The notes beneath the pieces were generated by a model that saw only the letters and a list, made by a program, of their open reading frames with translations, had not been told where the DNA came from and did no database searches. The translations under genes were made by a program, and so were the position numbers. Of a stretch of 64,000 nucleotides of DNA, positions 1 through 64,000 are shown in pieces. Within the stretch, counting starts at the first letter, position 1. Each line of letters opens with the position of its first letter. Source of the DNA: an uncultured Erysipelotrichaceae bacterium (GTDB taxonomy: Bacteria > Bacillota_I > Bacilli_A > Erysipelotrichales > Erysipelotrichaceae); assembly GCA_949744505.1 (NCBI GenBank), contig CATJXY010000018.1, forward strand, positions 1,165 to 65,164, in the 5' to 3' direction.

Positions 1-209
1 CGATTACGATTGAAAAAAGTGAAATTCTCACACCGAAGGAAAATATAAAAGGCCATAATGATCATCGAATTGTTATGAGTTGTGCAATTTGTGCGACAAA
101 ATCAAATGATTCTGTTACAATAGAAGAGGCACAGGCTGTTTCAAAATCTTATCCAAAATTTTGGGATGATTTAAAAAGTTTGAATGTTCCTATTGAGGAG
201 TACTTATGA
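1..209 (+). CDS. aroA: 3-phosphoshikimate 1-carboxyvinyltransferase (EPSP synthase), C-terminal fragment; 5' end lies outside the window
   Basis: Frame 3 reads ...KGHNDHRIVMSCAICATKS...AVSKSYPKFWDDLKSLNVPIEEYL*, which matches the conserved EPSPS C-terminus. The TGA overlaps the tyrA ATG (ATGA). The gene sits in an aro/tyr operon context. Confidence 0.75.
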   Translation, partial: ITIEKSEILTPKENIKGHNDHRIVMSCAICATKSNDSVTIEEAQAVSKSYPKFWDDLKSLNVPIEEYL

Positions 210-1060
210 TTACAAAAGATACAAATTTTCTTATCGTAGGATTAGGATTGATTGGCGGAAGTTATGCTAAAGCTTTGAAAAATGCCGGATATTCTGTTTC
301 TGCATTAGATATCAATGAAGAATCTATTCAGTATGCTTTAGAAAATAAAATTATAGATAAGGGAGATATTTCTGAAAAACGATTGATTCAAGAAGCTGAT
401 TTTATTTTTATCTGTTTATATCCAACACTTTTAAAATCGTGGATCGAAGAAAATCAACAATATTTTAAATCCGGGATTACAATCAGTGATGTTTGTGGTG
501 TAAAAGGAAAAATAGTGGATGCTACACAGGAGATATTGCGAAAGGATGTAGAGTTTATTGCCTCTCATCCGATGGCTGGAAAAGAGGTAAGTGGGGTAAA
601 GTACGCAGATCCAACGATATTTGAGAAAGCAAACTTTATAATTACACCCACGGATAAAAATACATTAGAAAGGATAGAAATGATGAAAGAATTGGCAAAA
701 ATCTTAGGTTTTACCAATATTTCAGTTTTATCTGTACAAAAGCATGATGAAATGATTGGTTTTGTTTCGCAACTTACCCATGTCATTGCGGTAACATTAA
801 TGAATACCAATGATAATACACATCTGGTTGATTATACGGGTGATAGTTTTAGGGATTTAACAAGAATTGCTAAAATCAATGAGAACTTATGGAGTGAATT
901 ATTTATTTCAAATAAAGAGAATCTAGTAAAAGAAATACAAGATTTTCAAAGAGAATTAGAGTATTTTGAAAGAATTTTGCAAAATGAAAATGTAGAAGAA
1001 ATGAAGCGATTATTCATTCAGTCAACAGAAAGAAGAAAGTTGTTTGATAAGAGGAAATAA
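206..1060 (+). CDS. tyrA: prephenate dehydrogenase
   Basis: N-terminal Rossmann motif VGLGLIGGS, the HPMAG motif, and a length of 284 aa. It is flanked by aroA and aroQ. Confidence 0.85.
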   Translation: MITKDTNFLIVGLGLIGGSYAKALKNAGYSVSALDINEESIQYALENKIIDKGDISEKRLIQEADFIFICLYPTLLKSWIEENQQYFKSGITISDVCGVKGKIVDATQEILRKDVEFIASHPMAGKEVSGVKYADPTIFEKANFIITPTDKNTLERIEMMKELAKILGFTNISVLSVQKHDEMIGFVSQLTHVIAVTLMNTNDNTHLVDYTGDSFRDLTRIAKINENLWSELFISNKENLVKEIQDFQRELEYFERILQNENVEEMKRLFIQSTERRKLFDKRK

Positions 1061-1062
1061 AA

Positions 1063-1500
1063 ATGAAAATTATGATTGTTAATGGTCCCAATATTAATAT
1101 GACCGGAATAAGAGAAAAAGGGGTTTACGGTAAAAGAACTTATGATGAAATCAAAGAAATGATCAAAGAAGAAGCTTGTAAAAGGAATGTGGAAGTTGAA
1201 GTATTGCAAAGTAATCATGAAGGGGAAATCATTGATTTTATTCAACGGGCTTATTTTGAACAATTTGATGGAATCATTATTAATCCCGGTGCTTATACAC
1301 ATACTTCTTATGCTATTCATGATGCAATAAAGTCGGTTGAATGTATCCCTACAATTGAAGTTCATCTTTCAAATGTCCATGCACGAGAAGAATTTAGACG
1401 TATTTCTAAAACTGCTCCGGCATGTGTTGCTCAAATGTGTGGTTTAGGGGAATTTGGATATGTTTTGGCAATGGATGCTTTAATTCAGATGAAAAAATAA
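1063..1500 (+). CDS. aroQ: type II 3-dehydroquinate dehydratase
   Basis: MKIMIVNGPNINMTGIRE...NPGAYTHTSYAIHDA...EVHLSNVHAREEFR are hallmark type II DHQase motifs. Length is 145 aa. Confidence 0.92.
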   Translation: MKIMIVNGPNINMTGIREKGVYGKRTYDEIKEMIKEEACKRNVEVEVLQSNHEGEIIDFIQRAYFEQFDGIIINPGAYTHTSYAIHDAIKSVECIPTIEVHLSNVHAREEFRRISKTAPACVAQMCGLGEFGYVLAMDALIQMKK

Positions 1501-1551
1501 TGATTAGTGCAGTCTTATATAGATTGCATTTTCTTATTGGAGGGAAAAGTT

Positions 1552-2031
1552 ATGATAAAAGAAAATAAAACCAATGCAATGAGAACTTTAGATGCAAAAA
1601 AGATTACATATCGTATACATTATTATGATTGTGATGAATTTCTGGATGGAATCCAAGTTGCAAAACGTTGTAATTTAGATGAGAACAGAGTATTTAAAAC
1701 GATTGTAACACTTTCTTTAAAAAAGAAAATTTATGTATTTGTTTTACCTGTAAATAAAGAAATAGATTTAAAATTAGCAGCAAAGTATGTGCATGAAAAA
1801 TCAATTGAGTTACTTCCTTTAAAGGATTTGCTTAATACGACAGGATATGTAAGAGGGGGATGCAGTCCGATTGGAATGAAGAAAAATTATGATGTTATCA
1901 TCGATCAAACTGCCTTAAATTTTGAAACAATCATTTTTAGCGCAGGGAGAATTGGGGCACAAATTGAAATGGATCCGAGATTACTGTACACAGTATGTAA
2001 CTGTAGTTTTGAAGAACTAACAAAAGGTTAA
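1552..2031 (+). CDS. ybaK: Cys-tRNA(Pro)/Cys-tRNA(Cys) deacylase, YbaK/EbsC family
   Basis: NAMRTLDAKKITY...VFKT...GGCSPIG is a YbaK-type pattern. I chose the ATG at 1552, which follows GGAGGGA, over the GTG at 1507. Confidence 0.75.
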   Translation: MIKENKTNAMRTLDAKKITYRIHYYDCDEFLDGIQVAKRCNLDENRVFKTIVTLSLKKKIYVFVLPVNKEIDLKLAAKYVHEKSIELLPLKDLLNTTGYVRGGCSPIGMKKNYDVIIDQTALNFETIIFSAGRIGAQIEMDPRLLYTVCNCSFEELTKG

Positions 2032-2100
2032 TTCTTTAGGAGCATGTCCAAAGTTAGTTTTCTTTTTTTCATAAAATGGTCATGAGAAAGGAGATTAACT

Positions 2101-2484
2101 ATGAATTACAGAAATGAAATTTTATCTGGTGAAGATCAGGAAAGAGAGAACTTACGGGCGATTACAGAAGTAAATCATGTTCATGAGATTACCGGTTCTG
2201 TCGCATCTGCAACTTCTGCTGGAATACGAAATCACTCACATCGCTTTGCAACTATGACATCCAGACCAATCAAGACGAGAAATGGAAACCATGTTCATGC
2301 GGTTCGCTTTTGGACAGATAGTTATGATGGACATTTACACGAATTTAGAGGGATGACGACGGAAGCAGACGAAACCGGTTCTCATCACATTCATTATTTG
2401 ACTGGACTGACATCTATTAATGATGGACATCGACATGAATTTAAAGCGGCTACACTGATTGATAATCCGACCGGAACAAAATAA
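2101..2484 (+). CDS. YmaF family protein (His-rich repeat protein)
   Basis: Six spaced HxH-type repeats (HVHEITG, HSHRF, HVHAVRF, HLHEFRG, HIHYLTG, HRHEFK), as in Bacillus YmaF. A good SD (AAAGGAGA) lies upstream. Confidence 0.7.
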   Translation: MNYRNEILSGEDQERENLRAITEVNHVHEITGSVASATSAGIRNHSHRFATMTSRPIKTRNGNHVHAVRFWTDSYDGHLHEFRGMTTEADETGSHHIHYLTGLTSINDGHRHEFKAATLIDNPTGTK

Positions 2485-2506
2485 AAGGACGAATATTCGT
2501 CCTTTT
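2483..2506. terminator. bidirectional intrinsic terminator between convergent genes
   Basis: Perfect 24-nt palindrome AAAAGGACGAATATTCGTCCTTTT with an A/T run on either side. Confidence 0.8.
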
Positions 2507-2508
2507 AC

Positions 2509-2955
2509 TTAGTTTAATTTTAAAGAAGTAAGTTCTGCATAAAGATGTTTATAATCTTTTTCCAATTCATTTACAGCATTTAATAAGGTCTCTTCTAAAT
2601 AATCGTGTTTTTCTTTGAATGTTTGGCATGCATTAATTCCCATACCAAGTGCTCTAACACATTCGTCTAATATTTTTTTGTCATCATCGGCCATGATAGC
2701 TTTCATTTTTTCAAAGAAACTTCCTACTGCAGCCATCATAGGAATAGAGTCCGTTGCATCAGCATTTCGCTCATTAATTCTTTGTGTCAATTCAATTTCA
2801 TGTTTTTTAAATACATCGAGTGAGTCAATTAAAATTTGCTTTAGCATTGGATCTTTTGTCGATGCGAGATATTGTTGAAAAACATCTGCTCCCATATGAC
2901 ATCCTTGTAATAATTCGTTTAAATCTTGGCATATTGTTTCTGTTGTTGGTTCCAT
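2509..2955 (-). CDS. hypothetical all-helical protein (possibly ferritin-like/DUF2383-type four-helix bundle)
   Basis: 148-aa ORF with an SD (GAGGTGAAAAT) before the ATG. The sequence is helical and charged. The family assignment is only from memory of similar small helical-bundle proteins. Confidence 0.55.
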   Translation of the reverse strand: MEPTTETICQDLNELLQGCHMGADVFQQYLASTKDPMLKQILIDSLDVFKKHEIELTQRINERNADATDSIPMMAAVGSFFEKMKAIMADDDKKILDECVRALGMGINACQTFKEKHDYLEETLLNAVNELEKDYKHLYAELTSLKLN

Positions 2956-3036
2956 ATTTTCACCTCATTTTTAGTGTGTGCATGTAAGAGTATTCTATGC
3001 TATAATAAAAAGAGAAAAAAGGAATTAGAATAAATT

Positions 3037-3438
3037 ATGATAAAAGAATTAATAAATCGGTATAAAGAAGCAATCAGTTATTTGTTTTTTGGAGTTTTAA
3101 CTACTATTGTCAATCTTATTTCTTATAAATTTTTTACAATATTACAGGTGGATTTGTATGTTAGTGTTGTCCTTGCTTGGATTTTATCTGTTGTCTTTGC
3201 ATTTATTACCAATAAATTGTTTGTATTTGAATCCAAGTCATGGGAAATGGCTATTTTAGGAAAGGAACTGGTTTTATTTTTATCAGCACGTATCTTGTCT
3301 TTAGGAATTGATCTTGTTGCAATGGGGGTAATGGTAAATATAATTCATATCCAAGATATGATTGCTAAATTGGTTGCCAATGTCATTGTTGTTATTGTAA
3401 ATTATATTTTCAGTAAATTTTTGATTTTTAAGAAATAA
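3037..3438 (+). CDS. GtrA family membrane protein
   Basis: 133 aa with four hydrophobic segments. The pattern YLFFGVLTTIVNL...NYIFSKFLIFKK is typical of GtrA-like proteins. Confidence 0.75.
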   Translation: MIKELINRYKEAISYLFFGVLTTIVNLISYKFFTILQVDLYVSVVLAWILSVVFAFITNKLFVFESKSWEMAILGKELVLFLSARILSLGIDLVAMGVMVNIIHIQDMIAKLVANVIVVIVNYIFSKFLIFKK

Positions 3439-3482
3439 AGTATTTATAAAAAGTTTTATTATTCATCATGAAAAAGGTTATA

Positions 3483-3515
3483 AAAAAAGGAGTAAATCGA
3501 AACTCCTATTTTTTA
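3483..3515. terminator. bidirectional intrinsic terminator (gtrA-like / apbE)
   Basis: Stem AGGAGT/ACTCCT flanked by an A-run and a T-run. Confidence 0.6.
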
Positions 3516-3516
3516 T

Positions 3517-4623
3517 TTATTTTGATCTAATTACATAAAATCCTTTAAGAATTTCACCCTCTAAATCAGGGTGGTTGTTTTCATCGTACACCCATAAAGC
3601 ACTGATTGGATCATGAGTCTTGTTATATTCTGCAATAAATTCTAAACCTTTTTCTGCCCCCATGATCATAAGCGCAGTAGATAAGATATCACCAACTCCG
3701 CCATCATTGCAAGTAATCGCAACAGAACGAACATCTTTAGCAGGATAATAAGTAGTCGGATCGATAATATGATGATAAATTTCTTGATCTTCTCCTACAT
3801 AATAGCGCTGATAATCTCCGCTTGTTACAATGGTAGATGTGTTAAATGTTTCAAGTATGGTAATTCCGTTTTGATCGCTGGCATCTTCCGGATTTCTGAC
3901 ACCGACTTTCCATGAAGAACCATCAGGCTTACTATGAATAAGCTGAATGTTACTTTCGCCAACGCTAAGTAAAATGGCATAAGGGTAGATTTCCTCTAAA
4001 TAGTCACTGATTTTTTGAGCAGCGAAACCTTTTGCGATACCCCCTACATCAATTGAGATGTTTGGATCGTCAATATAAACAGTCGATGCCTTTTCATCGA
4101 TAATAATATGCTCAAAGCCACGATACTGTGCGGCATTTTCAAGTTCTTCTTGGGTTGGTACTGCTCCTAATTGACCCCCATAATTTTTTAGTAAGCCTTC
4201 TTCTCGATATTCGTGCCAAATATTTAGTAGATTACCGATTGTAATGTCAAATGAGCCATCACTCATTTCTGAATATTCTTTTGCTAATAACAATAATTCG
4301 ATTAATTCTTGATCTACTTCAACAGGATTTATTCCGGCATTGTCATTAATTGTTTTAACATTATTTATATTTTCATAATTGTTATATTTATCAAATAAAA
4401 TTGTATAGTATTTCATTTTTTCACATACTTTTTCAAATAACTCATCTGCCTGACTTTTATCTTCTGCATAAGTTTGCATGACAACCGCTGTATCAAAATA
4501 CTCAGACCCATAAGTTTGATTTGTATATCGAGTCAAGTCTTTTGGTTGATCTAAAGAGGATGGGGGATTTATGGTACATCCTCCACACATAACACATAAT
4601 AAAAATATGATTAACTTTTTCAT
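3517..4623 (-). CDS. apbE: FAD:protein FMN transferase (ApbE/Ftp), lipoprotein
   Basis: Lipobox LLCVMCGGC after MKKLIIF, and an ApbE-type core (DVGGIAKGFAA, TSGDYQRYY). It is divergent from the rnf operon, whose subunits need covalent FMN. Confidence 0.85.
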   Translation of the reverse strand: MKKLIIFLLCVMCGGCTINPPSSLDQPKDLTRYTNQTYGSEYFDTAVVMQTYAEDKSQADELFEKVCEKMKYYTILFDKYNNYENINNVKTINDNAGINPVEVDQELIELLLLAKEYSEMSDGSFDITIGNLLNIWHEYREEGLLKNYGGQLGAVPTQEELENAAQYRGFEHIIIDEKASTVYIDDPNISIDVGGIAKGFAAQKISDYLEEIYPYAILLSVGESNIQLIHSKPDGSSWKVGVRNPEDASDQNGITILETFNTSTIVTSGDYQRYYVGEDQEIYHHIIDPTTYYPAKDVRSVAITCNDGGVGDILSTALMIMGAEKGLEFIAEYNKTHDPISALWVYDENNHPDLEGEILKGFYVIRSK

Positions 4624-4752
4624 AAGGGGAACTTTCCTTTCTTTGTTAAATTCTTCATGATCACAAAATGAATCTTATTCATTATAGCATGAACCTAATG
4701 AAAAGAGATATAAATCATTTATTAAGTTGTTTTTTTCACAAATTATTTTTTG

Positions 4753-4781
4753 TTGGAATGTGAGATAAAGCATGTTATAAT
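4753..4781 (+). promoter_or_regulatory. candidate sigma-A promoter of the rnf operon
   Basis: TTGGAA (4753-4758), a 17-bp spacer, and an extended -10 TGtTATAAT (4773-4781). Confidence 0.5.
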
Positions 4782-4886
4782 TACAACGTATTGTGAATAA
4801 TTGCCCAAATTTCAAGAAAAAGTGGCTATTATTCAGTTTTTATGCGTTATCAAGCATAGGGAAAATCAGAAAGGAAAGGGTAAATT

Positions 4887-6179
4887 ATGTCATTATTAAC
4901 AGGACCGATGCGCAAGCATGTTAACGGTCATAAAGAATTGACAGATCATGTCGATGTTAAAAAAATCGATGCCGGAAATTTGGTTTATATTCCTTTGGTA
5001 AATGGTAATGCGGTTGCAGGTGAAGTACTTGTCAACGAAGGCGATAAAGTTAAAGTAGGTACTGTTGTTGCCAGACGTAAGGATAATTTTATTGTTCCTT
5101 TATTTTCATCTGTTTCCGGTACTGTTAAGGGAAAAGAAACTTTCATGCATGCTGGATTAAAGCCGGTAGAGCATTTGGTTATCGAAAACGATGGTTTATA
5201 TGAAACGGAGCAAGCTTTTGAACCGATTGATTATACAACCGCAACAAGAGAAGAATTATGCGATTATATGATGAATGCTGGAATTGTAGGTTGTGGTGGA
5301 GCCGGATTCCCGAGCTATGTAAAGTATAAATTTGCTAAAGATGTTAAACTCTTGATTATCAATGCAGTAGAGTGTGAACCGTATATTACTGCTGATTACA
5401 AGTATGTTTCAGAGTACAAAGAAGATATGCTTCGTGGTGTTAAGGCAATGTTGAAGATGTGTGAAGCACCGGAGGCCGTTATTTGTATTAAAGAAACAAA
5501 AAAGGCATTCATTGAAGAAATGAATCAGTTCTTAAAAGATGAAAAAAATGTTAATGTCAAAGAAGTTCCGGATGTTTATCCAATGGGATGGGAAAGAACA
5601 TTGGTTTATGAAGTTACAAAGAAAAGATATGACCGTCTTCCGGGAGAAGTAGGTGTTGTTGTAAATAATGCAACAACAGCAATTGCTTTTGGTCAAGCAC
5701 TTGTAACAGGTAGAGGAATCACAGAAAAGTTTGTCACAGTTTCCGGTGATGCTATTAAGGAACCATGTACTGTTCGTGTTCCGGTAGGTGTAAGAACTTG
5801 TGATATTATTGCTGCATGCGGAGGATATACAAAAGAAGATGTTCTTTTGATTGCCGGAGGACCGATGATGGGAAGAACTATTCCTAATGATCAGTTTGTT
5901 ATCACTCCGTACAGTAATGCATTGACAGTTTTGGAAAATGTCCCGGTAAAAGAAGTTGCTTGTCTTCGCTGTGGACGTTGTTCAGATCACTGTCCGGCAG
6001 GATTACAACCGGTTCGTATTAACAATGCTGAAAAAGCAAAGAATATGGAATTGATTGAAAAATTGAACGTTATGGATTGTATTGAATGTGGTATGTGTAC
6101 ATATATTTGTCCTTCAAAGATTGCCGTAACGGAAGGTGTAAGAAGAGCAAAACGTGCTATGGCTCTTAAAAAGAAATAG
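4887..6179 (+). CDS. rnfC: Rnf electron transport complex subunit C
   Basis: GCGGAGFPS nucleotide-binding motif and two 4Fe-4S motifs (CLRCGRCSDHCP, CIECGMCTYICP). It is the first gene of an rnfCDGEAB-order cluster. Confidence 0.92.
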   Translation: MSLLTGPMRKHVNGHKELTDHVDVKKIDAGNLVYIPLVNGNAVAGEVLVNEGDKVKVGTVVARRKDNFIVPLFSSVSGTVKGKETFMHAGLKPVEHLVIENDGLYETEQAFEPIDYTTATREELCDYMMNAGIVGCGGAGFPSYVKYKFAKDVKLLIINAVECEPYITADYKYVSEYKEDMLRGVKAMLKMCEAPEAVICIKETKKAFIEEMNQFLKDEKNVNVKEVPDVYPMGWERTLVYEVTKKRYDRLPGEVGVVVNNATTAIAFGQALVTGRGITEKFVTVSGDAIKEPCTVRVPVGVRTCDIIAACGGYTKEDVLLIAGGPMMGRTIPNDQFVITPYSNALTVLENVPVKEVACLRCGRCSDHCPAGLQPVRINNAEKAKNMELIEKLNVMDCIECGMCTYICPSKIAVTEGVRRAKRAMALKKK

Positions 6180-6196
6180 GAAAGGGGAGAATTGAG

Positions 6197-7630
6197 ATGA
6201 AATTTACTTTTAAACCATCCCCAAACTATCGTAATGAGCAAAGTACAAGCTCTATTATGATGGAATTAACGATTGGGTTGTTAGTTATCTTTGCAGCAGG
6301 TTGTTTGATTAATTTGAAAATTAACGGAACAACTGCGTTGCTTCATTGTATTTTTGCTTTATTGGTTTGTCTTATTGCAACAGTAGGAACAGAAATTATT
6401 TGGTGTGTTGTATTAAAAAAAGACGTTGTAGAGCATTTATTTAGTTCATATCCATGGGTGACCGGAATTATTATTGCTTTGACAGTTCGTCCGAATGTAA
6501 GCTATTTTGCTTTAGCAGTTGCTTCTGTAATGGCAATTTATTTCGGTAAATTGGTTTTTGGTGGATTTGGACAAAATATTTTTAATCCTGCTGGCGTAGG
6601 TCGTGCAATTATTGCAATCAGTTTCGGTTCAGCGGTTGTCGCAGATGTCGTTTCTGGAGCAACTCCAACATCAACAATTTCAAGTTATGGATGGTTGATG
6701 AATGGTGCTAATGCTTCTGCATTCTTAAATGATTTCGGTGGTTTAACAAATATGGCACTTGGTTTATATCAAGGTGCTATTGGTGAAACATGTTCTGTTT
6801 TGCTTATTGTTGTTGGAATCGTTTTGGCATGGCGTAAGGTTATTGATTGGAAAGTTCCTACAATTTATGTATCTACAGTTTTTGTTCTTTCTTTGTTAGT
6901 AGGTTTGATGAATGGACAAGGATTGTGGTATCCGTTGTTTAGTGTTTTGACAGGTGGTGTTTTATTCGGGGCTGTCTTTATGTTGACTGATCCGGTTACA
7001 AATCCAACCAGTTCTTCAGGACGTGTCATTTTTGCGATGGGAGCAGGTTTATTAACCGTTCTTATTCGTGTAAAGGCAAGTTTGCCTGAGGGTGTATTAT
7101 TCTCAATTCTGTTGATGAATATGTTGACACCGGCTATCGAAAAATGGTGTGATGGAAATCAGATCAAAAATATTAAAAAGCTTCAAAGAAACGTAGTTAT
7201 TACAGCAATTATTTGTTTGGTTGTGGGAGCAATTGCCGGATTCTCTATGAAAGCATCTGATGCAAATTATGTAAATGTCAATACAAAGATTATTGTTGAT
7301 GCAAGCTATGGTGAAAATGCGTTGGCAAATGTAGATACATCTAACGTCAAGGTAATCAGCGAAGAAAATGGAACTTTCACTCTTGCAAGCAAGGGATTTG
7401 ATGGTGAAAATGAATTTAAGATTACTGTAGAAAATGGTGCAATTACAAGTTTTGAAGTAACAGCATTCAATGATACTCCGGGTATCGGTGATGCCATTAC
7501 ACAAGAAAGTTTTACAAGTAAGTTCAATGGGGCAACATTAGGATCTGAAATTGATGTTTGTGCCGGAGCAACGTATTCAAGTAATTCAGCTTTAGCTGCC
7601 GCAAGTGCTGCTTTAGCATCAGGTAACTAG
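6197..7630 (+). CDS. rnfD: Rnf subunit D fused to an extra TM helix and a C-terminal FMN-binding (RnfG-like) domain
   Basis: The NqrB/RnfD core carries the flavinylation motif SGATPTS (6653-6673). After ...LTPAIEKW comes the TM helix NVVITAIICLVVGAIAGF, then a roughly 115-aa module ending DVCAGATYSS (7553-7582). Total length is 477 aa. Confidence 0.88.
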   Translation: MKFTFKPSPNYRNEQSTSSIMMELTIGLLVIFAAGCLINLKINGTTALLHCIFALLVCLIATVGTEIIWCVVLKKDVVEHLFSSYPWVTGIIIALTVRPNVSYFALAVASVMAIYFGKLVFGGFGQNIFNPAGVGRAIIAISFGSAVVADVVSGATPTSTISSYGWLMNGANASAFLNDFGGLTNMALGLYQGAIGETCSVLLIVVGIVLAWRKVIDWKVPTIYVSTVFVLSLLVGLMNGQGLWYPLFSVLTGGVLFGAVFMLTDPVTNPTSSSGRVIFAMGAGLLTVLIRVKASLPEGVLFSILLMNMLTPAIEKWCDGNQIKNIKKLQRNVVITAIICLVVGAIAGFSMKASDANYVNVNTKIIVDASYGENALANVDTSNVKVISEENGTFTLASKGFDGENEFKITVENGAITSFEVTAFNDTPGIGDAITQESFTSKFNGATLGSEIDVCAGATYSSNSALAAASAALASGN

Positions 7631-7640
7631 GAGGAAAGAT

Positions 7641-8930
7641 ATGAATAAAATAGTTAAATTAGCAATTTTCCTCGGTATAGTTTCTGCAATTGCCGGTGGA
7701 GCTTTGGCAGCTGTTAATAATGTGACAGCTCCAATTATTGAAAAGAAAAAAGCTGCTGCAAGTCAGGGTGCTTTATTGGAAATCTTCCCAGATGCAACTT
7801 TTACAGAAGTTGAATTTAAGGATGAATCAGGGATCATTTTAGCTGTTCATCGTGCTGAGAATAAAGGGTATATATTCGAAATGAAGAATGCCGGATATAA
7901 TACCGGATCGCCACTTGAATTTATGCTTGGTATTGATGACAATGGCAATTATGTCGGTTATAAAGTTATTGTAAATGAAGAGACAAATGGGTTAGGATCA
8001 CGAGTTTCTGATGATGAATTTAAAAATACAATTGTTGGAAAAACAATTGATGATGAAATTGATACATTGTCAGGCGCTACATTATCAAGTCGCGCAATTA
8101 TAAACGGAATCAATGCTGCTAAAACAGTTTACGGTGATTTGGCAGGGGTTGAAGTAGAAGTGAAAGAACCAGAAGTAAAAGTAGCTCAGATTAGTTTATC
8201 TGAGGATTATTCAAGTAACAATGCTGTTGTTGAAAATTCAGAAGAAGTGGATGGAAATACAGTTTATACTGTTTCAGCAAAAGGATTTGAAGGTGTGAAT
8301 GTATTTGAAATCACAGTAAATGGTAATGGTGAAATTGTAAAAGTTGCCAATATAGAATTTAAGGATACTGTTGGAGTAGGTGATATTGCTATTGCTGAAG
8401 ATTACCTTGCTTCGTTTAACAATGCAACATTGGATTCTACATTGGATGCATGTGCAGGTGCTACTTATACAAGTAAATCCATAGCGGCTGCCGTTCAAGC
8501 TGTTTTAAGTGGTAATGGTGAAAGTGAACCTTTAGATGAAGAAGAAAATTCAAGTGAAGAGTCTTCTGAAGAGGAAACGCCAGTAGCAAATGAGGGGCCT
8601 AAGTTTGTTATTAATGATGACTATTCAGGTTGCAATGCAACGGTTGAAGGGTCTGAACAAACAGAAAATGGAACAGTTTACACAGTTTCTTCTTATGGAT
8701 TCCATGGAACAAGTATTTTCGAAGTAACTGTAAATGAAAATAAAGAAATTGTCAGTGTTGTTTGTACTGAATTCAATGATACAGAGGGTATTGGTGATTC
8801 TGCTACAACAGAAGATTATCTTGCTAAGTATGTAGGAGCTACAATGGAATCTTCTATTGATGTAAGCGCCGGAGCTACTTACACAGGTAAATCCGTAGCT
8901 GCTGCAGTACAGGCTGCATTGGAACAGTAG
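7641..8930 (+). CDS. rnfG: Rnf subunit G with three FMN-binding modules
   Basis: N-terminal TM anchor, a canonical RnfG domain with DTLSGATLSS (8061-8090), and two further modules with DACAGATYTS (8445-8474) and DVSAGATYTG (8859-8888). The last two modules are separated by an acidic Ser/Glu linker. Confidence 0.88.
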   Translation: MNKIVKLAIFLGIVSAIAGGALAAVNNVTAPIIEKKKAAASQGALLEIFPDATFTEVEFKDESGIILAVHRAENKGYIFEMKNAGYNTGSPLEFMLGIDDNGNYVGYKVIVNEETNGLGSRVSDDEFKNTIVGKTIDDEIDTLSGATLSSRAIINGINAAKTVYGDLAGVEVEVKEPEVKVAQISLSEDYSSNNAVVENSEEVDGNTVYTVSAKGFEGVNVFEITVNGNGEIVKVANIEFKDTVGVGDIAIAEDYLASFNNATLDSTLDACAGATYTSKSIAAAVQAVLSGNGESEPLDEEENSSEESSEEETPVANEGPKFVINDDYSGCNATVEGSEQTENGTVYTVSSYGFHGTSIFEVTVNENKEIVSVVCTEFNDTEGIGDSATTEDYLAKYVGATMESSIDVSAGATYTGKSVAAAVQAALEQ

Positions 8931-8943
8931 GAGGAATCTGAAG

Positions 8944-9594
8944 ATGAATAGAAAAGAAAACTTTTTTGCTGGATTTATAAGAGAAAATCCTGTATTTGGA
9001 TTGTATTTGGGACTTTGTTCAACTTTGGCAATTACAACGTCTTTGAATAATGCAATTGGTATGGGACTTAGTGTTATTGTTGTTTTGACTGCATCAAATA
9101 TTATTATTTCTGCAATCAGAAAAATTACACCGGATGAGATTCGTATCCCGGTTTATATCGTTGTTATTGCAACTTTAGTAAAGATTACCGGAATGTTGCT
9201 TCAAGCTTATTTTGATAGCATTTATTCTGCAATCGGTGTTTATATTGATTTGATTGTTGTTAATTGTATTATTTTGGGTCGTGCTGAAGCTTTTGCTTCA
9301 AAAAATGGAATTTTTGATTCTGCTTTAGATGGAATTGGAATGGGACTTGGGTATACTTTAGCTTTGATTGTTATGTCTGTAATCAGACAGATTTTAGGAT
9401 CAGGTATCTTGTCTTTTGCAAATCCAATGACAAATGAAATGATTTTCTCTTTGAGAATTATTCCTGAATCATTTACAATTTCAATGTTTACGACTCCGAC
9501 AGGCGGATTCTTGACATTCGCAGTTTTGGCTGCCGCCTTGACAGTTTACAAAAACTCAAAAGCTGCAAAATTGCAGAAAAAGGAGGCTAAATAA
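8944..9594 (+). CDS. rnfE: Rnf subunit E
   Basis: NqrD/RnfE-type polytopic protein (NPVFGLYLGLCSTLA..., NCIILGRAEAF) in the expected operon position. Confidence 0.9.
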   Translation: MNRKENFFAGFIRENPVFGLYLGLCSTLAITTSLNNAIGMGLSVIVVLTASNIIISAIRKITPDEIRIPVYIVVIATLVKITGMLLQAYFDSIYSAIGVYIDLIVVNCIILGRAEAFASKNGIFDSALDGIGMGLGYTLALIVMSVIRQILGSGILSFANPMTNEMIFSLRIIPESFTISMFTTPTGGFLTFAVLAAALTVYKNSKAAKLQKKEAK

Positions 9595-10172
9595 TGTTAG
9601 GAAATTTATTTTCGCTGTTTTTGACAGCATGTATCATTGATAACATCATTTTGTCAAAATTCTTTGGTATGTGTCCTTTCTTAGGAGTATCCAAGAAAGT
9701 CAGCTCTGCTGTAGGAATGGGTCTTGCTGTTATCTTTGTTATCGTTGGAGCTTCAATTCTAACTTATGGATTATATTATTTGGTTCTTGTACCACTTGAA
9801 TTAGAGTACATGGACTTGATTACATTCATTCTTGTTATTGCGGCATTTGTTCAATTTGTTGAAATGTTTATCAAGAAAAATTCTCCAAGTTTGTATAAAT
9901 CATTGGGAATCTATCTTCCTTTGATTACAACAAACTGTGCAGTTCTTTATGTAGCACAACAAAATATTGCGAACGGATATAATTTTGCTGAGATGCTTGT
10001 TTACTCAGTAGCGGTACCGGCAGGATTTACATTAACACTTTGCATTATGGCAACAATTCGTGAACGTTTGGAATTTGCAAATACACCAGAAAGTTATAAA
10101 GGAAATCCAATCACATTGGTTGTAGCTGCACTTATGGCTATTGCCTTTACGGGATTGGCTGGACTTGTATAA
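9594..10172 (+). CDS. rnfA: Rnf subunit A
   Basis: NqrE/RnfA-type protein (NIILSKFFGMCPFLGVS, ITTNCAVL). Its ATG overlaps the rnfE stop. Confidence 0.9.
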   Translation: MLGNLFSLFLTACIIDNIILSKFFGMCPFLGVSKKVSSAVGMGLAVIFVIVGASILTYGLYYLVLVPLELEYMDLITFILVIAAFVQFVEMFIKKNSPSLYKSLGIYLPLITTNCAVLYVAQQNIANGYNFAEMLVYSVAVPAGFTLTLCIMATIRERLEFANTPESYKGNPITLVVAALMAIAFTGLAGLV

Positions 10173-10173
10173 A

Positions 10174-10362
10174 ATGAAAGAATTAGCACCTTTTCTATAT
10201 ATAGTCGGTTTAGGTTGTTTATATGGAGTAGGATATTATTTGAACCATAAAACACCTGTGCCGAAAGGTTGCGAGAATTTAAAAGCGGATTGTGAAGGCT
10301 GCAAGATTACTTCTTGCGAGAATCATCCGATTTATGATTTATCTAAAGGAGAAAAAATATGA
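10174..10362 (+). CDS. small membrane protein with a Cys-rich tail, unassigned (candidate Rnf accessory subunit)
   Basis: The ATG is 1 nt after the rnfA stop, and the stop overlaps the rnfB ATG (ATGA). It has one TM helix (FLYIVGLGCLYGVGYYL) followed by CENLKADCEGCKITSC (CX6CX2CX4C). The longer ORF-track start at 10141 overlaps rnfA and was not used. Confidence 0.55.
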   Translation: MKELAPFLYIVGLGCLYGVGYYLNHKTPVPKGCENLKADCEGCKITSCENHPIYDLSKGEKI

Positions 10363-10634
10363 TTAATGCAATAATTATGATGTTAGTCGTCGGTGCACTT
10401 CTTGGAGCTGTGTTGGGAATTGCCGGTAAAGTGTTTTACGTTGAGGCAGATACACGTGTTGAAACAGTTACAGGAATGCTTCCTGGTTATAACTGTGGTG
10501 GTTGTGGTTTTGCCGGATGTTCAGGTATGGCAGAAGCTTTAGTTAATGGAGAGTCTACTGTCGATCAATGTAAACCTTCAAAACCTGAGGCTAAAGAAGC
10601 AATTAAACAGTTTTTGACTGAAAATGCTAAATAA
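10359..10634 (+). CDS. rnfB: minimal RnfB (TM anchor plus N-terminal Fe-S domain only; no ferredoxin-like domains)
   Basis: A TM helix followed by LPGYNCGGCGFAGCSGMAEAL...QCKP, the conserved RnfB N-terminal cluster motif. The ORF stops at 91 aa and a clean terminator follows. Confidence 0.8.
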   Translation: MINAIIMMLVVGALLGAVLGIAGKVFYVEADTRVETVTGMLPGYNCGGCGFAGCSGMAEALVNGESTVDQCKPSKPEAKEAIKQFLTENAK

Positions 10635-10663
10635 GAAAAACTCAAGTGTAAACTTGAGTTTTT
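10635..10663 (+). terminator. intrinsic terminator ending the rnf operon
   Basis: Stem CTCAAGT/ACTTGAG with loop GTAA, followed by TTTTTT. Confidence 0.8.
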
Positions 10664-10718
10664 TATATGAAAACAAGGATGGATATGATAAAATAAAAGT
10701 AATAAAAAGGAGTTTATT

Positions 10719-11669
10719 ATGAGTAAAAGAAGAATTATTTTTGATTGTGATCCGGGTCATGATGATGTTGTTGCTATATTATTGGCTCTTGCCAGCGAAG
10801 AAATGGAGATAGTTGGAATTGTTACGAGTGCAGGAAATCAAACTATTGAAAAGACAACAACGAATACATTAAAACTTTTGAGTTATTTGAACATAACATC
10901 GATTCCTGTTGTAAAAGGATTGGGCAAGCCGTTATGTCAGCCACTTGTTTGTTCTCCGGAAGTTCATGGAGAAACTGGTTTGGATGGAGCTGATCTAGGG
11001 GAAATCAAATTTAAGCCTCTTGAAAAGAATCCGATCGAATTTATGTATCAAACAATTATGTGTTCTGAAGAAAAAACAACATTGATTGTTACCGGTCCTA
11101 TGACGAATACGGCTGCTTTGTTGATTGCTCATCCGGATGTGAAAGAAAAAATTGATTGTATTTCTTTTATGGGAGGAGCTTGTTTTGGTGGTAATACAAC
11201 ACCGCTTTCTGAGTTTAATATCTATGTAGATCCTGAAGCTGCAAAGATTGTATTTAAAAGTGGAGTTGATTTATTCATGAGTGGCTTAGATGTCACAATG
11301 AAAGCTCGTCTTTTAAAAAAGGATATTAATGCGATCCGTGCTTTAAATAATGGGATTGGACCAATCTTAGCTGATTTGTTGGATTTCTTTAATCTTTCAA
11401 CAACAGTTAATTTCTTAAATGATGATCCAAATTATGAAGAGGGAGTCCATATGCATGATCCTTGTGCAGTAGCACTGTTACTTCACCCGGAAAAATTTGT
11501 CACAAGAAAACTATATGGTGATGTTGAAACAAGTGGGGAATACAGTCGAGGTTGCACAGTAATTGATTATGATGGAATATATGGCCGTGAAAAAAACGTG
11601 ACAGTAGCATTTGATTTAGATCGTGAATGGTTTGCTCAATATGTTATTGATTCAGTGGGAAAACTATAA
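10719..11669 (+). CDS. ribonucleoside hydrolase (IUNH family)
   Basis: N-terminal DCDPGHDD aspartate cluster typical of inosine-uridine-preferring nucleoside hydrolases. Length is 316 aa. Confidence 0.85.
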   Translation: MSKRRIIFDCDPGHDDVVAILLALASEEMEIVGIVTSAGNQTIEKTTTNTLKLLSYLNITSIPVVKGLGKPLCQPLVCSPEVHGETGLDGADLGEIKFKPLEKNPIEFMYQTIMCSEEKTTLIVTGPMTNTAALLIAHPDVKEKIDCISFMGGACFGGNTTPLSEFNIYVDPEAAKIVFKSGVDLFMSGLDVTMKARLLKKDINAIRALNNGIGPILADLLDFFNLSTTVNFLNDDPNYEEGVHMHDPCAVALLLHPEKFVTRKLYGDVETSGEYSRGCTVIDYDGIYGREKNVTVAFDLDREWFAQYVIDSVGKL

Positions 11670-11699
11670 AAGATGCGTTGTTTGATCAACGCATCTTTT
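11669..11699. terminator. hairpin between convergent genes; overlaps the rqcH 3' end
   Basis: Stem AGATGCGTTG/CAACGCATCT followed by TTTTC on the + strand. Confidence 0.6.
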
Positions 11700-13347
11700 C
11701 TGTCTTTTCTTCTAAATAATCCAAAATTGTTTCATCCGGATCGATATAAATCGTTTTATAAGAATTCATTGTTACAAACCCACTTTTTGCTCCGGGAACT
11801 TTTTTTAAATTTTTAATAGGGCAGTAGTTAATTGGAACGCTGCTAGACATTCTTCCTTTGGAATAAAGTGCAGCGATGTTTGCTGCCAAGCGGATCGTTT
11901 CCTCATCTAAATCATTCCCGGAAACAACAACATGAGCTCCATGATAATCTTTGGCATGGAACCACATATCTTGTTTTGAAGATAATTTAAAAGTGACCTG
12001 ATCATTTTGTAAGTTATTTTTTCCCCAAATAATATTGAGTCCGTTATCCAAAGTAAGCGAATTGACCTTAATTGCATCCGGTTTTTTCTTTCTTCGTATT
12101 TTAGAATATTGTGGCTTCATATATCCGTTCGTGACAAGTTCTTCACGAATTTCTTTGGCATCTGTGAAGTCTGCCAATTCGAGTTGTTGCTCGAGAGCTT
12201 CAAAATAAGTGATTTCATTCTCACAAATTTCAATTTGTTTTAAAATATGTTCTTGTCCTTTTTTTCCTTTGTTGTATTTTTGGAAAGCCTTTTTTGCGTT
12301 TTGTTTCCCATCTAACTTTGGGTCAAGAGGAATCGATATTTCATTTTCACCATCAAAAGAGGTGCATTTAAACTCTTTCGTTCCTTTTTCGATTTGATAG
12401 CTATATGCATATAAAAGATCGCCATATTCTCGCCATTTTTCACAATCCAATGCTTCATCTAAAGCTTCTTTTAATTTGATTATTTTATTTCGATTATGTT
12501 TAAGTTGTTTGCGAACGAATTTGAATAAATCACCCGTCTGTTGTTTGATTCGATCTTTTTCTTCTTTGTGATAATACAAGACATCTAATCCTTCATGAAT
12601 TCCGTATTCTTTATAATTTGTTTCAAATTGATAGAGAGGAATACAATGAAATTGAACTTCTTGATTGACATTACATAAATAAAGTTTAGTAGAATGCTTG
12701 ATTTCATCCATGATTTCACTAAAACTTTGATTATGCTTCATGCGATAATCAATTTCTTTGGATAGAAGAGGGGAAAATCCTTCAAATTGCTGATGAAGAG
12801 GAACATTTGGGTCGATTTCATCAGTGATAAATGGATTTTTCTTTCCTTCTTGGCTTTCTGCCGGTTTAAATTGAGCTCCGCTTAAAATTGTACGTCTATT
12901 GTTTTCAAAAGGAGGAATTCGTTTCAAAGCATCTAATATTTTGTTGTTTTCATCTACTAGAATCACATTTGCATATTTTCCCATGAGTTCAATATAAACT
13001 TTACGAAAAACTTTATCTCCAATTTCGTTTCGTAAGTTGACAGTCATAACACAATAGCGATCTAAACCTTCTTGCTTAAGTTCGGTAATAATTCCTCCTT
13101 CAAGATGTTTCCTAAGCAACATGATAAAATGTCCCGGATCTTCGGGAGTAGGATAACTTCTTTGAGTTATATTCAAGCGATTATATAAAGAATGACATGA
13201 AATCATTAAATTTTGTTTTTTTCCTTGAGAACGCAATTGAAATAAAATCTCTGTATTTGAAATTGCATAAACTTTATTAATTTTTGCCGGAATAAAATCT
13301 TGTAATTCGCATACGATCTTACTTAGCAAAATACCATCTAATGCCAT
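11686..13347 (-). CDS. rqcH: ribosome quality control protein RqcH (NFACT / FbpA family)
   Basis: MALDGILLSKIV... NFACT-N start, a central coiled coil, and a C-terminal NFACT-R region (WFHAKDYHGAHVVV). Length is 553 aa. Confidence 0.85.
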   Translation of the reverse strand: MALDGILLSKIVCELQDFIPAKINKVYAISNTEILFQLRSQGKKQNLMISCHSLYNRLNITQRSYPTPEDPGHFIMLLRKHLEGGIITELKQEGLDRYCVMTVNLRNEIGDKVFRKVYIELMGKYANVILVDENNKILDALKRIPPFENNRRTILSGAQFKPAESQEGKKNPFITDEIDPNVPLHQQFEGFSPLLSKEIDYRMKHNQSFSEIMDEIKHSTKLYLCNVNQEVQFHCIPLYQFETNYKEYGIHEGLDVLYYHKEEKDRIKQQTGDLFKFVRKQLKHNRNKIIKLKEALDEALDCEKWREYGDLLYAYSYQIEKGTKEFKCTSFDGENEISIPLDPKLDGKQNAKKAFQKYNKGKKGQEHILKQIEICENEITYFEALEQQLELADFTDAKEIREELVTNGYMKPQYSKIRRKKKPDAIKVNSLTLDNGLNIIWGKNNLQNDQVTFKLSSKQDMWFHAKDYHGAHVVVSGNDLDEETIRLAANIAALYSKGRMSSSVPINYCPIKNLKKVPGAKSGFVTMNSYKTIYIDPDETILDYLEEKTEKMR

Positions 13348-13427
13348 AAAACCACCTCATTTTTATTATATCATAATTGACAACGACTTTCATTAAATGT
13401 ATGATAGTAAAAACGGAGGATGCGGTA

Positions 13428-13988
13428 ATGAAGAAGGGGTTATTAATAGTTTTAAGCGGTCCTAGTGGAGTAGGAAAAGGAACAGTATTGAAAGAGTTTA
13501 TTCAAGATTCTGAATTAAATTTAAGTTATTCTGTTTCTATGACAACACGTTCACAAAGGCCGGGAGAGATTGAGGGAGTAAATTATTATTTTGTAGACCG
13601 TGAACGTTTTGCACAGGCTATTGAAAATGGAGAATTATTAGAGTATGCAGAATTTGTCGGTAATTTTTATGGCACACCATTAAAAGAAGTGGAAAGACTT
13701 CGTAATCAAGGTAAAAATGTTTTGCTGGAAATTGAAGTAGAAGGGTGTAAACAAGTGTGTGAGAAATGTCCGGATGCTATTACCATTTTTATTGTACCGC
13801 CTTCAATGGAAGAATTGGAAAGAAGAATACGGGGAAGAAAGACAGAACCGGAAGAAATTGTTCAGCGCCGTTTAAGTAAAGCTGAAAAAGAAATGAATTT
13901 GATTGGAAATTATAAATATATTGTATGTAATGAAGATCCAAAGCTTGCCGGAGAAATCTGTTCATTGGTAATTAAACGAAATATGTAG
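13428..13988 (+). CDS. gmk: guanylate kinase
   Basis: P-loop LSGPSGVGKGT and TTRSQRPGEIEGVNYYFV. I chose the ATG at 13428 after ACGGAGGA over the TTG at 13377. Confidence 0.92.
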   Translation: MKKGLLIVLSGPSGVGKGTVLKEFIQDSELNLSYSVSMTTRSQRPGEIEGVNYYFVDRERFAQAIENGELLEYAEFVGNFYGTPLKEVERLRNQGKNVLLEIEVEGCKQVCEKCPDAITIFIVPPSMEELERRIRGRKTEPEEIVQRRLSKAEKEMNLIGNYKYIVCNEDPKLAGEICSLVIKRNM

Positions 13989-14015
13989 GAAACTTGAAAA
14001 GGGTTTCCTTTTTTC
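13988..14015 (+). terminator. intrinsic terminator after gmk
   Basis: Stem AGGAAAC/GTTTCCT followed by TTTTTT. Confidence 0.75.
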
Positions 14016-14084
14016 TTTGAAATAAGTATATCTATTTTTTTAAAAGTATGATAAAATTATTAAGATTGTAAATGAGGTGAATTA

Positions 14085-16280
14085 ATGGCTAAAGAAATAT
14101 TTAGTTTAGATTTCTATGGAAGAAATCTAACAGTTGAAACTGGAGAAATTGCTAAACAGGCAGGTGGTTCTGTTGTTGTACGTTATGAAGATACTGTTGT
14201 TCTATCAACTGCTTGTGCAAGCAATGTTGCAAAGGATACAGATTTTTTCCCATTAACAGTAAGTTATGAGGAAAAGTTATATTCAGTCGGTAAAATTCCG
14301 GGAGGATTTTTACGTAGAGAGGGAAGACCAAGTGAACATGCTACTTTGACAGCACGCTTGATTGACCGTCCGATTCGTCCGCTTTTTGCAGAAGGATTTA
14401 GAAATGAAGTTCAAGTTGTCAATACAGTTTGGTCTGTTGATCCGGATTGCTCAAGTGAAATGGCTGCAATGCTAGGAGCTTCTTGTGCTTTATGTGTTTC
14501 CAATATTCCATTTAACGGTCCTATTGCAGGGGTTATTGTGGGGCGTGTCAACGGTGAATTTAAAATTAATCCATCAGTAGCAGAAATGGAACAGAGCGAT
14601 ATCAACTTGACAGTTGCAGGAACAAAAGATGCTATCAATATGGTTGAGGCCGGTGCAAAAGAAGTTTCCGAAGAAGATATGCTAGATGCTTTGATGTTTG
14701 GTCATGAGGCAATTAAAAAGCTTTGTGCATTCGAAGAAGAAATCATGGCTAAAGTAGGAAAAGAAAAGATGGAAGTTGTTCTTTATGAAATTGATCCAAG
14801 CATTAAGGCCGAAATCGATGAAGTTGCTAAAGAACGTTTAGAAGAAGCTGTTCGTATTCATGAAAAATTGGAACGTTATGGTAAGATTGATGAGATTACA
14901 GATGAGATGGCTGCTCGTTTTGAAGTAAAAGAATACGAAAGTGAGAAAGCTAAAGATAAAGCAGTTAAACAAGCTCGTGAATATTGTAATGAAATTGTGG
15001 CAATGGAAGTTCGTCGTTTGATTTCTGTTGAAAAAATCAGACCGGATGGAAGAAAAGTAGATGAACTTCGTCCATTGAATTCACAGGTTGATTTACTTCC
15101 TCGTGTCCATGGTTCTGCTATGTTTACACGTGGAGAAACACAAGTTATGTCAATTACAACTTTAGGTGCTTTAGGCGATAACCAAATTATTGATGATTTA
15201 ACGCAAGTTGAAGAAAAACGTTTTATGCATCATTATAATTTTCCACCATATTCTGTAGGTGAAACAGGAAGAATGGGAAATCCGGGACGTCGTGAAATCG
15301 GACATGGAGCACTCGGAGAAAGAGCATTGCTTCAAGTATTACCGAGTGAAGAAGAATTTCCATATTGTATCCGTACGGTTGCTGAAGTATGTGAATCAAA
15401 TGGTTCAAGTTCTCAAGCAAGTATTTGTGCTGGTACAATGAGTTTAATGGCTGCCGGTGTCCCAATTAAAGCTCCTGTATCTGGTGTTGCAATGGGATTA
15501 GTAACATGGGGCGATCATTATACCGTTTTGACCGACATTCAAGGTATGGAGGATCATTTTGGTGATATGGACTTTAAAGTTGCCGGAACACCAAAGGGAA
15601 TTACCGCACTTCAGATGGATATTAAGATTGAAGGAATTAAGAGAGAAATTTTGGAAGAAGCTTTAGCTCAAGCTAAAAAGGGAAGAGCAGAGATTCTTGA
15701 AAATATGTTGGCTACAATTGATACACCACGTCCAACCGTAAGTAAATATGCACCAAAGATGGCTACAATGCAAATTCCGGTAGATAAGATCAGAGAAGTT
15801 ATCGGAACAGGTGGAAAGATGATCAATCAAATCATTGAAGAATGTAATCAAGTTAAGATTGATATTGATGATTTCGGAAGAGTTGTAATCTATCATACAG
15901 AACAAGAAAGTATTGATAAAGCTCAAGCAATGATTGAAAACATTGTTCGTGAAGCAAAAGTTGGAGAAATTTATGATGCTAAAGTTGTCCGCATGGAAAA
16001 GTTCGGTGCTTTTGTTGAATTGTTCCCGGGAACAGATGGATTGCTTCATGTTTCCAAAATGGCTTATGAACGTGTTGAAAAGCCAGAAGATGTAGTAAAG
16101 TTGGGGGATATAGTTAAGGTCATCGTAACGGAAATCGATGAAAAAGGCAGAGTAAATGTTTCAAGACGAGATCTTCTTGAAAAACCGGAAGGTTGGGATG
16201 AAGCTCAGAAGGCAAAGAAAGAATCTCGTAAAGCTGAAAAAGGTGAGAAGAGAATCTTTAAAAAGAAAACTCAAGATTAA
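14085..16280 (+). CDS. pnp: polyribonucleotide nucleotidyltransferase (PNPase)
   Basis: 731 aa with two RNase PH domains ([31 protein letters not shown]) followed by KH and S1 domains. Confidence 0.95.
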
Positions 16281-16288
16281 TTAAATAA

Positions 16289-16319
16289 AAAGAAATTGGA
16301 AAATCCAATTTCTTTTTTT
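16289..16319 (+). terminator. intrinsic terminator after pnp
   Basis: Stem AAGAAATTGGA/TCCAATTTCTT followed by a T-run. Confidence 0.8.
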
Positions 16320-16371
16320 GTTTATTCAGATATAATAATACAATGAATTTAATTAGGATACTATAAAAGTT

Positions 16372-16722
16372 TTATTTCTGATTTAAAGTGGTCATTTTTC
16401 TGTCTAAAACTACTAAAGTGTCTTCAAGTGATTGAATTTGTTCTTGTATTCTGATTCGATGTTTATTAAAAAGTTCTTTTCTTTGAGGAATTGTAGCGGA
16501 ACCTTGTTGATATAATTCAATGAATTCTCTAATTTCGTTGATTGGCATTTTTGTTTTCTTTAAACATTGAACTACTTTCAGTAACATTATATCTTCTTCG
16601 TCGAAAAGCCTTTGATTTCCGGAAGATCGTTTAAGTGGAGGAAGAATCTTTTCATCTTCGTAATATCGCAATGTACTTGCAGGAATATTTAACATTTGGC
16701 TTGTTTCTTTAATAGTATACAT
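16372..16722 (-). CDS. MerR family transcriptional regulator
   Basis: N-terminal wHTH MYTIKETSQMLNIPASTLRYYEDEKILPP and a C-terminal coiled coil. It is divergent from an MFS gene. Confidence 0.85.
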   Translation of the reverse strand: MYTIKETSQMLNIPASTLRYYEDEKILPPLKRSSGNQRLFDEEDIMLLKVVQCLKKTKMPINEIREFIELYQQGSATIPQRKELFNKHRIRIQEQIQSLEDTLVVLDRKMTTLNQK

Positions 16723-16738
16723 TTTTTTCTCCTTTTGC

Positions 16739-16769
16739 TTGACTTCAAGTTAACTTTAAGTTGTATTAT
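16739..16769 (+). promoter_or_regulatory. MerR-type promoter with 19-bp spacer and operator dyad
   Basis: TTGACT (16739-16744), a 19-bp spacer, and TATTAT (16764-16769). The spacer holds the imperfect palindrome ACTTCAAGTTAACTTTAAGT (16742-16761). Confidence 0.7.
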
Positions 16770-16808
16770 ATCGAAGTCAATAGAAAAATCAAGGGGAGAG
16801 AGGAAAAA

Positions 16809-17990
16809 ATGAAAAAGAAATCAATTTTAGGAATGTTAGTTATTGCTGCAATTCTTGCAATATTAATGAATATTCACCATCCGGTTACACCAACACTTTT
16901 TTCGGAAATGAATTTACCATCGCGAATTTTCGGTACATCTTTTTCGGCAATGTGTTTTTTCAGCTTTTTAACGTCACCTTTTTGGGGAGAAATGAGTGAT
17001 TCAAAAGGAAGAATTAAAGTATTGGTAATTTCTTGTATTGGATATGGAATTGCCCAATTTACATTGGGATATTGTAATTCTGAAGCAACGGTGCTATTAT
17101 CTAGATCTTTTGCCGGTGTATTTGCATCGGGTACAAGTATTGCGCCATTAGCTTATGTGGCAGACTTATGTACAGCAGAAGAACGTGGTAAAAAAATGAG
17201 TATTTTTATCGCAATTCAGTCTGTATTTTTAGCGGTTGGTTATTTGCTAGGTGGGGTATTGGGATCCATTTCATTTAAAACAGCTTTTACGGTTCAAGGA
17301 TGTGGTATGATTCTGATTGGAATTTTAGTAGGATTCATAATGGATGAAAGTTTGGATAAAAGAGTCGAAATACAAAAAGGACAACTTTTCAAAAAAATTA
17401 ATCCATTTGCCTCTTTTGTTAACGCAAGAACTTTGCTTAATTCAACTATGCTAATATTTATTATGGTTGTCATATTCAGTAGTTTTGGTAGTACATGCTA
17501 TGATAATGCATTTAATTATTATTTAAAAGATCAGATGAATTTTATACCGATTTATAATGGAATTTTGAAATCTATTATCGGTATCGTGGGGTTAATTGCT
17601 AATTTTACAATTAATATGTGGATTGTTTCAAAAACACGAGTTCGGTTATCTTTAACAGTTGTATTATTGCTTTGTTCAGTTAGTTCTGGAGTAGGTATTT
17701 TATTAACAGGAAATCTTGTATTATTCCTTGGGTTTAATTTGTGCTTTTATACAGTTAATGCAATCTATCAACCAATCATTCAGACATTGTCTTATGAAGG
17801 CAGAGAGAATAGTGAAATTGGGCTTGTAACAGGACTAATCAATGCCACAAAAAGTTTAGGGAATGTGGCAGGATCTTTGTTCGCAGGCATGATTTATGAT
17901 ATTGCGTCATTTTTACCATTTCTAGCAGCTTCAGTCTTTTTTGCAGGAGCAACAATATTTGGTTTTATCTATCATCGAAAAAAAGCATAA
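16809..17990 (+). CDS. MFS transporter (probable drug/efflux type)
   Basis: About 12 hydrophobic segments and the MFS loop motif WGEMSDSKGR. I chose the ATG at 16809 after GGGGAGAGAGG. Confidence 0.8.
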   Translation: MKKKSILGMLVIAAILAILMNIHHPVTPTLFSEMNLPSRIFGTSFSAMCFFSFLTSPFWGEMSDSKGRIKVLVISCIGYGIAQFTLGYCNSEATVLLSRSFAGVFASGTSIAPLAYVADLCTAEERGKKMSIFIAIQSVFLAVGYLLGGVLGSISFKTAFTVQGCGMILIGILVGFIMDESLDKRVEIQKGQLFKKINPFASFVNARTLLNSTMLIFIMVVIFSSFGSTCYDNAFNYYLKDQMNFIPIYNGILKSIIGIVGLIANFTINMWIVSKTRVRLSLTVVLLLCSVSSGVGILLTGNLVLFLGFNLCFYTVNAIYQPIIQTLSYEGRENSEIGLVTGLINATKSLGNVAGSLFAGMIYDIASFLPFLAASVFFAGATIFGFIYHRKKA

Positions 17991-18025
17991 TATTTAAGAT
18001 CAGGATAAAAAAAATGATTTGATAC

Positions 18026-18053
18026 TTGTAATTATCTGTAAATATGGTATTAT
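18026..18053 (+). promoter_or_regulatory. candidate promoter of the rimP-nusA-infB operon
   Basis: TTGTAA, a 16-bp spacer, and an extended -10 TGgTATTAT. Confidence 0.45.
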
Positions 18054-18064
18054 AAGCATAGAAA

Positions 18065-18092
18065 CAAGGAGTGGTTAAAAGACCACTCCTTG
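18065..18092 (+). promoter_or_regulatory. stable leader hairpin upstream of rimP
   Basis: Perfect 11-bp stem CAAGGAGTGGT/ACCACTCCTTG with a 6-nt loop, followed by the U-poor tract ATGTTGATT. Confidence 0.5.
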
Positions 18093-18112
18093 ATGTTGAT
18101 TAAGGAGAAGAT

Positions 18113-18583
18113 ATGAATCAAATCGAAGAAATCAAAAAAATGATTGAACCAATCTTATCAGCTGCCAAAGTAGAATTATATGATTGCGATTGGCACAAGA
18201 GTGGCAAAAGTAAAATTCTACAAATTGCAATCATGCATGAAGATGGAGAAATGGATATTGATACTTGTCAAGAAATATCTGAAAAAATCTCTCTTTTATT
18301 GGATGAGCATGAGGACATGATTCCATTTGAGTACTTTTTGGAAGTATGTAGCCCCGGTGCGGAAAGAATTTTGCGTACTCATAAAGATATACTTCATGCA
18401 TGTGGTAAACATGTTTATATTAAACTTAAGCATGCAATTAAAAGTATGAATGAAGTAACGGGAGATTTGTTAGAGTGCAATGAAAATACATTGATTGTTG
18501 AATATGCAGATAAGTCAATCAAACGTAAAGTTTCAATAAATGAAGATGAAATCGAAATGATTCGATTAGCTGTAAAGTTTTAA
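18113..18583 (+). CDS. rimP: ribosome maturation factor RimP
   Basis: 156 aa with the LEVCSPGAERIL motif. It lies immediately upstream of nusA. Confidence 0.88.
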   Translation: MNQIEEIKKMIEPILSAAKVELYDCDWHKSGKSKILQIAIMHEDGEMDIDTCQEISEKISLLLDEHEDMIPFEYFLEVCSPGAERILRTHKDILHACGKHVYIKLKHAIKSMNEVTGDLLECNENTLIVEYADKSIKRKVSINEDEIEMIRLAVKF

Positions 18584-18599
18584 TTAAGGAGAGAATATT

Positions 18600-20240
18600 A
18601 TGAGAAAAGAAGCAAAAAAACAAGAAAATAAAGATAAAGATTTTCTAAGTGCTATGAATGCTATTGAAGATGATGGAAGTATCACCAAGGAAATTCTCGT
18701 TTCGGCCTTGGAAGAAGCTTTGGCAAAAGCATATCGTAAACATAAAGATATTGCTGATTTATTAGTTCGTGTAGAAATTGATGATAAAGGATTGCCTCGC
18801 GTTTTCCAACAGCGTACAGTTGTAGAAGAGTTGGAAGATGATGAATTAGAAGTTACTTTAGAAGAAGCAAGATTGCAGAATCCGGATGCACAATTAGGTG
18901 ATTTAATTGATGAGCAGGTTAATATTGCAGAGTTCGGTAGAAATGCGGCTGTTTTAGCTAAAAATGTTTTGAAACAGAAAGTAAGAGAAGCTCAAAAACA
19001 AGCAGTATATGATGAATATATTGATAAATTAGATGAAATGGTGAATGGGTTTGTACAATCTGTAGAAGAAAGATTTGTATTGGTTAATTTGGGAAAAACA
19101 GTTGCGATGATGCCTGCTAATCAGCAAATTCCAAATGAGGTATTACGTGAAGGACAAAATATTCGCGTTGTTATCACTCAAGTGAATAAAGAAACAAAGG
19201 GGGCCCAAGTGCTAGTTTCAAGGGCAAGTGAAAAACTTGTTAAACGTTTATTTGAACGTGAAGTTCCTGAAATCTATGATGGAATCATTGAAATTAAGGC
19301 TTTAGCTCGTGAGGCCGGAGAGCGCACTAAAATGGCAGTTTATTCTCATAATCCTGATGTTGATCCGATTGGAAGCTGTATCGGTCCTAGAGGAAGTAGA
19401 GTTCAGGTTGTTATTGAAGAACTTAAAGGTGAAAAAATTGATATCTTTGAATGGAGCGATAATACCCAAGAACTAATCAAAAATGCTTTAGCTCCTGCTA
19501 AAATTTTAGCTGTTTTACCTGGAGAAGATAAGCGTACTTTACTTGTTATCGTTGAGGATAATCAATTAAGTTTAGCAATTGGTAAAAAAGGTAAAAATGC
19601 TCGTTTGGCAGTAAAGTTAACGGGAACAAAAATTGATATTAAGACTCGTACAGAAATTGAAGAGGCCGGTATTGATTGGAAGAGTAAAATGATTGAATTT
19701 GCTGCTGAACAGGAAAGGGAAAGAAGAGCTAAAGAAGCTGAAGAACTTCTAAAAATGCAAGAAGCAATGGAAGAAGAAGTAGAAGAAATCACTGAAAATC
19801 CTATTTCTGTTGAAGAGGCTGTAGAAGATAAAGAATTGTCGGAAGAACCAATCATTGATGCTATGCAAGAAGAGGAATCTGTAGAGAACGAACCGGATGA
19901 AATTGAACCGGTTGAAGTACAGCAGAAGCCAGTTAAACCTATCGTAAAAGAAAGAAAACCTGTTACGGAGTATGTTTCTCGGTTTGAGCGTTTGGCAGAT
20001 ACATCAAAACCACAGGAAAAGAAAGAAGCTCCTAAGAAGAGAAAGAATGTCGTTAAAGATGAAGAACGCCGTTTATCTAATAAGATTTTGAAAAAAGATA
20101 AAGATTATGAATTACGCCCAATTTATTCTGAACAGGAATTAGAAGAAATTGCGTTGAATGAAGAATTAGAAGAGGCAAATTCATGGATTGAGGATGATAT
20201 TGATTTCGATGAATACGATTCATACTATGATCAAGACTAG
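18600..20240 (+). CDS. nusA: transcription termination/antitermination factor NusA with a long acidic C-terminal extension
   Basis: N-terminal domain, S1 and KH1/KH2 (IGPRGSRVQ, AIGKKGKNARLA), followed by about 190 aa that are Glu/Asp/Lys-rich. Confidence 0.92.
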   Translation: MRKEAKKQENKDKDFLSAMNAIEDDGSITKEILVSALEEALAKAYRKHKDIADLLVRVEIDDKGLPRVFQQRTVVEELEDDELEVTLEEARLQNPDAQLGDLIDEQVNIAEFGRNAAVLAKNVLKQKVREAQKQAVYDEYIDKLDEMVNGFVQSVEERFVLVNLGKTVAMMPANQQIPNEVLREGQNIRVVITQVNKETKGAQVLVSRASEKLVKRLFEREVPEIYDGIIEIKALAREAGERTKMAVYSHNPDVDPIGSCIGPRGSRVQVVIEELKGEKIDIFEWSDNTQELIKNALAPAKILAVLPGEDKRTLLVIVEDNQLSLAIGKKGKNARLAVKLTGTKIDIKTRTEIEEAGIDWKSKMIEFAAEQERERRAKEAEELLKMQEAMEEEVEEITENPISVEEAVEDKELSEEPIIDAMQEEESVENEPDEIEPVEVQQKPVKPIVKERKPVTEYVSRFERLADTSKPQEKKEAPKKRKNVVKDEERRLSNKILKKDKDYELRPIYSEQELEEIALNEELEEANSWIEDDIDFDEYDSYYDQD

Positions 20241-20254
20241 TTTGGAGGGATGGT

Positions 20255-20512
20255 ATGAAAAAAATACCTTTGAGAAAATGTGTGGCGACACAAGAACAAT
20301 TGCCTAAAAAGGAACTGCTGAGAATTGTAAAGACTCCTGATGGAGATGTTAAAGTAGATATTAGCGGAAAAGCTAATGGACGAGGGGCATATCTCAAAAA
20401 GAGTATGGATGCACTTGCTCTTGCAAAAAAGAAAAAATGTTTAGATAAATCATTGGAATGCACAGTTAATGATGATGTTTATGCAGAAATAGAGAAGGTT
20501 ATTCTTGGATAG
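20255..20512 (+). CDS. ylxR: YlxR/RnpM family RNA-binding protein (DUF448)
   Basis: PLRKCVATQEQLPKKELLRIV...GRGAYL hallmark sequence, and its position between nusA and infB. Confidence 0.88.
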   Translation: MKKIPLRKCVATQEQLPKKELLRIVKTPDGDVKVDISGKANGRGAYLKKSMDALALAKKKKCLDKSLECTVNDDVYAEIEKVILG

Positions 20513-20810
20513 CAAAATTAAAGGATATTTAGGTCTTGCTGCACGTATCAGAAAGATTGAAACCGGAGAAAGAGCAAGCCTTTCGATTCGAAATAAAAAG
20601 GCAAAATGCTGTGTTCTTGCAGAAGATTGCGGTGAAAATGCCAAAAAGAAAATTCAAGATAAATGTGCATTTTATGAGATTGAACTTGTATATGTAAATA
20701 GCAGAGAAGAGTTGTCTCTTGCGCTCGGTAAAGCAAATTCGCCATATGTGACAATTACCGATGAAGGAATTGCGAAGCAGATACTTAAAAGAAACAAGGA
20801 GGTAATTTAA
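20505..20810 (+). CDS. ylxQ: L7Ae-family RNA-binding protein YlxQ
   Basis: [14 protein letters not shown]... pattern, a TTG start overlapping the ylxR end, and a stop overlapping the infB ATG. Confidence 0.75.
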
Positions 20811-22651
20811 TGGCAAAACAGCAGAATAATAAGAATAAGAACAAAAATAAAAGAGGAAGTTCAAAACCTCAGAATACTTTTAAACCAAGAGAAGAAAAGG
20901 TAAAGTTAATTACGTATCAAGATGGAATTACAGTAGGTGAATTGGCTCAAAAAATGAATCGTAATGCCAGTGATATCATAAAACTTTTGTTTATGTTAGG
21001 GAAAATGGTTACGATCAACAGTACCATGGAAGATGAATTGATTGAATTGGTTTGCATGGAATATGGAATTGAGTATACAAAAGAAGCGATTATTGATGAA
21101 AATTCATTGGAAGATACAGAAGTAGATGAAGATGATTCCAATCTTGAAGAAAGACCGCCGATTGTTACAATTATGGGACATGTCGACCATGGTAAAACAA
21201 CACTTTTGGATACAATCAGAAAGAGTCATGTTGTTTCCGGCGAATTCGGTGGAATCACTCAACATATCGGTGCTTATCAAGTTAGTGTACAAGGAAAAAA
21301 AGTTACATTTCTTGATACTCCGGGGCATGAAGCATTTACTGCAATGCGTGCTCGTGGAGCAAAGGTTACGGATGTTTGTATTATTGTAGTAGCAGCAGAT
21401 GATGGAGTCATGCCGCAAACAAGAGAGGCAATTGACCATGCTCGTGCGGCAGAAGTGCCAATTATCATTGCGTTAAATAAGATGGATAAACCAGATGTTA
21501 ATCCGGATCGAGTCATGAATGAACTGGCTGATTTGGGGTTATTACCGGAAGAGTGGGGCGGAGATACAATTTTTGTAAAATGCGCTGCTAAAACCGGATT
21601 GGGTGTACAGGATATTTTAGATACAGTTTTAGTTGTTTCTGAAGTATTGGAATTAAAGGCAAATCCAAAGCATTCTGCTACCGGAACTGTTATTGAAGCT
21701 AAGTTAGATAAAGGTAGAGGACCGGTTGCAACACTACTTGTTGAAAATGGAACATTACGATCAGGAGATCCTGTCGTCGTCGGGGCATGTTTTGGACGTG
21801 TTCGTAAGATGACAGATGATATGGGAAGAGAAATTAAAGAGGCTAAACCATCTACTCCGGTTGAAATTATTGGTTTAAATGATGTTCCGATTGCCGGAGA
21901 TAATTTCAAAGCATTTGCAAATGAAAGACAAGCAAGAGAAGTTGCAGAACGCCGTGCTCAAAGTAAAATTGAGTCAGAACGTAAATCAACAAGTGCCATG
22001 AGTTTGGAAGATTTATCAAAACAAATTGAAGAAGGCGGACTTCAAGAAATTAATGTTATTGTTAAAGCTGATGTACAAGGATCAGCAGAAGCAGTTAAGT
22101 CAAGTTTGGAAAGAATTGATGTAGATGGTGTGAGAGTGAATGTTATTCGTAGTACTGCGGGAGCCATCAGTGAATCAGATATCATGCTTGCATCTGCTTC
22201 TCATGCTGTTATTTACGGATTTAATGTTCGACCGGATGCGAATGTAAGAAAAAAAGCTGAAGAAGAAGGGGTTCAAATTAAACTTCATAACATTATCTAT
22301 AAAGCTGTAGAAGAAATGGAATTGGCCATGAAGGGAATGCTTGCTCCGGTTTATGAAGAAGTAATTCTAGGGCAAGCAGTTGTTCGTCAAACATTTAAGG
22401 TTTCAAAAGTTGGAACGATTGCCGGTTGTATGGTTACGGATGGAAAACTTGTTCGTGAATGTGGTGTTCGACTTATTCGTGACGGAATTGTAATTTACAG
22501 CGGTAATTTGGGAAGCTTAAAGAGATTCCAAAATGATGCAAAAGAAGTACAGAGCGGATATGAGTGTGGTTTAACGATTGAGAATTTTAATGATATCAAA
22601 GAAGGAGATATCATTGAAGCACATACTGAACAAGTAGTTCCAGTTGAATAG
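20810..22651 (+). CDS. infB: translation initiation factor IF-2
   Basis: G-domain motifs [20 protein letters not shown] and NKMD. Length is 613 aa, with a short N-terminal region. Confidence 0.96.
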
Positions 22652-22662
22652 AGGAAAAGTAA

Positions 22663-23013
22663 ATGAGTTCAGTTAAAATTAAACGCATAAATAGTTCTAT
22701 TTTGAAAGAAGTGACGGATATCATTCAAAATTCTGTAAAAGATCCGAAATTGGGATTTGTTACGATTACTGATGTAGATGTTACAAATGATCTTTCTTAT
22801 GCAAAGGTTTACATTTCGTTTCTTGGAAAAAAAGAGAGAAACGATGCAGGTCTCAATGTATTGAATAAGGCAAAAGGTCATATTCGTAGTGAATTGGCTA
22901 AGCGTCTTACGACAAGAAAGGTTCCTGAGTTGATTTTTATTTTGGATGATTCATTAGAAAAAGGAAATAGAATTGAATCTATTTTAAATGAAATTAGCAA
23001 AGAAAGTGAGTGA
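22663..23013 (+). CDS. rbfA: ribosome-binding factor A
   Basis: 116 aa with KDPKLGFVTITDVDVTNDLSYAKVYIS, which is typical of RbfA. Confidence 0.9.
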   Translation: MSSVKIKRINSSILKEVTDIIQNSVKDPKLGFVTITDVDVTNDLSYAKVYISFLGKKERNDAGLNVLNKAKGHIRSELAKRLTTRKVPELIFILDDSLEKGNRIESILNEISKESE

Positions 23014-23094
23014 AAAAGCATTCACTTTTTTTAATAATAGTTCTTTATGATCGGATTGTGTTGTATAATATCCGAAAAGAATAGGAGATGGAAC

Positions 23095-23961
23095 ATGCGA
23101 GCAGATTTGCACATACATAGTGAATATAGTTATGATTCATATGAAACAATTGAATCAATAATAGAAAAGGCAAAAGAGAATAATATTGATTTTATCGCAG
23201 TATGCGATCATGATGCAATTGAAGGATCAAAGCTTTTATTAAAGCAAAATGATATTTCTTGTATCTCCGGAATTGAAATTGATTGCTTCTTTAAATCTGA
23301 AGTCATTCATATATTAGGATATGGGTGTGATCTTTCTGATGAACGGTTTAAACAAATTGAAACTAATTATACATCAGAATTAAACCGATGTAGTGATACA
23401 TTGATTTCAATGATGGAATCCTATTATCATATTCACATGGATAAACAAAAAATTATTGATTATTCAAAAGGAAAACCTGTTACACACGTTGCTATTACTG
23501 AGCATTTATTAAATGATTTTAAACATGAGGAATTAATTCCATACCAAATAGGAGAAAAGGCGGGAAGTCCGATTGCGAATTATTATTGGGATTATTTAGC
23601 AATTGGAAAGCTATTTTACCTTCCTAAAAAAATTCCAAATGCGCAAGAGATAATTCAACTCATTCATGAAACAAAAGGAGTTGCAATCATCGCTCATCCT
23701 TTTGTTAATATTGGATGCAATCGAACTGCTGCCATAGAATTGTATGAAATGGGAGCGGATGGATTTGAAGTATATTGTTCTTATCATAAACAAGAACAAG
23801 TACAATTCTTTCATGAACTTTGTATGCAATTAAATTGTCTTGAAACAGCGGGAAGTGATTATCATGGGAATATCAAACCAAATGTGCTATTTGGAATGAC
23901 AAATTATGAAGGAGATTGTGATAAAATGATTGAAGCATTAATGAAAAGGGTTAGAAGATGA
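23095..23961 (+). CDS. PHP domain metal-dependent phosphoesterase
   Basis: MRADLHIHSEYSYDS followed by CDHD, and a C-terminal SDYHG PHP motif set. I chose the ATG at 23095. Confidence 0.75.
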   Translation: MRADLHIHSEYSYDSYETIESIIEKAKENNIDFIAVCDHDAIEGSKLLLKQNDISCISGIEIDCFFKSEVIHILGYGCDLSDERFKQIETNYTSELNRCSDTLISMMESYYHIHMDKQKIIDYSKGKPVTHVAITEHLLNDFKHEELIPYQIGEKAGSPIANYYWDYLAIGKLFYLPKKIPNAQEIIQLIHETKGVAIIAHPFVNIGCNRTAAIELYEMGADGFEVYCSYHKQEQVQFFHELCMQLNCLETAGSDYHGNIKPNVLFGMTNYEGDCDKMIEALMKRVRR

Positions 23962-24728
23962 AAAAATATTGTACAATTTCAAGAAATGATGAATTTTCAA
24001 AAGAAATAGAAAAAAATATTCAACTAAGAATGGAAAAGGAAAGATGGGTTTTTGATAAAGAAACTCCGGATTTTATTTTTGTGATTGGAGGAGATGGGAC
24101 TTTTTTACATGCGGTTCATAGTTATTTAGATAAGCTTTCTGAACTTTGTTTCATCGGCATTCATACCGGAACTTTAGGCTTTTTTACGGATTATCAAAGT
24201 GATGAATTGGAGCAATTTTATAATGATATATTTTACAAAAATCCAACTATTCAAGAATATAGAATGTTAAAGTGCCAACTTTCAGATAAGATAATGTATG
24301 GTTTAAATGAAGTGAGAGTGGAGAATGTTCATAAGACACAATTAATTGATGTCTATATAAATAAATCTAAATTAGAAAGATTTAGAGGAACAGGACTATG
24401 TGTTTGTACACAATTAGGATCCACTGCATATAATCGTTCTTTAAATGGAGCAGTTATACAGAATGAGTTGGAACTTTTAGAGTTATGTGAAATAACGGGG
24501 ATTCATCATCGAGAATATCGTTCATTAGGATCAGCTTTGATTTTACATCCGGAGACAGAAATTATTTTTCATTCTTCTAATTATGAGGGAGCGGTACTTT
24601 GTTGGGATCAGTATTCACTAGATTTAAGGGAAGAAAATGAAGTCAAGATTCAATTGTCGAATAAAAAAGTGAAAATCGCACGGTATCGACCATACGATTA
24701 TATTAATCATTTGAAAAATTTGTTTTAA
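23958..24728 (+). CDS. nadK: NAD kinase
   Basis: GGDGTFLH, the NE..V motif, and GSTAYNRSLNG. Confidence 0.9.
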   Translation: MKKYCTISRNDEFSKEIEKNIQLRMEKERWVFDKETPDFIFVIGGDGTFLHAVHSYLDKLSELCFIGIHTGTLGFFTDYQSDELEQFYNDIFYKNPTIQEYRMLKCQLSDKIMYGLNEVRVENVHKTQLIDVYINKSKLERFRGTGLCVCTQLGSTAYNRSLNGAVIQNELELLELCEITGIHHREYRSLGSALILHPETEIIFHSSNYEGAVLCWDQYSLDLREENEVKIQLSNKKVKIARYRPYDYINHLKNLF

Positions 24729-26140
24729 GAGTTATGTTTATTAATGGAACGTCTTAAAAATAATCTGGAACAAGCAGTTTTATCAAATGGAAAAAGTGGA
24801 TAGAGATAGCATCTGTGGTTTAATGTTTTGGTCGTAAATAACATGACTAATATTAGGATCAATCCCAAAAGAAATCCCCAGATATTGAGAATTCCGGTAA
24901 GAATTAATAGCATAATTCTAAAGAATTTAAATGCATAACCCAATTCAATACTTGGTTGAGTAAATGTTGTAATAGCAACAAAACTCATATATAAAACGAC
25001 TTGTGGAACAAATAAGCTTGCTTTTACGGCAAAATCTCCTAAAATAATAGCTCCTAAGATACTGAATGAATTGCTTAAAGCACTGGGTGTGTTTAAAGAT
25101 GCTAATTTTAATCCATCGACAACAAATTCAATGATGAGAAGTTGTAGTAAAATTGGAATAGGTCCATATGTTTCGGGAAGTAGGAAGGTTAAAGAGTTTG
25201 GTAACAGATCGGGATTTTTGACAAAAAGATACCATAGAGGTGTCAAAAATAAAGTTAACACAAAAATAACTAAACGAATCATCCTTAAATAAGTCCCTAA
25301 TAATGGAGGAAAATAAAAGTCGTTGGTTTCCTGCAGAAAATCAAAAAAACTTGTGGGCAAAATCATGACTGAAGGGGAATTGTCGATAAGGATGGCAATA
25401 CTTCCTTCAACGATACTTGCGGTGGTACTATCTGGTCTTTCGCTATAACGAATCCTTGGTAGAGGATTGTATAATTGTTTTGAAAGAAGACATTCTGCAA
25501 GGCTTTCTTGTGACATTGTCAGGTTGTCAATTGTCATTTTGTTTAATTTATTTCTTAATTCTTTTAAAAATGCGGTGTCTACTTTTTCTTTCATATAACA
25601 AAGCACAACATCTGAACAAGATTGTTTTCCTACTTGATGATATTCCATTGTTAGAGATGGATCTCGCAATCTTCTTCTTATCAGAGCTGTATTAAAAATA
25701 AGAGTTTCATTAAATCCATCATGAGATCCTCTTAATACTCGGTCATCATCCGGTTCCTCTATACCTCTTGTCGGATACTCGCGAATGTCTAAAAATATCA
25801 TTGCATTGTATCCTTCAATCAAAAGTCCTAGAGCTCCGCTCAAAATTGTAGTGATACTTTGATCAAAATCTTTTTCTACATTAGATTCAATATAGGGAAC
25901 ACGTGCTTGAATAAATTCATAGGGGTCTTTCCACTCAACAAAGTCTTTTTCTTTTGTGTTGATGAAAAACTCTAATATTTTTTCCATAACTTCATCTTTA
26001 CAAAGTCCATCTACAAAATAGTAACTGGCTTGATGATTTCCGATTAATAAATTTCGTTCGATTATATCAAAATTTTGATCGATTTGAAGTGAATCATGAA
26101 TCATTTTTTTATTTTCTTTATAGGAATCTGTTAATTGCAT
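24725..26140 (-). CDS. spore germination protein, GerA-family A subunit / SpoVAF-like
   Basis: 471 aa with the pattern RYSERPDSTTASIVEGSIAILIDNSPSVMILPTSFFDFLQ, followed by C-terminal TM helices. No GerB- or GerC-type genes are adjacent. Confidence 0.8.
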   Translation of the reverse strand: MQLTDSYKENKKMIHDSLQIDQNFDIIERNLLIGNHQASYYFVDGLCKDEVMEKILEFFINTKEKDFVEWKDPYEFIQARVPYIESNVEKDFDQSITTILSGALGLLIEGYNAMIFLDIREYPTRGIEEPDDDRVLRGSHDGFNETLIFNTALIRRRLRDPSLTMEYHQVGKQSCSDVVLCYMKEKVDTAFLKELRNKLNKMTIDNLTMSQESLAECLLSKQLYNPLPRIRYSERPDSTTASIVEGSIAILIDNSPSVMILPTSFFDFLQETNDFYFPPLLGTYLRMIRLVIFVLTLFLTPLWYLFVKNPDLLPNSLTFLLPETYGPIPILLQLLIIEFVVDGLKLASLNTPSALSNSFSILGAIILGDFAVKASLFVPQVVLYMSFVAITTFTQPSIELGYAFKFFRIMLLILTGILNIWGFLLGLILILVMLFTTKTLNHRCYLYPLFPFDKTACSRLFLRRSINKHNS

Positions 26141-26252
26141 AGCTTATACCTCGATATTATCTTGTGACAAGTTTTAATTTTTAAACAAAAAAGAAGTGAT
26201 GTTTATTTTCAAGTAATAGTTGAAATGTTATACTTGTAATGGAGTGATGATT

Positions 26253-26756
26253 ATGGAAAAGATATCGAAATTCAGTCGAGTTTCTTTTGAACAATTTTGT
26301 GAAGGGTTTGATGAATCCGTTCAAGAGGAACAACTAAGAAAAATGTATGAAGATTTAAGATGCCCTAAAAGGGCTACAGTGGGATCTGCGGGATATGATT
26401 TTTATGCACCTTTTGATTTTGAACTAAAACCGAAAGAAACGATAAAAATTCCAACCGGGATGCGATGTGAAATACAAAACGGATGGGTCTTGATGATTTT
26501 TCCGAGAAGTGGTCTTGGATTTAAGTATCGTCTACAACTGAATAATACAACAGGGATTATTGACAGTGACTATGCTTACTCTGATAATGAAGGACATATT
26601 TTTATCAAAGTAACAAATGACAGCAATGAAAATAAAATTTGTACTGTAAAAAAAGGAGAAGGGTTCGCTCAAGGAATTTTTGTTCCTTTTGGTATCTGTG
26701 AAGATGATGAAGTAAGTGAATTGCGAAATGGTGGCTTTGGGAGTACGACAAAATGA
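26253..26756 (+). CDS. dut: dUTP diphosphatase (trimeric dUTPase, YncF-like)
   Basis: GSAGYDFYAP, PRSGLG, GIIDSDY and a C-terminal GGFGST motif. I chose the ATG at 26253. Confidence 0.85.
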   Translation: MEKISKFSRVSFEQFCEGFDESVQEEQLRKMYEDLRCPKRATVGSAGYDFYAPFDFELKPKETIKIPTGMRCEIQNGWVLMIFPRSGLGFKYRLQLNNTTGIIDSDYAYSDNEGHIFIKVTNDSNENKICTVKKGEGFAQGIFVPFGICEDDEVSELRNGGFGSTTK

Positions 26757-27154
26757 AAAAGATTTTAGCTAAGTTAAGAAGTTTTATGGCTAGAAGATAT
26801 GGTACAGATGATTTAAATCGTTTTCTATTACGTTGTATTTTAGTAGTGGCTATAATTGGGGCAATTTTCAATTCTATTTTCTTTAAGTCATTAGCGATTG
26901 TTTTACTTGGATGGGCTTTTTATCGTGCTATGTCAAAACAGATTTGGAATCGACAAAAGGAAAACTATAAATTTAAAGAAATGATGAAGCCATTGAATAA
27001 TGAGATGGACTTAATTGTTAAAAATTTAAAGGATCAGAATTACCGCTATTTTCGATGTCCGAATTGTGGTCAAATCGTACGAGTGCCCAGAGGAAAGGGA
27101 AAGATAGAAATCAAATGTCCGCGATGTAGTAGTAAGTTTGATAAGAAAAGCTAG
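26753..27154 (+). CDS. membrane-anchored zinc-ribbon protein, unknown function
   Basis: Hydrophobic segments followed by CPNCGQ...CPRCSS. Its start overlaps the dut stop. Confidence 0.6.
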   Translation: MKKILAKLRSFMARRYGTDDLNRFLLRCILVVAIIGAIFNSIFFKSLAIVLLGWAFYRAMSKQIWNRQKENYKFKEMMKPLNNEMDLIVKNLKDQNYRYFRCPNCGQIVRVPRGKGKIEIKCPRCSSKFDKKS

Positions 27155-27183
27155 TTGACTTTCGATTTTCTGTCAGTTATAAT
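27155..27183 (+). promoter_or_regulatory. sigma-A promoter of tyrS
   Basis: TTGACT, a 17-bp spacer, and TATAAT. Confidence 0.75.
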
Positions 27184-27189
27184 AACTGT

Positions 27190-27406
27190 GCGTTGAAGAG
27201 AAAAGAGCTTAGATAAATAGCTTATAGAGAGATAAGGGTTGCTGGAACTTATCAGTTGTTGCTAAGAAATACACCTCAGAGCTTCTTATTGAAAAGATAA
27301 GACGTATTCTTTGCGTTAAAAAGGAATGAGACATTCTGAAAGTTGAATGTAAACTAAGGTGGTACCACGTTTTAAACAAGCGTCCTTGAATAAGGATGCT
27401 TTTTTT
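27190..27406 (+). promoter_or_regulatory. T-box leader, tyrosine specifier (UAC)
   Basis: AGAGA box, GGTTGC, and specifier-loop AAATACA with TAC at 27270-27272. The T-box sequence AAACTAAGGTGGTACCACG lies at 27351-27369. The terminator is AGCGTCCTT/AAGGATGCT plus TTTTTT (27379-27406). Confidence 0.88.
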
Positions 27407-27426
27407 ATAAATTAGGAGGAAGAAAT

Positions 27427-28686
27427 ATGAATTTTTTTGAAGAATTGAAATGGCGCGGATTAGTAAAAGATGTGACAGATGAAGAAGGGCTAAAAGAAAG
27501 AATACAAAATCCGATGACAGTATACTGTGGTTTTGATCCAACTGCAGATTCTTTACACATCGGGCATTTGCAACAAATTTTATTGCTTAGAAGATATCAA
27601 TTGGCAGGACATAAACCGATTGCTTTATGTGGTGGAGCAACGGGAATGATAGGTGATCCACGTCCTACAACAGAAAGAAAGATGATTTCTTTGGATGAGG
27701 TGGCTCATAATGTTGAATGCATTCGCTCTCAACTATCTCATTTTTTGGATTTTGATGAAACAAAGGAAAACTGTGCAATCTTAGAAAATAATTATAACTG
27801 GCTCGGAAAAATAAATATTTTGGATTTCTTAAGAGATTATGGAAAACATTTTAATGTCAGTTATATGATTTCAAAAGATATTATTGCAAGTCGTCTTCAA
27901 TCAGGAATCAGTTTCACAGAATTTACTTATACAATACTTCAAGCGGCAGATTTCTTGCACTTATATCAAAACTATAATTGTGAAATGCAAATCGGTGGAA
28001 GTGATCAGTGGGGAAATCTTGTATCAGGAACAGATTTAATTCGTAAAATTTGTGGAGATAAAGCAAAAGTTTATGGTGTAACTTCTCCGCTTATCACGAA
28101 AAGTGACGGATCCAAGTTTGGAAAGAGTGAAGGCGGAAATATTTGGCTTGATCCAAATAAAACAAGTGCATATCAATTTTATCAATTCTGGGTAAATGTT
28201 TCTGATGAAGATATCGAGTCTTTATTAAAGCGTTTATCTTGCAGAAGTGTAGAGGAAATACAGGCACTGATTAAATCTAAAGAAGAAGCTCCACATTTAA
28301 GAGAAGCTCAAAGAGCATTAGCTGAAGAGTTAACACTTTTGGTACATGGAGAAGCAGGACTTGAAAGTGCAAAACGAATTACTGAAACACTTTTTAAAGG
28401 AGATATCACAACATTAGCCTTTGATGAGATGAAAGAAGCACTACATGATGCGCCAAGTGCAATGATTACATCGAATACGAGTTTGGTGGATGTTTTGGTA
28501 GAAGCAAATATCGCTAAAAGTAAGCGAGAAGCAAGAGAATGGATTGCACAAGGATCCATTCAAGTAAATGGTCACAAAGTTCAGGATTTGGAGTTTGTTG
28601 TGGATAAAAAGGATGCATTTAATGAAGAGTTGACAATTATTAAAAAAGGTAAAAGAAATTGGTTTGTATGTAGTTATAAAAATTAG
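27427..28686 (+). CDS. tyrS: tyrosine--tRNA ligase
   Basis: HIGH motif (SLHIGHL), KMSKS-type KFGKSEGG, and a C-terminal S4 domain. Confidence 0.96.
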   Translation: MNFFEELKWRGLVKDVTDEEGLKERIQNPMTVYCGFDPTADSLHIGHLQQILLLRRYQLAGHKPIALCGGATGMIGDPRPTTERKMISLDEVAHNVECIRSQLSHFLDFDETKENCAILENNYNWLGKINILDFLRDYGKHFNVSYMISKDIIASRLQSGISFTEFTYTILQAADFLHLYQNYNCEMQIGGSDQWGNLVSGTDLIRKICGDKAKVYGVTSPLITKSDGSKFGKSEGGNIWLDPNKTSAYQFYQFWVNVSDEDIESLLKRLSCRSVEEIQALIKSKEEAPHLREAQRALAEELTLLVHGEAGLESAKRITETLFKGDITTLAFDEMKEALHDAPSAMITSNTSLVDVLVEANIAKSKREAREWIAQGSIQVNGHKVQDLEFVVDKKDAFNEELTIIKKGKRNWFVCSYKN

Positions 28687-28709
28687 GCAGTGAAAACTGC
28701 CTTTCTTTT
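28685..28709 (+). terminator. intrinsic terminator after tyrS
   Basis: Stem AGGCAG/CTGCCT followed by TTCTTTT. Confidence 0.65.
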
Positions 28710-28758
28710 AAAAAAGAAAGGAGACATTGTAGGATAATTTCTGCATGAGTAAGAGAAA

Positions 28759-29232
28759 ATGGAAAAATATCTACTTGAAAGTATCAACCTAATTGAGCCA
28801 AGAATTAAAGGATGTAACATTTATTTACAGCAAGGTAAAAAAATAACATCATTATTGAATCCCTATGAGTTTTTAAAGACAGGATTAAATTTGTATGGTC
28901 AGGATATTGAAAGTGGAAAAAGACACTATCGTGATATATCCGGTTTTGTTCAAAAAGCGATAATTCCTTTTCGCACTGAAAAAATAAATCTTTTTTTTCC
29001 AACACATGCTGATACAAATGAAGCATGTATTTTCATTCATTATCAATTTGTTAATAAAGTAATAATTAAAAATAAATCATCTTTGATTCTTTTTAAAGAT
29101 GGAACTTGTTTTGAAACGAAAACAGATATCCGAATTTTAAAAAAGCAGATGTTACGATGCAGAAAATATTTGGATTTAATAAAAGAAAGAGAAGAAAAAG
29201 CCTATACTATTTTAAAAATAGAAATGTTTTAA
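28759..29232 (+). CDS. ComK family competence regulator-like protein
   Basis: By eye it aligns to B. subtilis ComK: LYGQDIESGKR...KAIIPF...INLFFPTHADTNEACIFIHYQFV...LFKDG...LKKQMLR. Confidence 0.6.
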   Translation: MEKYLLESINLIEPRIKGCNIYLQQGKKITSLLNPYEFLKTGLNLYGQDIESGKRHYRDISGFVQKAIIPFRTEKINLFFPTHADTNEACIFIHYQFVNKVIIKNKSSLILFKDGTCFETKTDIRILKKQMLRCRKYLDLIKEREEKAYTILKIEMF

Positions 29233-29295
29233 TTATACGGCAAAATCGTGTCAAATGCCTCTTATTTTACATATAGTAAATTGGGAGGTATTTTT

Positions 29296-31005
29296 ATGAG
29301 TGAATTTAAGATGATAGTTGATTATTCTAGAAAAATTCGAGAAACAGATTTTAAATCATCAATTTCAAATGAAGAAAATATTGCTTGGTATGGAGCTGAA
29401 ACAAAGAGTATTCAAATCCATGGAGAATGTATGAATATTGCACTTATTGGAAATGCACTTGCAAAAAATGACGAGAATTGTGGACTTCGTAATTTAGATC
29501 TTATTCAAAAAATGATTGATTGTTATGGACAAGACTTTATTCACCATATCAAGGGAGCGTTCATCATTATTACACAGATTCGTGATAAAGTTTCTATATA
29601 TCGAGATCCATTAGGAATGAAGACAATTTATTATACAAGTACAGTTTCAGGTCCATGGTACTTTTCTACTTCTTTAGATTATTTAACCGCCCATGTGGGA
29701 GCCATAGTTGATCGTAATTCTATGATGGATTTATTTTCTTTAGCTCCTTCATGTAAAGAAGGAAATACATTCTTCAAAGGGATTCAGGAACTAAAAATGG
29801 GTTTTGTGCTTCATATCGATCGAAATAAAACAGTACAAGAATGTTATTATCGACCAAATAATGTGCATGAGAAGAAATCTTTTGAGGAAGTAAAAAAAGA
29901 TGTTAAAGAACTTCTAAACAAATCTATTGATAACAACATTGAAGAAGGGCATTGTGCTAGCTTTTTGTCGGGTGGAATAGATAGTAGTATTTTATGTGCA
30001 GTTGTGGCAACAAAAAGAGACGATTTATCCACATACTCTTTAGAATATGAAGGAAATTCGGATTACTTTAAAGGATATAGTTATCAGACAACACAAGATC
30101 ATGATTATATTGAAATGATGAAAGAAAAATATCATATGAATCATGAATGCTTTGTATGCAATCAAGAAGAGTTGGCCGAATTGCTTCTTCCTTCTATGTT
30201 GGCACATCAAGGACCGGGCATGGCAGATATTGATTCGGCTATGTTATGGCTTTGTAGAAAAGCGAAAAAGAAAGAAAATTGGATTTTATCCGGGGAATGT
30301 AGTGATGAATTCTTTGGTGGTTATCCATGGTTTTATCGAGAAGATTTAGTGGGAAAAGGAGGATTTGGATGGATCAAATCATTAAATGAACGTAATTATT
30401 GCCTTAATGAACGCATGAAGAAAATGGATTTTGAGGGATATTTAAATGATGTAGTACACGAGACTCTCTCAGAGGTCAATCTTGATCCATTTAGTACAAA
30501 AGAAGAGAATGAAATTAAGAAAATTACTCATATGACGGTTCATCAATTTATGCAGACTTTGGTTAAAAGACAAAACTCGATGTCAGAAGCAGCTGGGATT
30601 GAAGTACGAGTTCCTTTTGCAGACTTAGACTTGTTTGATTATTTATGGAATGTTCCATGGGATTATAAGTTCTATAACGGAAAAGAAAAGGGATTATTAA
30701 GAGAAGTTTACGAGGATTTATTGCCAAGTGAGGTAGCACAACGTAAGAAAAATCCCTTTCCAAAAACATATCATCCGAAATATACGGAACTTGTCAGAGA
30801 GAAGCTGTTGAAATCTATTCATGAAGAGAGTAGTGCATTAAAATACTTCTATGATATGGATAAGTTAAATCAATTGATTGAAGAAAGAGGTCAATCTATC
30901 CAAACACCTTGGTATGGGCAATTAATGATGGGACCACAATATTTGGCATATCTTTATCAAATAGATCAATGGTTTAAAATCAAAAATATAAAAATCGAAT
31001 TCTAA
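29296..31005 (+). CDS. asparagine synthetase (AsnB/AsnO) homolog lacking the N-terminal Cys nucleophile
   Basis: PP-loop SFLSGGIDSS and a full-length two-domain architecture. The N-terminus is MSEFKM..., not MCG. The upstream GTG extension contains no Cys either. Confidence 0.8.
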   Translation: MSEFKMIVDYSRKIRETDFKSSISNEENIAWYGAETKSIQIHGECMNIALIGNALAKNDENCGLRNLDLIQKMIDCYGQDFIHHIKGAFIIITQIRDKVSIYRDPLGMKTIYYTSTVSGPWYFSTSLDYLTAHVGAIVDRNSMMDLFSLAPSCKEGNTFFKGIQELKMGFVLHIDRNKTVQECYYRPNNVHEKKSFEEVKKDVKELLNKSIDNNIEEGHCASFLSGGIDSSILCAVVATKRDDLSTYSLEYEGNSDYFKGYSYQTTQDHDYIEMMKEKYHMNHECFVCNQEELAELLLPSMLAHQGPGMADIDSAMLWLCRKAKKKENWILSGECSDEFFGGYPWFYREDLVGKGGFGWIKSLNERNYCLNERMKKMDFEGYLNDVVHETLSEVNLDPFSTKEENEIKKITHMTVHQFMQTLVKRQNSMSEAAGIEVRVPFADLDLFDYLWNVPWDYKFYNGKEKGLLREVYEDLLPSEVAQRKKNPFPKTYHPKYTELVREKLLKSIHEESSALKYFYDMDKLNQLIEERGQSIQTPWYGQLMMGPQYLAYLYQIDQWFKIKNIKIEF

Positions 31006-31031
31006 ATACTGCAGAAATGCAGTATTTTTTT
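31005..31031 (+). terminator. intrinsic terminator
   Basis: Stem AATACTGCA/TGCAGTATT followed by TTTTT. Confidence 0.8.
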
Positions 31032-31106
31032 AAAATAAGAATGAATATAAGACACAAAAATGAAAATGTGATACAATTTATTTAAGGAATGTAAAAGGAA
31101 AATAAT

Positions 31107-32378
31107 ATGAAAAGAAATGAAATACTAGATAAGCTTAATCAAGGTGAATTTGATGAAAAATTATTAATGTTATGTTGTGAAAAAAATCGATTGGAAATTG
31201 AAAAGACAAGATTAATGAATTTGCTTAAAGAGTTTGAAACGGTCGATCAAGAGAGAGAAATTTATTGTTTCAGTGCACCGGGAAGAAGTGAGATTATCGG
31301 AAATCATACGGATCATCAGTTGGGAAAAGTAATTACCGCAGGAATCAATCGTGATGCACTTGCAGTAGTTTCACTTAATGATGAGCCGATTATTCGTATT
31401 CAATCTAAAGGATTTAACTCTTTTTCTTTAGATTTGAATGATTTGACTGTAAAGAATGATCGTTCTTCCGAAAGCTTGGTACAAGGAATTGTTTGTGAAT
31501 TTAAGAAGAGAAATTACTCAGTTGGAGGGTTTAATGCATTAATTGACAGTGAAGTTCCGGTTGGATCGGGGTGTTCTAGTTCGGCTTGTTTTGAAGTATT
31601 AATGGGGACAATTTTGTCTAGCTTATTTAATGAAGGAAAAGTAAGTGCTATAGAAATTGCGCAGATTGCACAAATTGCAGAGAATGATTATTTTAATAAA
31701 CCGAGTGGTTTGATGGATCAGCTTGCGTGTAGTTTGGGAGGATTAGTTGAATTAGATTTCAAGGAAAAAGGAAACCCACTTGTCAAGGAATTGCCATCTA
31801 AGTTTATTTCAAATGCGTTTTCATTAGTTCTTGTGGATACGAAAGCTTCACATCAAGATCTCACTGACGATTACAGTGGTGTCGTATCGGAAATACAATC
31901 TGTATGTCAATTTTTTAAAAAAGAAGTGCTTCGACAAGTTGATGAAGATGTTTTTTATTCCTCAATTGCTCAATTGAGAAAAGAAACAAGCGATCGAGCT
32001 GTATTACGAGCAGTCCATGTTTTCAATGAAAATAAAAGAGTTACGGAATGTGAAAACGCATTACTAAATCATGATATAAAATTGTTTCTTAAAATTATTA
32101 AAGAATCAGGGCATAGTTCTTTTGAATATCTTCAAAATGTTTATTCTGTAAGTCGCTTTGATGAACAGGCATGTGCTTTGGCTTTAGCCATGGCATCTCA
32201 CGTTTTAAAAGACAGTGGAGCTTATCGTATTCATGGCGGAGGATTTGCCGGAACAATTTTAGCTTTTGTACCATCTGATTTATTGGATGAATTCAAGAAA
32301 TTGATGGAATCAATATTCGGAAAGGATTGTTTGATGGTGTGTAAGATTCGAAAAGATGGAGGCATTCGGATTATTTAG
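31107..32378 (+). CDS. galK: galactokinase-family GHMP kinase
   Basis: Galactokinase signature APGRSEIIGNHTDHQLG and the GHMP motif PVGSGCSSSA. No galT or galE is adjacent. Confidence 0.75.
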   Translation: MKRNEILDKLNQGEFDEKLLMLCCEKNRLEIEKTRLMNLLKEFETVDQEREIYCFSAPGRSEIIGNHTDHQLGKVITAGINRDALAVVSLNDEPIIRIQSKGFNSFSLDLNDLTVKNDRSSESLVQGIVCEFKKRNYSVGGFNALIDSEVPVGSGCSSSACFEVLMGTILSSLFNEGKVSAIEIAQIAQIAENDYFNKPSGLMDQLACSLGGLVELDFKEKGNPLVKELPSKFISNAFSLVLVDTKASHQDLTDDYSGVVSEIQSVCQFFKKEVLRQVDEDVFYSSIAQLRKETSDRAVLRAVHVFNENKRVTECENALLNHDIKLFLKIIKESGHSSFEYLQNVYSVSRFDEQACALALAMASHVLKDSGAYRIHGGGFAGTILAFVPSDLLDEFKKLMESIFGKDCLMVCKIRKDGGIRII

Positions 32379-32467
32379 AATAAAAATGATTTTTGGATAA
32401 TAGACAGTGTATTGAAAATAATTTGAATGTGGAATAGAATAGATTATTGAATAGGAAAGGAGATTCT

Positions 32468-33862
32468 ATGTTAACAAAAGAATGTGCATATAGACTACTT
32501 CAAAAAGCGATTTCTACAGGTGGAGATTTTGCAGAAATCTATGCTGAAAGAAAGTTTACAAGTAGTTATGAATGTTTAAATGGTAAGCTTGAGAAAGCGA
32601 ACAGTGGTGAGACGGTTGGTGTTGGGGTACGTATTTATCAAGGATTAAAAAGTGTTTATTGTAGCAGCAATGAATTGGATGAAGAAAGCTTGATGGAAAT
32701 GGTTGGAAATCTTTCGAAGTCTATTAGCAGTGATGAGAGAATAGAAGTGAAAGAATTTCATGAAGAATTGATTGAAACAAAACATCCAATTTTAAAGCCA
32801 TTAAAACAAGTTGCAGTAAAAGATAAGATTGCACTTTTGAAACGTGCTGATAAAGCGATGAGAGAATACGATGATTGTATTAAAACCGTACAAAATCGTT
32901 ATTCAGACGAAGTTCAGGATGTTACAATTTATAATACGGATGGAAAAATGGTAAAAGATCATCGTGAAAGAACACGTTTGTACTTAATGGCAGTTGCTCA
33001 AGAAGGAGAACTTCGTCAGGATGCCGGAAGAAACCCGGGAGCACATCAAGGATTTGAGTTTTATGATGATATGAATATTGAGGAACTAGCTCGAGAAACT
33101 TGTGAAAGTGCTATTACAATGCTTCATGCAAAGGATTGTCCAAGTGGAGAAATGACCGTAGTTATTGATAATGGGTTTGGTGGTGTTATTTTCCATGAAG
33201 CATGTGGCCATTCATTAGAAGCAACAAGTGTTGCGAAAGGAAATTCTGTTTTCTGTGGCAAATTAGGAGAAAAAATTGCCAGTGATTGTGTTACGGCGGT
33301 GGATGATGGAACGATTGTAAACGGATGGGGAAGTGGAAATGTTGATGATGAAGGAAATCCGTGTAAACGAAATGTATTGATTGAAAATGGTATTTTAAAA
33401 TCTTATATGGTAGATCGTTTAAATGCCAGAAGAATGAATTGTGAACCGACAGGAAGTGCCAGACGACAGGACTATACATTCGAGCCGACATCACGTATGA
33501 CAAATACTTTTTTAGTCAATGGAAAGAATACATTTGAAGAGATTATTCAATCAACGAAAAAAGGACTTTATGCAAAACAACTTGGTGGGGGATCGGTGAA
33601 TCCTTCAACCGGTGAGTTTAATTTTAGTTGTCGTGAGGCGTATTTGATTGAGAATGGAAAAATTACAGAACCTGTTAAGGGAGCCACTTTGATTGGTAAT
33701 GGAGCAGATACTCTGTTAAAAATTGATATGGTTGCGAATAACTTGTTGAGAGCACAAGGAATGTGTGGTAGTTCTAGTGGTTCAATTCCCGCTGATGTAG
33801 GACAGCCGACAATTCGTGTCAGCAGCATGACCGTTGGGGGAAAAGGAGGAAAACTCGAATGA
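32468..33862 (+). CDS. tldD: metalloprotease TldD
   Basis: HEACGHSLE metal site and the TldD/PmbA fold pattern. It is paired with a PmbA-like gene. I chose the ATG at 32468 after AAAGGAG. Confidence 0.88.
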   Translation: MLTKECAYRLLQKAISTGGDFAEIYAERKFTSSYECLNGKLEKANSGETVGVGVRIYQGLKSVYCSSNELDEESLMEMVGNLSKSISSDERIEVKEFHEELIETKHPILKPLKQVAVKDKIALLKRADKAMREYDDCIKTVQNRYSDEVQDVTIYNTDGKMVKDHRERTRLYLMAVAQEGELRQDAGRNPGAHQGFEFYDDMNIEELARETCESAITMLHAKDCPSGEMTVVIDNGFGGVIFHEACGHSLEATSVAKGNSVFCGKLGEKIASDCVTAVDDGTIVNGWGSGNVDDEGNPCKRNVLIENGILKSYMVDRLNARRMNCEPTGSARRQDYTFEPTSRMTNTFLVNGKNTFEEIIQSTKKGLYAKQLGGGSVNPSTGEFNFSCREAYLIENGKITEPVKGATLIGNGADTLLKIDMVANNLLRAQGMCGSSSGSIPADVGQPTIRVSSMTVGGKGGKLE

Positions 33863-35187
33863 ATTTAAATAAGCTTTTAGAAATAGCAAAAAGGGAAGGT
33901 GCGACTGAAGCGGAAGTATATTATTCTTCATCTAAAATGACTTCTTTTGAGATTTATGAGCAAGATATGGATAGTTATAGTTCCTCGATAAATCATGGTT
34001 ATAGTATACGTGCTTTATTTGGTGGTAAATGTGGTATTTCATATAGCGAAGATCTTTCAAATGAAGCATTTGAGGCATGTGTGCAAAGATGTAAAGAAAA
34101 TGCATCCATTAATGAGAGTGAAGATATTGTTGAATTCGCAAAACCTCAGCCGGTTCATGAAGTTCAAACTTATCATCCTGAATTAAATGAAATTGATCTG
34201 GATGAAATGAAGCAACTTATGATGGATATTGAACGGGAAGTTAAAGAAAGAGATTCACGTATCATTTCCGTTTCTAATTGCTCTTTTGAAATGAGCGAAA
34301 ATGAATGTATCATCAAAAATACTTTGGGAGTAGATCTAAAAAGACGGATAAATTTTGTTGTTGCAGTTGTCGGATGTGAGGCCAAAGATGAAAATGGTGT
34401 AGTTTCAGCATTTAAGATTGAAGTTTGTTTTGATTTAGCTAAGTTAAATAAAGAAAAGTTTGTTAATGAAGTGACTGAAGAGGTGATTTCAAAACTTTCA
34501 CCGAAACGCTTGATTTCCGGGCAATATCCGGTTATTTTGAAAAATAAAGTTTCTTCTTCTTTATTAGGATCTTTGTCGGGAATGTTTAATGCTGAAAATA
34601 TTCAAAAAGATCTATCTGTCTTGAAAGGGAAAAAAGGACAAAAAGTTTTTGCTGATAACATTACAGTGATTGATGATCCGCTTTTGAAAGACGGATATAG
34701 TTCATTTGGATTTGATGATGAAGGAACTCCGTGTCAGACAAAAGTACTTGTTGAAAAGGGTATTTTTAAACAAGCGCTTTATAGTAGAACTTCTGCGTTG
34801 AAAGACGGAGTAAATTCTACAGGAAACGGATTTAAATCCTCTTATATTTCGAATATTTCCATTCATCCTACCAACTTATATATTCAACCTCAAGATACAG
34901 GTTATGATGAGATGGTAGAAGGAATGAGTAAAGGTTTGATTATCACAGAAATTAGTGGCCTTCATGCAGGATTGAATCCTCTTACAACTGATTTTTCTTT
35001 ATTGGCTTCCGGGTATTTTGTAAAAGATGGGAAGATTGAGTATCCGGTAAATTTAATTACGATTGCAGCAAATTATATGGAGATGATGAATCAGATTGAA
35101 GCAGTAGGTAACGATTTGGAATTTTCGTATAATGGAATCGGTTCTCCATCATTAAAACTTAGCAATATTGCTGTATCCGGCGAATAA
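33859..35187 (+). CDS. pmbA: TldE/PmbA family protein
   Basis: 442-aa paralog of the preceding gene that lacks the HExxxH site. Its start overlaps the tldD stop. Confidence 0.85.
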   Translation: MNLNKLLEIAKREGATEAEVYYSSSKMTSFEIYEQDMDSYSSSINHGYSIRALFGGKCGISYSEDLSNEAFEACVQRCKENASINESEDIVEFAKPQPVHEVQTYHPELNEIDLDEMKQLMMDIEREVKERDSRIISVSNCSFEMSENECIIKNTLGVDLKRRINFVVAVVGCEAKDENGVVSAFKIEVCFDLAKLNKEKFVNEVTEEVISKLSPKRLISGQYPVILKNKVSSSLLGSLSGMFNAENIQKDLSVLKGKKGQKVFADNITVIDDPLLKDGYSSFGFDDEGTPCQTKVLVEKGIFKQALYSRTSALKDGVNSTGNGFKSSYISNISIHPTNLYIQPQDTGYDEMVEGMSKGLIITEISGLHAGLNPLTTDFSLLASGYFVKDGKIEYPVNLITIAANYMEMMNQIEAVGNDLEFSYNGIGSPSLKLSNIAVSGE

Positions 35188-35199
35188 AATAATAGTAAA

Positions 35200-35244
35200 G
35201 GAACCCTGTAGAGTTTATTATTCTCTATAGGGTTCTGTATTTTC
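35200..35244 (+). terminator. intrinsic terminator after pmbA
   Basis: 13-bp stem GAACCCTGTAGAG/CTCTATAGGGTTC (one G-U pair) followed by TGTATTTT. Confidence 0.7.
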
Positions 35245-35397
35245 CTCTTCTTTTTTACATATAATGGGTAAAAAAGAAGATATAGAGTGTGCTTTTTTGT
35301 TTATTTCATAAAAAGTTTAAGCTTTATAAGCAATTTTATGGTAAAATGTGTAGTATAGTTATGATGATATCTTCATTACTAAAAGAGGTAGTTAGCA

Positions 35398-36051
35398 ATG
35401 AGAATGAGAAAAAAGCAATGGGCAGAACCGTTTTTAAAAGAACATAGAGAAATTGTTATAGAAAATCCAAATGAAATGAAGGGGCAATGGAGACATAAAT
35501 TAAATTGCGAGAGTTTACATGTTGAAATTGGTAGCGGTAAAGGTGACTATTGGTGTAAAATGGCTGATATATTCGAACAAGACGGCTGGATTGGGATTGA
35601 AAAAAATCGAAGTGTAGCCGCTGTCGCTGTTAAAAAAGCAGTTTCTTTGGAAAATAAAAATATGTTATTTATTGCATTGGATGCACAGAATATTGATCAA
35701 TGGTTTGATGAGGAAGAGGTTAATGTACTTCATTTGAACTTTTCTGATCCGTGGCCAAAAAAAGGAAATCATAAAAGAAGACTTTCGCATAGTAATTTTC
35801 TTAAGAAATATGAAAAGATACTCAGTAAAGATGGTACAATTGTTATGAAAACAGATAATAAAGATTTATTTGAGTTTTCTTTAGTAGAATTTTCGAAAAA
35901 CAATTGGTTTATGCAAGATATAAGCGTGGATTTTAGAAGAAATATTCATGATGAAGATGCAATTAGTGAATATGAGGCTAAATTTATGGCTCTGAATCAA
36001 CCGATATATCGTGTTATTTTTTCTAAAAAACAACTGGAGGTGAGGGAATGA
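35398..36051 (+). CDS. trmB: tRNA (guanine46-N7)-methyltransferase
   Basis: MRMRKKQWA start, EIGSGKG SAM motif, and NFSDPWPKK. Confidence 0.9.
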   Translation: MRMRKKQWAEPFLKEHREIVIENPNEMKGQWRHKLNCESLHVEIGSGKGDYWCKMADIFEQDGWIGIEKNRSVAAVAVKKAVSLENKNMLFIALDAQNIDQWFDEEEVNVLHLNFSDPWPKKGNHKRRLSHSNFLKKYEKILSKDGTIVMKTDNKDLFEFSLVEFSKNNWFMQDISVDFRRNIHDEDAISEYEAKFMALNQPIYRVIFSKKQLEVRE

Positions 36052-36809
36052 AAAAAATCAAGTTCATCTGTCTTATATTCATTGTAATTCTTTTAAGCGG
36101 ATGCACTTTTGATGAAACAATGTCAGTGATGATGGACGAGGTATTGCAAAAAGCATCAAATACCGAAATAGCTACAACAAAAAGTCATGTAAAACAGTAT
36201 TATAGCTATTATATTCAACCCTCTATTGGGCGAAGAGAATCGACTGAAATAAGTAATGTTTTTGTGTTAAATGATGATGAATTTGTGATGAACTTAAATG
36301 TTTCATCCGTTATCAAGAATGAGTACTATCTGGATGCAGATACAAAAATACTTCCTGTTTACAGTCGTTCCAAAAAACTTGTGTATGAATCAACAGGGCA
36401 ATGTTTGAATTCATCTGAGAATATGATGGATTATTCAGTATCCGTTTATGATTTATCTAGGAACAGTTATTTGATTGTCTTAGAATCGAATTATTTTACT
36501 TTTTTGTCACGCTGTCCCTTAGGATCGATTGTACAATTGACTGAGCAGATGTTGCTTATTGCACGAACGACTGAAATAGAAGTAGATTCTATCTTAAGAG
36601 ATTTTGGTGTTCAAAATGATGAAACATATGAAAAACAGAAAGTAGAAATTATTAAAGAAATGATTCCAGAGAGTGGGTTGGTAGAAGATATTATACCTGG
36701 ATCTTCTAAGGATGACTCTCAAACAGAAGAAAGCAGTGAAGAAGAAATTCAGATTCCTATCAGTGAAGTAACACAAATTAGTGAGATTACTGAAAGCGAG
36801 ATTGAATAA
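36048..36809 (+). CDS. lipoprotein, unknown function
   Basis: Signal peptide plus lipobox ILLSGC, and an acidic Ser/Glu-rich C-terminus. Its start overlaps the trmB stop. Confidence 0.65.
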   Translation: MKKIKFICLIFIVILLSGCTFDETMSVMMDEVLQKASNTEIATTKSHVKQYYSYYIQPSIGRRESTEISNVFVLNDDEFVMNLNVSSVIKNEYYLDADTKILPVYSRSKKLVYESTGQCLNSSENMMDYSVSVYDLSRNSYLIVLESNYFTFLSRCPLGSIVQLTEQMLLIARTTEIEVDSILRDFGVQNDETYEKQKVEIIKEMIPESGLVEDIIPGSSKDDSQTEESSEEEIQIPISEVTQISEITESEIE

Positions 36810-36821
36810 GGAGGAAAAATT

Positions 36822-37478
36822 ATGATAAAGAAAATTATGTCATTTATCTTCGAAGAAGAAACCATTGAAGATCCAAAAGAAGAAGTAAAAGAAAAACCAG
36901 TAGAAATCAAAGAAACAAAAGTGGTAGAAAAACGAGAAGCCAGAGTGCTAGATGACGGAAAAGAGAAAACATCTGTTGTAAATACAGCGCCCGTATCTGA
37001 AAAAAAAGATCAGAGTATGCTTAATAAGATGAAGGTTGAACCAATTCCGTCAAATAATACAAAAGTAAAGAAAACTACTCCTGTTACAAATAAACCAGAT
37101 TATGAATTCAATCCTGTCATTTCACCTATATATGGGGTTACAGATGAGAAAAAAGTGCAGACACCATCTCATACACAGAAAAAAACATATACTTCTTCAT
37201 CCACACCGACAGGGATTGTTTTAAGTCCGATAAATGGTAATTTGAAAGAAGAGAAAGTAGAAGAAGTTAAGAGTAAAGTTGAAAAAACATTTGAGGATAT
37301 TCAAGATGATTCAATCAAGGATGATCCGATTGTAAATATTCCGCTTTCAAATATGCTAGAAACGGATACAGTTGATTCGAGTGAAGAAATTGTTTCCGTA
37401 ACGGAAGTTAAAGATCTTCAGGGAGATAAAAAAGTATTATTATCAAAGAATTTAAGCTTATTTGATGATGAAGAATAA
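36822..37478 (+). CDS. hypothetical Lys/Glu/Pro-rich, probably disordered protein
   Basis: 218-aa ORF with an SD (AAGGAGGA) upstream. It is low-complexity and lies directly upstream of murC. Confidence 0.55.
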   Translation: MIKKIMSFIFEEETIEDPKEEVKEKPVEIKETKVVEKREARVLDDGKEKTSVVNTAPVSEKKDQSMLNKMKVEPIPSNNTKVKKTTPVTNKPDYEFNPVISPIYGVTDEKKVQTPSHTQKKTYTSSSTPTGIVLSPINGNLKEEKVEEVKSKVEKTFEDIQDDSIKDDPIVNIPLSNMLETDTVDSSEEIVSVTEVKDLQGDKKVLLSKNLSLFDDEE

Positions 37479-38798
37479 GTGAGGAGGAACATCGTGATTT
37501 ATTTTATTGGAATCAAAGGAACCGGAATGAGTGCTTTAGCATGTATTCTTCATGATTTAGGATATGAAGTAATGGGCTCTGATTTAGAAAAACATTTTTT
37601 TACGGAAGAGGTTTTGATAGAAAGAAAAATAAAAATCCTTCCTTTTGATGCTCATCAAATTCCGAATCATTCAACTGTTATTATAGGAAATGCTTTCTTA
37701 GAGGATTTTCCTGAGGTTATTGAAGCCAGAAATAATACGACGGTGAAGTGTTTTCGTTATCATGAATTTTTAGGAGAATTCATGAAAAATTATACTTCAT
37801 TTGCTGTGGCGGGAAGTCATGGTAAGACAACGACAACAACACTCTTATCTGATATGATGAAATCTTATGAACCGACCGGCTACTTGATTGGCGATGGAAC
37901 AGGGCATATTGAAAAAGGTGCACATAATCTTGTGATTGAAGCATGTGAATATAGGCGTCATTTTCTTGCATATCATCCTGATTATGCAATTATTACTAAT
38001 GTAGAAATTGATCATGTTGATTATTATAAAAGTGATGAAGATTACAGTTTGGCTTATGAGGAATTTGCAAGACAAGTTACTAAAATGATCTTTTTATGTG
38101 GTGATGATGAGAAATGCCGAGCCTTGAAAATTGATAAACCTCATTTGTTTTATGGGGTAAAAGAAAGCAACGATGTACAAGCTATTAACATAAACGAAAA
38201 TCAAAATGGTATGAGTTTTGATGTCTTGTTTAATAAGCGAAATGTTGGACATTTTGAACTTCCATTTGTCGGACATCATTTGTTACTAAATTCACTTGCG
38301 GTAATTGCTGTAGGATTAAATAGAGGCTTGACTGCAATTCAAATAGAGGAAGGTCTTTCTCATTATTCAGGTGCAAAAAGACGTTTTGTGATTGAAGAAT
38401 TTAAAGAAAATATTTTTATTGATGATTATGCACATCATCCGACAGAGGTTAGAGTAACAATTGAAGCAGCTAAAATAAAATATCCAAATCATAAACTTAT
38501 TGCGATATTTAAACCTCATCGAGTTTCCAGAGTATATTATTTTGCCGATGAATTTGCTCAGGCACTTTCGTTAGCGGATGAAGTCTTTTTATGTGATTTT
38601 ACAAGTATTGATGATAAAGAAGAGGGCATTGACATTGATATTCGCTATCTTCAACAGAGAATATCGGGGTCGCGAATTTTAGAAGAGAATGAGATAGGTG
38701 CAAAAGAACTTGCAAAAGAAGCCCCGGCAGTTTATTTGTTTATGTCGAGTAAAGATATTTATGGATTGAGTGCGTTAGTTAAGCGTTACCAAAAATAA
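37479..38798 (+). CDS. murC: UDP-N-acetylmuramate--L-alanine ligase
   Basis: FIGIKGTGMSALA, the Mur ligase P-loop AVAGSHGKTTTT, and DDYAHHP. Confidence 0.94.
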   Translation: MRRNIVIYFIGIKGTGMSALACILHDLGYEVMGSDLEKHFFTEEVLIERKIKILPFDAHQIPNHSTVIIGNAFLEDFPEVIEARNNTTVKCFRYHEFLGEFMKNYTSFAVAGSHGKTTTTTLLSDMMKSYEPTGYLIGDGTGHIEKGAHNLVIEACEYRRHFLAYHPDYAIITNVEIDHVDYYKSDEDYSLAYEEFARQVTKMIFLCGDDEKCRALKIDKPHLFYGVKESNDVQAININENQNGMSFDVLFNKRNVGHFELPFVGHHLLLNSLAVIAVGLNRGLTAIQIEEGLSHYSGAKRRFVIEEFKENIFIDDYAHHPTEVRVTIEAAKIKYPNHKLIAIFKPHRVSRVYYFADEFAQALSLADEVFLCDFTSIDDKEEGIDIDIRYLQQRISGSRILEENEIGAKELAKEAPAVYLFMSSKDIYGLSALVKRYQK

Positions 38799-38855
38799 AT
38801 GAAAATTGTTTCAATATTCAAATTTTCATGGTAAAATAGAATCGAGGTGATAAAT

Positions 38856-39254
38856 ATGACTGATGAATTATTGATTGCACTTTATAATGTATGTGTAAAA
38901 CTTTTACCAATTGTAGGGGTTTTTGTATTAATTTTCTTGCTTGTTCTTATAGGAAAACTAATGACTTTTATGAATAAGTTGAACATGGGAATGGACTCTG
39001 TTAACAGAACATTGATAGAATTAGATCGTGATGTTCAACAATTTCGTGATCCATTGAATACAATGGTTAAAATTTCTCACACTGTAGATGAAGTACATGA
39101 TGCATCTAAAGAAGCTGCAAAAAATGCAATAGCTGCCGGAAAGCAGCATGCAGATGCAATCAAGACTCAGGTTTCAAGTTTTTTTAAGAAAGACGAATCA
39201 GAAAATGTAAAAGAGAATGAATCCAAGGAGGGTACTGATAATGGAAAAGAATAA
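38856..39254 (+). CDS. ytxG: DUF948 / YtxG-like membrane protein
   Basis: An N-terminal TM helix followed by a coiled coil. Its position after murC matches the B. subtilis murC-ytxG-ytxH order. Confidence 0.6.
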   Translation: MTDELLIALYNVCVKLLPIVGVFVLIFLLVLIGKLMTFMNKLNMGMDSVNRTLIELDRDVQQFRDPLNTMVKISHTVDEVHDASKEAAKNAIAAGKQHADAIKTQVSSFFKKDESENVKENESKEGTDNGKE

Positions 39255-39936
39255 TGAAAATATCAACAAAGTAATTGACGATATCGAAGAGAAGATCAAT
39301 GAACTTCAAACAGTACAAAATGAGTCAAAAAATGATGATGCAAAAGCAAAAGTTCAAGAAGCAACTCAAAAGGCAATTGAGTACTTAAATGAATTGTTAT
39401 TGCAGTTAAAAGGATTCCTCAACAGTGTTCAAGAAAATGAAAAAGTAAAAGAATCAATTACTTTAATCAAAGAAAAAGCTAAAGTGGTTTCGGAAGAAAC
39501 TGTTAAGTTTGCAAAAGATTTAAAAAATGATCCTAAAGTAAATGAAATGTGGGATTCTACAATGTCCAAACTTGAAAAATTAAGTGGAAAAATTAATAAA
39601 GAAGTAGATAATTTAAAGCAAAATGAAGAGCTGAATAAGAAGTTTGAAGAAGTTAAAGAAAAAGCCTCTAAGGGTGTAAGCGCTGTCAAAGGTTCGTTTG
39701 ATGAATTTGTAGCTAATCCTCAAGTACAAGAGGGAATAAGTAAAGCAAAAGATAAGACAGGAGAAGTTGCAAAGAAAGCTGTAACAGCTTTTGAAGAATT
39801 TGCAGCAGCAAATCCAGAAGTTAAGGAAAATCTGGAAAAAGCAAAAGTAACAACCAAAAATGCAGCAAATAAGGCAAAGATTGCCATAAAAGAGTTGCTA
39901 AAAAAGGATAGTGAAGATCATACGGATAAAAGTTAA
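39241..39936 (+). CDS. ytxH: YtxH-like coiled-coil (general stress type) protein
   Basis: Lys/Glu-rich helical repeats, an ATG after AAGGAGG, and synteny with murC and ccpA. Confidence 0.55.
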   Translation: MEKNNENINKVIDDIEEKINELQTVQNESKNDDAKAKVQEATQKAIEYLNELLLQLKGFLNSVQENEKVKESITLIKEKAKVVSEETVKFAKDLKNDPKVNEMWDSTMSKLEKLSGKINKEVDNLKQNEELNKKFEEVKEKASKGVSAVKGSFDEFVANPQVQEGISKAKDKTGEVAKKAVTAFEEFAAANPEVKENLEKAKVTTKNAANKAKIAIKELLKKDSEDHTDKS

Positions 39937-39945
39937 GGAGGATTG

Positions 39946-40944
39946 ATGATGAAAAGAGTTACGATCTATGATGTTGCGAAAGAAGCAGATGTTTCTCTTG
40001 CGACAGTTTCTCGTGTAATCAATGGCTCCGAGGTCGTTAAAGGTGCAACGAAGGAAAAAGTTGAAGCAGCTATAAAAAAAATGGGATATAAGCCGAATGC
40101 CATAGCTCAAGGATTAGCATTACAAAAAACTACAACAATTGCGTTGGTTATTCCAGAAGCGAGTTATACTTATACCGGACAGATCATTAATGGTTTATTG
40201 GATGTTGCGAAGATTTATAAATATAACATCATGATTCATACTACAACAGAAGGGATTAGTGAAATCAATGAAATTATTGAAAATATCATTAAATCCAGAG
40301 TTGATGGTGTTATCATTTACAATGACAGATTAGAACAAGATGAGTTAGCGGCCTTGACGAATTATAATATGCCTATTGTTGTTATCGGCAATAGAATGTC
40401 TGGATCAAATGTTTCTTCTGTATTTATTGATATAAAAGCGGCAATTTGTGAACTTGTAACGAAATATTTGGAAACGGGTATTAAAGATGTTGCGATTTTA
40501 CAAGATAGAAAGCATAAATATATCAGTGAACAAATGGAATTAGGGGCAAAAGAAGCGTATGAAGCAAAAGGGTTAAAATTTGATAATTATATCAAAATTG
40601 ATGCTTCTTATCGTACTTCATTCGATTTTTGTAAGCACTATTTGAATGATCATCGTCATGAAGTAATGATTGCCAATCGAGATTCACAAGCAATTGCGAT
40701 TTCTAACGCATCAAAAGAGCATGAAATCAAAGTTCCGGAAGAAATGGAAATTGTTTGTGTTTTAGATACGAAATACAATACAATGGCTCGACCACAGATT
40801 TCCAGTTTCGCTATTCCGTCATATGATTTAGGCGCTGTGGCAATGCGTGTGATGACTAAAATGCTTGCAGAAGAAGAGGAAAATGCTCAGGGAAGTGAGA
40901 TTGAGTTGAGTTATTTATTTACTCCTAGACAATCTACAAAATAA
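39946..40944 (+). CDS. ccpA: catabolite control protein A (LacI family)
   Basis: VTIYDVAKEADVSLATVSRVING...GYKPNAIAQGLALQKTTTIALVIPE closely parallels CcpA, and the synteny agrees. The start is ambiguous among 39943, 39946 and 39949. Confidence 0.85.
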   Translation: MMKRVTIYDVAKEADVSLATVSRVINGSEVVKGATKEKVEAAIKKMGYKPNAIAQGLALQKTTTIALVIPEASYTYTGQIINGLLDVAKIYKYNIMIHTTTEGISEINEIIENIIKSRVDGVIIYNDRLEQDELAALTNYNMPIVVIGNRMSGSNVSSVFIDIKAAICELVTKYLETGIKDVAILQDRKHKYISEQMELGAKEAYEAKGLKFDNYIKIDASYRTSFDFCKHYLNDHRHEVMIANRDSQAIAISNASKEHEIKVPEEMEIVCVLDTKYNTMARPQISSFAIPSYDLGAVAMRVMTKMLAEEEENAQGSEIELSYLFTPRQSTK

Positions 40945-40950
40945 GAAAGT

Positions 40951-40981
40951 GAACAGGAAATACAAAAATTTCCTGTTTTTC
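40951..40981 (+). terminator. intrinsic terminator after ccpA
   Basis: Stem AACAGGAAAT/ATTTCCTGTT followed by TTT. Confidence 0.75.
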
Positions 40982-41086
40982 TTATACTGAATATGAATTT
41001 TAAATTATAAAATGAAAAGTTAGAGTTTATTTTTTTTTATGTGTTTGCTATAATAATAAAGGAATTTTTGAAAGGTGGTTTTAATT

Positions 41087-41803
41087 ATGGGTCGTGCACA
41101 TGAAGTGCGTGCTGCTTCAATGGCAAAGACAGCAGCGATGAAATCTAAGTTGTATTCACGTTATGGAAAGGAAATTTATGTAGCTGCAAAAGCAGGTGTT
41201 CCTGATCCGGATATGAACCTTGGATTAAAGAAGAAAATAGAACAAGCTAAAGCAAATAATGTACCTGCTGATGTTATTAAAAGAGCAATTGAAAAAGCAA
41301 AAGGCAGCAATAATGAAAGCTATATTGCCAATCGTTATGAAGGATACGGACCGGGATCATCTACATTTATCATTGATCTTCTAACAGACAACGTAAATAG
41401 AGCTATCAGTGAAGTTAATATTTGTTGTAACAAAAGTGGTTCTAAGCTTGGTAAACCGGGTAGTGTCTCTTATATGTATGACAATGTTGGATTGTTGAGC
41501 TTTACATTTGATGATGAAGATAAAATGCTTGAGACATTAATTGAAAATGATGTTGAAGTTGTAGATATTGAATGTGAAGATGGAGCAATGACTGTAACTG
41601 TTATTCCTTCTGATCTTTATAAAGCAAAAGATGCCATTGATAGTATTATCCCAGATTGCAAATATGATGTATTAGAAAATACAATGCTTGCACAGGATAC
41701 TGTTCAATTAGACGAGGAACAAATGAAAAAATTTAATCGTCTTTTGGAACTTTTAGACGAATGCGATGATGTCCAAAACTACTATCATAATGTTGAAATG
41801 TAA
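41087..41803 (+). CDS. yebC: YebC/PmpR family DNA-binding regulator
   Basis: MGRAHEVRAASMAKTAA...SRYGKEI is typical of the YebC family. Confidence 0.88.
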   Translation: MGRAHEVRAASMAKTAAMKSKLYSRYGKEIYVAAKAGVPDPDMNLGLKKKIEQAKANNVPADVIKRAIEKAKGSNNESYIANRYEGYGPGSSTFIIDLLTDNVNRAISEVNICCNKSGSKLGKPGSVSYMYDNVGLLSFTFDDEDKMLETLIENDVEVVDIECEDGAMTVTVIPSDLYKAKDAIDSIIPDCKYDVLENTMLAQDTVQLDEEQMKKFNRLLELLDECDDVQNYYHNVEM

Positions 41804-41882
41804 TTTCTGTATTTCATAAAAGAATCGACAGGTTTCACTGCCGATTTTTTTTATACTGGTTTTAACAAAGGAGGGGAGCGCC

Positions 41883-42605
41883 ATTGATTGTTATATTGAG
41901 TCTTCATTTCTGTTATCAGTAATTTTAATTTTTTCATCTTCATGTATCGCTTCTTTTGTATTAAAGTGGAAAATTTCAATTAAGAAATTTTTGCTAATGT
42001 CAACATTTTTAACTATTTTAGAAGAATTTGTGTTGTTTACATGGATGAATTGGATTTGGTGTTTTATTGAAATGTTTTTCTTTTTCTTATTATTTCAAAA
42101 AAAATTTCGATTTGTACTGGCATATTCTTTATCTCGATATTTCTTGATTTTATTCACAAAGATATTTATTGATGGACACATAGTCTCGGGAATATTTTAT
42201 GTACCATCAGATAATATTTCTTGGATCTTCGTTTTTATATTTTTATTAGCTATTGATGCATTGTTTATATGCGAAAAAAGATCTGTCCTGTATCGTAATG
42301 AATACATGTATAATGTTCAGATAAGAACAGATAAATATCTGATAGATATGATCGGATACTTGGATACCGGAAATAAAAGTACTAATTTAAACACACCAAT
42401 CATAGTATTGAATAAACGCTTTTTTGAATATTTTAAGAATGTTGAAGCAAGTTATATTCAGCTGGGCTCTATTCATTCTATTTGGAAGCAGAAGGCGTAT
42501 TGTGGTGAATTGAGTGTTGAGAAAGGAAAATTTCAAAAGGTTTGGATTATTTTATCTGATCAACTTTATGATGTTGATTGCTTATTAAATATTTACAATG
42601 TGTAA
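41883..42605 (+). CDS. spoIIGA: sigma-E processing aspartic peptidase SpoIIGA (start probably ATT at 41883; the TTG at 41991 is the alternative)
   Basis: Polytopic N-terminal region, the catalytic GYLDTGN motif, and a position immediately upstream of sigE. The SD AAAGGAGGGG lies 6 nt before the in-frame ATT. Confidence 0.8.
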   Translation: MDCYIESSFLLSVILIFSSSCIASFVLKWKISIKKFLLMSTFLTILEEFVLFTWMNWIWCFIEMFFFFLLFQKKFRFVLAYSLSRYFLILFTKIFIDGHIVSGIFYVPSDNISWIFVFIFLLAIDALFICEKRSVLYRNEYMYNVQIRTDKYLIDMIGYLDTGNKSTNLNTPIIVLNKRFFEYFKNVEASYIQLGSIHSIWKQKAYCGELSVEKGKFQKVWIILSDQLYDVDCLLNIYNV

Positions 42606-42616
42606 CTGGAGGAAAT

Positions 42617-43321
42617 ATGAAAAAATTATGGTTGAAGATATTGAATTTTTTTCGATTACAGGGGAATTGCAATTCAATCTTTTTTATACAGGGAAATGAG
42701 ATATTACCTCATCCTCTTTCCAAGGAGGAAGAAGAGAAAGCATTATTGGAACTTCAAAATGGCTCAAGTGAGGCAAGGAATAAACTGATTGAACATAATT
42801 TAAGACTTGTTGTTTATATTGCCAAGAGGTATGAAACAAATCCAATCTTTATGGAGGATTTAATATCAATTGGTACAATTGGATTAATTAAAGCAGTCAA
42901 TACTTTTCAAATGGATAAGAATATAAAACTTGTTACTTATGCGTCTCGATGTATTGAAAATGAAATTTTAATGTTTTTGAGAAAAAAGAGCAGAAGAAAA
43001 GTTGAAGTTTCGTTTGATGAACCTTTAAATGTTGATTATGATGGAAATGAACTTCTTTTATCGGATATTATTGGAACGGAAGGGGATATTGTTGTTGAAC
43101 AATTCCGAATGAAAGAAGATAAAAAAGAACTATATCAGGCGATGGAGCATCTGAAAGAAACGGAAAGAATGATTTTAGAAATGAGATATGGTATTAATCA
43201 AGAGGAGTATACTCAAAAAGATATTGCTGATAAGTTGGGAATTTCGCAATCTTATATATCACGATTAGAAAAGAAAATTATTCAAAAATTAAAAGTTCAA
43301 ATGATGAAACAAAATTCGTAG
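42617..43321 (+). CDS. sigE: RNA polymerase sporulation sigma factor E (pro-sigma-E)
   Basis: The pro-sequence MKKLWLKILNFF..., followed by LPHPLSKEEE. Region 2 reads NLRLVVYIAKRY and region 4 reads QKDIADKLGISQSYISRLEKK. Confidence 0.92.
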   Translation: MKKLWLKILNFFRLQGNCNSIFFIQGNEILPHPLSKEEEEKALLELQNGSSEARNKLIEHNLRLVVYIAKRYETNPIFMEDLISIGTIGLIKAVNTFQMDKNIKLVTYASRCIENEILMFLRKKSRRKVEVSFDEPLNVDYDGNELLLSDIIGTEGDIVVEQFRMKEDKKELYQAMEHLKETERMILEMRYGINQEEYTQKDIADKLGISQSYISRLEKKIIQKLKVQMMKQNS

Positions 43322-43362
43322 AAATTTATTATAAGAATTGGTATAATTTATTTGGTGATAAA

Positions 43363-43704
43363 ATGTTTATTATATTTGGAACAAAAGGAATGCGTCAAAC
43401 AGTAGAGGTTAACAGAAGAATTGTTTGTCCGATATGTCAAAATGATCGTTTTGAATTTATCAAAACTTATCAGTGTTTTTCTTTGTTTTTTATTCCGATT
43501 CCTTTTTTGAGTTGGGATAAGAGATATTTTGCAGTATGTAAAAATTGTGGAACAACACTTCAATTCAGAAATGGATTTAACTCGGATTACATCATTGCCG
43601 GTGCACCTAGAAGAAGGGAAGAGACCAAAGTGCGTTGTCGATTTTGTGGAAGTTTAATCAGTGAATCCAATTCATATTGTCCTGAATGTGGAAATAAGCA
43701 ATAA
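43363..43704 (+). CDS. zinc-ribbon domain protein, unknown function
   Basis: CPICQ...CKNCG and CRFCG...CPECG pairs around a hydrophobic segment. Confidence 0.55.
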   Translation: MFIIFGTKGMRQTVEVNRRIVCPICQNDRFEFIKTYQCFSLFFIPIPFLSWDKRYFAVCKNCGTTLQFRNGFNSDYIIAGAPRRREETKVRCRFCGSLISESNSYCPECGNKQ

Positions 43705-43719
43705 GATAGAAAAAGTTGC

Positions 43720-43748
43720 TTGACATGGAAATAGAGCAATGGTATACT
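43720..43748 (+). promoter_or_regulatory. sigma-A promoter of infC-rpmI-rplT
   Basis: TTGACA, a 17-bp spacer, and TATACT. Confidence 0.75.
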
Positions 43749-43754
43749 ATTAAA

Positions 43755-43880
43755 GCATAAAAAGATTGTGGAAAGTAGAAGATCCCTTCTCACCTGATGT
43801 CTGTAAGACTTGGGTCATAAGCTACATAAAGTTAAATGAAAACTTTTAAGCAGGGATTTCTATGGTCCCTGCTTTTATAT
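43755..43880 (+). promoter_or_regulatory. L20-leader-type attenuator upstream of infC
   Basis: A roughly 130-nt leader ending in the hairpin AAGCAGGGA/TCCCTGCTT (43848-43874) plus TTATAT. Its position upstream of infC-rpmI-rplT matches the Firmicute L20 autoregulatory leader. Confidence 0.6.
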
Positions 43881-43897
43881 GGTTGGAGGTGTCATTT

Positions 43898-44422
43898 ATT
43901 AACAAAAAGAGAATGACTGATGAATTAGTCAATGAAAACATCCGCTTTAAAGAGGTTCTGGTTATTGGACCGCAAGGCGAACAGCTAGGAATCATGATGA
44001 GAAGAGAAGCAATGGAGAAAGCATATGATTATGATATGGATTTACTCTGTGTAGCTCCAAATGCTCAACCGCCTGTATGTAAAATACTGGATTACGGAAG
44101 ATATCGTTTTGAAGCTCAGAAAAAAGCAAAAGAAGCAAAAAAGAATCAACATGTTACTGAAGTAAAACCTTTACGTTTATCTCCTGTTATTGATACACAT
44201 GATTTTGAAACAAAGCTTCGTCAAGCTAGAAAATGGGCTGAAGACGGAATGAAAGTAAAAGTAGATATGCGCTTTCGTGGTCGTATGATGACCCGTGTTG
44301 AGGTAGGACGTAAAGTCATGAATCAATTTATTGAGCAGATTGCGGATGTAGCCATTGTTGAAAAACAACCGGTAATGGAAGGCAATACAATGTCAGTTGT
44401 TTTGACACCGAAGAAAAAATAG
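43898..44422 (+). CDS. infC: translation initiation factor IF-3 (ATT start)
   Basis: ...LVNENIRFKEVLVIGPQGEQLGIM... GGAGGTG lies 6 nt before the ATT at 43898, whereas the ATG at 43913 is too far from the SD. A non-canonical infC start is well known. Confidence 0.85.
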   Translation: MNKKRMTDELVNENIRFKEVLVIGPQGEQLGIMMRREAMEKAYDYDMDLLCVAPNAQPPVCKILDYGRYRFEAQKKAKEAKKNQHVTEVKPLRLSPVIDTHDFETKLRQARKWAEDGMKVKVDMRFRGRMMTRVEVGRKVMNQFIEQIADVAIVEKQPVMEGNTMSVVLTPKKK

Positions 44423-44444
44423 TTAGGACTAGGAGGAAAAATTT

Positions 44445-44639
44445 ATGCCAAAAATGAAAACAAAGAAGGCTTTAGCAAAACGTGTTAAAGTTACAGGTAG
44501 TGGGCAGCTGAAAAGAGGACATGCATATATTTCTCACTTTGCAGCAAATAAAACACATAAACAGAAAGTACAGCTTAGAAAAGCAGCATTAGTTCATAAG
44601 TCTGACGTTAAGAGAATCAGTCAGTTGCTGCAAGGATAA
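44445..44639 (+). CDS. rpmI: 50S ribosomal protein L35
   Basis: [24 protein letters not shown]. Confidence 0.95.
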
Positions 44640-44657
44640 TTGAAGGAGGAATAGACA

Positions 44658-45017
44658 ATGCCAAGAGTTAAAGGTGGAACAGTTTCAAGAGCCAGAAGAA
44701 AAAAGACATTAAAACTGGCTAAAGGATATTTCGGTTCAAAGCATTTGCTTTACCGTACAGCACATGAGCAAGTAATGCGTAGTTTGCGTTATGCATACAG
44801 AGATAGAAAACAACTTAAGAGAAATATGCGTAAATTGTGGATTGCTCGTATCAATGCTGCATGCAGAATGAATGATATGACTTATTCAACATTTATGCAT
44901 GGTTTAAAGCTTGCTAATATCACAATGAATAGAAAGATGCTTTCAGAAATTGCAATTCATGATCCAAAATCTTTTACTGAAATCGTAAATGTATCTAAAG
45001 CAGCTTTACAAAAATAG
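44658..45017 (+). CDS. rplT: 50S ribosomal protein L20
   Basis: [26 protein letters not shown]. Confidence 0.95.
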
Positions 45018-45037
45018 TCGAAAGACTATTTTTTTTA
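45014..45037 (+). terminator. intrinsic terminator after rplT
   Basis: Stem ATAGTC/GACTAT with loop GAAA, followed by TTTTTTT. Confidence 0.7.
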
Positions 45038-45074
45038 CTATAAATTTGCTACAATATTTATCGGAGGATTGTTT

Positions 45075-45668
45075 ATGAAAGAGATATTGATTGCTACATC
45101 AAATGCCCATAAAGTAGAAGAATTTAAAGCAATTCTTGAACCGGAAGGATATAAAGTAAAGAGTCTTTTGGATATAGATGCGAAAATAGAAATTGATGAA
45201 AACGGAACGACTTTTGCAGAAAATTCGAGGATTAAGTCAGAAACAATATGTAAGCTTTTAAAGATTACAACAATTGCTGATGATTCCGGATTGGAGATTG
45301 ATGCATTAAATAAGCAACCGGGAGTTCATTCTGCTCGTTTTATGGGGTATGATACTCCTTATGAAATAAAGAATAAAGCATTGATAGAGGCAATGGAAGA
45401 TAAAGAAAATAGAGCATGTCGATTTGTGTGTGCAATTTCATTAGCGTCTTGTGATCAAGAAACTAAAGTTTTTGAAGGAATTGTTGAAGGGAAAGTTTCA
45501 ACCGAAATTATCGGTGAAGGTGGTTTTGGATATGATCCGATTTTTTATTATGAACCATTTCATACAACGTTCGGAAATATGAAACCTGAGATTAAAAACC
45601 AAGTTTCTCATCGTGCACTTGCATTAGAAAAATTATTGGAATATTTAAGGAGTGGAGAGTGTGAATAA
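45075..45668 (+). CDS. rdgB: dITP/XTP pyrophosphatase (RdgB/HAM1)
   Basis: ILIATSNAHKVEEF, DDSGLEIDAL...PGVHSAR, GFGYDPIF. Confidence 0.9.
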   Translation: MKEILIATSNAHKVEEFKAILEPEGYKVKSLLDIDAKIEIDENGTTFAENSRIKSETICKLLKITTIADDSGLEIDALNKQPGVHSARFMGYDTPYEIKNKALIEAMEDKENRACRFVCAISLASCDQETKVFEGIVEGKVSTEIIGEGGFGYDPIFYYEPFHTTFGNMKPEIKNQVSHRALALEKLLEYLRSGECE

Positions 45669-46350
45669 AGTAATAAAATACTTAATGAGTATCAACCATC
45701 TTTTATTTATTGTCGGTTTACTTTTGATTAGTATTGATTTTAATTGCTTTAATGTGAATTTTTATGAAAAGGAGTATGAAAAACTGAATACTGCATCAAC
45801 CATTGGGATGAGTCAGGAAGAGTTATTAAACGCAACTACTGTTTTGTTGGATTATACAAGGGATGAACGGTCCGATATGCTTGTTAATGCAACTATAAAT
45901 GGTATTCATACAGAGGTATTCAACGAGAGAGAAAAAGACCATATGGCTGATGTGAAAAACTTATATTTGAATGCTATGAGGTTCAAAAATGTTTTTTTAC
46001 TATTAGAAGTGGCTATGATTGGTTTGCTTATTGTAATTAAAAAATGGAACACAATTGTATTTTGGGAAACATTTAAGATTGCTGCAATTTCATTTGTGTT
46101 TGTTTTGCTTTTTTTCTTGTTATTCGCATTAATCGATTTTGACAGTTTTTGGCGGAATTTTCATGAAATCTTCTTTACAAATGATTTATGGCTTTTAGAT
46201 CCGAGAACCGATATTTTGATCATGATGGTACCACTTCAGTTCTTTTATGATCTTGTTATGAGAATTGTTATTACGTTTGTTTTGTTGTTTGGTTTATTTA
46301 CAACAGGTGTTTATTATTTTAAAAGAAAGGGTATTGCTTATTATGACTAA
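45661..46350 (+). CDS. TIGR01906/DUF1461 family membrane protein (Lit-like)
   Basis: FNEREKDHMADVKNL and FFTNDLWLLDPRTDILIMMVP motifs recalled for this family. The GTG at 45661 lies 8 nt after AAGGAG. Confidence 0.55.
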   Translation: MNKVIKYLMSINHLLFIVGLLLISIDFNCFNVNFYEKEYEKLNTASTIGMSQEELLNATTVLLDYTRDERSDMLVNATINGIHTEVFNEREKDHMADVKNLYLNAMRFKNVFLLLEVAMIGLLIVIKKWNTIVFWETFKIAAISFVFVLLFFLLFALIDFDSFWRNFHEIFFTNDLWLLDPRTDILIMMVPLQFFYDLVMRIVITFVLLFGLFTTGVYYFKRKGIAYYD

Positions 46351-46858
46351 AATACATATAGTATTGTATGAACCGGAAATTCCACAAAATACTGGTAATA
46401 TTATGCGCACTTGCATGGCTGCGAATTGTGTCTTACATCTTATCAAACCCTATGGATTTGTGTTAGATGAAAAACATTTGAGAAGAGCTGGAATGGATTA
46501 TAGGAAAGAAATTGAAATTCATGAGTATGAAAATTGGGATGATTTTATTTCTAAGAATGAAGGAGAGATGTTTTTTGTTACAAGGTATGGAAAAAGGCCG
46601 CCTTCAGAGTTTGATTTAGCAGTTTCTTGTGAAAACCAATATTTAATTTTCGGCAAAGAGAGTACCGGAATTCCAAAAGAAATTTTAAGAAATCATCTTG
46701 AACGATGCATGAGACTTCCGATGATAGCAAATGCGCGTAGTTTAAATTTATCTAATTGTGTAGCCATTGTCACATATGAAACTTTAAGACAGAGAGATTA
46801 TCCGGGTTTATCTAGGCATGAAGAAATTAAAGGGGAGGATTGGCTGATACAATTATGA
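46343..46858 (+). CDS. trmL: tRNA (cytidine/uridine34-2'-O)-methyltransferase (SpoU/TrmL)
   Basis: IHIVLYEPEIPQNTGNIMRTC and the SLNLSN knot motif. I chose the ATG at 46343. Confidence 0.85.
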   Translation: MTKIHIVLYEPEIPQNTGNIMRTCMAANCVLHLIKPYGFVLDEKHLRRAGMDYRKEIEIHEYENWDDFISKNEGEMFFVTRYGKRPPSEFDLAVSCENQYLIFGKESTGIPKEILRNHLERCMRLPMIANARSLNLSNCVAIVTYETLRQRDYPGLSRHEEIKGEDWLIQL

Positions 46859-47421
46859 TCAAAAAATTTGATATCTTATTTGATACATATGAAAAAAGAG
46901 TTGTCATGATTGAAATTATGCTATTGTGTTGTTTAATTGTACTATGTTTTCGAAATTATGTGCTCGGAATCAATTTGATACATTTTGATTCCGGGCTTGA
47001 TCTTTTTTCTTTAATTGAATTAAAAGACTCTACAAATACATTTTTTGGAAGATTTTTAGAATACTTGTTAAACAGTGATTTATCATTTTGGTCTTCTATA
47101 AAAGCTTTCTTTTCATCTTTTTCATGTTATGAAATAGGGTGGTTGGCTTTACTTTTGTGTTTTATATTCGAAAATGATAAAAATTCAATAATTAAGATGG
47201 CAAAAAGAGCTGTTCTTATTTTTTCTTTTTGTTATGTATTACTGTGTAGTGGTGTTATGTTTTTAGGAATTTATGCATATAAAGCTTTATCCACTGCACA
47301 AGCGGTGCAAAGACTGAGTACGATTGGAAAAGTACTTTCATGTGGTTCCGTAGTATTGGTGGTATTGATGTTGATTCAAAGCTTTTTGCAATTAGTTCAT
47401 GTTTTTTCAAAGGATGTATAA
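46855..47421 (+). CDS. hypothetical polytopic membrane protein
   Basis: Four to five hydrophobic segments. Its start overlaps the trmL stop. I recognised no family. Confidence 0.5.
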   Translation: MIKKFDILFDTYEKRVVMIEIMLLCCLIVLCFRNYVLGINLIHFDSGLDLFSLIELKDSTNTFFGRFLEYLLNSDLSFWSSIKAFFSSFSCYEIGWLALLLCFIFENDKNSIIKMAKRAVLIFSFCYVLLCSGVMFLGIYAYKALSTAQAVQRLSTIGKVLSCGSVVLVVLMLIQSFLQLVHVFSKDV

Positions 47422-47464
47422 TTTTGGATTTTATGTCAATCCTATTTCTAGGAGGCAAGAAATT

Positions 47465-47980
47465 ATGAAATTATTAAAAATGTGTTGTTGCTTATTCATG
47501 GTTCTAAGTTTAAGCGGTTGTTCCATGTTTAGAAACAATTCTTCATCAGAACAATCTTCATCTAAAACAGAAGATTCATCTCAATCTTCATCGGATACGA
47601 TGCAAAACTCATCATCACAGATGGAAACTTCTATTAATTCTGTACAAGACTATTTAGATTATTTGACTTCAAATGATTATACGTTTGATAGCATTCAGTC
47701 TGTAGATGTGAGTGGATTTGATGCAGTAGAGGGGTCAACATTTTTACATAACGGCTCTACTCTTTACTTATATCGCTTCGATGATTCAGATAGTACCATA
47801 AAAGATTATTTGGATACAACCTCTCAAAGTGGTAAGATGACTGTTTCGAGAGATGGTGAAGAATTGGAAATGAATGCTTTAGTAAATGGATATTATGTTC
47901 TATTATATCCGGAAAACTATCAATTAGGTGATTTAAGAAAAGTATTTAGTGATTATAGTTGGAATCAAACAGGGAATTAA
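47465..47980 (+). CDS. lipoprotein with a Ser-rich linker, unknown function
   Basis: MKLLKMCCCLFMVLSLSGC lipobox and the SD TAGGAGGC upstream. Confidence 0.65.
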   Translation: MKLLKMCCCLFMVLSLSGCSMFRNNSSSEQSSSKTEDSSQSSSDTMQNSSSQMETSINSVQDYLDYLTSNDYTFDSIQSVDVSGFDAVEGSTFLHNGSTLYLYRFDDSDSTIKDYLDTTSQSGKMTVSRDGEELEMNALVNGYYVLLYPENYQLGDLRKVFSDYSWNQTGN

Positions 47981-48043
47981 ATCCCTGTTTTTTGCATGAA
48001 ATCGGAAAATTAAGCATATTAGTACACTGAAAGAAGGTGTAAT

Positions 48044-48643
48044 ATGAAAGATATAGATGAAGTAAGAGAGAGGATTCAGGAAAGAAAAGGATTTTATTCA
48101 AGAGTTAATCAAAAGGATAAAAAACTCTCTTTTTTTAATTTTTTGTATTTTATCACAATTTTTTCTTTGATTGTTGGTGGATGTTATGTTGGGTATTTGA
48201 TTAATGAACAGAAACATTTTATTGATAATGAACGCTTGGTTAATACTGTTCAAAGTAAAATAAACGAATGGAATTTAGATAAATTTGTAGGATGGCTTCC
48301 ATTTGAAGGGTGGTTTAGAGGAGATTCAAAAGCAGTTAGTGAGATAATCAGCTATTCTCCATATCAAGATGATTATTTCTTTTCAGACAGTAATAGAGCT
48401 ATATCGATAGCAGATGGAATCGTTATTTATTGTGATGAGCAAGAAAGTGGTAAAATTGTGATGATAAAGCAAGATAATGGTGTAATTGCAACTTATGGGG
48501 CATTGCAAGAAATCCAATGCCATGAAAATGATCGTATTTTAAAGGGAACGGTGTTAGGAACTTATGAAGAAGCCATATTTTTGCAATTCCATCTGAATAG
48601 TAACAAGATTACTTATGAAGAAGCGTTGGCATTGGGAAATTAA
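48044..48643 (+). CDS. spoIVFA: SpoIVFA-like protein (membrane-anchored degenerate LytM/M23 domain)
   Basis: One TM helix and a C-terminal M23-like beta domain (DGIVIY...GKIVMIKQDNGVIATYG) without an intact HxxxD/HxH set. It lies directly upstream of, and overlaps, spoIVFB. Confidence 0.65.
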   Translation: MKDIDEVRERIQERKGFYSRVNQKDKKLSFFNFLYFITIFSLIVGGCYVGYLINEQKHFIDNERLVNTVQSKINEWNLDKFVGWLPFEGWFRGDSKAVSEIISYSPYQDDYFFSDSNRAISIADGIVIYCDEQESGKIVMIKQDNGVIATYGALQEIQCHENDRILKGTVLGTYEEAIFLQFHLNSNKITYEEALALGN

Positions 48644-49415
48644 AATTCCGATTCTGACTTTAGTTTATTTTGTTATTATGATTGGTAGTGGTATGTTTAA
48701 AAGTTGTTTTTTTCTGTTTATGATTATTTCTTTTCATGAAATGTGCCATTGTATCGCAGCGACTCTTTTAAAAATGAAAGTCGAAGCAATAACAATATAT
48801 CCATTTGGGATGCAAGCCAATATTCAGAATCTTGGATTTTATTCAAGCTTTAAAGAATTAATTGTTCTAATAGCTGGACCTATGACACATTTGATAAATC
48901 CGTTTATTTTTGCTTTTTTACTTAATTTGGGAGTTATTTCACCATCTATGCAAAGTTGGCTTCTAAACATAAATAAGGGAATGTTAATCATGAATCTTTT
49001 ACCCATTTATCCTTTAGATGGGGGAAGGATCATAAATGAAATCATTCATTTATTTTTTCCATATAGTATCAGTGAGAAAATAACATACAGCCTATCATTT
49101 GTTAATTTGATATTTCTTTTATTTAGTAAGACAATGAATGATGCAGCAGGTTTTGTCGTTATGATGTTTATTTGGTTCAATCTTATTAAATCGATGAAAG
49201 ATTTATCAATTGTTAAACGACAATTTTATCGATTTCGATTAAATCATGAAAATTCAAATAAAAAACGAATTCATTCTTATAATGATTTGTACAAAAATTC
49301 ATATAATCAATTTCGTGACGGATCAAATCTAATTGAAGAGAAAGATTGGCTATTACAACAATTTCATGAAAACTCGCAACAAATACTACAAAAAAACCTC
49401 AACGGTATGCTATAA
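48615..49415 (+). CDS. spoIVFB: site-2 metalloprotease SpoIVFB (pro-sigma-K processing)
   Basis: HEMCH (HExxH) within a TM segment and NLLPIYPLDGGRI (the LDG motif). Confidence 0.8.
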   Translation: MKKRWHWEIKIPILTLVYFVIMIGSGMFKSCFFLFMIISFHEMCHCIAATLLKMKVEAITIYPFGMQANIQNLGFYSSFKELIVLIAGPMTHLINPFIFAFLLNLGVISPSMQSWLLNINKGMLIMNLLPIYPLDGGRIINEIIHLFFPYSISEKITYSLSFVNLIFLLFSKTMNDAAGFVVMMFIWFNLIKSMKDLSIVKRQFYRFRLNHENSNKKRIHSYNDLYKNSYNQFRDGSNLIEEKDWLLQQFHENSQQILQKNLNGML

Positions 49416-49438
49416 TAGTTACGGAATGTGAGGTTAGT

Positions 49439-50470
49439 ATGAAAAGAAAAATTATTTGTTGTATTCTGTGCTTGCTAATGCTTACAGGAATGAGTGCATG
49501 TCAAAGTGTTAAAACAAAAGTTTGCTATACTGTTTATCCAATTGGCTATATTTTAGACAGAATAACCGGTCAGAAGATTGAAACAGTTTCAATACAAAGC
49601 GAAGATTCAATTCAGGTTGCTCAGATGAACAGTAATTATTTGGAAGAACTTGAAGATGCAGGAGTTTTCATTTATTTGGGACAACTTGAACCGTATTTGA
49701 CTTTGTATAACGATTCCATTGAAAAAATGGAAATTGATTTTTTAGATCTTTCTATTAATAATGCATTTTCTCGTTTTCAACGCTATACTCGGGTAGTTCA
49801 AGATGGACAAGAGAGTTTCATTGAAAGCTCTTATTATAAACCGGATGCATTTGCTTCTGTTGATGTTAATGAAATGGATCTTGCGTTATGGATGAATCCG
49901 GTTTCAATGATCTCTATGGCAAAAGAAATCATGGAATGGCTTGTTGAAAAAAGTCCGGAGAATGAAGCTTATTTTAAAGAACGATATGATGCTCTTCAAG
50001 CTGATTTGATTTTATTGGATAGTGAATTTGAGGATTTATCCCGCAGGCTTGTTTCTGAGAAAAAAGAGATTAAATTTGTATCTATGTCTTCGTGCTTTGG
50101 TAATTGGCAATCTTATGGAATTCAGGTATATCCAGTTATTATGAGTAAGTATGGTGTTTTGCCAACAGATGCTCAATTAGAAGTAATCATTAATAAGATT
50201 ATGGAAGATGAAGTAAAATACATCGCTTATGAACCGAATTTAGATGAAGAAGCACGAGCTTTATATGAAAGATTAAGAGACGAATTGGGATTGGTAGAAG
50301 TGAATTTAAGCAATGTTTCATCTTTATCTGCATCAGAGAAAGAATCCGGTGCTGATTATTTGTCAATCATGTATCAAAACTTGGATATTTTGGAATCAAT
50401 GATGAATGACCAAGTTCAACCGGAAACGGAACTTCCGGAAGATGAACAAGAAAGTGAGGAAGAGAGCTGA
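49439..50470 (+). CDS. ZnuA/TroA-fold substrate-binding-like lipoprotein lacking canonical metal ligands
   Basis: Lipobox LTGMSAC. Cluster A-I SBP-like blocks are present (YTVYPIGY, DLALWMNP, YEPNLDE), but the usual His residues are replaced. The C-terminus is acidic. Confidence 0.55.
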   Translation: MKRKIICCILCLLMLTGMSACQSVKTKVCYTVYPIGYILDRITGQKIETVSIQSEDSIQVAQMNSNYLEELEDAGVFIYLGQLEPYLTLYNDSIEKMEIDFLDLSINNAFSRFQRYTRVVQDGQESFIESSYYKPDAFASVDVNEMDLALWMNPVSMISMAKEIMEWLVEKSPENEAYFKERYDALQADLILLDSEFEDLSRRLVSEKKEIKFVSMSSCFGNWQSYGIQVYPVIMSKYGVLPTDAQLEVIINKIMEDEVKYIAYEPNLDEEARALYERLRDELGLVEVNLSNVSSLSASEKESGADYLSIMYQNLDILESMMNDQVQPETELPEDEQESEEES

Positions 50471-50490
50471 TTATATAATCAGCTTTTTTA
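50465..50490 (+). terminator. intrinsic terminator
   Basis: Stem AGCTGATTA/TAATCAGCT followed by TTTTT. Confidence 0.75.
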
Positions 50491-50500
50491 CATAAGTAAA

Positions 50501-50530
50501 AAAATAAAACAGGGTTTATGCCTGTTTTAT
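50501..50530 (-). terminator. intrinsic terminator after rbsK
   Basis: Stem AAAACAGG/CCTGTTTT, with a T-run on the minus strand. Confidence 0.65.
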
Positions 50531-50549
50531 ACTAAGAATAATTTATAAA

Positions 50550-51443
50550 TTATTTTAATTTTAAAAAATGAATGACTTCATCGTAAGAAGGGACACTAGA
50601 AGAAGCGCCTTCTTTTTGTATGCTTAATGCAGATGCAGCAGTTGCTGTTTTTAAACAATCTGAAATTGAACTGCCTTTTGCATAAGTGGCTAAATAATAT
50701 CCCATGAAAGTATCTCCGGCACCGACTGTATCCACAACATGATCAACAGTAAATGCTTTTTGCTCGAATTGCTCGTTTCCGTAAGATGCAACAGAACCGT
50801 TTTCACCAAGAGTAAGAACGATGGTTGCATGAGGATAGAGTTTTTTCATAGAAGTAAGAATTTTTTGTGGATCATCGTTTCCACATAATGCTTTTCCTTC
50901 TACTTCATTAATAAAAAAGAAATCTACTTTATTTAAAGGAAGATCTTTTAAATTCTCTTTAATAGGAGAGGGGTTAAAAGCAATTTTGATATTTTTTTGA
51001 TAAGCAAGTTCTATAATTTTATCAAGCTTACTTATCTCGTTTTGTAATACAAGCAAATCTCCTTTATCTAAAGAATTTATGGTTTCTTCAATCTGAGAAT
51101 CGGTAATTTGTTCGTTACTACCGGGATAAACGAGGATACTGTTTTGCCCATTATTATCTACTTGAATGATTGCATGTCCGTTTGGGCAATTTACTTTTTT
51201 AAGAAATTGAATATTAACATCATTATCTTTTAAGCTTTCAAGAAGTAAATCAGCATTTGTTCCGATGCATCCTGCCATATATACAGGAAAATTGGCTTTA
51301 CGAATGGCAATAGCTTGATTCATTCCTTTTCCGCCACAACTGATTTTAAGAGAATTACAACTCGCTGTTTCTTTTGGTAGATTGATATGATCAACATAAT
51401 AAGTCTGGTCAATGTTTAATGATCCAAATACACAAATTTTCAT
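50550..51443 (-). CDS. rbsK: ribokinase (PfkB family)
   Basis: SLNIDQ, GGKGMNQA and the C-terminal VDTVGAGDTF motif. Confidence 0.85.
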   Translation of the reverse strand: MKICVFGSLNIDQTYYVDHINLPKETASCNSLKISCGGKGMNQAIAIRKANFPVYMAGCIGTNADLLLESLKDNDVNIQFLKKVNCPNGHAIIQVDNNGQNSILVYPGSNEQITDSQIEETINSLDKGDLLVLQNEISKLDKIIELAYQKNIKIAFNPSPIKENLKDLPLNKVDFFFINEVEGKALCGNDDPQKILTSMKKLYPHATIVLTLGENGSVASYGNEQFEQKAFTVDHVVDTVGAGDTFMGYYLATYAKGSSISDCLKTATAASALSIQKEGASSSVPSYDEVIHFLKLK

Positions 51444-51530
51444 AATTATTACTCCTTATGATTATTATATCACAGGATATGGAAAGTTGAAGCAAGAAGT
51501 GTTAAAATAATGAAGAGAAAGGCTTTTGGT

Positions 51531-51947
51531 ATGAGAAAAAAACAAATATTAGTTATAGACGGACAAGGTGGAAAAATCGGTAAACAAATCATTGAAACGT
51601 TAAAGGAAACTTTTGAGAATATATTTATTACTGCAATCGGAACAAATGGTAATGCTACTGCATCTATGTTGAAAGCAGGGGCAGATCAGGGAGCAACAGG
51701 TGAAAATCCGGTCATCGTTGCGTGTAAAAAAGCAGATATAATTATCGGTCCAATCGGAATTGTTGTTGCAGATTCTCTTTTAGGAGAGATAAGCGAAAAA
51801 ATGGCCATTGCAGTTGGAAAAAGTGATGCAATAAAGATTTTGATACCAATTAATCGGTGCAATAACATTATAGTCGGTGTTACGATTGATTCAATCGGTA
51901 AGTTGATAGATGAAACGATGGAACAATTGAAAGTATATTTAGATTGA
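51531..51947 (+). CDS. DUF3842-like protein
   Basis: ILVIDGQGGKIGKQII...AIGTNGNATASMLKAGA pattern. The family name is recalled from memory, not verified. Confidence 0.5.
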   Translation: MRKKQILVIDGQGGKIGKQIIETLKETFENIFITAIGTNGNATASMLKAGADQGATGENPVIVACKKADIIIGPIGIVVADSLLGEISEKMAIAVGKSDAIKILIPINRCNNIIVGVTIDSIGKLIDETMEQLKVYLD

Positions 51948-52033
51948 CAATTTTCTTTTAATCTTGTATTCTATAAATATGTTCAGCATGAAGCTGATAA
52001 GCGAAGATTAATTTAGTGAATGAAACCATGAAG

Positions 52034-52070
52034 GTATTTGAATACAGAAGTGTTCGGATACTTTTTGTTT
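52034..52070 (+). terminator. leader terminator/attenuator hairpin upstream of the ECF S-component
   Basis: Stem GTATTTGAA/TTCGGATAC (two G-U pairs), a 10-nt loop, then TTTTTGTTT. It lies between a TTGACA box (51943) and the RBS GAAGGAGGA. Confidence 0.45.
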
Positions 52071-52091
52071 GCTTTTGAAGGAGGATTTTGT

Positions 52092-52610
52092 ATGAAAAAT
52101 GTTAAGCAAATGACTTTGGCGGCGCTTTTTTTAGCACTTGCTCTTATTCTTCCGTTTTTAACAGGTCAAATTCCACAGATTGGATCGATGCTTTGTCCTA
52201 TGCATTTTCCTGTTTTAATTTGTGGATTTGTTTGTGGGCCTATTTATGGTGGTATAGTAGGATTTGCATCACCACTTTTAAGACATTTGCTATTTTCGAT
52301 GCCACCAATGCCTGCTGGGATTGCGATGGCTTTTGAATTAGCTGCTTATGGCTTTGTTGCCGGATTCCTATATAATAAGCTTTCTAAAACAAAAATTAAT
52401 ATTTTTGCATCGCTGATTTCGGCGATGATAATTGGAAGGGGTGTTTGGGGAATTGTTCGATGTGTTATGGCAGGCATGAATTCTATTCCTTTTGGGTTTG
52501 AAATGTTTGTTGCCGGAGCGATAACGCAAGCGATTCCGGGAATTGTTTTACAGCTTATTCTTATTCCGGCTATTATTCTTACTTTAAGAAGAGCTCACTT
52601 GATGGATTGA
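52092..52610 (+). CDS. ECF transporter S component (substrate unknown)
   Basis: 172 aa with six hydrophobic helices and the pattern MHFPVLICGFVCGP typical of ECF S proteins. I chose the ATG at 52092 after GAAGGAGGA. Confidence 0.7.
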   Translation: MKNVKQMTLAALFLALALILPFLTGQIPQIGSMLCPMHFPVLICGFVCGPIYGGIVGFASPLLRHLLFSMPPMPAGIAMAFELAAYGFVAGFLYNKLSKTKINIFASLISAMIIGRGVWGIVRCVMAGMNSIPFGFEMFVAGAITQAIPGIVLQLILIPAIILTLRRAHLMD

Positions 52611-52711
52611 AATTATAAAAAGTAAAAGAGTTTTAAAAAAGATTTGAAGTCTATCTGAAAAATGTTAAAATAGGGAAGAAAAATAATTTGCATTTAAATG
52701 GAGAAGAAAAC

Positions 52712-53599
52712 ATGGATAGATTGAAAAATTATTTTAATAAAGAAGAATTTTTAAAAAAAGATGTAAAAATGATCTTAATTGTTACGTTATCTGCATTATT
52801 TTATTCTTTTGGATATCAAGCATTTGTTACAAAAGGAAACCTATATCCCGGTGGCTTTGCGGGAATAAGTACATTAATTGTAAGATTGTTGGATAAAAAT
52901 CTAAATATTCAAGTCTCTTTTGGTCTTTTATATTTATTATTAAATGTTGGTCCAACAATTCTTGTATTCAAAGTAGTCGGAAAAAGATTTGCGCTTTACT
53001 CGATTTTACATTATGTACTGGTATCGTTTTTTACAAACATTATTCCACTCATTACGATAACAGATGATATTCTTCTTCTAGTTGTATTTGGAGGATTTAT
53101 TACTGGATTTTCAATATCGTTAGCACTCCGTGTAGGAGCTTCATCCGGAGGATTGGATTTTGTATCAATATATCTCTCTACTAAATCCAATCAACCATCA
53201 TGGGGGATTACGTTTGCAATCAATGCTATTATCTTGATATTGGCTGGATTATCTTTTGGTTGGGATACAGCATTCTATTCGATTATATTTCAATTTGTTA
53301 ATACACAAGTGGTTTCTCATTATCATACACGTTACAAATATGATACATTGTATATTATTACGACGAAACCGGATGAAATTGCAGAGGGTATTTTTCATAT
53401 TATGGATCATGGTGTAACAAAGTTTTGGGGAGAAGGAGGTTACTCAAAAACGCCAAAATGTTTATTATTGATTACTGTTAATCAATTTGAAGTAAATGAA
53501 GTTCTTCATGTGACTCGTGAGATTGATCCGAAAGCATTTATTACAATGGCAAAAACAGAGCGAATCGTAGGTAACTATGTTCAACGGAAATATGATTAA
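52712..53599 (+). CDS. YitT family membrane protein (with C-terminal DUF2179)
   Basis: Five TM helices (GGFAGIS, SSGGLDF) followed by a soluble C-terminal domain. Confidence 0.75.
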   Translation: MDRLKNYFNKEEFLKKDVKMILIVTLSALFYSFGYQAFVTKGNLYPGGFAGISTLIVRLLDKNLNIQVSFGLLYLLLNVGPTILVFKVVGKRFALYSILHYVLVSFFTNIIPLITITDDILLLVVFGGFITGFSISLALRVGASSGGLDFVSIYLSTKSNQPSWGITFAINAIILILAGLSFGWDTAFYSIIFQFVNTQVVSHYHTRYKYDTLYIITTKPDEIAEGIFHIMDHGVTKFWGEGGYSKTPKCLLLITVNQFEVNEVLHVTREIDPKAFITMAKTERIVGNYVQRKYD

Positions 53600-53610
53600 G
53601 GAAATTGAAA

Positions 53611-53880
53611 ATGCGCGAAATTAATTCATTTGAAGAAGCAATATTTCTTTTAAAGTCAAATACTACAATCGTTCAATTTTCAAATGGGATGACTGTTTAT
53701 TTCGCATTAAAAGATGAAAGAATAAAAGTATTTGGTAAAAATGCAAATTATACGTTAGATGAAGATACATTTAAGAGTTTATTCAAAAACGAGAAGTTTT
53801 ATGAAGTTGAACCAAAACTTAAAGAAGATCAAATATCAATTTTGAAGGATGAAGAATATTATAATTGGAAACATAAATAA
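53611..53880 (+). CDS. small hypothetical protein
   Basis: 89-aa ORF close behind the yitT-like gene. I recognised no motif. Confidence 0.4.
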   Translation: MREINSFEEAIFLLKSNTTIVQFSNGMTVYFALKDERIKVFGKNANYTLDEDTFKSLFKNEKFYEVEPKLKEDQISILKDEEYYNWKHK

Positions 53881-53990
53881 GACAATTCAAAAGGGGATAA
53901 CAAAGTTGTTGTTCCTTTTTTGTTTCATTTTATGTGAAATGATGTATAATTATAAATAAATCTGCTTCGGCAGTTAGAAAAGAGGAATTT

Positions 53991-54752
53991 ATGAAACCTA
54001 TTTTATTTTCAATAGGAAGTTTACATATAAATGGTTATGGTCTGATGATTGCATTAGGACTCTTGATTGCAGAATCTTTAGCTGAAAGAAAAGCAAAAAA
54101 AGAAGGAATCTCTTCTGCCCCGATTCTTTCTTTGGTATTAGTTGCTATTTTTTCGGGACTTTTAGGGGCAAAGCTTTTGTATTGGATTACGATTTGGGAT
54201 AAGGTTCTTGCGAATCCGGCAATTTTGCTTGATTTTGGTAATGGATTTGTGGTTTATGGTTCTATAATCGGAGCTTTTGTCGGTGCATTAATTTATTGTC
54301 GTATAAAGAAAATCGATCTTTTAACTTACCTTGATTTGATTATTCCATATGCAGCTCTAACACAAGCATTTGGACGAATTGGTTGCTTTTTGGCTGGTTG
54401 TTGTTATGGTTTTGAAACACATGCATGGTATGCAATTGTATTTAAAGAAAGCGTATTAGCACCTAATAATGTGCCGCTTTTTCCATCACAATTATTATAT
54501 TGTGTGGCAAATTTGCTTCACTTCTTGATACTTCTTTATTGTTATAAGAAATGTAAGTTTAAGGGGCAGGTTTTTTCAATTTACTTAATATTCTATAGTA
54601 TTGGTAGATATTTGCTTGAATATGTGAGAGGAGACTTGATTCGTGGTAGTGTCGGAGTCTTCTCAACATCTCAATTTATTTCTTTATTTATATTTGTGTT
54701 TGGAATTGTCGGATTTATATATTTCTCTAAAAAAGGAAAAGAAACTAAATAA
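53991..54752 (+). CDS. lgt: prolipoprotein diacylglyceryl transferase
   Basis: HINGYGLMIALG, GRIGCFLAGCCYG, and the RYLLEYVRGD pattern. Confidence 0.9.
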   Translation: MKPILFSIGSLHINGYGLMIALGLLIAESLAERKAKKEGISSAPILSLVLVAIFSGLLGAKLLYWITIWDKVLANPAILLDFGNGFVVYGSIIGAFVGALIYCRIKKIDLLTYLDLIIPYAALTQAFGRIGCFLAGCCYGFETHAWYAIVFKESVLAPNNVPLFPSQLLYCVANLLHFLILLYCYKKCKFKGQVFSIYLIFYSIGRYLLEYVRGDLIRGSVGVFSTSQFISLFIFVFGIVGFIYFSKKGKETK

Positions 54753-54763
54753 GGAGAACCAAT

Positions 54764-55771
54764 GTGAAAAATCATGATATTGTTTTATGGAGAGATGAGG
54801 GAGAAGTAAGGTCGATTTGTTTATATTTGTTTTCATACTCAGCGAGCGATATAGAGAGTATCGTTTATGAATTGCAAGAACAACTTCAGTGTGAAGTAAA
54901 TTATGAAAATGAGCTTAAAATTGATTCAAAGTTTATCTATTTATTTAACGTATTGGGATGTACGGAAAATTTGAATTGGATTCAATTGAAAAGTAATGAG
55001 GAAAAACTTTCTCAAGATGATTTGTATATTTTAAAAAAAGTAGAGCAATATCTTATTTTGAAAGAGAAAAAGAGAGTTTTGGTAGATGTTCCTATATGGG
55101 ATAGGATGCTGAAAGAATTTCTTTTTGAGGAATTTTATGAGATAAAAGATAAGAAAATACTAGATTTTGGATGTGGTGAAGGATATCTTGCGGGATTTCT
55201 TTCTCAATCAAATCAGGTTGTTGCAATGGATCCAAATATTGAAAAATTAAAGGGAACGTATGATTCCCGTAATTTGAAATTTATTCAGGGTGATGAAAGT
55301 ATCTTGGAAACTTTAGATGAAAAATTTGATTTGATAATATGTCATAATGTTCTGGAATATGTGGCAAATCAAAAAAAGACAGTTCAATGTCTTGCGAAAC
55401 ATTTAAAAAAGGATGGAAGAATATCAATCATTAAACATAATCGTCCTGGTAGAGTCATGCAAATGGCGGTTTTATTGAATAACTTTGGTCATGCTAATGA
55501 ATTGTTGGATGGAAAAAATTCAAATGCTCAGCAGTTTGGCACAATTCAGTATTATGAAGATGAAAGTTTAATTCACTGGGTAGATTCGTTATCTATAGCT
55601 CGTACAAGAGGATTTAGAGCTTTTTATGATTTACAACAAAATCAAACATGCCATTCTGAAGAAAATTGGCAAAAACAAATGTTAAATTTAGAAAAAAGAG
55701 TTATGGAAATAGAACCGTATCGTTCCATTTCATTTTTTCATATTTTAGATCTTGAATTTAAAGATCAATAA
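54764..55771 (+). CDS. class I SAM-dependent methyltransferase with an unknown N-terminal domain
   Basis: SAM motif I ILDFGCGEGYL and an acidic motif II DLIICHNVLEY. Confidence 0.7.
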   Translation: MKNHDIVLWRDEGEVRSICLYLFSYSASDIESIVYELQEQLQCEVNYENELKIDSKFIYLFNVLGCTENLNWIQLKSNEEKLSQDDLYILKKVEQYLILKEKKRVLVDVPIWDRMLKEFLFEEFYEIKDKKILDFGCGEGYLAGFLSQSNQVVAMDPNIEKLKGTYDSRNLKFIQGDESILETLDEKFDLIICHNVLEYVANQKKTVQCLAKHLKKDGRISIIKHNRPGRVMQMAVLLNNFGHANELLDGKNSNAQQFGTIQYYEDESLIHWVDSLSIARTRGFRAFYDLQQNQTCHSEENWQKQMLNLEKRVMEIEPYRSISFFHILDLEFKDQ

Positions 55772-55787
55772 AAAATTGGAGGAAATT

Positions 55788-57059
55788 ATGAAGAAATATT
55801 TACTTATTCTTTTTGTACTATGTATATTGATGTATGGCTGTAAATTTGATAGGAAAACAGAACAAAGTAGCGAGGAACATGTTCAGTCAAGTATGCAACA
55901 AACCGAGAATACAATGCCTGTTTATTCTTTATTGACATCCTATGATGATATTTATAATAGCTATACAAAAGAAGCGATTGATCTGTATGATCAAGTTTAT
56001 GATACAAACTACAGTGAGGAAAAAATTCTTTCATTTGCCGGAAGAGAAATACCGGAGGTATCGTTAACTGATATCAATGGGAATCGAGTAAATGTTGCTG
56101 ATTTAAAGAATAAGAGAGTAATTTATGAGTTTGCTGCTTCTTATTGCAGTCATTGTAAAAATGTATCTAAAGAAGTAATGGAAGAAATCATGAATGAAAA
56201 CGAAGATGTAATATTTATTCAGATTTTTATCAATGGTGATAGTGAAAGTGTTCGTGAATTTTACGAAGATATCAATAAAGAGATTCCAGATGAATTAATA
56301 GTTGTGCCAAGAGAAAGCCAGGTTATTACATTAGTGGAAGGATTGGGACTTGAATATCTTCCTAGCTTAGTTTTTCAGGATGAATTTGGAAAAGTGAGCT
56401 GGTTTCATCAGGGAGATACGACAGTAAATGAAATGAGAAAAGCTATTGAATGCGCTTTTGGTCCAAAGAAGATTTATGAAATGATAAAAGACGGAATATC
56501 ATCACAGAATGACTTCATTCTCACTTATAAGGATGTAAAAGCACATTTTGAAGAAGAAACGATTTCATTAATTGAAGATGTTTTTCATGGAGAAGAGATT
56601 GATTTCTATGGGAATTTAGGAAATTCATTTTATATGGATACGATTAAGACTTTAAATAAAGAAAAAATTGAAACGAGTTATTTCATAAATAAGAAGACGG
56701 TATATATCATTGTTTTTGCAGATGAAGAAAAGGAAAAACAGACTAAAGATATTGAAAATTATAAGCGTCTTTGTGAAAAGTATACTGATACTGAATTTGT
56801 ATTCGTGTTTAAGAGTACGGATACACAAGATATTTTTGAATATTACAGCCAAGTTAAAGACAAAATTAAAATTGCATACGATAAGAACGATTCTACTAGT
56901 TTAAATGATATTTATATTTCATCTGTGCCTCTTTATTTATTTGTAGATGAGAATAATAGAATTTGTGGAACATGGGTTAATTCGGGTGATTTTGAAGAAT
57001 TTGATAAAGCATATCAGTTGTTTTACTCAGATGTTCCGCTTTATGAAAGAATAAAATAG
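55788..57059 (+). CDS. lipoprotein with tandem thioredoxin-like (TlpA/ResA-type) domains
   Basis: Lipobox LMYGC and the active site CSHC (56145-56156). The second half has Trx-fold-like spacing but no CxxC. Confidence 0.65.
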   Translation: MKKYLLILFVLCILMYGCKFDRKTEQSSEEHVQSSMQQTENTMPVYSLLTSYDDIYNSYTKEAIDLYDQVYDTNYSEEKILSFAGREIPEVSLTDINGNRVNVADLKNKRVIYEFAASYCSHCKNVSKEVMEEIMNENEDVIFIQIFINGDSESVREFYEDINKEIPDELIVVPRESQVITLVEGLGLEYLPSLVFQDEFGKVSWFHQGDTTVNEMRKAIECAFGPKKIYEMIKDGISSQNDFILTYKDVKAHFEEETISLIEDVFHGEEIDFYGNLGNSFYMDTIKTLNKEKIETSYFINKKTVYIIVFADEEKEKQTKDIENYKRLCEKYTDTEFVFVFKSTDTQDIFEYYSQVKDKIKIAYDKNDSTSLNDIYISSVPLYLFVDENNRICGTWVNSGDFEEFDKAYQLFYSDVPLYERIK

Positions 57060-57074
57060 AAGAGGTGAATGAAA

Positions 57075-58139
57075 ATGAATAGAATTGAACAGCTGCAAAT
57101 GCGGATGAGGAAAGAGAAGATTGATATCTGCCTAATTAGTGATTCAAAAGCAATCGATTATTTTATTAATCAACGTTTTCATTCAGGAGAGAGGCTGATT
57201 GCCTTAATTGTGGAAAAAAATTGTAAACCGTGCTTATATTTGAATAAGTTGATTCCATGTAATTTGAATGAATATTTCGATTTAGTTCGTATTAGTGATA
57301 CGGATAATGCCATTTGTATGCTTGCGGAAAAATGTAATGGTAAACATGTTGCAATTGATAAAATGTGGCCATCTCATTTTTTACTTGAGTTAATGCAAGA
57401 AACAAGCCATACATCATTTACTACGGCTACACTTGTAGATAGCTTACGATCAATCAAGTCAGAAGAAGAAAAAGAAAAAATGCGCATTGCCTCTTCGAAT
57501 AATGATAAAGTCATGGCAAAAGTTCGAGAATTAATTCAACTTGGAAAAAGTGAAAAGCAACTTGAAAGTGAAATTCGGCTTTTATTTAAAGAGATTGCTG
57601 ATAGTGATCCGAGTTTCGAAACGATTGTTGCTTATCAAGAAAATTGTGCTGATCCTCATGCTGTTCCATCTGATAAAATATTAGAGGAGGGAATGAGTGT
57701 GATTGTTGATATGGGGTGTGTTTATGAGGGATATTGTTCGGATATGACACGTACCTTTTTTGTCAATAAAAATCCAATTCAGGAAATTTATGATACTGTA
57801 CTACAGGCTAATTTAGCCGGAATTGCTGCTATAAAACCAGGGGCAAAGTTTTCTGATGTGGATCGTGCTGCACGAAAAGTGATTGAAGATGCAGGATATG
57901 GAGAATATTTCATTCATCGTTTAGGACATGGTATTGGTTTAGAGGTACATGAACCATTTGATGTCAGTGCTGTTAACAATACACTGATAGAAGAAGGAAT
58001 GTGTTTTTCAATTGAACCGGGAATTTACATTGAGGGAAAATATGGAGTCAGAATTGAAGATTTAGTGTTGGTTACTAAAGACGGTTGTGAAGTTTTGAAT
58101 CATGATAGTAAAACTGATGAGGTATTGATAAGAAAATAG
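57075..58139 (+). CDS. M24 family Xaa-Pro dipeptidase/aminopeptidase
   Basis: Metal-ligand pattern DMG...D...HRLGHGIGLEVHE...EPG. Confidence 0.85.
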   Translation: MNRIEQLQMRMRKEKIDICLISDSKAIDYFINQRFHSGERLIALIVEKNCKPCLYLNKLIPCNLNEYFDLVRISDTDNAICMLAEKCNGKHVAIDKMWPSHFLLELMQETSHTSFTTATLVDSLRSIKSEEEKEKMRIASSNNDKVMAKVRELIQLGKSEKQLESEIRLLFKEIADSDPSFETIVAYQENCADPHAVPSDKILEEGMSVIVDMGCVYEGYCSDMTRTFFVNKNPIQEIYDTVLQANLAGIAAIKPGAKFSDVDRAARKVIEDAGYGEYFIHRLGHGIGLEVHEPFDVSAVNNTLIEEGMCFSIEPGIYIEGKYGVRIEDLVLVTKDGCEVLNHDSKTDEVLIRK

Positions 58140-58253
58140 AGATATAATCAAAGTTTTTATTGAATTCATTAAAGCAAACAAATTCAACTATGAGGCAAAA
58201 GAGAAATAAGATGGAAAAAAATGAAATAATTTTCATTTTTTCACATTAAATTC

Positions 58254-58281
58254 TTGTAATTTCATTTGATTTTGTTATAAT
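58254..58281 (+). promoter_or_regulatory. candidate promoter of rpsU
   Basis: TTGTAA, a 16-bp spacer, and an extended -10 TGtTATAAT. Confidence 0.5.
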
Positions 58282-58312
58282 ATATGTGCTTGCATCAGAA
58301 GGGAGGTTTAGT

Positions 58313-58492
58313 ATGCCAAGAGTTGTAGTAAAAGAGAATGAAGTTTTAGATGATGCATTGCGTCGTTTTAAACGTCAGGTTTCTCGCAACGGTACCCTTG
58401 CTGAGGCTCGCAAAAGAGAGTTTTATGTAAAACCAGGCGTCCGTCGTAAACTTAAATCGGAAGCTGCTAGAAAAGCACGCCGTTCAAAATAA
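58313..58492 (+). CDS. rpsU: 30S ribosomal protein S21
   Basis: [27 protein letters not shown]. The ATG follows GGGAGG. Confidence 0.93.
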
Positions 58493-58515
58493 GAAGAATT
58501 CTTCTTATTTTTTTT
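58488..58515 (+). terminator. intrinsic terminator after rpsU
   Basis: Palindrome AAGAAGAATTCTTCTT followed by a T-run. Confidence 0.75.
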
Positions 58516-58517
58516 TG

Positions 58518-58552
58518 TGAAAAAGGTACAGATTTTATTTTCTGTACCTTTT
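58518..58552 (-). terminator. intrinsic terminator after asnA
   Basis: Stem AAAGGTACAG/CTGTACCTTT, with a T-run on the minus strand. Confidence 0.75.
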
Positions 58553-58566
58553 AATTTAGAAATAGT

Positions 58567-59580
58567 TTACAATAAATGGATGTTTGCTGCTTTTAAAACT
58601 TCTATCATTTCGTTGCTCCATGATGAAGCTTGCACTTCACCTATGTGAGCCTTTTGGAGCAATAGCATACAAAGGCGACTTTGTCCGATTCCACCACCCA
58701 TGGTAAGTGGTAGTTCTCCATTTAAAAGACTGGAGTGAAACGGTAAATTTTTTCGATTTAGACATCCGGACTTTTCAAGCTGTTCCTGAAGTGAGTTTTC
58801 ATCAACACGTATGCCCATAGAGGAAATTTCTACAGCTTGATCTAAAATAGGATTATACACTAAAATATCTCCATTTAATTTCCAATCATCATAATCAGGA
58901 GCACGTCCATCATGCTTTTTACCACTCTTCAATAGATCTCCTATTTGAGAAATGAAAATTGTATGATGAAGTTTACAGTATTCATTTTCACGTTGTTTTG
59001 AACTTAAATTAGGATAAAGATCTTCTAATTCTTGAGAAGTAATAAAGGTAACATTCTCATCAATCATGGATTTGAACTGCGGATATTGGGAAATGAGAAC
59101 ATCTTCGGTTTCCTTTAATGCTTTGATAATTTTTTTTACAGTATCTTGAAGTATGTGTATATTGCGCTCTTTACGAGTAATAATTTTTTCCCAGTCCCAT
59201 TGATCTACATAAACAGAATGAAGATGGTCGAGATCTTCATCACGTCTAATAGCATTCATATCAGTATAAAGGCCGTATCCTTCTTTAAAATCATAATCTT
59301 TTAATGCTTGACGTTTCCATTTAGCTAAAGAATGAACGATTTCATATGATTGATTTAATTCTTTGATATCAAACTGAATAGGACGTTCAACACCGTTAAG
59401 ATTATCATTCAAGCCACTTTCACTTGCGACGAAAAGTGGGGCAGAAACACGTGTTAAATTTAGATTTTCGGCTAGTTTTCTTTCGAATGTGTCTTTGATA
59501 AGTTTAATAGCTTTTTGAGTTTCTAATGTTGAAAGTTTTGATTGATAATCTTTTGGAATAATTAGGTTTGAACTGATCAT
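58567..59580 (-). CDS. asnA: aspartate--ammonia ligase (asparagine synthetase A)
   Basis: 337 aa with a class II aaRS-like AsnA pattern (TQKAIKLIKDTFE..., GGGIGQSRLCMLLL). Confidence 0.9.
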   Translation of the reverse strand: MISSNLIIPKDYQSKLSTLETQKAIKLIKDTFERKLAENLNLTRVSAPLFVASESGLNDNLNGVERPIQFDIKELNQSYEIVHSLAKWKRQALKDYDFKEGYGLYTDMNAIRRDEDLDHLHSVYVDQWDWEKIITRKERNIHILQDTVKKIIKALKETEDVLISQYPQFKSMIDENVTFITSQELEDLYPNLSSKQRENEYCKLHHTIFISQIGDLLKSGKKHDGRAPDYDDWKLNGDILVYNPILDQAVEISSMGIRVDENSLQEQLEKSGCLNRKNLPFHSSLLNGELPLTMGGGIGQSRLCMLLLQKAHIGEVQASSWSNEMIEVLKAANIHLL

Positions 59581-59890
59581 TTGGTTTCCTCCTGCGAAAT
59601 GATATTCATTTCATAACATTCATCATTTTATAGCAAGATATAAGAAAAAACAATTAAATATTGATTAATTTTTCAGAATGTGTGAAAAATAGATAGAGAA
59701 AATGAAATAGTTTTCATAGATTATTTGATATGAAATATAAATTAAGTTTTCTCAATAAAAAAATTGTTATGTAAAAAAAGTAATATAAATATTTATGAAA
59801 ATTTATTTGAATTTATAAGTAATTATTGACATTAATTAATTCATACTATAATCTAATATTGAATACTAGATAATATGCTTGGAGGCACTT

Positions 59891-60733
59891 ATGAAAATAA
59901 TATCAGAAACTTCTTCATTATTCACAGTCGAAGAGGGAAAAGAAAAGGGGATCGAAATTATCCCATTATGTGTAACAATCAATGGAAAAACTTATCGTGA
60001 GATGAGTGAAATCCAATCAGATGAATTTATAAAGATGATTGAGCAAGGAAATTTTCCTTCTTCTTCCCAACCACCAATAGGGGAAATCGAGGAATTATAT
60101 AATTCTTGCAAAGAGGAAGGCTGTATTCATATTTGTATGGCAGACGGACTCTCAGGAACTTATCAAAGTTGCGTTAGTGCAAAATCAATGGTAGAAGAGA
60201 ATGAAAATATAACAGTACTCAATTCAAAGACATTATGTGGACCTCATCGGGCAATTGTAGAATTGGCTGCTAAATTGAATAATGAAAAGAAATCCAAAGA
60301 AGAAATATTAAACAAAATACAAGAGATGATTGATAGCTCTATTTCTTTTTTGATTCCAAGTGATTTTGATTATTTGAAAAGAGGTGGAAGAATTTCCGCT
60401 ATTGCCGCAAAAATGGGAGGTTTGCTTCATTTGATTCCGGTTATTATTTTATCAGATGATGGTCGTACATTAGAAAAATTTGCAGTTAAAAGAACTTTTA
60501 TGCAGGCAATTAATCAAATTACAAATCATATTTCGAAGGTATATGATCGCTTTGATAATTTAGAGATATCTATTTCTCATGCCGGTACATTAGAATTAGC
60601 TAAAAATGCCGCTAATAAAATAAAAGAGGTTTTACCGGAAGTACATATAAAGTTTTATGAGCTTACACCTTCTTTTATTACTCAAGGCGGACCAGGTTGT
60701 ATTGCGATTCAAACGGTTAAATTATTGGATTAA
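59891..60733 (+). CDS. DegV family fatty-acid-binding protein
   Basis: About 280 aa with a DegV pattern (SSQPPIG, LSGTYQS, RGGRIS). Confidence 0.8.
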   Translation: MKIISETSSLFTVEEGKEKGIEIIPLCVTINGKTYREMSEIQSDEFIKMIEQGNFPSSSQPPIGEIEELYNSCKEEGCIHICMADGLSGTYQSCVSAKSMVEENENITVLNSKTLCGPHRAIVELAAKLNNEKKSKEEILNKIQEMIDSSISFLIPSDFDYLKRGGRISAIAAKMGGLLHLIPVIILSDDGRTLEKFAVKRTFMQAINQITNHISKVYDRFDNLEISISHAGTLELAKNAANKIKEVLPEVHIKFYELTPSFITQGGPGCIAIQTVKLLD

Positions 60734-60760
60734 GGAACTTCATTGTGAAGTTCTTTTTTA
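60734..60760 (+). terminator. intrinsic terminator after degV
   Basis: Stem GAACTTCA/TGAAGTTC followed by TTTTTT. Confidence 0.75.
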
Positions 60761-60823
60761 TGGAATGCATATACTTTTTTTGAAATTAGGGTTAAAATAT
60801 AATATAAAGAGGAGATTAAGCAA

Positions 60824-61867
60824 ATGAAAAAAGAGTTTTTATATGAAATGTTACAAACCGGAAGTGTTTCCGGAAATGAAGTTCCACTTCAAAAAAAATG
60901 TATAGAATTTATGAAAGATGTGGCTGATAGAGTTATGACAGATGAAACCGGGGATGTTACTCATGTAATTAATCCTAGTTCACCAATTAAAATTATGTTT
61001 TCAGGACATATTGATGAAATCGGGTTAATGGTAACTCATATTTTAGAAAATGGAATGTTGAAAGTGGCTTCTGTTGGTGGTATTCGAACCTCGATGTATT
61101 TGGGTCATAAAGTACGTATCTATACAAAAAAAGGTATTCTTTATGGTGCTGTTTTATGCAATTCTTCGTTAATTAAGAATAAAGAGTTAAGTGCTTCAGA
61201 TTTAACTATCGATATTGGTGCATCTAGTAAAGAAGAGGCAATGAATGTCGTAGAATTAGGAGATACAATGACTATTGATGAAGATGTAAGGGAGCTACTT
61301 AATGATTGCATTACTGCAAGAGCTATGGATAACCGTATCGGTGCATTCATTGTTTTAGAAGCATTACGTAGAGCTAAAGAAAAAGGATGCCAAATTGGTT
61401 TATATAGCACGACTAGCTGCGGAGAAGAAACCAGTATGCGAGGTGCTTATTGGGCAAGCAGTCGTATTGAACCGACTTGTGCAATTGCGGTTGATGTAAC
61501 TTTTGCAACAGACTATGCTGGCACAGATCCAGCGGAAACAGGGGATGTTAAAATTGGAAGAGGACCGGTGTTATGTAATAGTACTATCGTTAATAAAAAA
61601 ATGAATGAGATTTTAAAAGAGGCAGCTTCTTCATTAAATATGAATGTACAAATTGAGGCAGCTGTTGGAAGAACCGGAACTGATGCTGATAAAATACATT
61701 TCTCAAATAAGGGTGTACCTACAGCACTTGTTTCTATTCCTCTTCGCTATATGCATTGTCACGATGAAGTAGGATCATTGCGTGACATTAATGATTGTAT
61801 TGAACTTCTAGCAGAATTTGCAATGCGTATGAATGAGAATGTTTCTTTGAATCCATATGAGGATTAA
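60824..61867 (+). CDS. M42 family glutamyl aminopeptidase-like metallopeptidase
   Basis: GHIDEIG, the ARAMDNRIG pattern, and a GEET acidic pair. Confidence 0.8.
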   Translation: MKKEFLYEMLQTGSVSGNEVPLQKKCIEFMKDVADRVMTDETGDVTHVINPSSPIKIMFSGHIDEIGLMVTHILENGMLKVASVGGIRTSMYLGHKVRIYTKKGILYGAVLCNSSLIKNKELSASDLTIDIGASSKEEAMNVVELGDTMTIDEDVRELLNDCITARAMDNRIGAFIVLEALRRAKEKGCQIGLYSTTSCGEETSMRGAYWASSRIEPTCAIAVDVTFATDYAGTDPAETGDVKIGRGPVLCNSTIVNKKMNEILKEAASSLNMNVQIEAAVGRTGTDADKIHFSNKGVPTALVSIPLRYMHCHDEVGSLRDINDCIELLAEFAMRMNENVSLNPYED

Positions 61868-61870
61868 AAG

Positions 61871-62833
61871 ATGAAGAAAATTAAAGTGTTAAATATTGCT
61901 AATGTTGATGATTATTTTAAAGACAAAGTTGATGAATCTGTTTACGAAGTAAAGTATAAAAAAAGAAATGAAGTAACAAAGGAAGACTTGGAGAATATTG
62001 AAATTCTAATTGGAAATCCTCCTTTGGAATTACTTAAAGAATGCAAAAATCTTCGTTTTTTACAACTTAGTCGTGCCGGTTCTGATGATATGAAAGAAGA
62101 AATACTTCCTAAAGGATGTATTGTTGCCAATGCTTCAGGTACTTATGGTATTGGAATTTCCGAATATATGATTGGTACAACACTTATGATGATGCGTAAT
62201 TTGCATCACTATATCCGTCATCAAGAGAAGCATTTATGGAAAAGAGTGCAACCTATAAATAGTTTATATGGTGCTACTGTGCTTGTTGTAGGAGCGGGAG
62301 ATATTGGTTTAGAATATGCAAAAAGATGTAAAGCTATGGGGGCAACGGTCATTGGAATTAAACGTCACTTGGATTATATCCCAGAGTGCTTGGATGAATG
62401 TTATGATCTAAAGTCTCTAGATCAGTTATTATTACGAGCTGATGTTGTTGCTTTATCGCTTCCAAATAGTGCTGATACAACTGGAATTATGTCAAGAAAG
62501 CAATTTGAGCAAATGAAAGAAACAGCGTTTTTGATTAATGTGGGAAGAGGGACAGCAATTAATACAGAAGATCTGTGTGATGCTGTTATAAACAAAGAGA
62601 TTGCCGGTGCTTGTTTAGATGTTTTCGAGGTAGAACCACTTCCTGAAAATCATCGTATTTGGGATATTGAAAACATTGTAGTGACACCTCATTGTTCCGG
62701 GAATTTGAATTTAGATATTACTAATAAAAAATTTGTTGAAATTGCGATTGAGAACTTAGAAAATTATCGTAATGGAAGAACAATCAAAAATGAAGTTGAC
62801 TTTAAAACAGGATATAGAAAATATACAAGATAG
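61871..62833 (+). CDS. D-isomer-specific 2-hydroxyacid dehydrogenase, NAD-binding
   Basis: Rossmann motif VVGAGDIGLEY, RG, and the catalytic pattern E...PH (VTPHCSG). Confidence 0.8.
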   Translation: MKKIKVLNIANVDDYFKDKVDESVYEVKYKKRNEVTKEDLENIEILIGNPPLELLKECKNLRFLQLSRAGSDDMKEEILPKGCIVANASGTYGIGISEYMIGTTLMMMRNLHHYIRHQEKHLWKRVQPINSLYGATVLVVGAGDIGLEYAKRCKAMGATVIGIKRHLDYIPECLDECYDLKSLDQLLLRADVVALSLPNSADTTGIMSRKQFEQMKETAFLINVGRGTAINTEDLCDAVINKEIAGACLDVFEVEPLPENHRIWDIENIVVTPHCSGNLNLDITNKKFVEIAIENLENYRNGRTIKNEVDFKTGYRKYTR

Positions 62834-62891
62834 AGAATGTTAGACATTCTCTATTCTTTTGTTGAAAATAAAAAATCAAGAATTATTTTTC

Positions 62892-62920
62892 TTGACTGAA
62901 TCTTTGAAAATGGATAAACT
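62892..62920 (+). promoter_or_regulatory. candidate promoter of the RND transporter gene
   Basis: TTGACT, a 17-bp spacer, and TAAACT. Confidence 0.4.
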
Positions 62921-62929
62921 TACACATGT

Positions 62930-62945
62930 GACCGACTAGTCGGTC
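62930..62945. promoter_or_regulatory. perfect 16-bp palindrome, candidate repressor operator
   Basis: GACCGACTAGTCGGTC lies between the putative -10 and the RBS (AGGAGA) of the RND gene. Confidence 0.55.
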
Positions 62946-62964
62946 GGAGAAGGAGAATATAAAT

Positions 62965-64000
62965 ATGTCGAGATTTAGTGTAAAAAAACCATTTACTGTG
63001 GTTGTCGGGGTTATCATGGTAATTTTATTGGGTGTTATTTCTTTTACAAATTCTACAACAGATTTGCTTCCTGAGATGGAACTCCCATATATTATCATTT
63101 ATACAACAGATATCGGAGCAAGTGCTCAAAAAGTTGAATCTAATGTTACTAGTGTGTTAGAAAGTGCATTGGGAACAACGGAGAATCTTGTTAATATTTC
63201 ATCTGTATCGAGTGATAATCTTTCTCTGATTATTCTTGAATACAGTGAAGATACCAATATGGATTCAACCATGGTTGAGATTAGTTCTTCCATTGAACAA
63301 ATAAAAGGATCTTTAGATGAAAAAGCAAGTACACCGATTATGATGAAAATGAATCCGAATATGCTTCCTATTATGATGGCTTCGGTAGATTATGAAGGTA
63401 AAGATTTAGGAAATTTAAGTGATTTTGTCAATGATGAACTTACAATGCAATTGGAAAAAATTTCCGGAGTTGCAGAGGTAAGCGCTTCGGGCTTGCTAAA
63501 AGAAACGATTCAGATTACGATTGATCCGAGTAAAGTTGATGATTTTAATTATCGTTTAATAGCTTCAGTAAATCGTACGATAGCGGATCAAGAAAGAGAA
63601 ATCAGAAAAGGATTGGATGAAGTGAATGATGCGTTAGATAAAATCAACAGTGGGCAATCAGCACTTGATTCAACAAAATCCGAGACAATTTCATCACTTG
63701 TTGGAACCTCGGTTCAGCTACAGCAAGTCGCTTCAACTATGATTTCTTCACAGAATCAGTTGACACAATATAATGCTGAGAAAATGGCTTTTCAAATGGT
63801 TCTTACTACAATAAAAAATGAAATGGGATTAGACGAAAATACTCCAAACGATCAATTAATCGATCTTATCAAAGAAAAGTCAGAACCATTAAAGAAAATC
63901 GTTTCTTTTTATAATGAAATCGAGCAAGATCATGATAAATTAAATGCTCAGACAATTAAAGAAATTTTCGGTATAGATGTGCCAGATGGGCTTCCATATG
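62965..64000 (+). CDS. RND (AcrB/SwrC-like) efflux permease, N-terminal part; runs off the window end
   Basis: Not in the ORF track because there is no stop. ATG at 62965 follows AGGAGA. MSRFSVKKPFTVVVGVIMVILLGVISF...LPEMELPYIIIYT...GASAQKVESNVTSVLE is an AcrB-type N-terminus. The frame stays open to 64000. Confidence 0.8.
   Translation, partial: MSRFSVKKPFTVVVGVIMVILLGVISFTNSTTDLLPEMELPYIIIYTTDIGASAQKVESNVTSVLESALGTTENLVNISSVSSDNLSLIILEYSEDTNMDSTMVEISSSIEQIKGSLDEKASTPIMMKMNPNMLPIMMASVDYEGKDLGNLSDFVNDELTMQLEKISGVAEVSASGLLKETIQITIDPSKVDDFNYRLIASVNRTIADQEREIRKGLDEVNDALDKINSGQSALDSTKSETISSLVGTSVQLQQVASTMISSQNQLTQYNAEKMAFQMVLTTIKNEMGLDENTPNDQLIDLIKEKSEPLKKIVSFYNEIEQDHDKLNAQTIKEIFGIDVPDGLPY

Follow-up and report, generated by a model that had tools for sequence, protein, structure and literature searches.

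An Rnf locus in the analysed window, a 64-kb stretch of DNA from an uncultured Erysipelotrichaceae bacterium, encodes an unusually short RnfB together with RnfD and RnfG proteins enlarged by additional FMN_bind modules. This raises the question whether electron delivery to flavins outside the membrane replaces or supplements ferredoxin:NAD+ coupling in this complex, as suggested in the initial annotation. ORF calling across the window located the following genes, and the elements inside and around them are listed in genomic order.

3517 to 4623, minus strand: apbE, FAD:protein FMN transferase (Pfam PF02424, 2e-63), divergent from rnfC
4753 to 4781, plus strand: promoter-like site TTGGAA-17-TATAAT with TG extension in the apbE-rnfC intergenic region (consensus scan only)
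4887 to 6179, plus strand: rnfC, canonical NADH/FMN-binding subunit with two [4Fe-4S] motifs (TIGR01945, Pfam, Cys motifs)
6197 to 7630, plus strand: rnfD-FMN_bind fusion, 477 aa (Pfam, hydropathy, AlphaFold model, motif scan)
6644 to 6664, plus strand: candidate flavinylation site DVVSGAT (T156) in the RnfD core, aa 1-321 (motif scan)
7172 to 7243, plus strand: extra TM helix of RnfD, aa 326-349 (AlphaFold model)
7367 to 7627, plus strand: C-terminal FMN_bind module of RnfD, aa 391-477 (AlphaFold model, motif)
7553 to 7573, plus strand: candidate flavinylation site DVCAGAT (T459) in this module (motif scan)
7641 to 8930, plus strand: rnfG, 429 aa, N-terminal membrane anchor and three FMN_bind modules (Pfam, custom HMM), namely G1, aa 76-165, canonical, DTLSGAT (T147); G2, aa 206-292, DACAGAT (T275); G3, aa 344-429, DVSAGAT (T413)
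8944 to 9594, plus strand: rnfE, Fe-S Cys C25 and C108 (family matches)
9594 to 10172, plus strand: rnfA, Fe-S Cys C27 and C115 (family matches)
10174 to 10362, plus strand: orf62, small Rnf-linked membrane protein outside Pfam and NCBIfam families (homologues, conserved Cys)
10359 to 10634, plus strand: mini-rnfB, 91 aa, TM helix and single-[4Fe-4S] PF04060 domain (Pfam, alignment)
10636 to 10663, no strand assigned: 12-bp hairpin between A and T runs (sequence inspection)

The gene order, the fused 477-aa RnfD with its extra helix, the three-module RnfG of 429 aa, the 91-aa RnfB and the five candidate flavinylation sites described in the initial annotation were all recovered, and Pfam searches bore out the domain counts. 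RnfC matched TIGR01945 with 355 bits (cutoff 246) and contains Complex1_51K, RnfC_N, SLBB and Fer4 domains as well as the [4Fe-4S] motifs CLRCGRCSDHCP and CIECGMCTYICP. ApbE starts with a hydrophobic or lipoprotein-type signal (hydrophobic segment at residues 4-22). The promoter-like site upstream of rnfC is weak evidence, since the count of such sites in the region does not exceed the shuffled expectation. The hairpin directly after rnfB looks like a bidirectional intrinsic terminator marking the end of the operon.

RnfD combines PF03116 (residues 5-321, 2e-74), in which D150, T156 and P157 are invariant, with FMN_bind PF04205 (residues 400-473, 5e-11). The extra helix, placed by hydropathy at residues 328-354, is followed by a disordered linker and should bring the C-terminal module to the outside of the membrane. 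The model of this module has the FMN_bind fold and matched the crystal structure 8P2B of the covalently flavinylated domain CbFMN4-D1. In RnfG, Pfam detected three FMN_bind stretches (1e-33), and an acidic Ser/Glu-rich linker precedes G3. Mutual identity among G2, G3 and the RnfD module is 50-59%, compared to 22-28% with G1. The additional modules make up one subtype shuffled among RnfD, RnfG and RnfE. Altogether, the window holds four FMN_bind modules and the RnfD core site, giving five D-x-x-x-G-A-T sites, and encodes no other FMN_bind protein. The three extra modules have Ala where the strict ApbE motif D-x-x-[S/T]-G-A-[S/T] (PMC12052999) has Ser or Thr, and they fit the looser DxxxGAT applied to proven multi-FMN proteins (PMC10339131); in that work, flavinylation of a three-FMN protein was complete, and its Em was -184 mV. 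With the extra TM helix and the adjacent apbE, these modules uphold the proposed extension of the extracytoplasmic flavin arm.

Related loci were fetched by a fused-RnfD profile, and RnfD fusions are therefore over-represented among the 65 complete operons surveyed, in which one to six FMN_bind modules per operon are spread over RnfD, RnfG and even RnfE; apbE adjoins the Rnf operon in 46 of the 65. Rnf clusters in which RnfG carries more than one FMN_bind domain and is accompanied by ApbE, as in the window, have already been described (Méheust et al. 2021, eLife, PMC8238504; structural survey PMC11334425), and they were proposed to offer electrons a second route, leading to extracytosolic acceptors (PMC8238504). 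The accessible text of both papers makes no mention of FMN_bind fused to RnfD or RnfE, of a mini-RnfB or of orf62. According to the available description, flavin-based extracellular electron transfer in Listeria (Light et al. 2018; FmnB/ApbE, PplA, Ndh2, EetAB) likewise employs ApbE-type flavinylated extracytoplasmic FMN_bind domains at a Gram-positive surface and can feed secreted flavin reductases. However, electrons enter there via Ndh2 and quinone, and PplA is a separate lipoprotein, whereas the modules of the window are fused to Rnf subunits.

In a published table, compared at genus level by raw counts that ignore phylogeny, secreted flavin reductases number 35-51 in Holdemania, 13-26 in Dielma and mostly 2-11 in Bulleidia/Solobacterium, all genera with expanded Rnf, and 0 in Holdemanella and Faecalicoccus, which have canonical RnfD and RnfG. 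The flavin side-branch may thus feed such enzymes. As C-19, UBA636 and digester 'Erysipelothrix' MAGs have expanded modules and no secreted flavin reductases in this table, these reductases cannot be the sole acceptors, and the operon has no linked acceptor gene. Both observations would also fit extra modules that have no dedicated acceptors and instead buffer or store electrons locally for the RnfG/RnfD station, or scavenge O2 or other oxidants at the cell surface; in the same vein, the three flavins of SaFMN3 have one potential in common, and the reduced protein is reactive towards O2 (PMC10339131). We regard this explanation as rather improbable, since module number tracks the reductase-rich genera, the long flexible acidic linkers suggest reach over storage, and the published interpretation, in its accessible text, prefers transfer to acceptors (PMC8238504).

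The only Pfam domain of the window's RnfB is PF04060 (residues 41-73, 1e-14); neither a Fer4 domain nor a ferredoxin-like C-terminal domain was detected by Pfam. Residues 1-76 align with the N-terminal parts of three solved RnfB chains (7ZC6_B, 9ERI_B and 8AHX_B), and C46, C49, C54 and C71, conserved in 64 homologues, align with their N-terminal cluster domain, which is considered a flexible shuttle reducing the RnfA/E cluster (review PMC12174285). The mini-RnfB family comprises 468 clusters, of which 120 were listed; these measure 83-106 aa and contain PF04060 only. The window matches canonical Rnf complexes (Clostridium tetanomorphum 7ZC6, Acetobacterium woodii 9ERI, Azotobacter vinelandii 8AHX) in its six homologous subunits, arranged as rnfCDGEAB, in the cofactor motifs of RnfC, in the flavinylation sites of RnfD and RnfG, in all four Cys of RnfA/E and in the N-terminal helix and [4Fe-4S] domain of RnfB. 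The C-terminal domain of described RnfB proteins, which carries 2-7 [4Fe-4S] clusters and accepts ferredoxin (PMC12174285), is absent in the window, which adds orf62 between rnfA and rnfB and three FMN_bind modules on RnfD and RnfG.

RnfE C25/C108 align with NqrD C29/C112, which are intramembrane Fe-S ligands, RnfA C27/C115 align with NqrE C26/C120, and all four also align with Cys of solved RnfA/E. These positions are CC/CC in every related Erysipelotrichaceae-type operon in which both proteins were scorable. Six Clostridia RnfCDGEA operons (Proteiniclasticum, Youngiibacter) share the RnfD-FMN_bind fusion (RnfD ~43% identical) and the multi-module RnfG with the window. Unlike the window, they lack both rnfB and orf62 and have GS/TS or SS/TT in place of the four RnfA/E Cys.

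A variant that really has the appearance of a one-way NADH-to-extracytoplasmic-flavin oxidoreductase thus exists, and the complex of the window could be of this kind, its ferredoxin arm being vestigial and ferredoxin:NAD+ coupling replaced; the missing ferredoxin-like domain of RnfB would agree with this, as would the lack of a ferredoxin gene in the operon and the window, where RnfC alone has ferredoxin-type Cys motifs. We consider this very unlikely, since the Cys of RnfA, RnfE, mini-RnfB and orf62 are kept clade-wide (65 operons) whereas the RnfB-less variant has lost all four RnfA/E Cys. Moreover, mini-RnfB and orf62 are present in 65/65 operons, including 12 with wholly canonical RnfD and RnfG, e.g. 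in Holdemanella and Faecalicoccus. The initial annotation was right that the ferredoxin arm is pared down, but this arm looks minimised and not disabled. The suggested path to an extracytoplasmic acceptor is plausible as an addition, as already hypothesized for multi-flavinylated RnfG clusters (PMC8238504), replacement of ferredoxin:NAD+ coupling is unlikely, and the survey speaks against a shortened RnfB and an extended flavin arm forming one design. One-way electron delivery to an extracytosolic FMN domain, with NAD(P)H as the donor, was proposed for the likewise Rnf/Nqr-derived NQR/RNF-like two-subunit systems (Méheust 2021; Huang et al. 2024), where an RnfD-like domain is fused to an NqrF-type NAD-binding domain. 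As far as the available descriptions go, these lack the RnfD flavinylation site, RnfC, RnfA, RnfE and RnfB, all of which the window has.

The mechanical ORF of orf62 spans 73 aa from a TTG at 10141, but homologues and database entries favour the 62-aa version from the ATG at 10174. Its product consists of one TM helix followed by N-x-K-T-P-x-P-x-G-C-E-x5-C-x2-C-x4-C. The gene begins 1 nt past the rnfA stop, its own stop overlaps the rnfB start codon (ATGA), and the Shine-Dalgarno sequence of rnfB sits within orf62, which indicates translational coupling of the two genes. The family, which matches no Pfam or NCBIfam family, includes 237 representative clusters, nearly all of 45-95 aa. The Cys are conserved across 62 distinct sequences; a few members are devoid of the first one, and the C-x2-C-x4-C core is usually preceded by a fourth Cys. 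In all 65 surveyed operons orf62 is located between rnfA and mini-rnfB, as are three of five distant members checked, and a fourth, the last gene on its contig, directly follows rnfA. In every locus inspected that has a complete downstream gene, this gene encodes a mini-RnfB and never a full-length RnfB. Conservation and gene context mark orf62 as a genuine gene linked to Rnf. The spacing of its C-x2-C-x4-C core equals that in RnfB, with a weak match (hhalign probability 83%). The topology is ambiguous by flanking charges, and the Cys tail modelled alone was unstructured (pLDDT 55-61) and yielded no fold match. No description of the pairing of mini-RnfB and orf62 was found.

NqrM (DUF539) of Na+-NQR is, like orf62, a small membrane protein whose gene neighbours apbE and those of the structural subunits, and it reportedly possesses a single TM helix and conserved Cys, the same elements as seen in orf62. 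NqrM has been linked to maturation of the intramembrane Fe-S centre (PMC12174285), and the unstructured tail would also be compatible with orf62 being an NqrM-like assembly factor of the intramembrane [2Fe-2S] or the RnfB cluster instead of a subunit. Ferredoxin input would then proceed via a poly-ferredoxin or a second RnfB from another locus, or via soluble ferredoxin alone. This has some appeal but is unlikely in our view: 0/22 orf62 family members matched the NqrM Pfam family, and orf62 lies inside the operon, apparently coupled to rnfB. Furthermore, it is specific to truncated RnfB, and such dependence on RnfB length is unlike the expectation for a general maturation factor.

We somewhat favour a three-port machine, composed of a complete ion-pumping Rnf, a minimal entry module of mini-RnfB and orf62, and a variable extracytoplasmic flavin side-branch. 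The core loop that we infer would be intact, with electrons passing between RnfC (NADH, FMN, two [4Fe-4S]), RnfD (riboflavin, covalent FMN at T156), the first RnfG FMN (T147), the intramembrane [2Fe-2S] of RnfA/RnfE and the [4Fe-4S] of RnfB, and translocation of Na+ or H+ would be coupled as in canonical Rnf. Mini-RnfB would retain only its TM helix and the flexible shuttle domain with a single cluster. As its stoichiometric partner, orf62 could provide a docking or cluster-bearing site in place of the missing poly-ferredoxin domain, so that the shuttle domain would receive electrons straight from soluble ferredoxin or flavodoxin; the main alternative is that orf62 acts in Fe-S insertion in the manner of NqrM. 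ApbE would flavinylate three further modules, at RnfD T459 and RnfG T275 and T413, which, tethered outside the membrane by flexible linkers, would be reduced by the RnfG/RnfD FMN station and in turn reduce extracytoplasmic acceptors; where a lineage has secreted flavin reductases, these would be the most plausible acceptors.

Multi-flavinylated RnfG clusters and the idea of a second electron path were already known; the new element is the proposed entry module of mini-RnfB and orf62. We propose that the locus represents the version of the Rnf ion-translocating oxidoreductase typical of Erysipelotrichaceae.

The ORF list obtained for the locus was identical to that of the initial annotation, and Pfam and NCBIfam upheld each of its gene assignments:

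3517-4623, minus strand: apbE (ORF list, Pfam/NCBIfam)
4887-6179, plus strand: rnfC (ORF list, Pfam/NCBIfam)
6197-7630, plus strand: rnfD (ORF list, Pfam/NCBIfam)
7641-8930, plus strand: rnfG (ORF list, Pfam/NCBIfam)
8944-9594, plus strand: rnfE (ORF list, Pfam/NCBIfam)
9594-10172, plus strand: rnfA (ORF list, Pfam/NCBIfam)
between rnfA and rnfB, plus strand: orf62, a small ORF (ORF list; without Pfam/NCBIfam match)
10359-10634, plus strand: rnfB (ORF list, Pfam/NCBIfam)

The Rnf subunits C, D, G, E, A and B are all encoded together at the locus (ORFs, Pfam, TIGR models), and RnfC carries an NADH/FMN domain together with two [4Fe-4S] motifs (Pfam, motif scan). rnfC, rnfE, rnfA and rnfB exceeded the cutoffs of their TIGR models; rnfD (202.7, cutoff 207) and rnfG (81.7, cutoff 102) scored slightly below theirs because of the fusions described below. 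The apbE-rnfC spacer contains a promoter-like site, one base separates the rnfA stop from the orf62 start, the stop codon of orf62 overlaps the start codon ATG of rnfB, the Shine-Dalgarno sequence AAAGGAG lies inside orf62, and directly behind rnfB there is a 12-bp hairpin with T-runs. These spacings and signals imply that rnfCDGEA-orf62-rnfB is a single unit, and no further gene, such as a ferredoxin gene, is part of the operon. Ferredoxin-type Cys motifs across the 64 kb were confined to RnfC, an Rfam search around the locus (E<=0.1) returned no riboswitch or other RNA, and housekeeping genes make up both the flanks of the locus and the large ORFs in the rest of the window. Just upstream lie genes for a His-rich YmaF-family protein (2101-2484, plus strand) and a DUF2383 protein (2509-2955, minus strand), for which no link to Rnf was seen. 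The window further includes a 435-aa ORF without Pfam family at E<=1e-8 (55752-57059, plus strand) and a gene for a GerA-family spore germination protein (24725-26140, minus strand), which makes a spore-forming source organism probable.

The initial annotation had described an RnfD extended by a TM helix and an FMN_bind module, an RnfG with three such modules, and five candidate covalent-FMN motifs, all of which were borne out. In RnfD, Pfam placed an NQR2_RnfD_RnfE domain at residues 5-321 and FMN_bind at 400-473; hydropathy and the AlphaFold model (mean pLDDT 71.6) located the extra helix at about residues 326-349, beyond which the model has a disordered linker and then a beta/alpha domain. 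In Foldseek comparisons of the model, the core resembled RnfD and NqrB chains of known structure (9ERI_D, TM-score 0.80 on target) and the C-terminal domain resembled CbFMN4 domain 1 (8P2B, TM-score 0.71-0.79), a crystallographically proven covalent-FMN domain. An HMM search with Pfam likewise found three FMN_bind stretches in RnfG. The five candidate flavinylation sites are T156 and T459 in RnfD and T147, T275 and T413 in RnfG. The canonical RnfD DVVSGAT (T156) and RnfG DTLSGAT (T147) both conform to the strict ApbE motif D-x-x-[S/T]-G-A-[S/T] (PMC12052999), and D150, T156 and P157 of RnfD are invariant in 15 homologues. The three extra sites carry Ala at the fourth position and match DxxxGAT, the form applied to multi-FMN proteins whose flavinylation is experimentally proven (PMC10339131). 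Mutual identity among the extra modules is 50-59%, as against only 22-28% to the canonical RnfG domain; they form a module type of their own, which has been copied and redistributed between subunits.

Rnf complexes with additional extracytoplasmic FMN modules already figure in the literature, both as a bioinformatic class and as a hypothesis. Méheust et al. 2021 (PMC8238504) described multi-flavinylated proteins, Huang et al. 2024 (PMC11334425) modelled such proteins as beads on a string, and a three-FMN protein was found fully flavinylated by Tong et al. 2023 (PMC10339131). The central idea of the initial annotation is therefore a rediscovery. With three FMN_bind stretches in RnfG and adjacent apbE, the window fits the multi-flavinylated RnfG-type RNF cluster as outlined by Méheust et al. 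2021. It differs from the NQR/RNF-like unidirectional system presented there, which combines an RnfD-like domain with an NqrF-type PF00175 domain and lacks the RnfD flavinylation site, whereas the window has no PF00175 match and retains T156, RnfC, RnfA, RnfE and RnfB. It also differs from the Listeria-type flavin-based extracellular electron transfer (EET) locus, where a separate PplA-like FMN_bind lipoprotein is encoded with Ndh2 and EetA/B nearby: RnfD and RnfG are the only FMN_bind ORFs of the window, amid housekeeping flanks and large scanned ORFs. A further EET paper naming Rnf and flavinylation (PMC13134045) was set aside, its subject being NosR, not Rnf flavin arms. Fusion of FMN_bind to RnfD and RnfE extends the published class and is not discussed in the available text of those studies.

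Fused RnfD has more than 100 close relatives of 450-770 aa, nearly all combining PF03116 and PF04205, which belong, where named, to Erysipelotrichaceae such as Anaerorhabdus and Traorella; the best match among species genomes is a Holdemania MAG (51% identity). A profile scan of the species genomes yielded 80 loci, for whose annotation HMMs were derived from the proteins of the window. The order rnfC-D-G-E-A-orf62-mini-rnfB was found in 65 complete operons, with apbE adjacent in 46 of them and one to six FMN_bind modules per operon.

FMN_bind modules per operon in the 65 complete operons (loci were fetched by the fused-RnfD profile, so that fusions are over-represented)
1 module: 12 operons
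2 modules: 14 operons
3 modules: 26 operons
4 modules: 10 operons
5 modules: 1 operon
6 modules: 2 operons

RnfD carries 0-3 of these modules, RnfG 1-5, and RnfE one in Dielma and Traorella; the arrangement of the window, with a single module on RnfD and three on RnfG, is common to three operons. RnfE is the third Rnf subunit with an acquired flavin module, its FMN_bind versions of 353-369 aa being encoded at survey loci L027 (12384-13484, Dielma fastidiosa), L040 (1796-2905) and L072 (12303-13364; both Traorella). The largest RnfG proteins of the survey (740-749 aa, five FMN_bind modules) are those of L026 (11485-13734, Solobacterium sp.) and L038 (1792-4014, uncultured Erysipelotrichaceae).

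The 91-aa RnfB, here termed mini-RnfB, had been called minimal, and Pfam and the motif scan agree: PF04060 is its sole domain (E=1e-14), of the 190 positions of the rnfB model it covers only 5-89, and the chain stops at residue 91 with no Fer4 match, no CxxCxxCxxxC motif and hence no C-terminal ferredoxin-like domain. Residues 1-76 align to the N-termini of the solved chains 7ZC6_B, 9ERI_B and 8AHX_B, including Cys 46, 49, 54 and 71. According to a 2025 review (PMC12174285), the N-terminal TM helix and flexible one-cluster domain of RnfB shuttle electrons to the [2Fe-2S] cluster of RnfA/E, and a C-terminal domain with two to seven [4Fe-4S] clusters accepts ferredoxin; with zero C-terminal clusters, mini-RnfB falls outside the range described there. 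It has 468 homologous clusters, and the 120 listed homologues are 83-106 aa long, contain PF04060 only, similarly lack the ferredoxin-like C-terminal domain, and are annotated as '(Fe-S)-binding protein' or 'electron transporter RnfB'. Conservation of length and Cys residues over hundreds of clusters rules out a truncation artefact. A literature search on truncated or short RnfB or on strains without RnfB found no papers. About half of the mini-RnfB proteins are approximately 102 aa long (e.g. L048 13084-13392, L027 14255-14563) and have a conserved tail T-P-G-P-D-G-x-x-x-x-V-K, often with an extra Cys (C-K-P-C-K); both tail and extra Cys are absent from the window protein.

Mini-RnfB and orf62 were present in 65/65 complete operons, including 12 with canonical RnfD (~380 aa) and RnfG (~170 aa), e.g. 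from Holdemanella, Faecalicoccus and Merdibacter. Since the pair also occurs beside canonical RnfD and RnfG, the pared RnfB is not tied to flavin expansion; it is, together with orf62, a separate clade-wide feature and no companion adaptation. This speaks against the joint design of extended flavin arm and pared RnfB proposed in the initial annotation, whose observations were confirmed overall and whose interpretation was supported in part. The combination of a clade-wide minimal RnfB and a conserved unannotated Cys-rich mini-protein looks undescribed.

The 62-aa orf62 product belongs to a strongly conserved family whose members have a single TM helix and, behind it, the motif N-x-K-T-P-x-P-x-G-C-E-x5-C-x2-C-x4-C. 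Of its Cys, the last three are kept throughout the alignment and the first is missing from a few members; conservation of Cys and position over 62 distinct sequences rules out a chance ORF. Members are labelled 'hypothetical protein' in databases, and comparison with Pfam and NCBIfam at E<=10 assigned no family. One UniRef entry among the relatives is named FeoB-associated Cys-rich membrane protein, an identity not borne out by PF12669, which matched 1/22 members (E=0.029) and not the window protein. No PDB match was found by sequence or predicted fold, the AlphaFold monomer model comprises the TM helix only, and topology deduced from flanking charges is ambiguous. An exhaustive profile search returned 237 representative clusters, nearly all of 45-95 aa. 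Among five distant members, three sit between rnfA and a mini-rnfB of 99-121 aa, the fourth lies directly 3' of rnfA on a contig ending at that gene, and the fifth, without the first Cys, is not Rnf-linked. This last protein, search match P0285, is encoded between genes for aspartyl-tRNA synthetase and a deaminase-like protein (L087 1601-1807) on a 1973-bp contig with no rnf genes nearby, and is a stray relative or else matched by chance. The top match of the search, P0143, is a large Cys-rich repeat protein of 2325 aa with 24 matching stretches, probably hit through Cys spacing alone. P0163 (85 aa) and P0171 (126 aa) carry orf62-type C-termini behind unrelated N-terminal sequence and are probably assembly or gene-calling chimeras, not genuine fusions.

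Specific co-occurrence with truncated RnfB, translational coupling to rnfB and a C-x2-C-x4-C core with the same spacing as the RnfB motif lead us to favour the view that orf62 is a stoichiometric partner of mini-RnfB, replacing the lost docking domain and perhaps carrying or sharing a cluster, a view to which we give roughly even chances. An hhalign probability of 83% between orf62 and mini-RnfB, derived in part from the TM helix, is a hint and no evidence of homology. A maturation role is rather unlikely by our estimate. It has a precedent in NqrM, a small membrane protein that serves the maturation of the equivalent Fe-S cluster of NQR and whose gene lies with apbE beside nqr. However, 0/22 orf62 members matched NqrM (PF04400/DUF539) at E<=10, a threshold at which the HMMER filters lose most matches above about 0.1, and a dependence on RnfB length, as seen for orf62, is not what one would expect of a general maturation factor.

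The four Cys of RnfA/E hold the intramembrane cluster (PMC12174285). By alignment, C25 and C108 of RnfE and C27 and C115 of RnfA correspond to Cys of solved RnfA/E, RnfE C25/C108 to NqrD C29/C112, and RnfA C27/C115 to NqrE C26/C120. These NqrD and NqrE residue numbers agree with those of the ligand residues in the literature. All four Cys are retained in every Erysipelotrichaceae-type operon for which both RnfA and RnfE could be scored. They are replaced (RnfA G/S and S, RnfE T and S/T) in exactly six operons, all from Clostridia: L014 (rnf operon at ~8600-13700), L019, L021 and L025 from Proteiniclasticum, L017 from a Clostridiaceae MAG and L016 from Youngiibacter. These operons end after rnfA, with fused RnfD-FMN_bind, a two-module RnfG and intact RnfC, lack rnfB and orf62, and have no apbE within 10 kb. 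The pattern argues that ligands decay once the B-side path is abandoned, and their retention in the clade of the window, together with that of the RnfB and orf62 Cys, argues for a path in use. The initial annotation had suggested that the flavin arm would replace or add to ferredoxin:NAD+ coupling. As the Cys of RnfA/E, RnfB and orf62 are all kept, replacement is unlikely; addition is plausible. The six Clostridia operons look like a true one-way NADH-to-extracytoplasmic-flavin Rnf derivative and provide a natural control for what such a derivative is like; their contrast with the window's clade looks undescribed.

Genes for acceptors near the operon were found neither in the window nor in the 10-kb flanks of related loci. 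Erysipelotrichaceae such as Holdemania possess tens of secreted flavin reductases for anaerobic respiration, in a study that mentions no Rnf, ApbE or defined electron-transport component (Little et al., bioRxiv 10.1101/2022.12.26.521950). Comparison of its per-genome table with our module counts is suggestive of an association between module number and reductase number at the genus level.

Secreted flavin reductases (per-genome table of Little et al.) and FMN_bind modules (this survey); genus-level comparison, kinship ignored
Holdemania: 35-51 reductases; RnfD 1, RnfG 3, RnfE 0
Dielma: 13-26 reductases; RnfD 2, RnfG 1, RnfE 1
Bulleidia/Solobacterium: mostly 2-11 reductases; up to RnfD 1, RnfG 5, RnfE 0
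Anaerorhabdus: 3 reductases; RnfD 1, RnfG 2, RnfE 0
Holdemanella: 0 reductases; canonical RnfD 0, RnfG 1, RnfE 0
Faecalicoccus: 0 reductases; canonical RnfD 0, RnfG 1, RnfE 0

Extra modules also occur without listed reductases, in C-19, UBA636 and several digester MAGs named Erysipelothrix, so other acceptors or functions must also exist. A speculative scheme, which we consider improbable though worth stating, is a quinone-independent, ion-pumping 'Rnf respiration' of the Erysipelotrichaceae with a seventh subunit. Mini-RnfB and orf62 as an Fe-S-binding small subunit would form a minimal entry module accepting ferredoxin electrons, the [2Fe-2S] step would still pump ions, and the FMN modules on RnfD, RnfG and RnfE would wire the complex directly to secreted flavin reductases, which, so supplied, would allow gut bacteria such as Holdemania and Dielma to respire dietary and host metabolites.

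[quoted passage not shown] An entire family of bacteria does without this domain, having just the one-cluster shuttle domain and a Cys-rich mini-protein that lacks annotation. How ferredoxin, or a different donor, is coupled to the complex thus becomes a question, and an additional subunit or assembly factor may be involved. For the dozens of secreted reductases of gut Erysipelotrichaceae, the variable flavin arms offer a specific, testable candidate for the electron supply; Rnf respiration, if true, would name the electron-transport link missing from the reductase study and add a seventh subunit to Rnf.

What the first reader, a model, noticed from the sequence alone, without database searches (positions are those of the whole stretch)
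10359..10634. RnfB reduced to a membrane anchor plus a single Fe-S domain
The 91-aa product keeps the N-terminal TM helix and the conserved motif LPGYNCGGCGFAGCSGMAEAL...QCKP. It lacks any CxxCxxCxxxCP ferredoxin-type motif. It ends at a stop codon that is followed within 1-30 nt by a strong terminator. The next 84 nt up to the following gene cannot encode the missing domains, so this is not a recent frameshift remnant. In characterised Rnf complexes the missing domains relay electrons to and from ferredoxin.
Basis: partly seen in the sequence, partly recalled or inferred. Interest (0 to 1): 0.65.

Follow-up and report, generated by a model that had tools for sequence, protein, structure and literature searches.

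The report
Minimal RnfB plus small cysteine protein
The 91-residue RnfB is a real, conserved "minimal" electron-input subunit of the Rnf membrane complex, of a kind already shown to work in Thermotoga maritima; the part not yet described is a tiny cysteine-rich membrane protein always encoded just in front of it in this bacterial family.

Summary
Window 10359-10634 (+) encodes a 91-aa RnfB made of one membrane helix and one PF04060 [4Fe-4S] domain (C46, C49, C54, C71). It has no ferredoxin-type motif and ends 1 nt before a strong terminator.

It is not a remnant. All 38 Erysipelotrichaceae/Bacillota genomes with a close homologue recovered here have an 89-106 aa RnfB with no ferredoxin motif, in the same apbE/rnfCDGEA-x-B operon.

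The retained piece matches the mobile "FdI/B8" domain, which in solved Rnf structures hands the electron to the membrane [2Fe-2S] cluster of RnfA/E. The Cys ligands of that cluster are intact here.

T. maritima RnfB is 10.56 kDa with one predicted cluster, and its purified Rnf shows ferredoxin:NAD+ activity and pumps Na+ (PMC7414866). The short RnfB is therefore a new member of a known kind.

Two points seem undescribed:
- Short RnfBs carry a basic C-[KR]-P-x-K signature after the fourth Cys, whereas long forms have C-P-V-G-G.
- A 62-aa single-helix protein with four invariant Cys (10174-10362) overlaps the rnfB start. It is present in 36 of 38 short-RnfB loci and in 0 of 42 long-RnfB loci.

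The short RnfB occurs with and without the FMN-module expansions. Interest is modest.

The parts
10359..10634 (+). rnfB, minimal form (91 aa, 9.4 kDa). It has a TM helix (about residues 2-25), a linker, and an FdI/B8-type [4Fe-4S] domain with C46, C49, C54 and C71. It also carries the short-form signature Y44 and C71-K-P-S-K-P..K79.
   Evidence: aligns to residues 1-87 of the RnfB chains 7zc6_B, 9eri_B and 8ahx_B. (AF2 model, pLDDT 92.5). (Foldseek: 9eri_B, and the CoFeSP N-terminal 4Fe-4S domain at rmsd 1.1-1.5 A)..
10346..10351 (+). Shine-Dalgarno AAGGAG, 7 nt upstream of the rnfB ATG and inside the end of the small ORF.
   Evidence: Read directly from the sequence.
10174..10362 (+). Conserved 62-aa single-pass membrane protein with a Cys4 tail (KTPxPxG-C33-E-x5-C40-x2-C43-x4-C48). 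Its start is 1 nt after the rnfA stop, and its stop overlaps the rnfB start (ATGA).
   Evidence: Alignments A1 and A3 show invariant N24, T27, P28, P30, G32, C33, E34, C40, C43 and C48. It is present in 36 of 38 short-RnfB loci and 0 of 42 long-RnfB loci. It has 496 homologue clusters; where a source names them they are 'hypothetical protein', apart from one UniRef 'FeoB-asso...' label. Reciprocal context was confirmed. No Pfam or NCBIfam family was found.
10636..10663 (+). Intrinsic terminator hairpin followed by a T run, ending the rnf operon.
   Evidence: (-15.9 kcal/mol, z -5.7).
9594..10172 (+). rnfA. Both Cys ligands of the intramembrane [2Fe-2S] cluster are conserved (GMC27P and TTNC115AV, equivalent to A. 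woodii C25 and C113).
   Evidence: the ligand identities come from PMC11889175.
8944..9594 (+). rnfE. Both Cys ligands of the [2Fe-2S] cluster are conserved (C25 and C108).
7641..8930 (+). rnfG with three FMN_bind domains (multi-flavinylated RnfG).
   Evidence: (PF04205, 3 stretches). This class is described in PMC8238504.
6197..7630 (+). rnfD with an extra C-terminal FMN_bind domain (residues 400-473).
4887..6179 (+). rnfC (NADH/FMN module with two ferredoxin-type 4Fe-4S motifs). It is the only ORF with such motifs in the window.
3517..4623 (-). apbE flavin transferase (a lipoprotein-like N-terminus by eye), transcribed divergently from the rnf operon.
   Evidence: It holds the same position in most related loci.

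Best explanation
The gene encodes a functional minimal RnfB. It has one transmembrane helix tethering a single mobile [4Fe-4S] domain, called FdI in C. tetanomorphum and B8 in A. woodii. In solved Rnf complexes this domain is the last cytoplasmic carrier: it swings onto RnfA/E and reduces the intramembrane [2Fe-2S] cluster. From there the electron goes to the flavins of RnfG and RnfD and then to RnfC/NAD+.

The polyferredoxin 'antenna' of long RnfBs is absent by design in this lineage. The soluble low-potential donor (ferredoxin, possibly flavodoxin) must therefore reduce this cluster directly, as in T. maritima Rnf.

Shown here: domain content, fold, Cys ligands, operon membership, lineage-wide conservation, and intact RnfA/E ligands.

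Inferred: cluster occupancy, direct docking of ferredoxin (possibly on the short-form-specific basic K72/K75/K79 patch), and the direction of electron flow.

The conserved Cys4 mini-protein encoded between rnfA and rnfB is most likely an accessory of this module. It could be an extra metal- or Fe-S-bearing subunit beside RnfB, or an NqrM-like maturation factor.
For: - Domain and ligands: PF04060 at E 1.1e-14, and alignment to residues ~1-87 of three solved RnfB chains with all four Cys matched.
- Fold: the AF2 model (pLDDT 92.5) matches 9eri_B and the CoFeSP [4Fe-4S] domain.
- Role of the domain: Vitt 2022 and Kumar 2025 identify FdI/B8 (residues 30-100) as the mobile terminal cluster that reduces AE1. 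The 2025 review says the same.
- Downstream path intact: the RnfA/E Cys ligands are conserved.
- Not a remnant: 38 of 38 related loci have 89-106 aa forms with no ferredoxin motif. There are 22 invariant columns in a 42-sequence alignment. The gene has its own SD, a terminator directly after the stop, and the exact protein occurs on 22 contigs.
- Functional precedent: T. maritima RnfB, 10.56 kDa with one cluster, in a complex with Fd:NAD+ activity and Na+ transport.
- Distinct subfamily: short forms have C-[KR]-P-x-K against C-P-V-G-G in long forms, and a net charge of +1.7 against -0.95 over residues 72-86.
- Accessory gene: 36 of 38 short loci against 0 of 42 long loci, an ATGA overlap with rnfB, and four invariant Cys.
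Against: - There is no biochemical data for any Erysipelotrichaceae Rnf, so ferredoxin dependence rests on analogy with T. maritima.
- I could not retrieve the T. maritima RnfB sequence, so whether it belongs to the same C-[KR]-P subfamily is untested.
- Kuhns et al. themselves note that the one-cluster count in T. maritima RnfB 'remains to be established'.
- Only 64 kb of this genome was visible, so a polyferredoxin, ferredoxin or flavodoxin partner encoded elsewhere cannot be excluded.
- The function of the small protein is unsupported by any homology, and its Cys-rich tail models poorly (pLDDT 50-68).
Confidence: 0.8

Rival explanations
1. The missing electron-input function is supplied in trans. 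A separately encoded protein docks on the minimal RnfB and provides the ferredoxin-binding or relay site. Candidates are the adjacent Cys4 mini-protein acting as a seventh, redox-active subunit, or a polyferredoxin encoded elsewhere.
For: The Cys4 protein is translationally coupled to rnfB and has four invariant Cys placed ~7-22 residues after a TM helix, on the side predicted to be cytoplasmic (more basic residues, by eye). It is found only in short-RnfB operons.
Against: Short RnfBs in other Bacillota (L083, L084/L021) lack any such gene, and rnfA abuts rnfB there. The T. maritima operon is given as rnfCDGEAB. No ferredoxin-motif ORF other than RnfC lies within +-8 kb in 37 of 38 loci or anywhere in the window. 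The Cys4 spacing (x6, x2, x4) matches no known Fe-S family.
Confidence: 0.3
2. The Rnf of this lineage has been re-purposed. NADH enters at RnfC and electrons leave through RnfD, RnfG and the extra FMN modules to extracytosolic acceptors. The RnfB/RnfAE branch would then be vestigial, regulatory, or fed by a donor other than ferredoxin.
For: RnfD and RnfG carry extra FMN_bind domains in the window and in about two thirds of related loci. Meheust et al. propose a second, outward path for multi-flavinylated RNF.
Against: The short RnfB and the Cys4 protein are equally conserved in 11 loci with canonical-size RnfD/G. The RnfB cluster ligands, the RnfA/E ligands and the short-form signature are under strong conservation, which argues against a vestigial branch. 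An outward branch does not exclude the ferredoxin branch.
Confidence: 0.15
3. The short ORF is a recent truncation, a pseudogene, or an assembly or frameshift artefact of a normal long rnfB.
For: None beyond the shortness itself.
Against: - The same length class occurs in 38 genomes at 51-91% identity.
- The exact sequence is on 22 contigs.
- A terminator sits 1 nt after the stop, and the next gene follows 84 nt later.
- No ferredoxin-motif coding potential was found in any frame of the window outside rnfC.
- The retained domain shows subfamily-specific substitutions.
Confidence: 0.02

Closest known systems
Thermotoga maritima RnfB (10.56 kDa), part of the purified Na+-translocating ferredoxin:NAD+ oxidoreductase (Kuhns et al. 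2020, PMC7414866)
   Same: It is about 10 kDa, has one predicted [4Fe-4S] site and no ferredoxin-type domains, and is the last gene of an rnfCDGEAB-type operon. Vitt et al. describe it as 'only the FdI domain'.
   Different: It comes from a different phylum. The T. maritima operon has no extra gene between rnfA and rnfB. The T. maritima complex has biochemical proof of function and this one has none.
FdI / B8 domain of long RnfBs (C. tetanomorphum 7ZC6_B residues 40-90; A. woodii 9ERI_B residues 30-100; A. vinelandii 8AHX_B)
   Same: It has the same TM anchor, CX2CX4CX16C site and fold (39% identity to 9eri_B over 90 columns), and the same presumed role as the mobile donor to the RnfA/E [2Fe-2S] cluster.
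   Different: In long forms the domain is followed by 2-7 more [4Fe-4S] clusters fixed on RnfC. After the fourth Cys, long forms read C-P-V-G-G and have A44, whereas the short forms read C-[KR]-P-x-K and have Y44.
N-terminal [4Fe-4S] domain of the corrinoid iron-sulfur protein large subunit (2YCL_A, 4DJD_C)
   Same: It shares the Pfam family (PF04060), the Cys spacing and the fold (rmsd 1.1-1.5 A over 52 residues).
   Different: It is soluble, fused to a TIM-barrel and corrinoid module, and is not part of a membrane redox pump.
NqrF of Na+-NQR
   Same: By functional analogy, it also has a single TM helix and a flexible small Fe-S domain that delivers electrons to the NqrD/E (equivalent to RnfA/E) [2Fe-2S] cluster.
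   Different: It is unrelated in sequence, has a [2Fe-2S] ferredoxin domain plus an FAD/NADH module, and takes electrons from NADH.
NqrM (DUF539), the small membrane Fe-S maturation protein of Na+-NQR (compared with the 62-aa Cys4 protein)
   Same: [quoted passage not shown] It is encoded in the operon of an RNF/NQR-type pump whose membrane [2Fe-2S] cluster needs insertion.
   Different: No detectable sequence similarity: there was no hit to the Pfam NqrM model even at E <= 10. nqrM lies after nqrF/apbE, whereas here the gene lies between rnfA and rnfB.
FeoB-associated Cys-rich membrane protein (PF12669) (compared with the 62-aa protein)
   Same: It is a tiny single-TM protein with a Cys-rich tail. 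There were weak hits for 4 of 17 family members (best E 0.0018), and one UniRef entry carries a 'FeoB-asso...' name.
   Different: The window's own protein gives no hit. The genomic context is rnf rather than feoB. The invariant KTPxPxGCE motif is specific to this family.

Membership tests
RnfB (RnfABCDGE electron transport complex subunit B; TIGR01944 / PF04060 N-terminal part) | N-terminal transmembrane anchor helix | tested here: met
   Hydrophobic residues 2-25. AF2 models helix 2-25 with pLDDT >90. The region aligns to the TM helix of 7zc6_B, 9eri_B and 8ahx_B.
RnfB (RnfABCDGE electron transport complex subunit B; TIGR01944 / PF04060 N-terminal part) | PF04060 Fe-S domain with CX2CX4CX16C ligands | tested here: met
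   PF04060 at E 1.1e-14 and 54.3 bits against a cut-off of 23. C46, C49, C54 and C71 align to the Cys of solved RnfBs and are invariant in 42 homologues.
RnfB (RnfABCDGE electron transport complex subunit B; TIGR01944 / PF04060 N-terminal part) | C-terminal ferredoxin-type 2x[4Fe-4S] domain(s) | tested here: not met
   No C..C..C...C motif is present. The NCBIfam RnfB models are matched only over positions ~3-89, and the equivalog models fall far below cut-off (for example 73.8 against 252 bits).
RnfB (RnfABCDGE electron transport complex subunit B; TIGR01944 / PF04060 N-terminal part) | Curated family score threshold | tested here: met
   The TIGR01944 subfamily model scores 68.9 bits against a cut-off of 68.7, so it only just passes. 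Public records name homologues 'RnfABCDGE type electron transport complex subunit B' or '(Fe-S)-binding protein'.
RnfB (RnfABCDGE electron transport complex subunit B; TIGR01944 / PF04060 N-terminal part) | Encoded in an rnf operon with rnfC, D, G, E and A | tested here: met
   rnfC-D-G-E-A-x-B lie at 4887-10634 on one strand. The same order is seen in 30+ related loci.
RnfB (RnfABCDGE electron transport complex subunit B; TIGR01944 / PF04060 N-terminal part) | Accepts electrons from reduced ferredoxin and passes them to RnfA/E | not testable with these tools
   This needs enzyme assays. Only the precedent of T. maritima and the intact RnfA/E ligands bear on it.
Minimal (single-cluster) RnfB of the T. 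maritima type | About 10 kDa, with one predicted [4Fe-4S] and no further Fe-S motifs | tested here: met
   91 aa and 9.4 kDa, with a single Cys4 site. The T. maritima values come from PMC7414866.
Minimal (single-cluster) RnfB of the T. maritima type | Sequence relatedness to T. maritima RnfB beyond the shared PF04060 domain | not tested
Minimal (single-cluster) RnfB of the T. maritima type | Complex shows Fd:NAD+ oxidoreductase activity and Na+ transport | not testable with these tools
   This is a biochemical property.
NqrM / DUF539 (for the 62-aa protein at 10174-10362) | Match to the Pfam NqrM model | tested here: not met
   No NqrM hit for any of 17 family members at E <= 10. HMMER filters may hide very weak matches.
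NqrM / DUF539 (for the 62-aa protein at 10174-10362) | Single TM helix plus conserved Cys, encoded in the pump operon | tested here: met
   AF2 models a confident helix at 4-26. C33, C40, C43 and C48 are invariant. The gene lies between rnfA and rnfB. This is a functional resemblance only. That single TM helix plus conserved Cys defines NqrM is my own recollection, because the NqrM paper could not be read.
FeoB-associated Cys-rich membrane protein (PF12669) (for the 62-aa protein) | Match to PF12669 above threshold | tested here: inconclusive
   4 of 17 members hit weakly (best E 0.0018). The window's own protein does not hit at all.

The most novel reading that the evidence does not exclude
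The Erysipelotrichaceae Rnf is a seven-gene variant. The conserved 62-aa Cys4 single-pass protein would be a stoichiometric, metal- or Fe-S-bearing subunit sitting beside the minimal RnfB at the cytoplasmic mouth of RnfA/E. There it would replace the lost polyferredoxin as the docking or entry site for the soluble donor. Alternatively, it would be the first NqrM-like insertion factor known for the [2Fe-2S] cluster of an Rnf. The C-[KR]-P-x-K short RnfBs would then define a separate, widespread input-module type across Bacillota.
Probability: 0.3. Interest if true: 0.6.

Novelty: new variant of a known kind. Interest (0 to 1): 0.33.

Why it matters
Rnf links the ferredoxin and NADH pools to an ion gradient in many anaerobes, and Erysipelotrichaceae are abundant gut bacteria. 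The data show that a whole family, plus other Bacillota lineages, runs Rnf with only the terminal [4Fe-4S] shuttle domain. This supports the view that the polyferredoxin part of RnfB is a dispensable, lineage-specific antenna, and that TM helix plus FdI/B8 is the minimal input module.

The short RnfB itself adds little beyond the T. maritima precedent. The conserved Cys4 mini-protein and the basic short-form signature are concrete, cheap targets. They bear on two open questions: how ferredoxin docks on a minimal RnfB, and how the membrane [2Fe-2S] cluster of Rnf is inserted. Both can be tested in cultivable species such as [Clostridium] innocuum and Holdemania filiformis.

Tried and rejected
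- Frameshift or pseudogene remnant: rejected on conservation, the terminator and the exact-sequence recurrence.
- A ferredoxin or polyferredoxin partner nearby: none in the window other than RnfC, and none within +-8 kb in 37 of 38 related loci. The flanking genes are housekeeping.
- Coupling of the short RnfB to the FMN-module expansions: rejected. 11 loci with a canonical RnfD+G span (547-563 aa) and about 21 expanded loci (630-1005 aa) all have the short RnfB.
- Family assignment of the 62-aa protein: Pfam and NCBIfam gave nothing, apart from weak PF12669 hits for 4 of 17 members.
- AF2 model of the 62-aa protein: the helix is confident but the Cys tail is poor, so no fold search was run on it.
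- Literature: no paper in the library holds both 'RnfB' and 'Erysipelotrichaceae', and the broader search found nothing on the Rnf of this family. The NqrM paper (PMC4751810) is not held.
- Taxon names for other short-RnfB clusters: the cluster look-up returned one name in ten, so contexts were read from contigs instead.
- The T. maritima RnfB sequence could not be retrieved, so no direct alignment was made.
- The third large protein search was left unused, because it was unlikely to surface Thermotoga among the top 120 hits.

Full report
**Observation**

- It matches Pfam PF04060 ('Putative Fe-S cluster') at residues 41-73 (E 1.1e-14).
- It matches only the N-terminal ~86 positions of every NCBIfam RnfB model. 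The TIGR01944 subfamily model is just passed (68.9 against 68.7 bits), and the full-length equivalog models are far from passed.
- The cysteines are C46-x2-C49-x4-C54-x16-C71.
- No ferredoxin-type C..C..C...C motif is present. In the entire 64-kb window (33% G+C) the only ORF with such motifs is RnfC.
- The stop codon (10632-10634) is followed after 1 nt by a hairpin at 10636-10663 plus a T run. It folds at -15.9 kcal/mol, z = -5.7.
- The next gene, a nucleoside hydrolase, starts at 10719.

**Context**

The gene closes an operon: rnfC (4887-6179), rnfD with an added C-terminal FMN_bind domain (6197-7630), rnfG with three FMN_bind domains (7641-8930), rnfE (8944-9594), rnfA (9594-10172), a 62-aa ORF (10174-10362) and rnfB. 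A divergent apbE flavin transferase lies at 3517-4623. The flanking genes are housekeeping.

**Not a remnant, but a lineage-wide form**

A scan of one genome per species returned 80 loci. I re-derived the RnfB ORF in each.
- 38 loci, all but two labelled Erysipelotrichaceae or unclassified Bacillota/Firmicutes, have an RnfB of 89-106 aa with no ferredoxin motif; one (L048) is cut by the contig end at 73 aa and was grouped with them. They include Holdemania filiformis, H. massiliensis, Copranaerobaculum intestinale, Absicoccus porci, Faecalitalea cylindroides and Solobacterium.
- The other 42 loci are mostly Oscillospiraceae and Prevotella. The 40 typical complete ones have 264-339 aa forms with 3-4 motifs; one (L075) is cut by the contig end at 165 aa, and one Calditrichaceae MAG (L035) has a 697-aa form.
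- The gene order apbE/rnfCDGEA-x-B is shared by the short loci whose contig is long enough to show it.
- The best 120 of 469 database clusters found with the query are all 83-106 aa. A 42-sequence alignment has 22 invariant columns.
- The exact window protein occurs on 22 metagenome contigs.
- An exhaustive HMMER search of 1.84 billion representatives found 2,773 relatives. The best 150 include dozens of further short clusters.
- Contexts read for three of these clusters show rnfCDGEAB operons in other Bacillota with 102-110 aa RnfBs (L083, L084). One locus (L081) has cydAB-rnfDGEA-x-rnfB and no rnfC.

**What the retained piece is**

The protein aligns to residues ~1-87 of the RnfB chains in all three solved Rnf complexes (7ZC6, 9ERI, 8AHX), with the four Cys matched. 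An AlphaFold2 model (pLDDT 92.5) retrieves 9eri_B. It also retrieves the N-terminal [4Fe-4S] domain of the corrinoid iron-sulfur protein at rmsd 1.1-1.5 A.

The structural papers describe this segment as follows:
- TM helix 1-29 plus 'FdI' 40-90 in C. tetanomorphum (PMC9588780).
- 'B8 domain', residues 30-100, in A. woodii (PMC11889175).
- It is the highly mobile, terminal cytoplasmic cluster that docks between RnfA and RnfE and reduces the intramembrane [2Fe-2S] cluster.
- The Cys ligands of B8 were among the cofactor sites mutated in A. woodii to validate this electron pathway.
- The 2025 review gives the same picture (PMC12174285).

The four Cys ligands of that membrane cluster are conserved in the window's RnfA (C27, C115) and RnfE (C25, C108). 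The window therefore keeps the functionally indispensable part of RnfB and its acceptor. It lacks only the variable polyferredoxin 'antenna'.

**Comparison with what is known**

Kuhns et al. (PMC7414866) report that T. maritima RnfB is only 10.56 kDa, with room for one predicted 4Fe-4S centre. Its operon is rnfCDGEAB. The purified complex accepts electrons from C. pasteurianum ferredoxin, reduces NAD+ and transports Na+. [quoted passage not shown]

The short RnfB is thus a new member of a known kind, and its most likely mechanism is direct reduction of the single cluster by the soluble donor. That step is inferred, not shown, for this lineage.

**The suggested link with the FMN expansions**

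The combined RnfD+RnfG span is canonical (547-563 aa) in 11 short-RnfB loci and expanded (630-1005 aa) in about 21. The short RnfB is present in both groups. Multi-flavinylated RnfG is already described and is proposed to add an outward electron path (PMC8238504). It is a separate feature.

**What appears to be new**

First, short RnfBs are not simply truncated long ones.
- Position 44 is Y in 35 of 36 short forms and A in 38 of 39 long forms.
- After the fourth Cys, short forms read C-K-P-[SC]-K-P-[DE]-x-[KR], while long forms read C-P-V-G-G.
- Among 150 library representatives, the C-[KR]-P class is 33 of 35 at <=125 aa and is never >200 aa.
- The segment 72-86 has net charge +1.7 in short forms against -0.95 in long forms.
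- This is compatible with a docking patch for acidic ferredoxins. That reading is inference.

Second, there is the 62-aa ORF at 10174-10362.
- It starts 1 nt after the rnfA stop and ends in an ATGA overlap with the rnfB start.
- It encodes a confident TM helix (residues 4-26) followed by an invariant motif, N24, T27, P28, P30, G32, C33, E34, C40, C43 and C48, seen across 48 sequences down to ~38% identity.
- A profile search of all six frames finds it directly upstream of rnfB in 36 of 38 short-RnfB loci and in 0 of 42 long-RnfB loci. Of the two exceptions, one has no rnfA-rnfB gap and one is masked.
- Starting instead from the small protein, [Clostridium] innocuum and a Catenisphaera-like contig show the same arrangement.
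- 496 clusters exist; where a source gives a name it is 'hypothetical protein', apart from one UniRef 'FeoB-asso...' label.
- There is no Pfam or NCBIfam family. Only weak PF12669 hits occur for 4 of 17 members, and there is no NqrM hit.
- Its role is unknown. I rank an accessory metal/Fe-S subunit beside RnfB and an NqrM-like [2Fe-2S] insertion factor (compare) as the two leading readings.
- It is not required for minimal RnfBs in general, since L083, L084 and T. maritima lack it.

**Verdict**

The feature is real and under selection, but its headline property is already documented and shown to be compatible with ferredoxin-dependent Na+ pumping. I found no separately encoded ferredoxin-domain partner in the neighbourhood.

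Interest is modest at 0.33. It rests mainly on the undescribed Cys4 partner gene and the short-form signature. Both are testable in cultivable gut species.

Noticed in passing
window 10174-10362 (+): A conserved 62-aa single-TM protein with four invariant Cys (C-x6-C-x2-C-x4-C) is wedged between rnfA and rnfB, and its stop overlaps the rnfB start. It is specific to short-RnfB operons of Erysipelotrichaceae. It is unannotated ('hypothetical') in the public records that name it and belongs to no Pfam or NCBIfam family.
   Followed up: yes
window 6197-7630 and 7641-8930 (+): RnfD carries an extra C-terminal FMN_bind domain. RnfG has three FMN_bind domains, each with an SGAT-type flavinylation motif, separated by an acidic Ser/Glu-rich linker. 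This is a multi-flavinylated Rnf, a class noted by Meheust et al. 2021. Related genomes range from canonical to even larger expansions.
   Followed up: partly
RnfB position 44 and 71-79 (window 10488-10490 and 10569-10595): Short RnfBs have Y44 and C-[KR]-P-x-K-P..[KR], where long RnfBs have A44 and C-P-V-G-G. This creates a local basic patch next to the cluster. The signature also holds in short RnfBs of unrelated Bacillota lineages.
   Followed up: partly
L007-L012, L014-L020, L022, L024, L027, L029, L033, L034, L037, L038 (RnfB C-termini): Many Erysipelotrichaceae RnfBs (100-106 aa) end in a conserved extra tail, TPGPDGxTIxVK. The window's 91-aa lineage lacks it. Its function is unknown.
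   Followed up: no
L081 2829-8285 (GCA_947313815.1): This locus has cydA-cydB followed directly by rnfD-rnfG-rnfE-rnfA, a 50-aa TM ORF with C-x2-C-x6-C, and a 94-aa rnfB. There is no rnfC within 16 kb, and a PFOR gene lies 6 kb downstream. It may be an Rnf-like module feeding a cytochrome bd oxidase.
   Followed up: no
L035 8001-10094 (Calditrichaceae MAG): A 697-aa ORF begins with an RnfB-like N-terminus (49% identity to the query) and is far longer than any characterised RnfB.
   Followed up: no
window 11668-11699: A perfect 13-bp-stem hairpin sits between the convergent nucleoside hydrolase gene (+) and the NFACT/RqcH-like gene (-). It looks like a shared bidirectional terminator.
   Followed up: no
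window 3517-4623 (-): An ApbE flavin transferase with a lipoprotein-type N-terminus (…LLCVMCGGC…, my reading of the sequence) is transcribed divergently from rnfC. It holds this position in nearly all related loci.
   Followed up: partly
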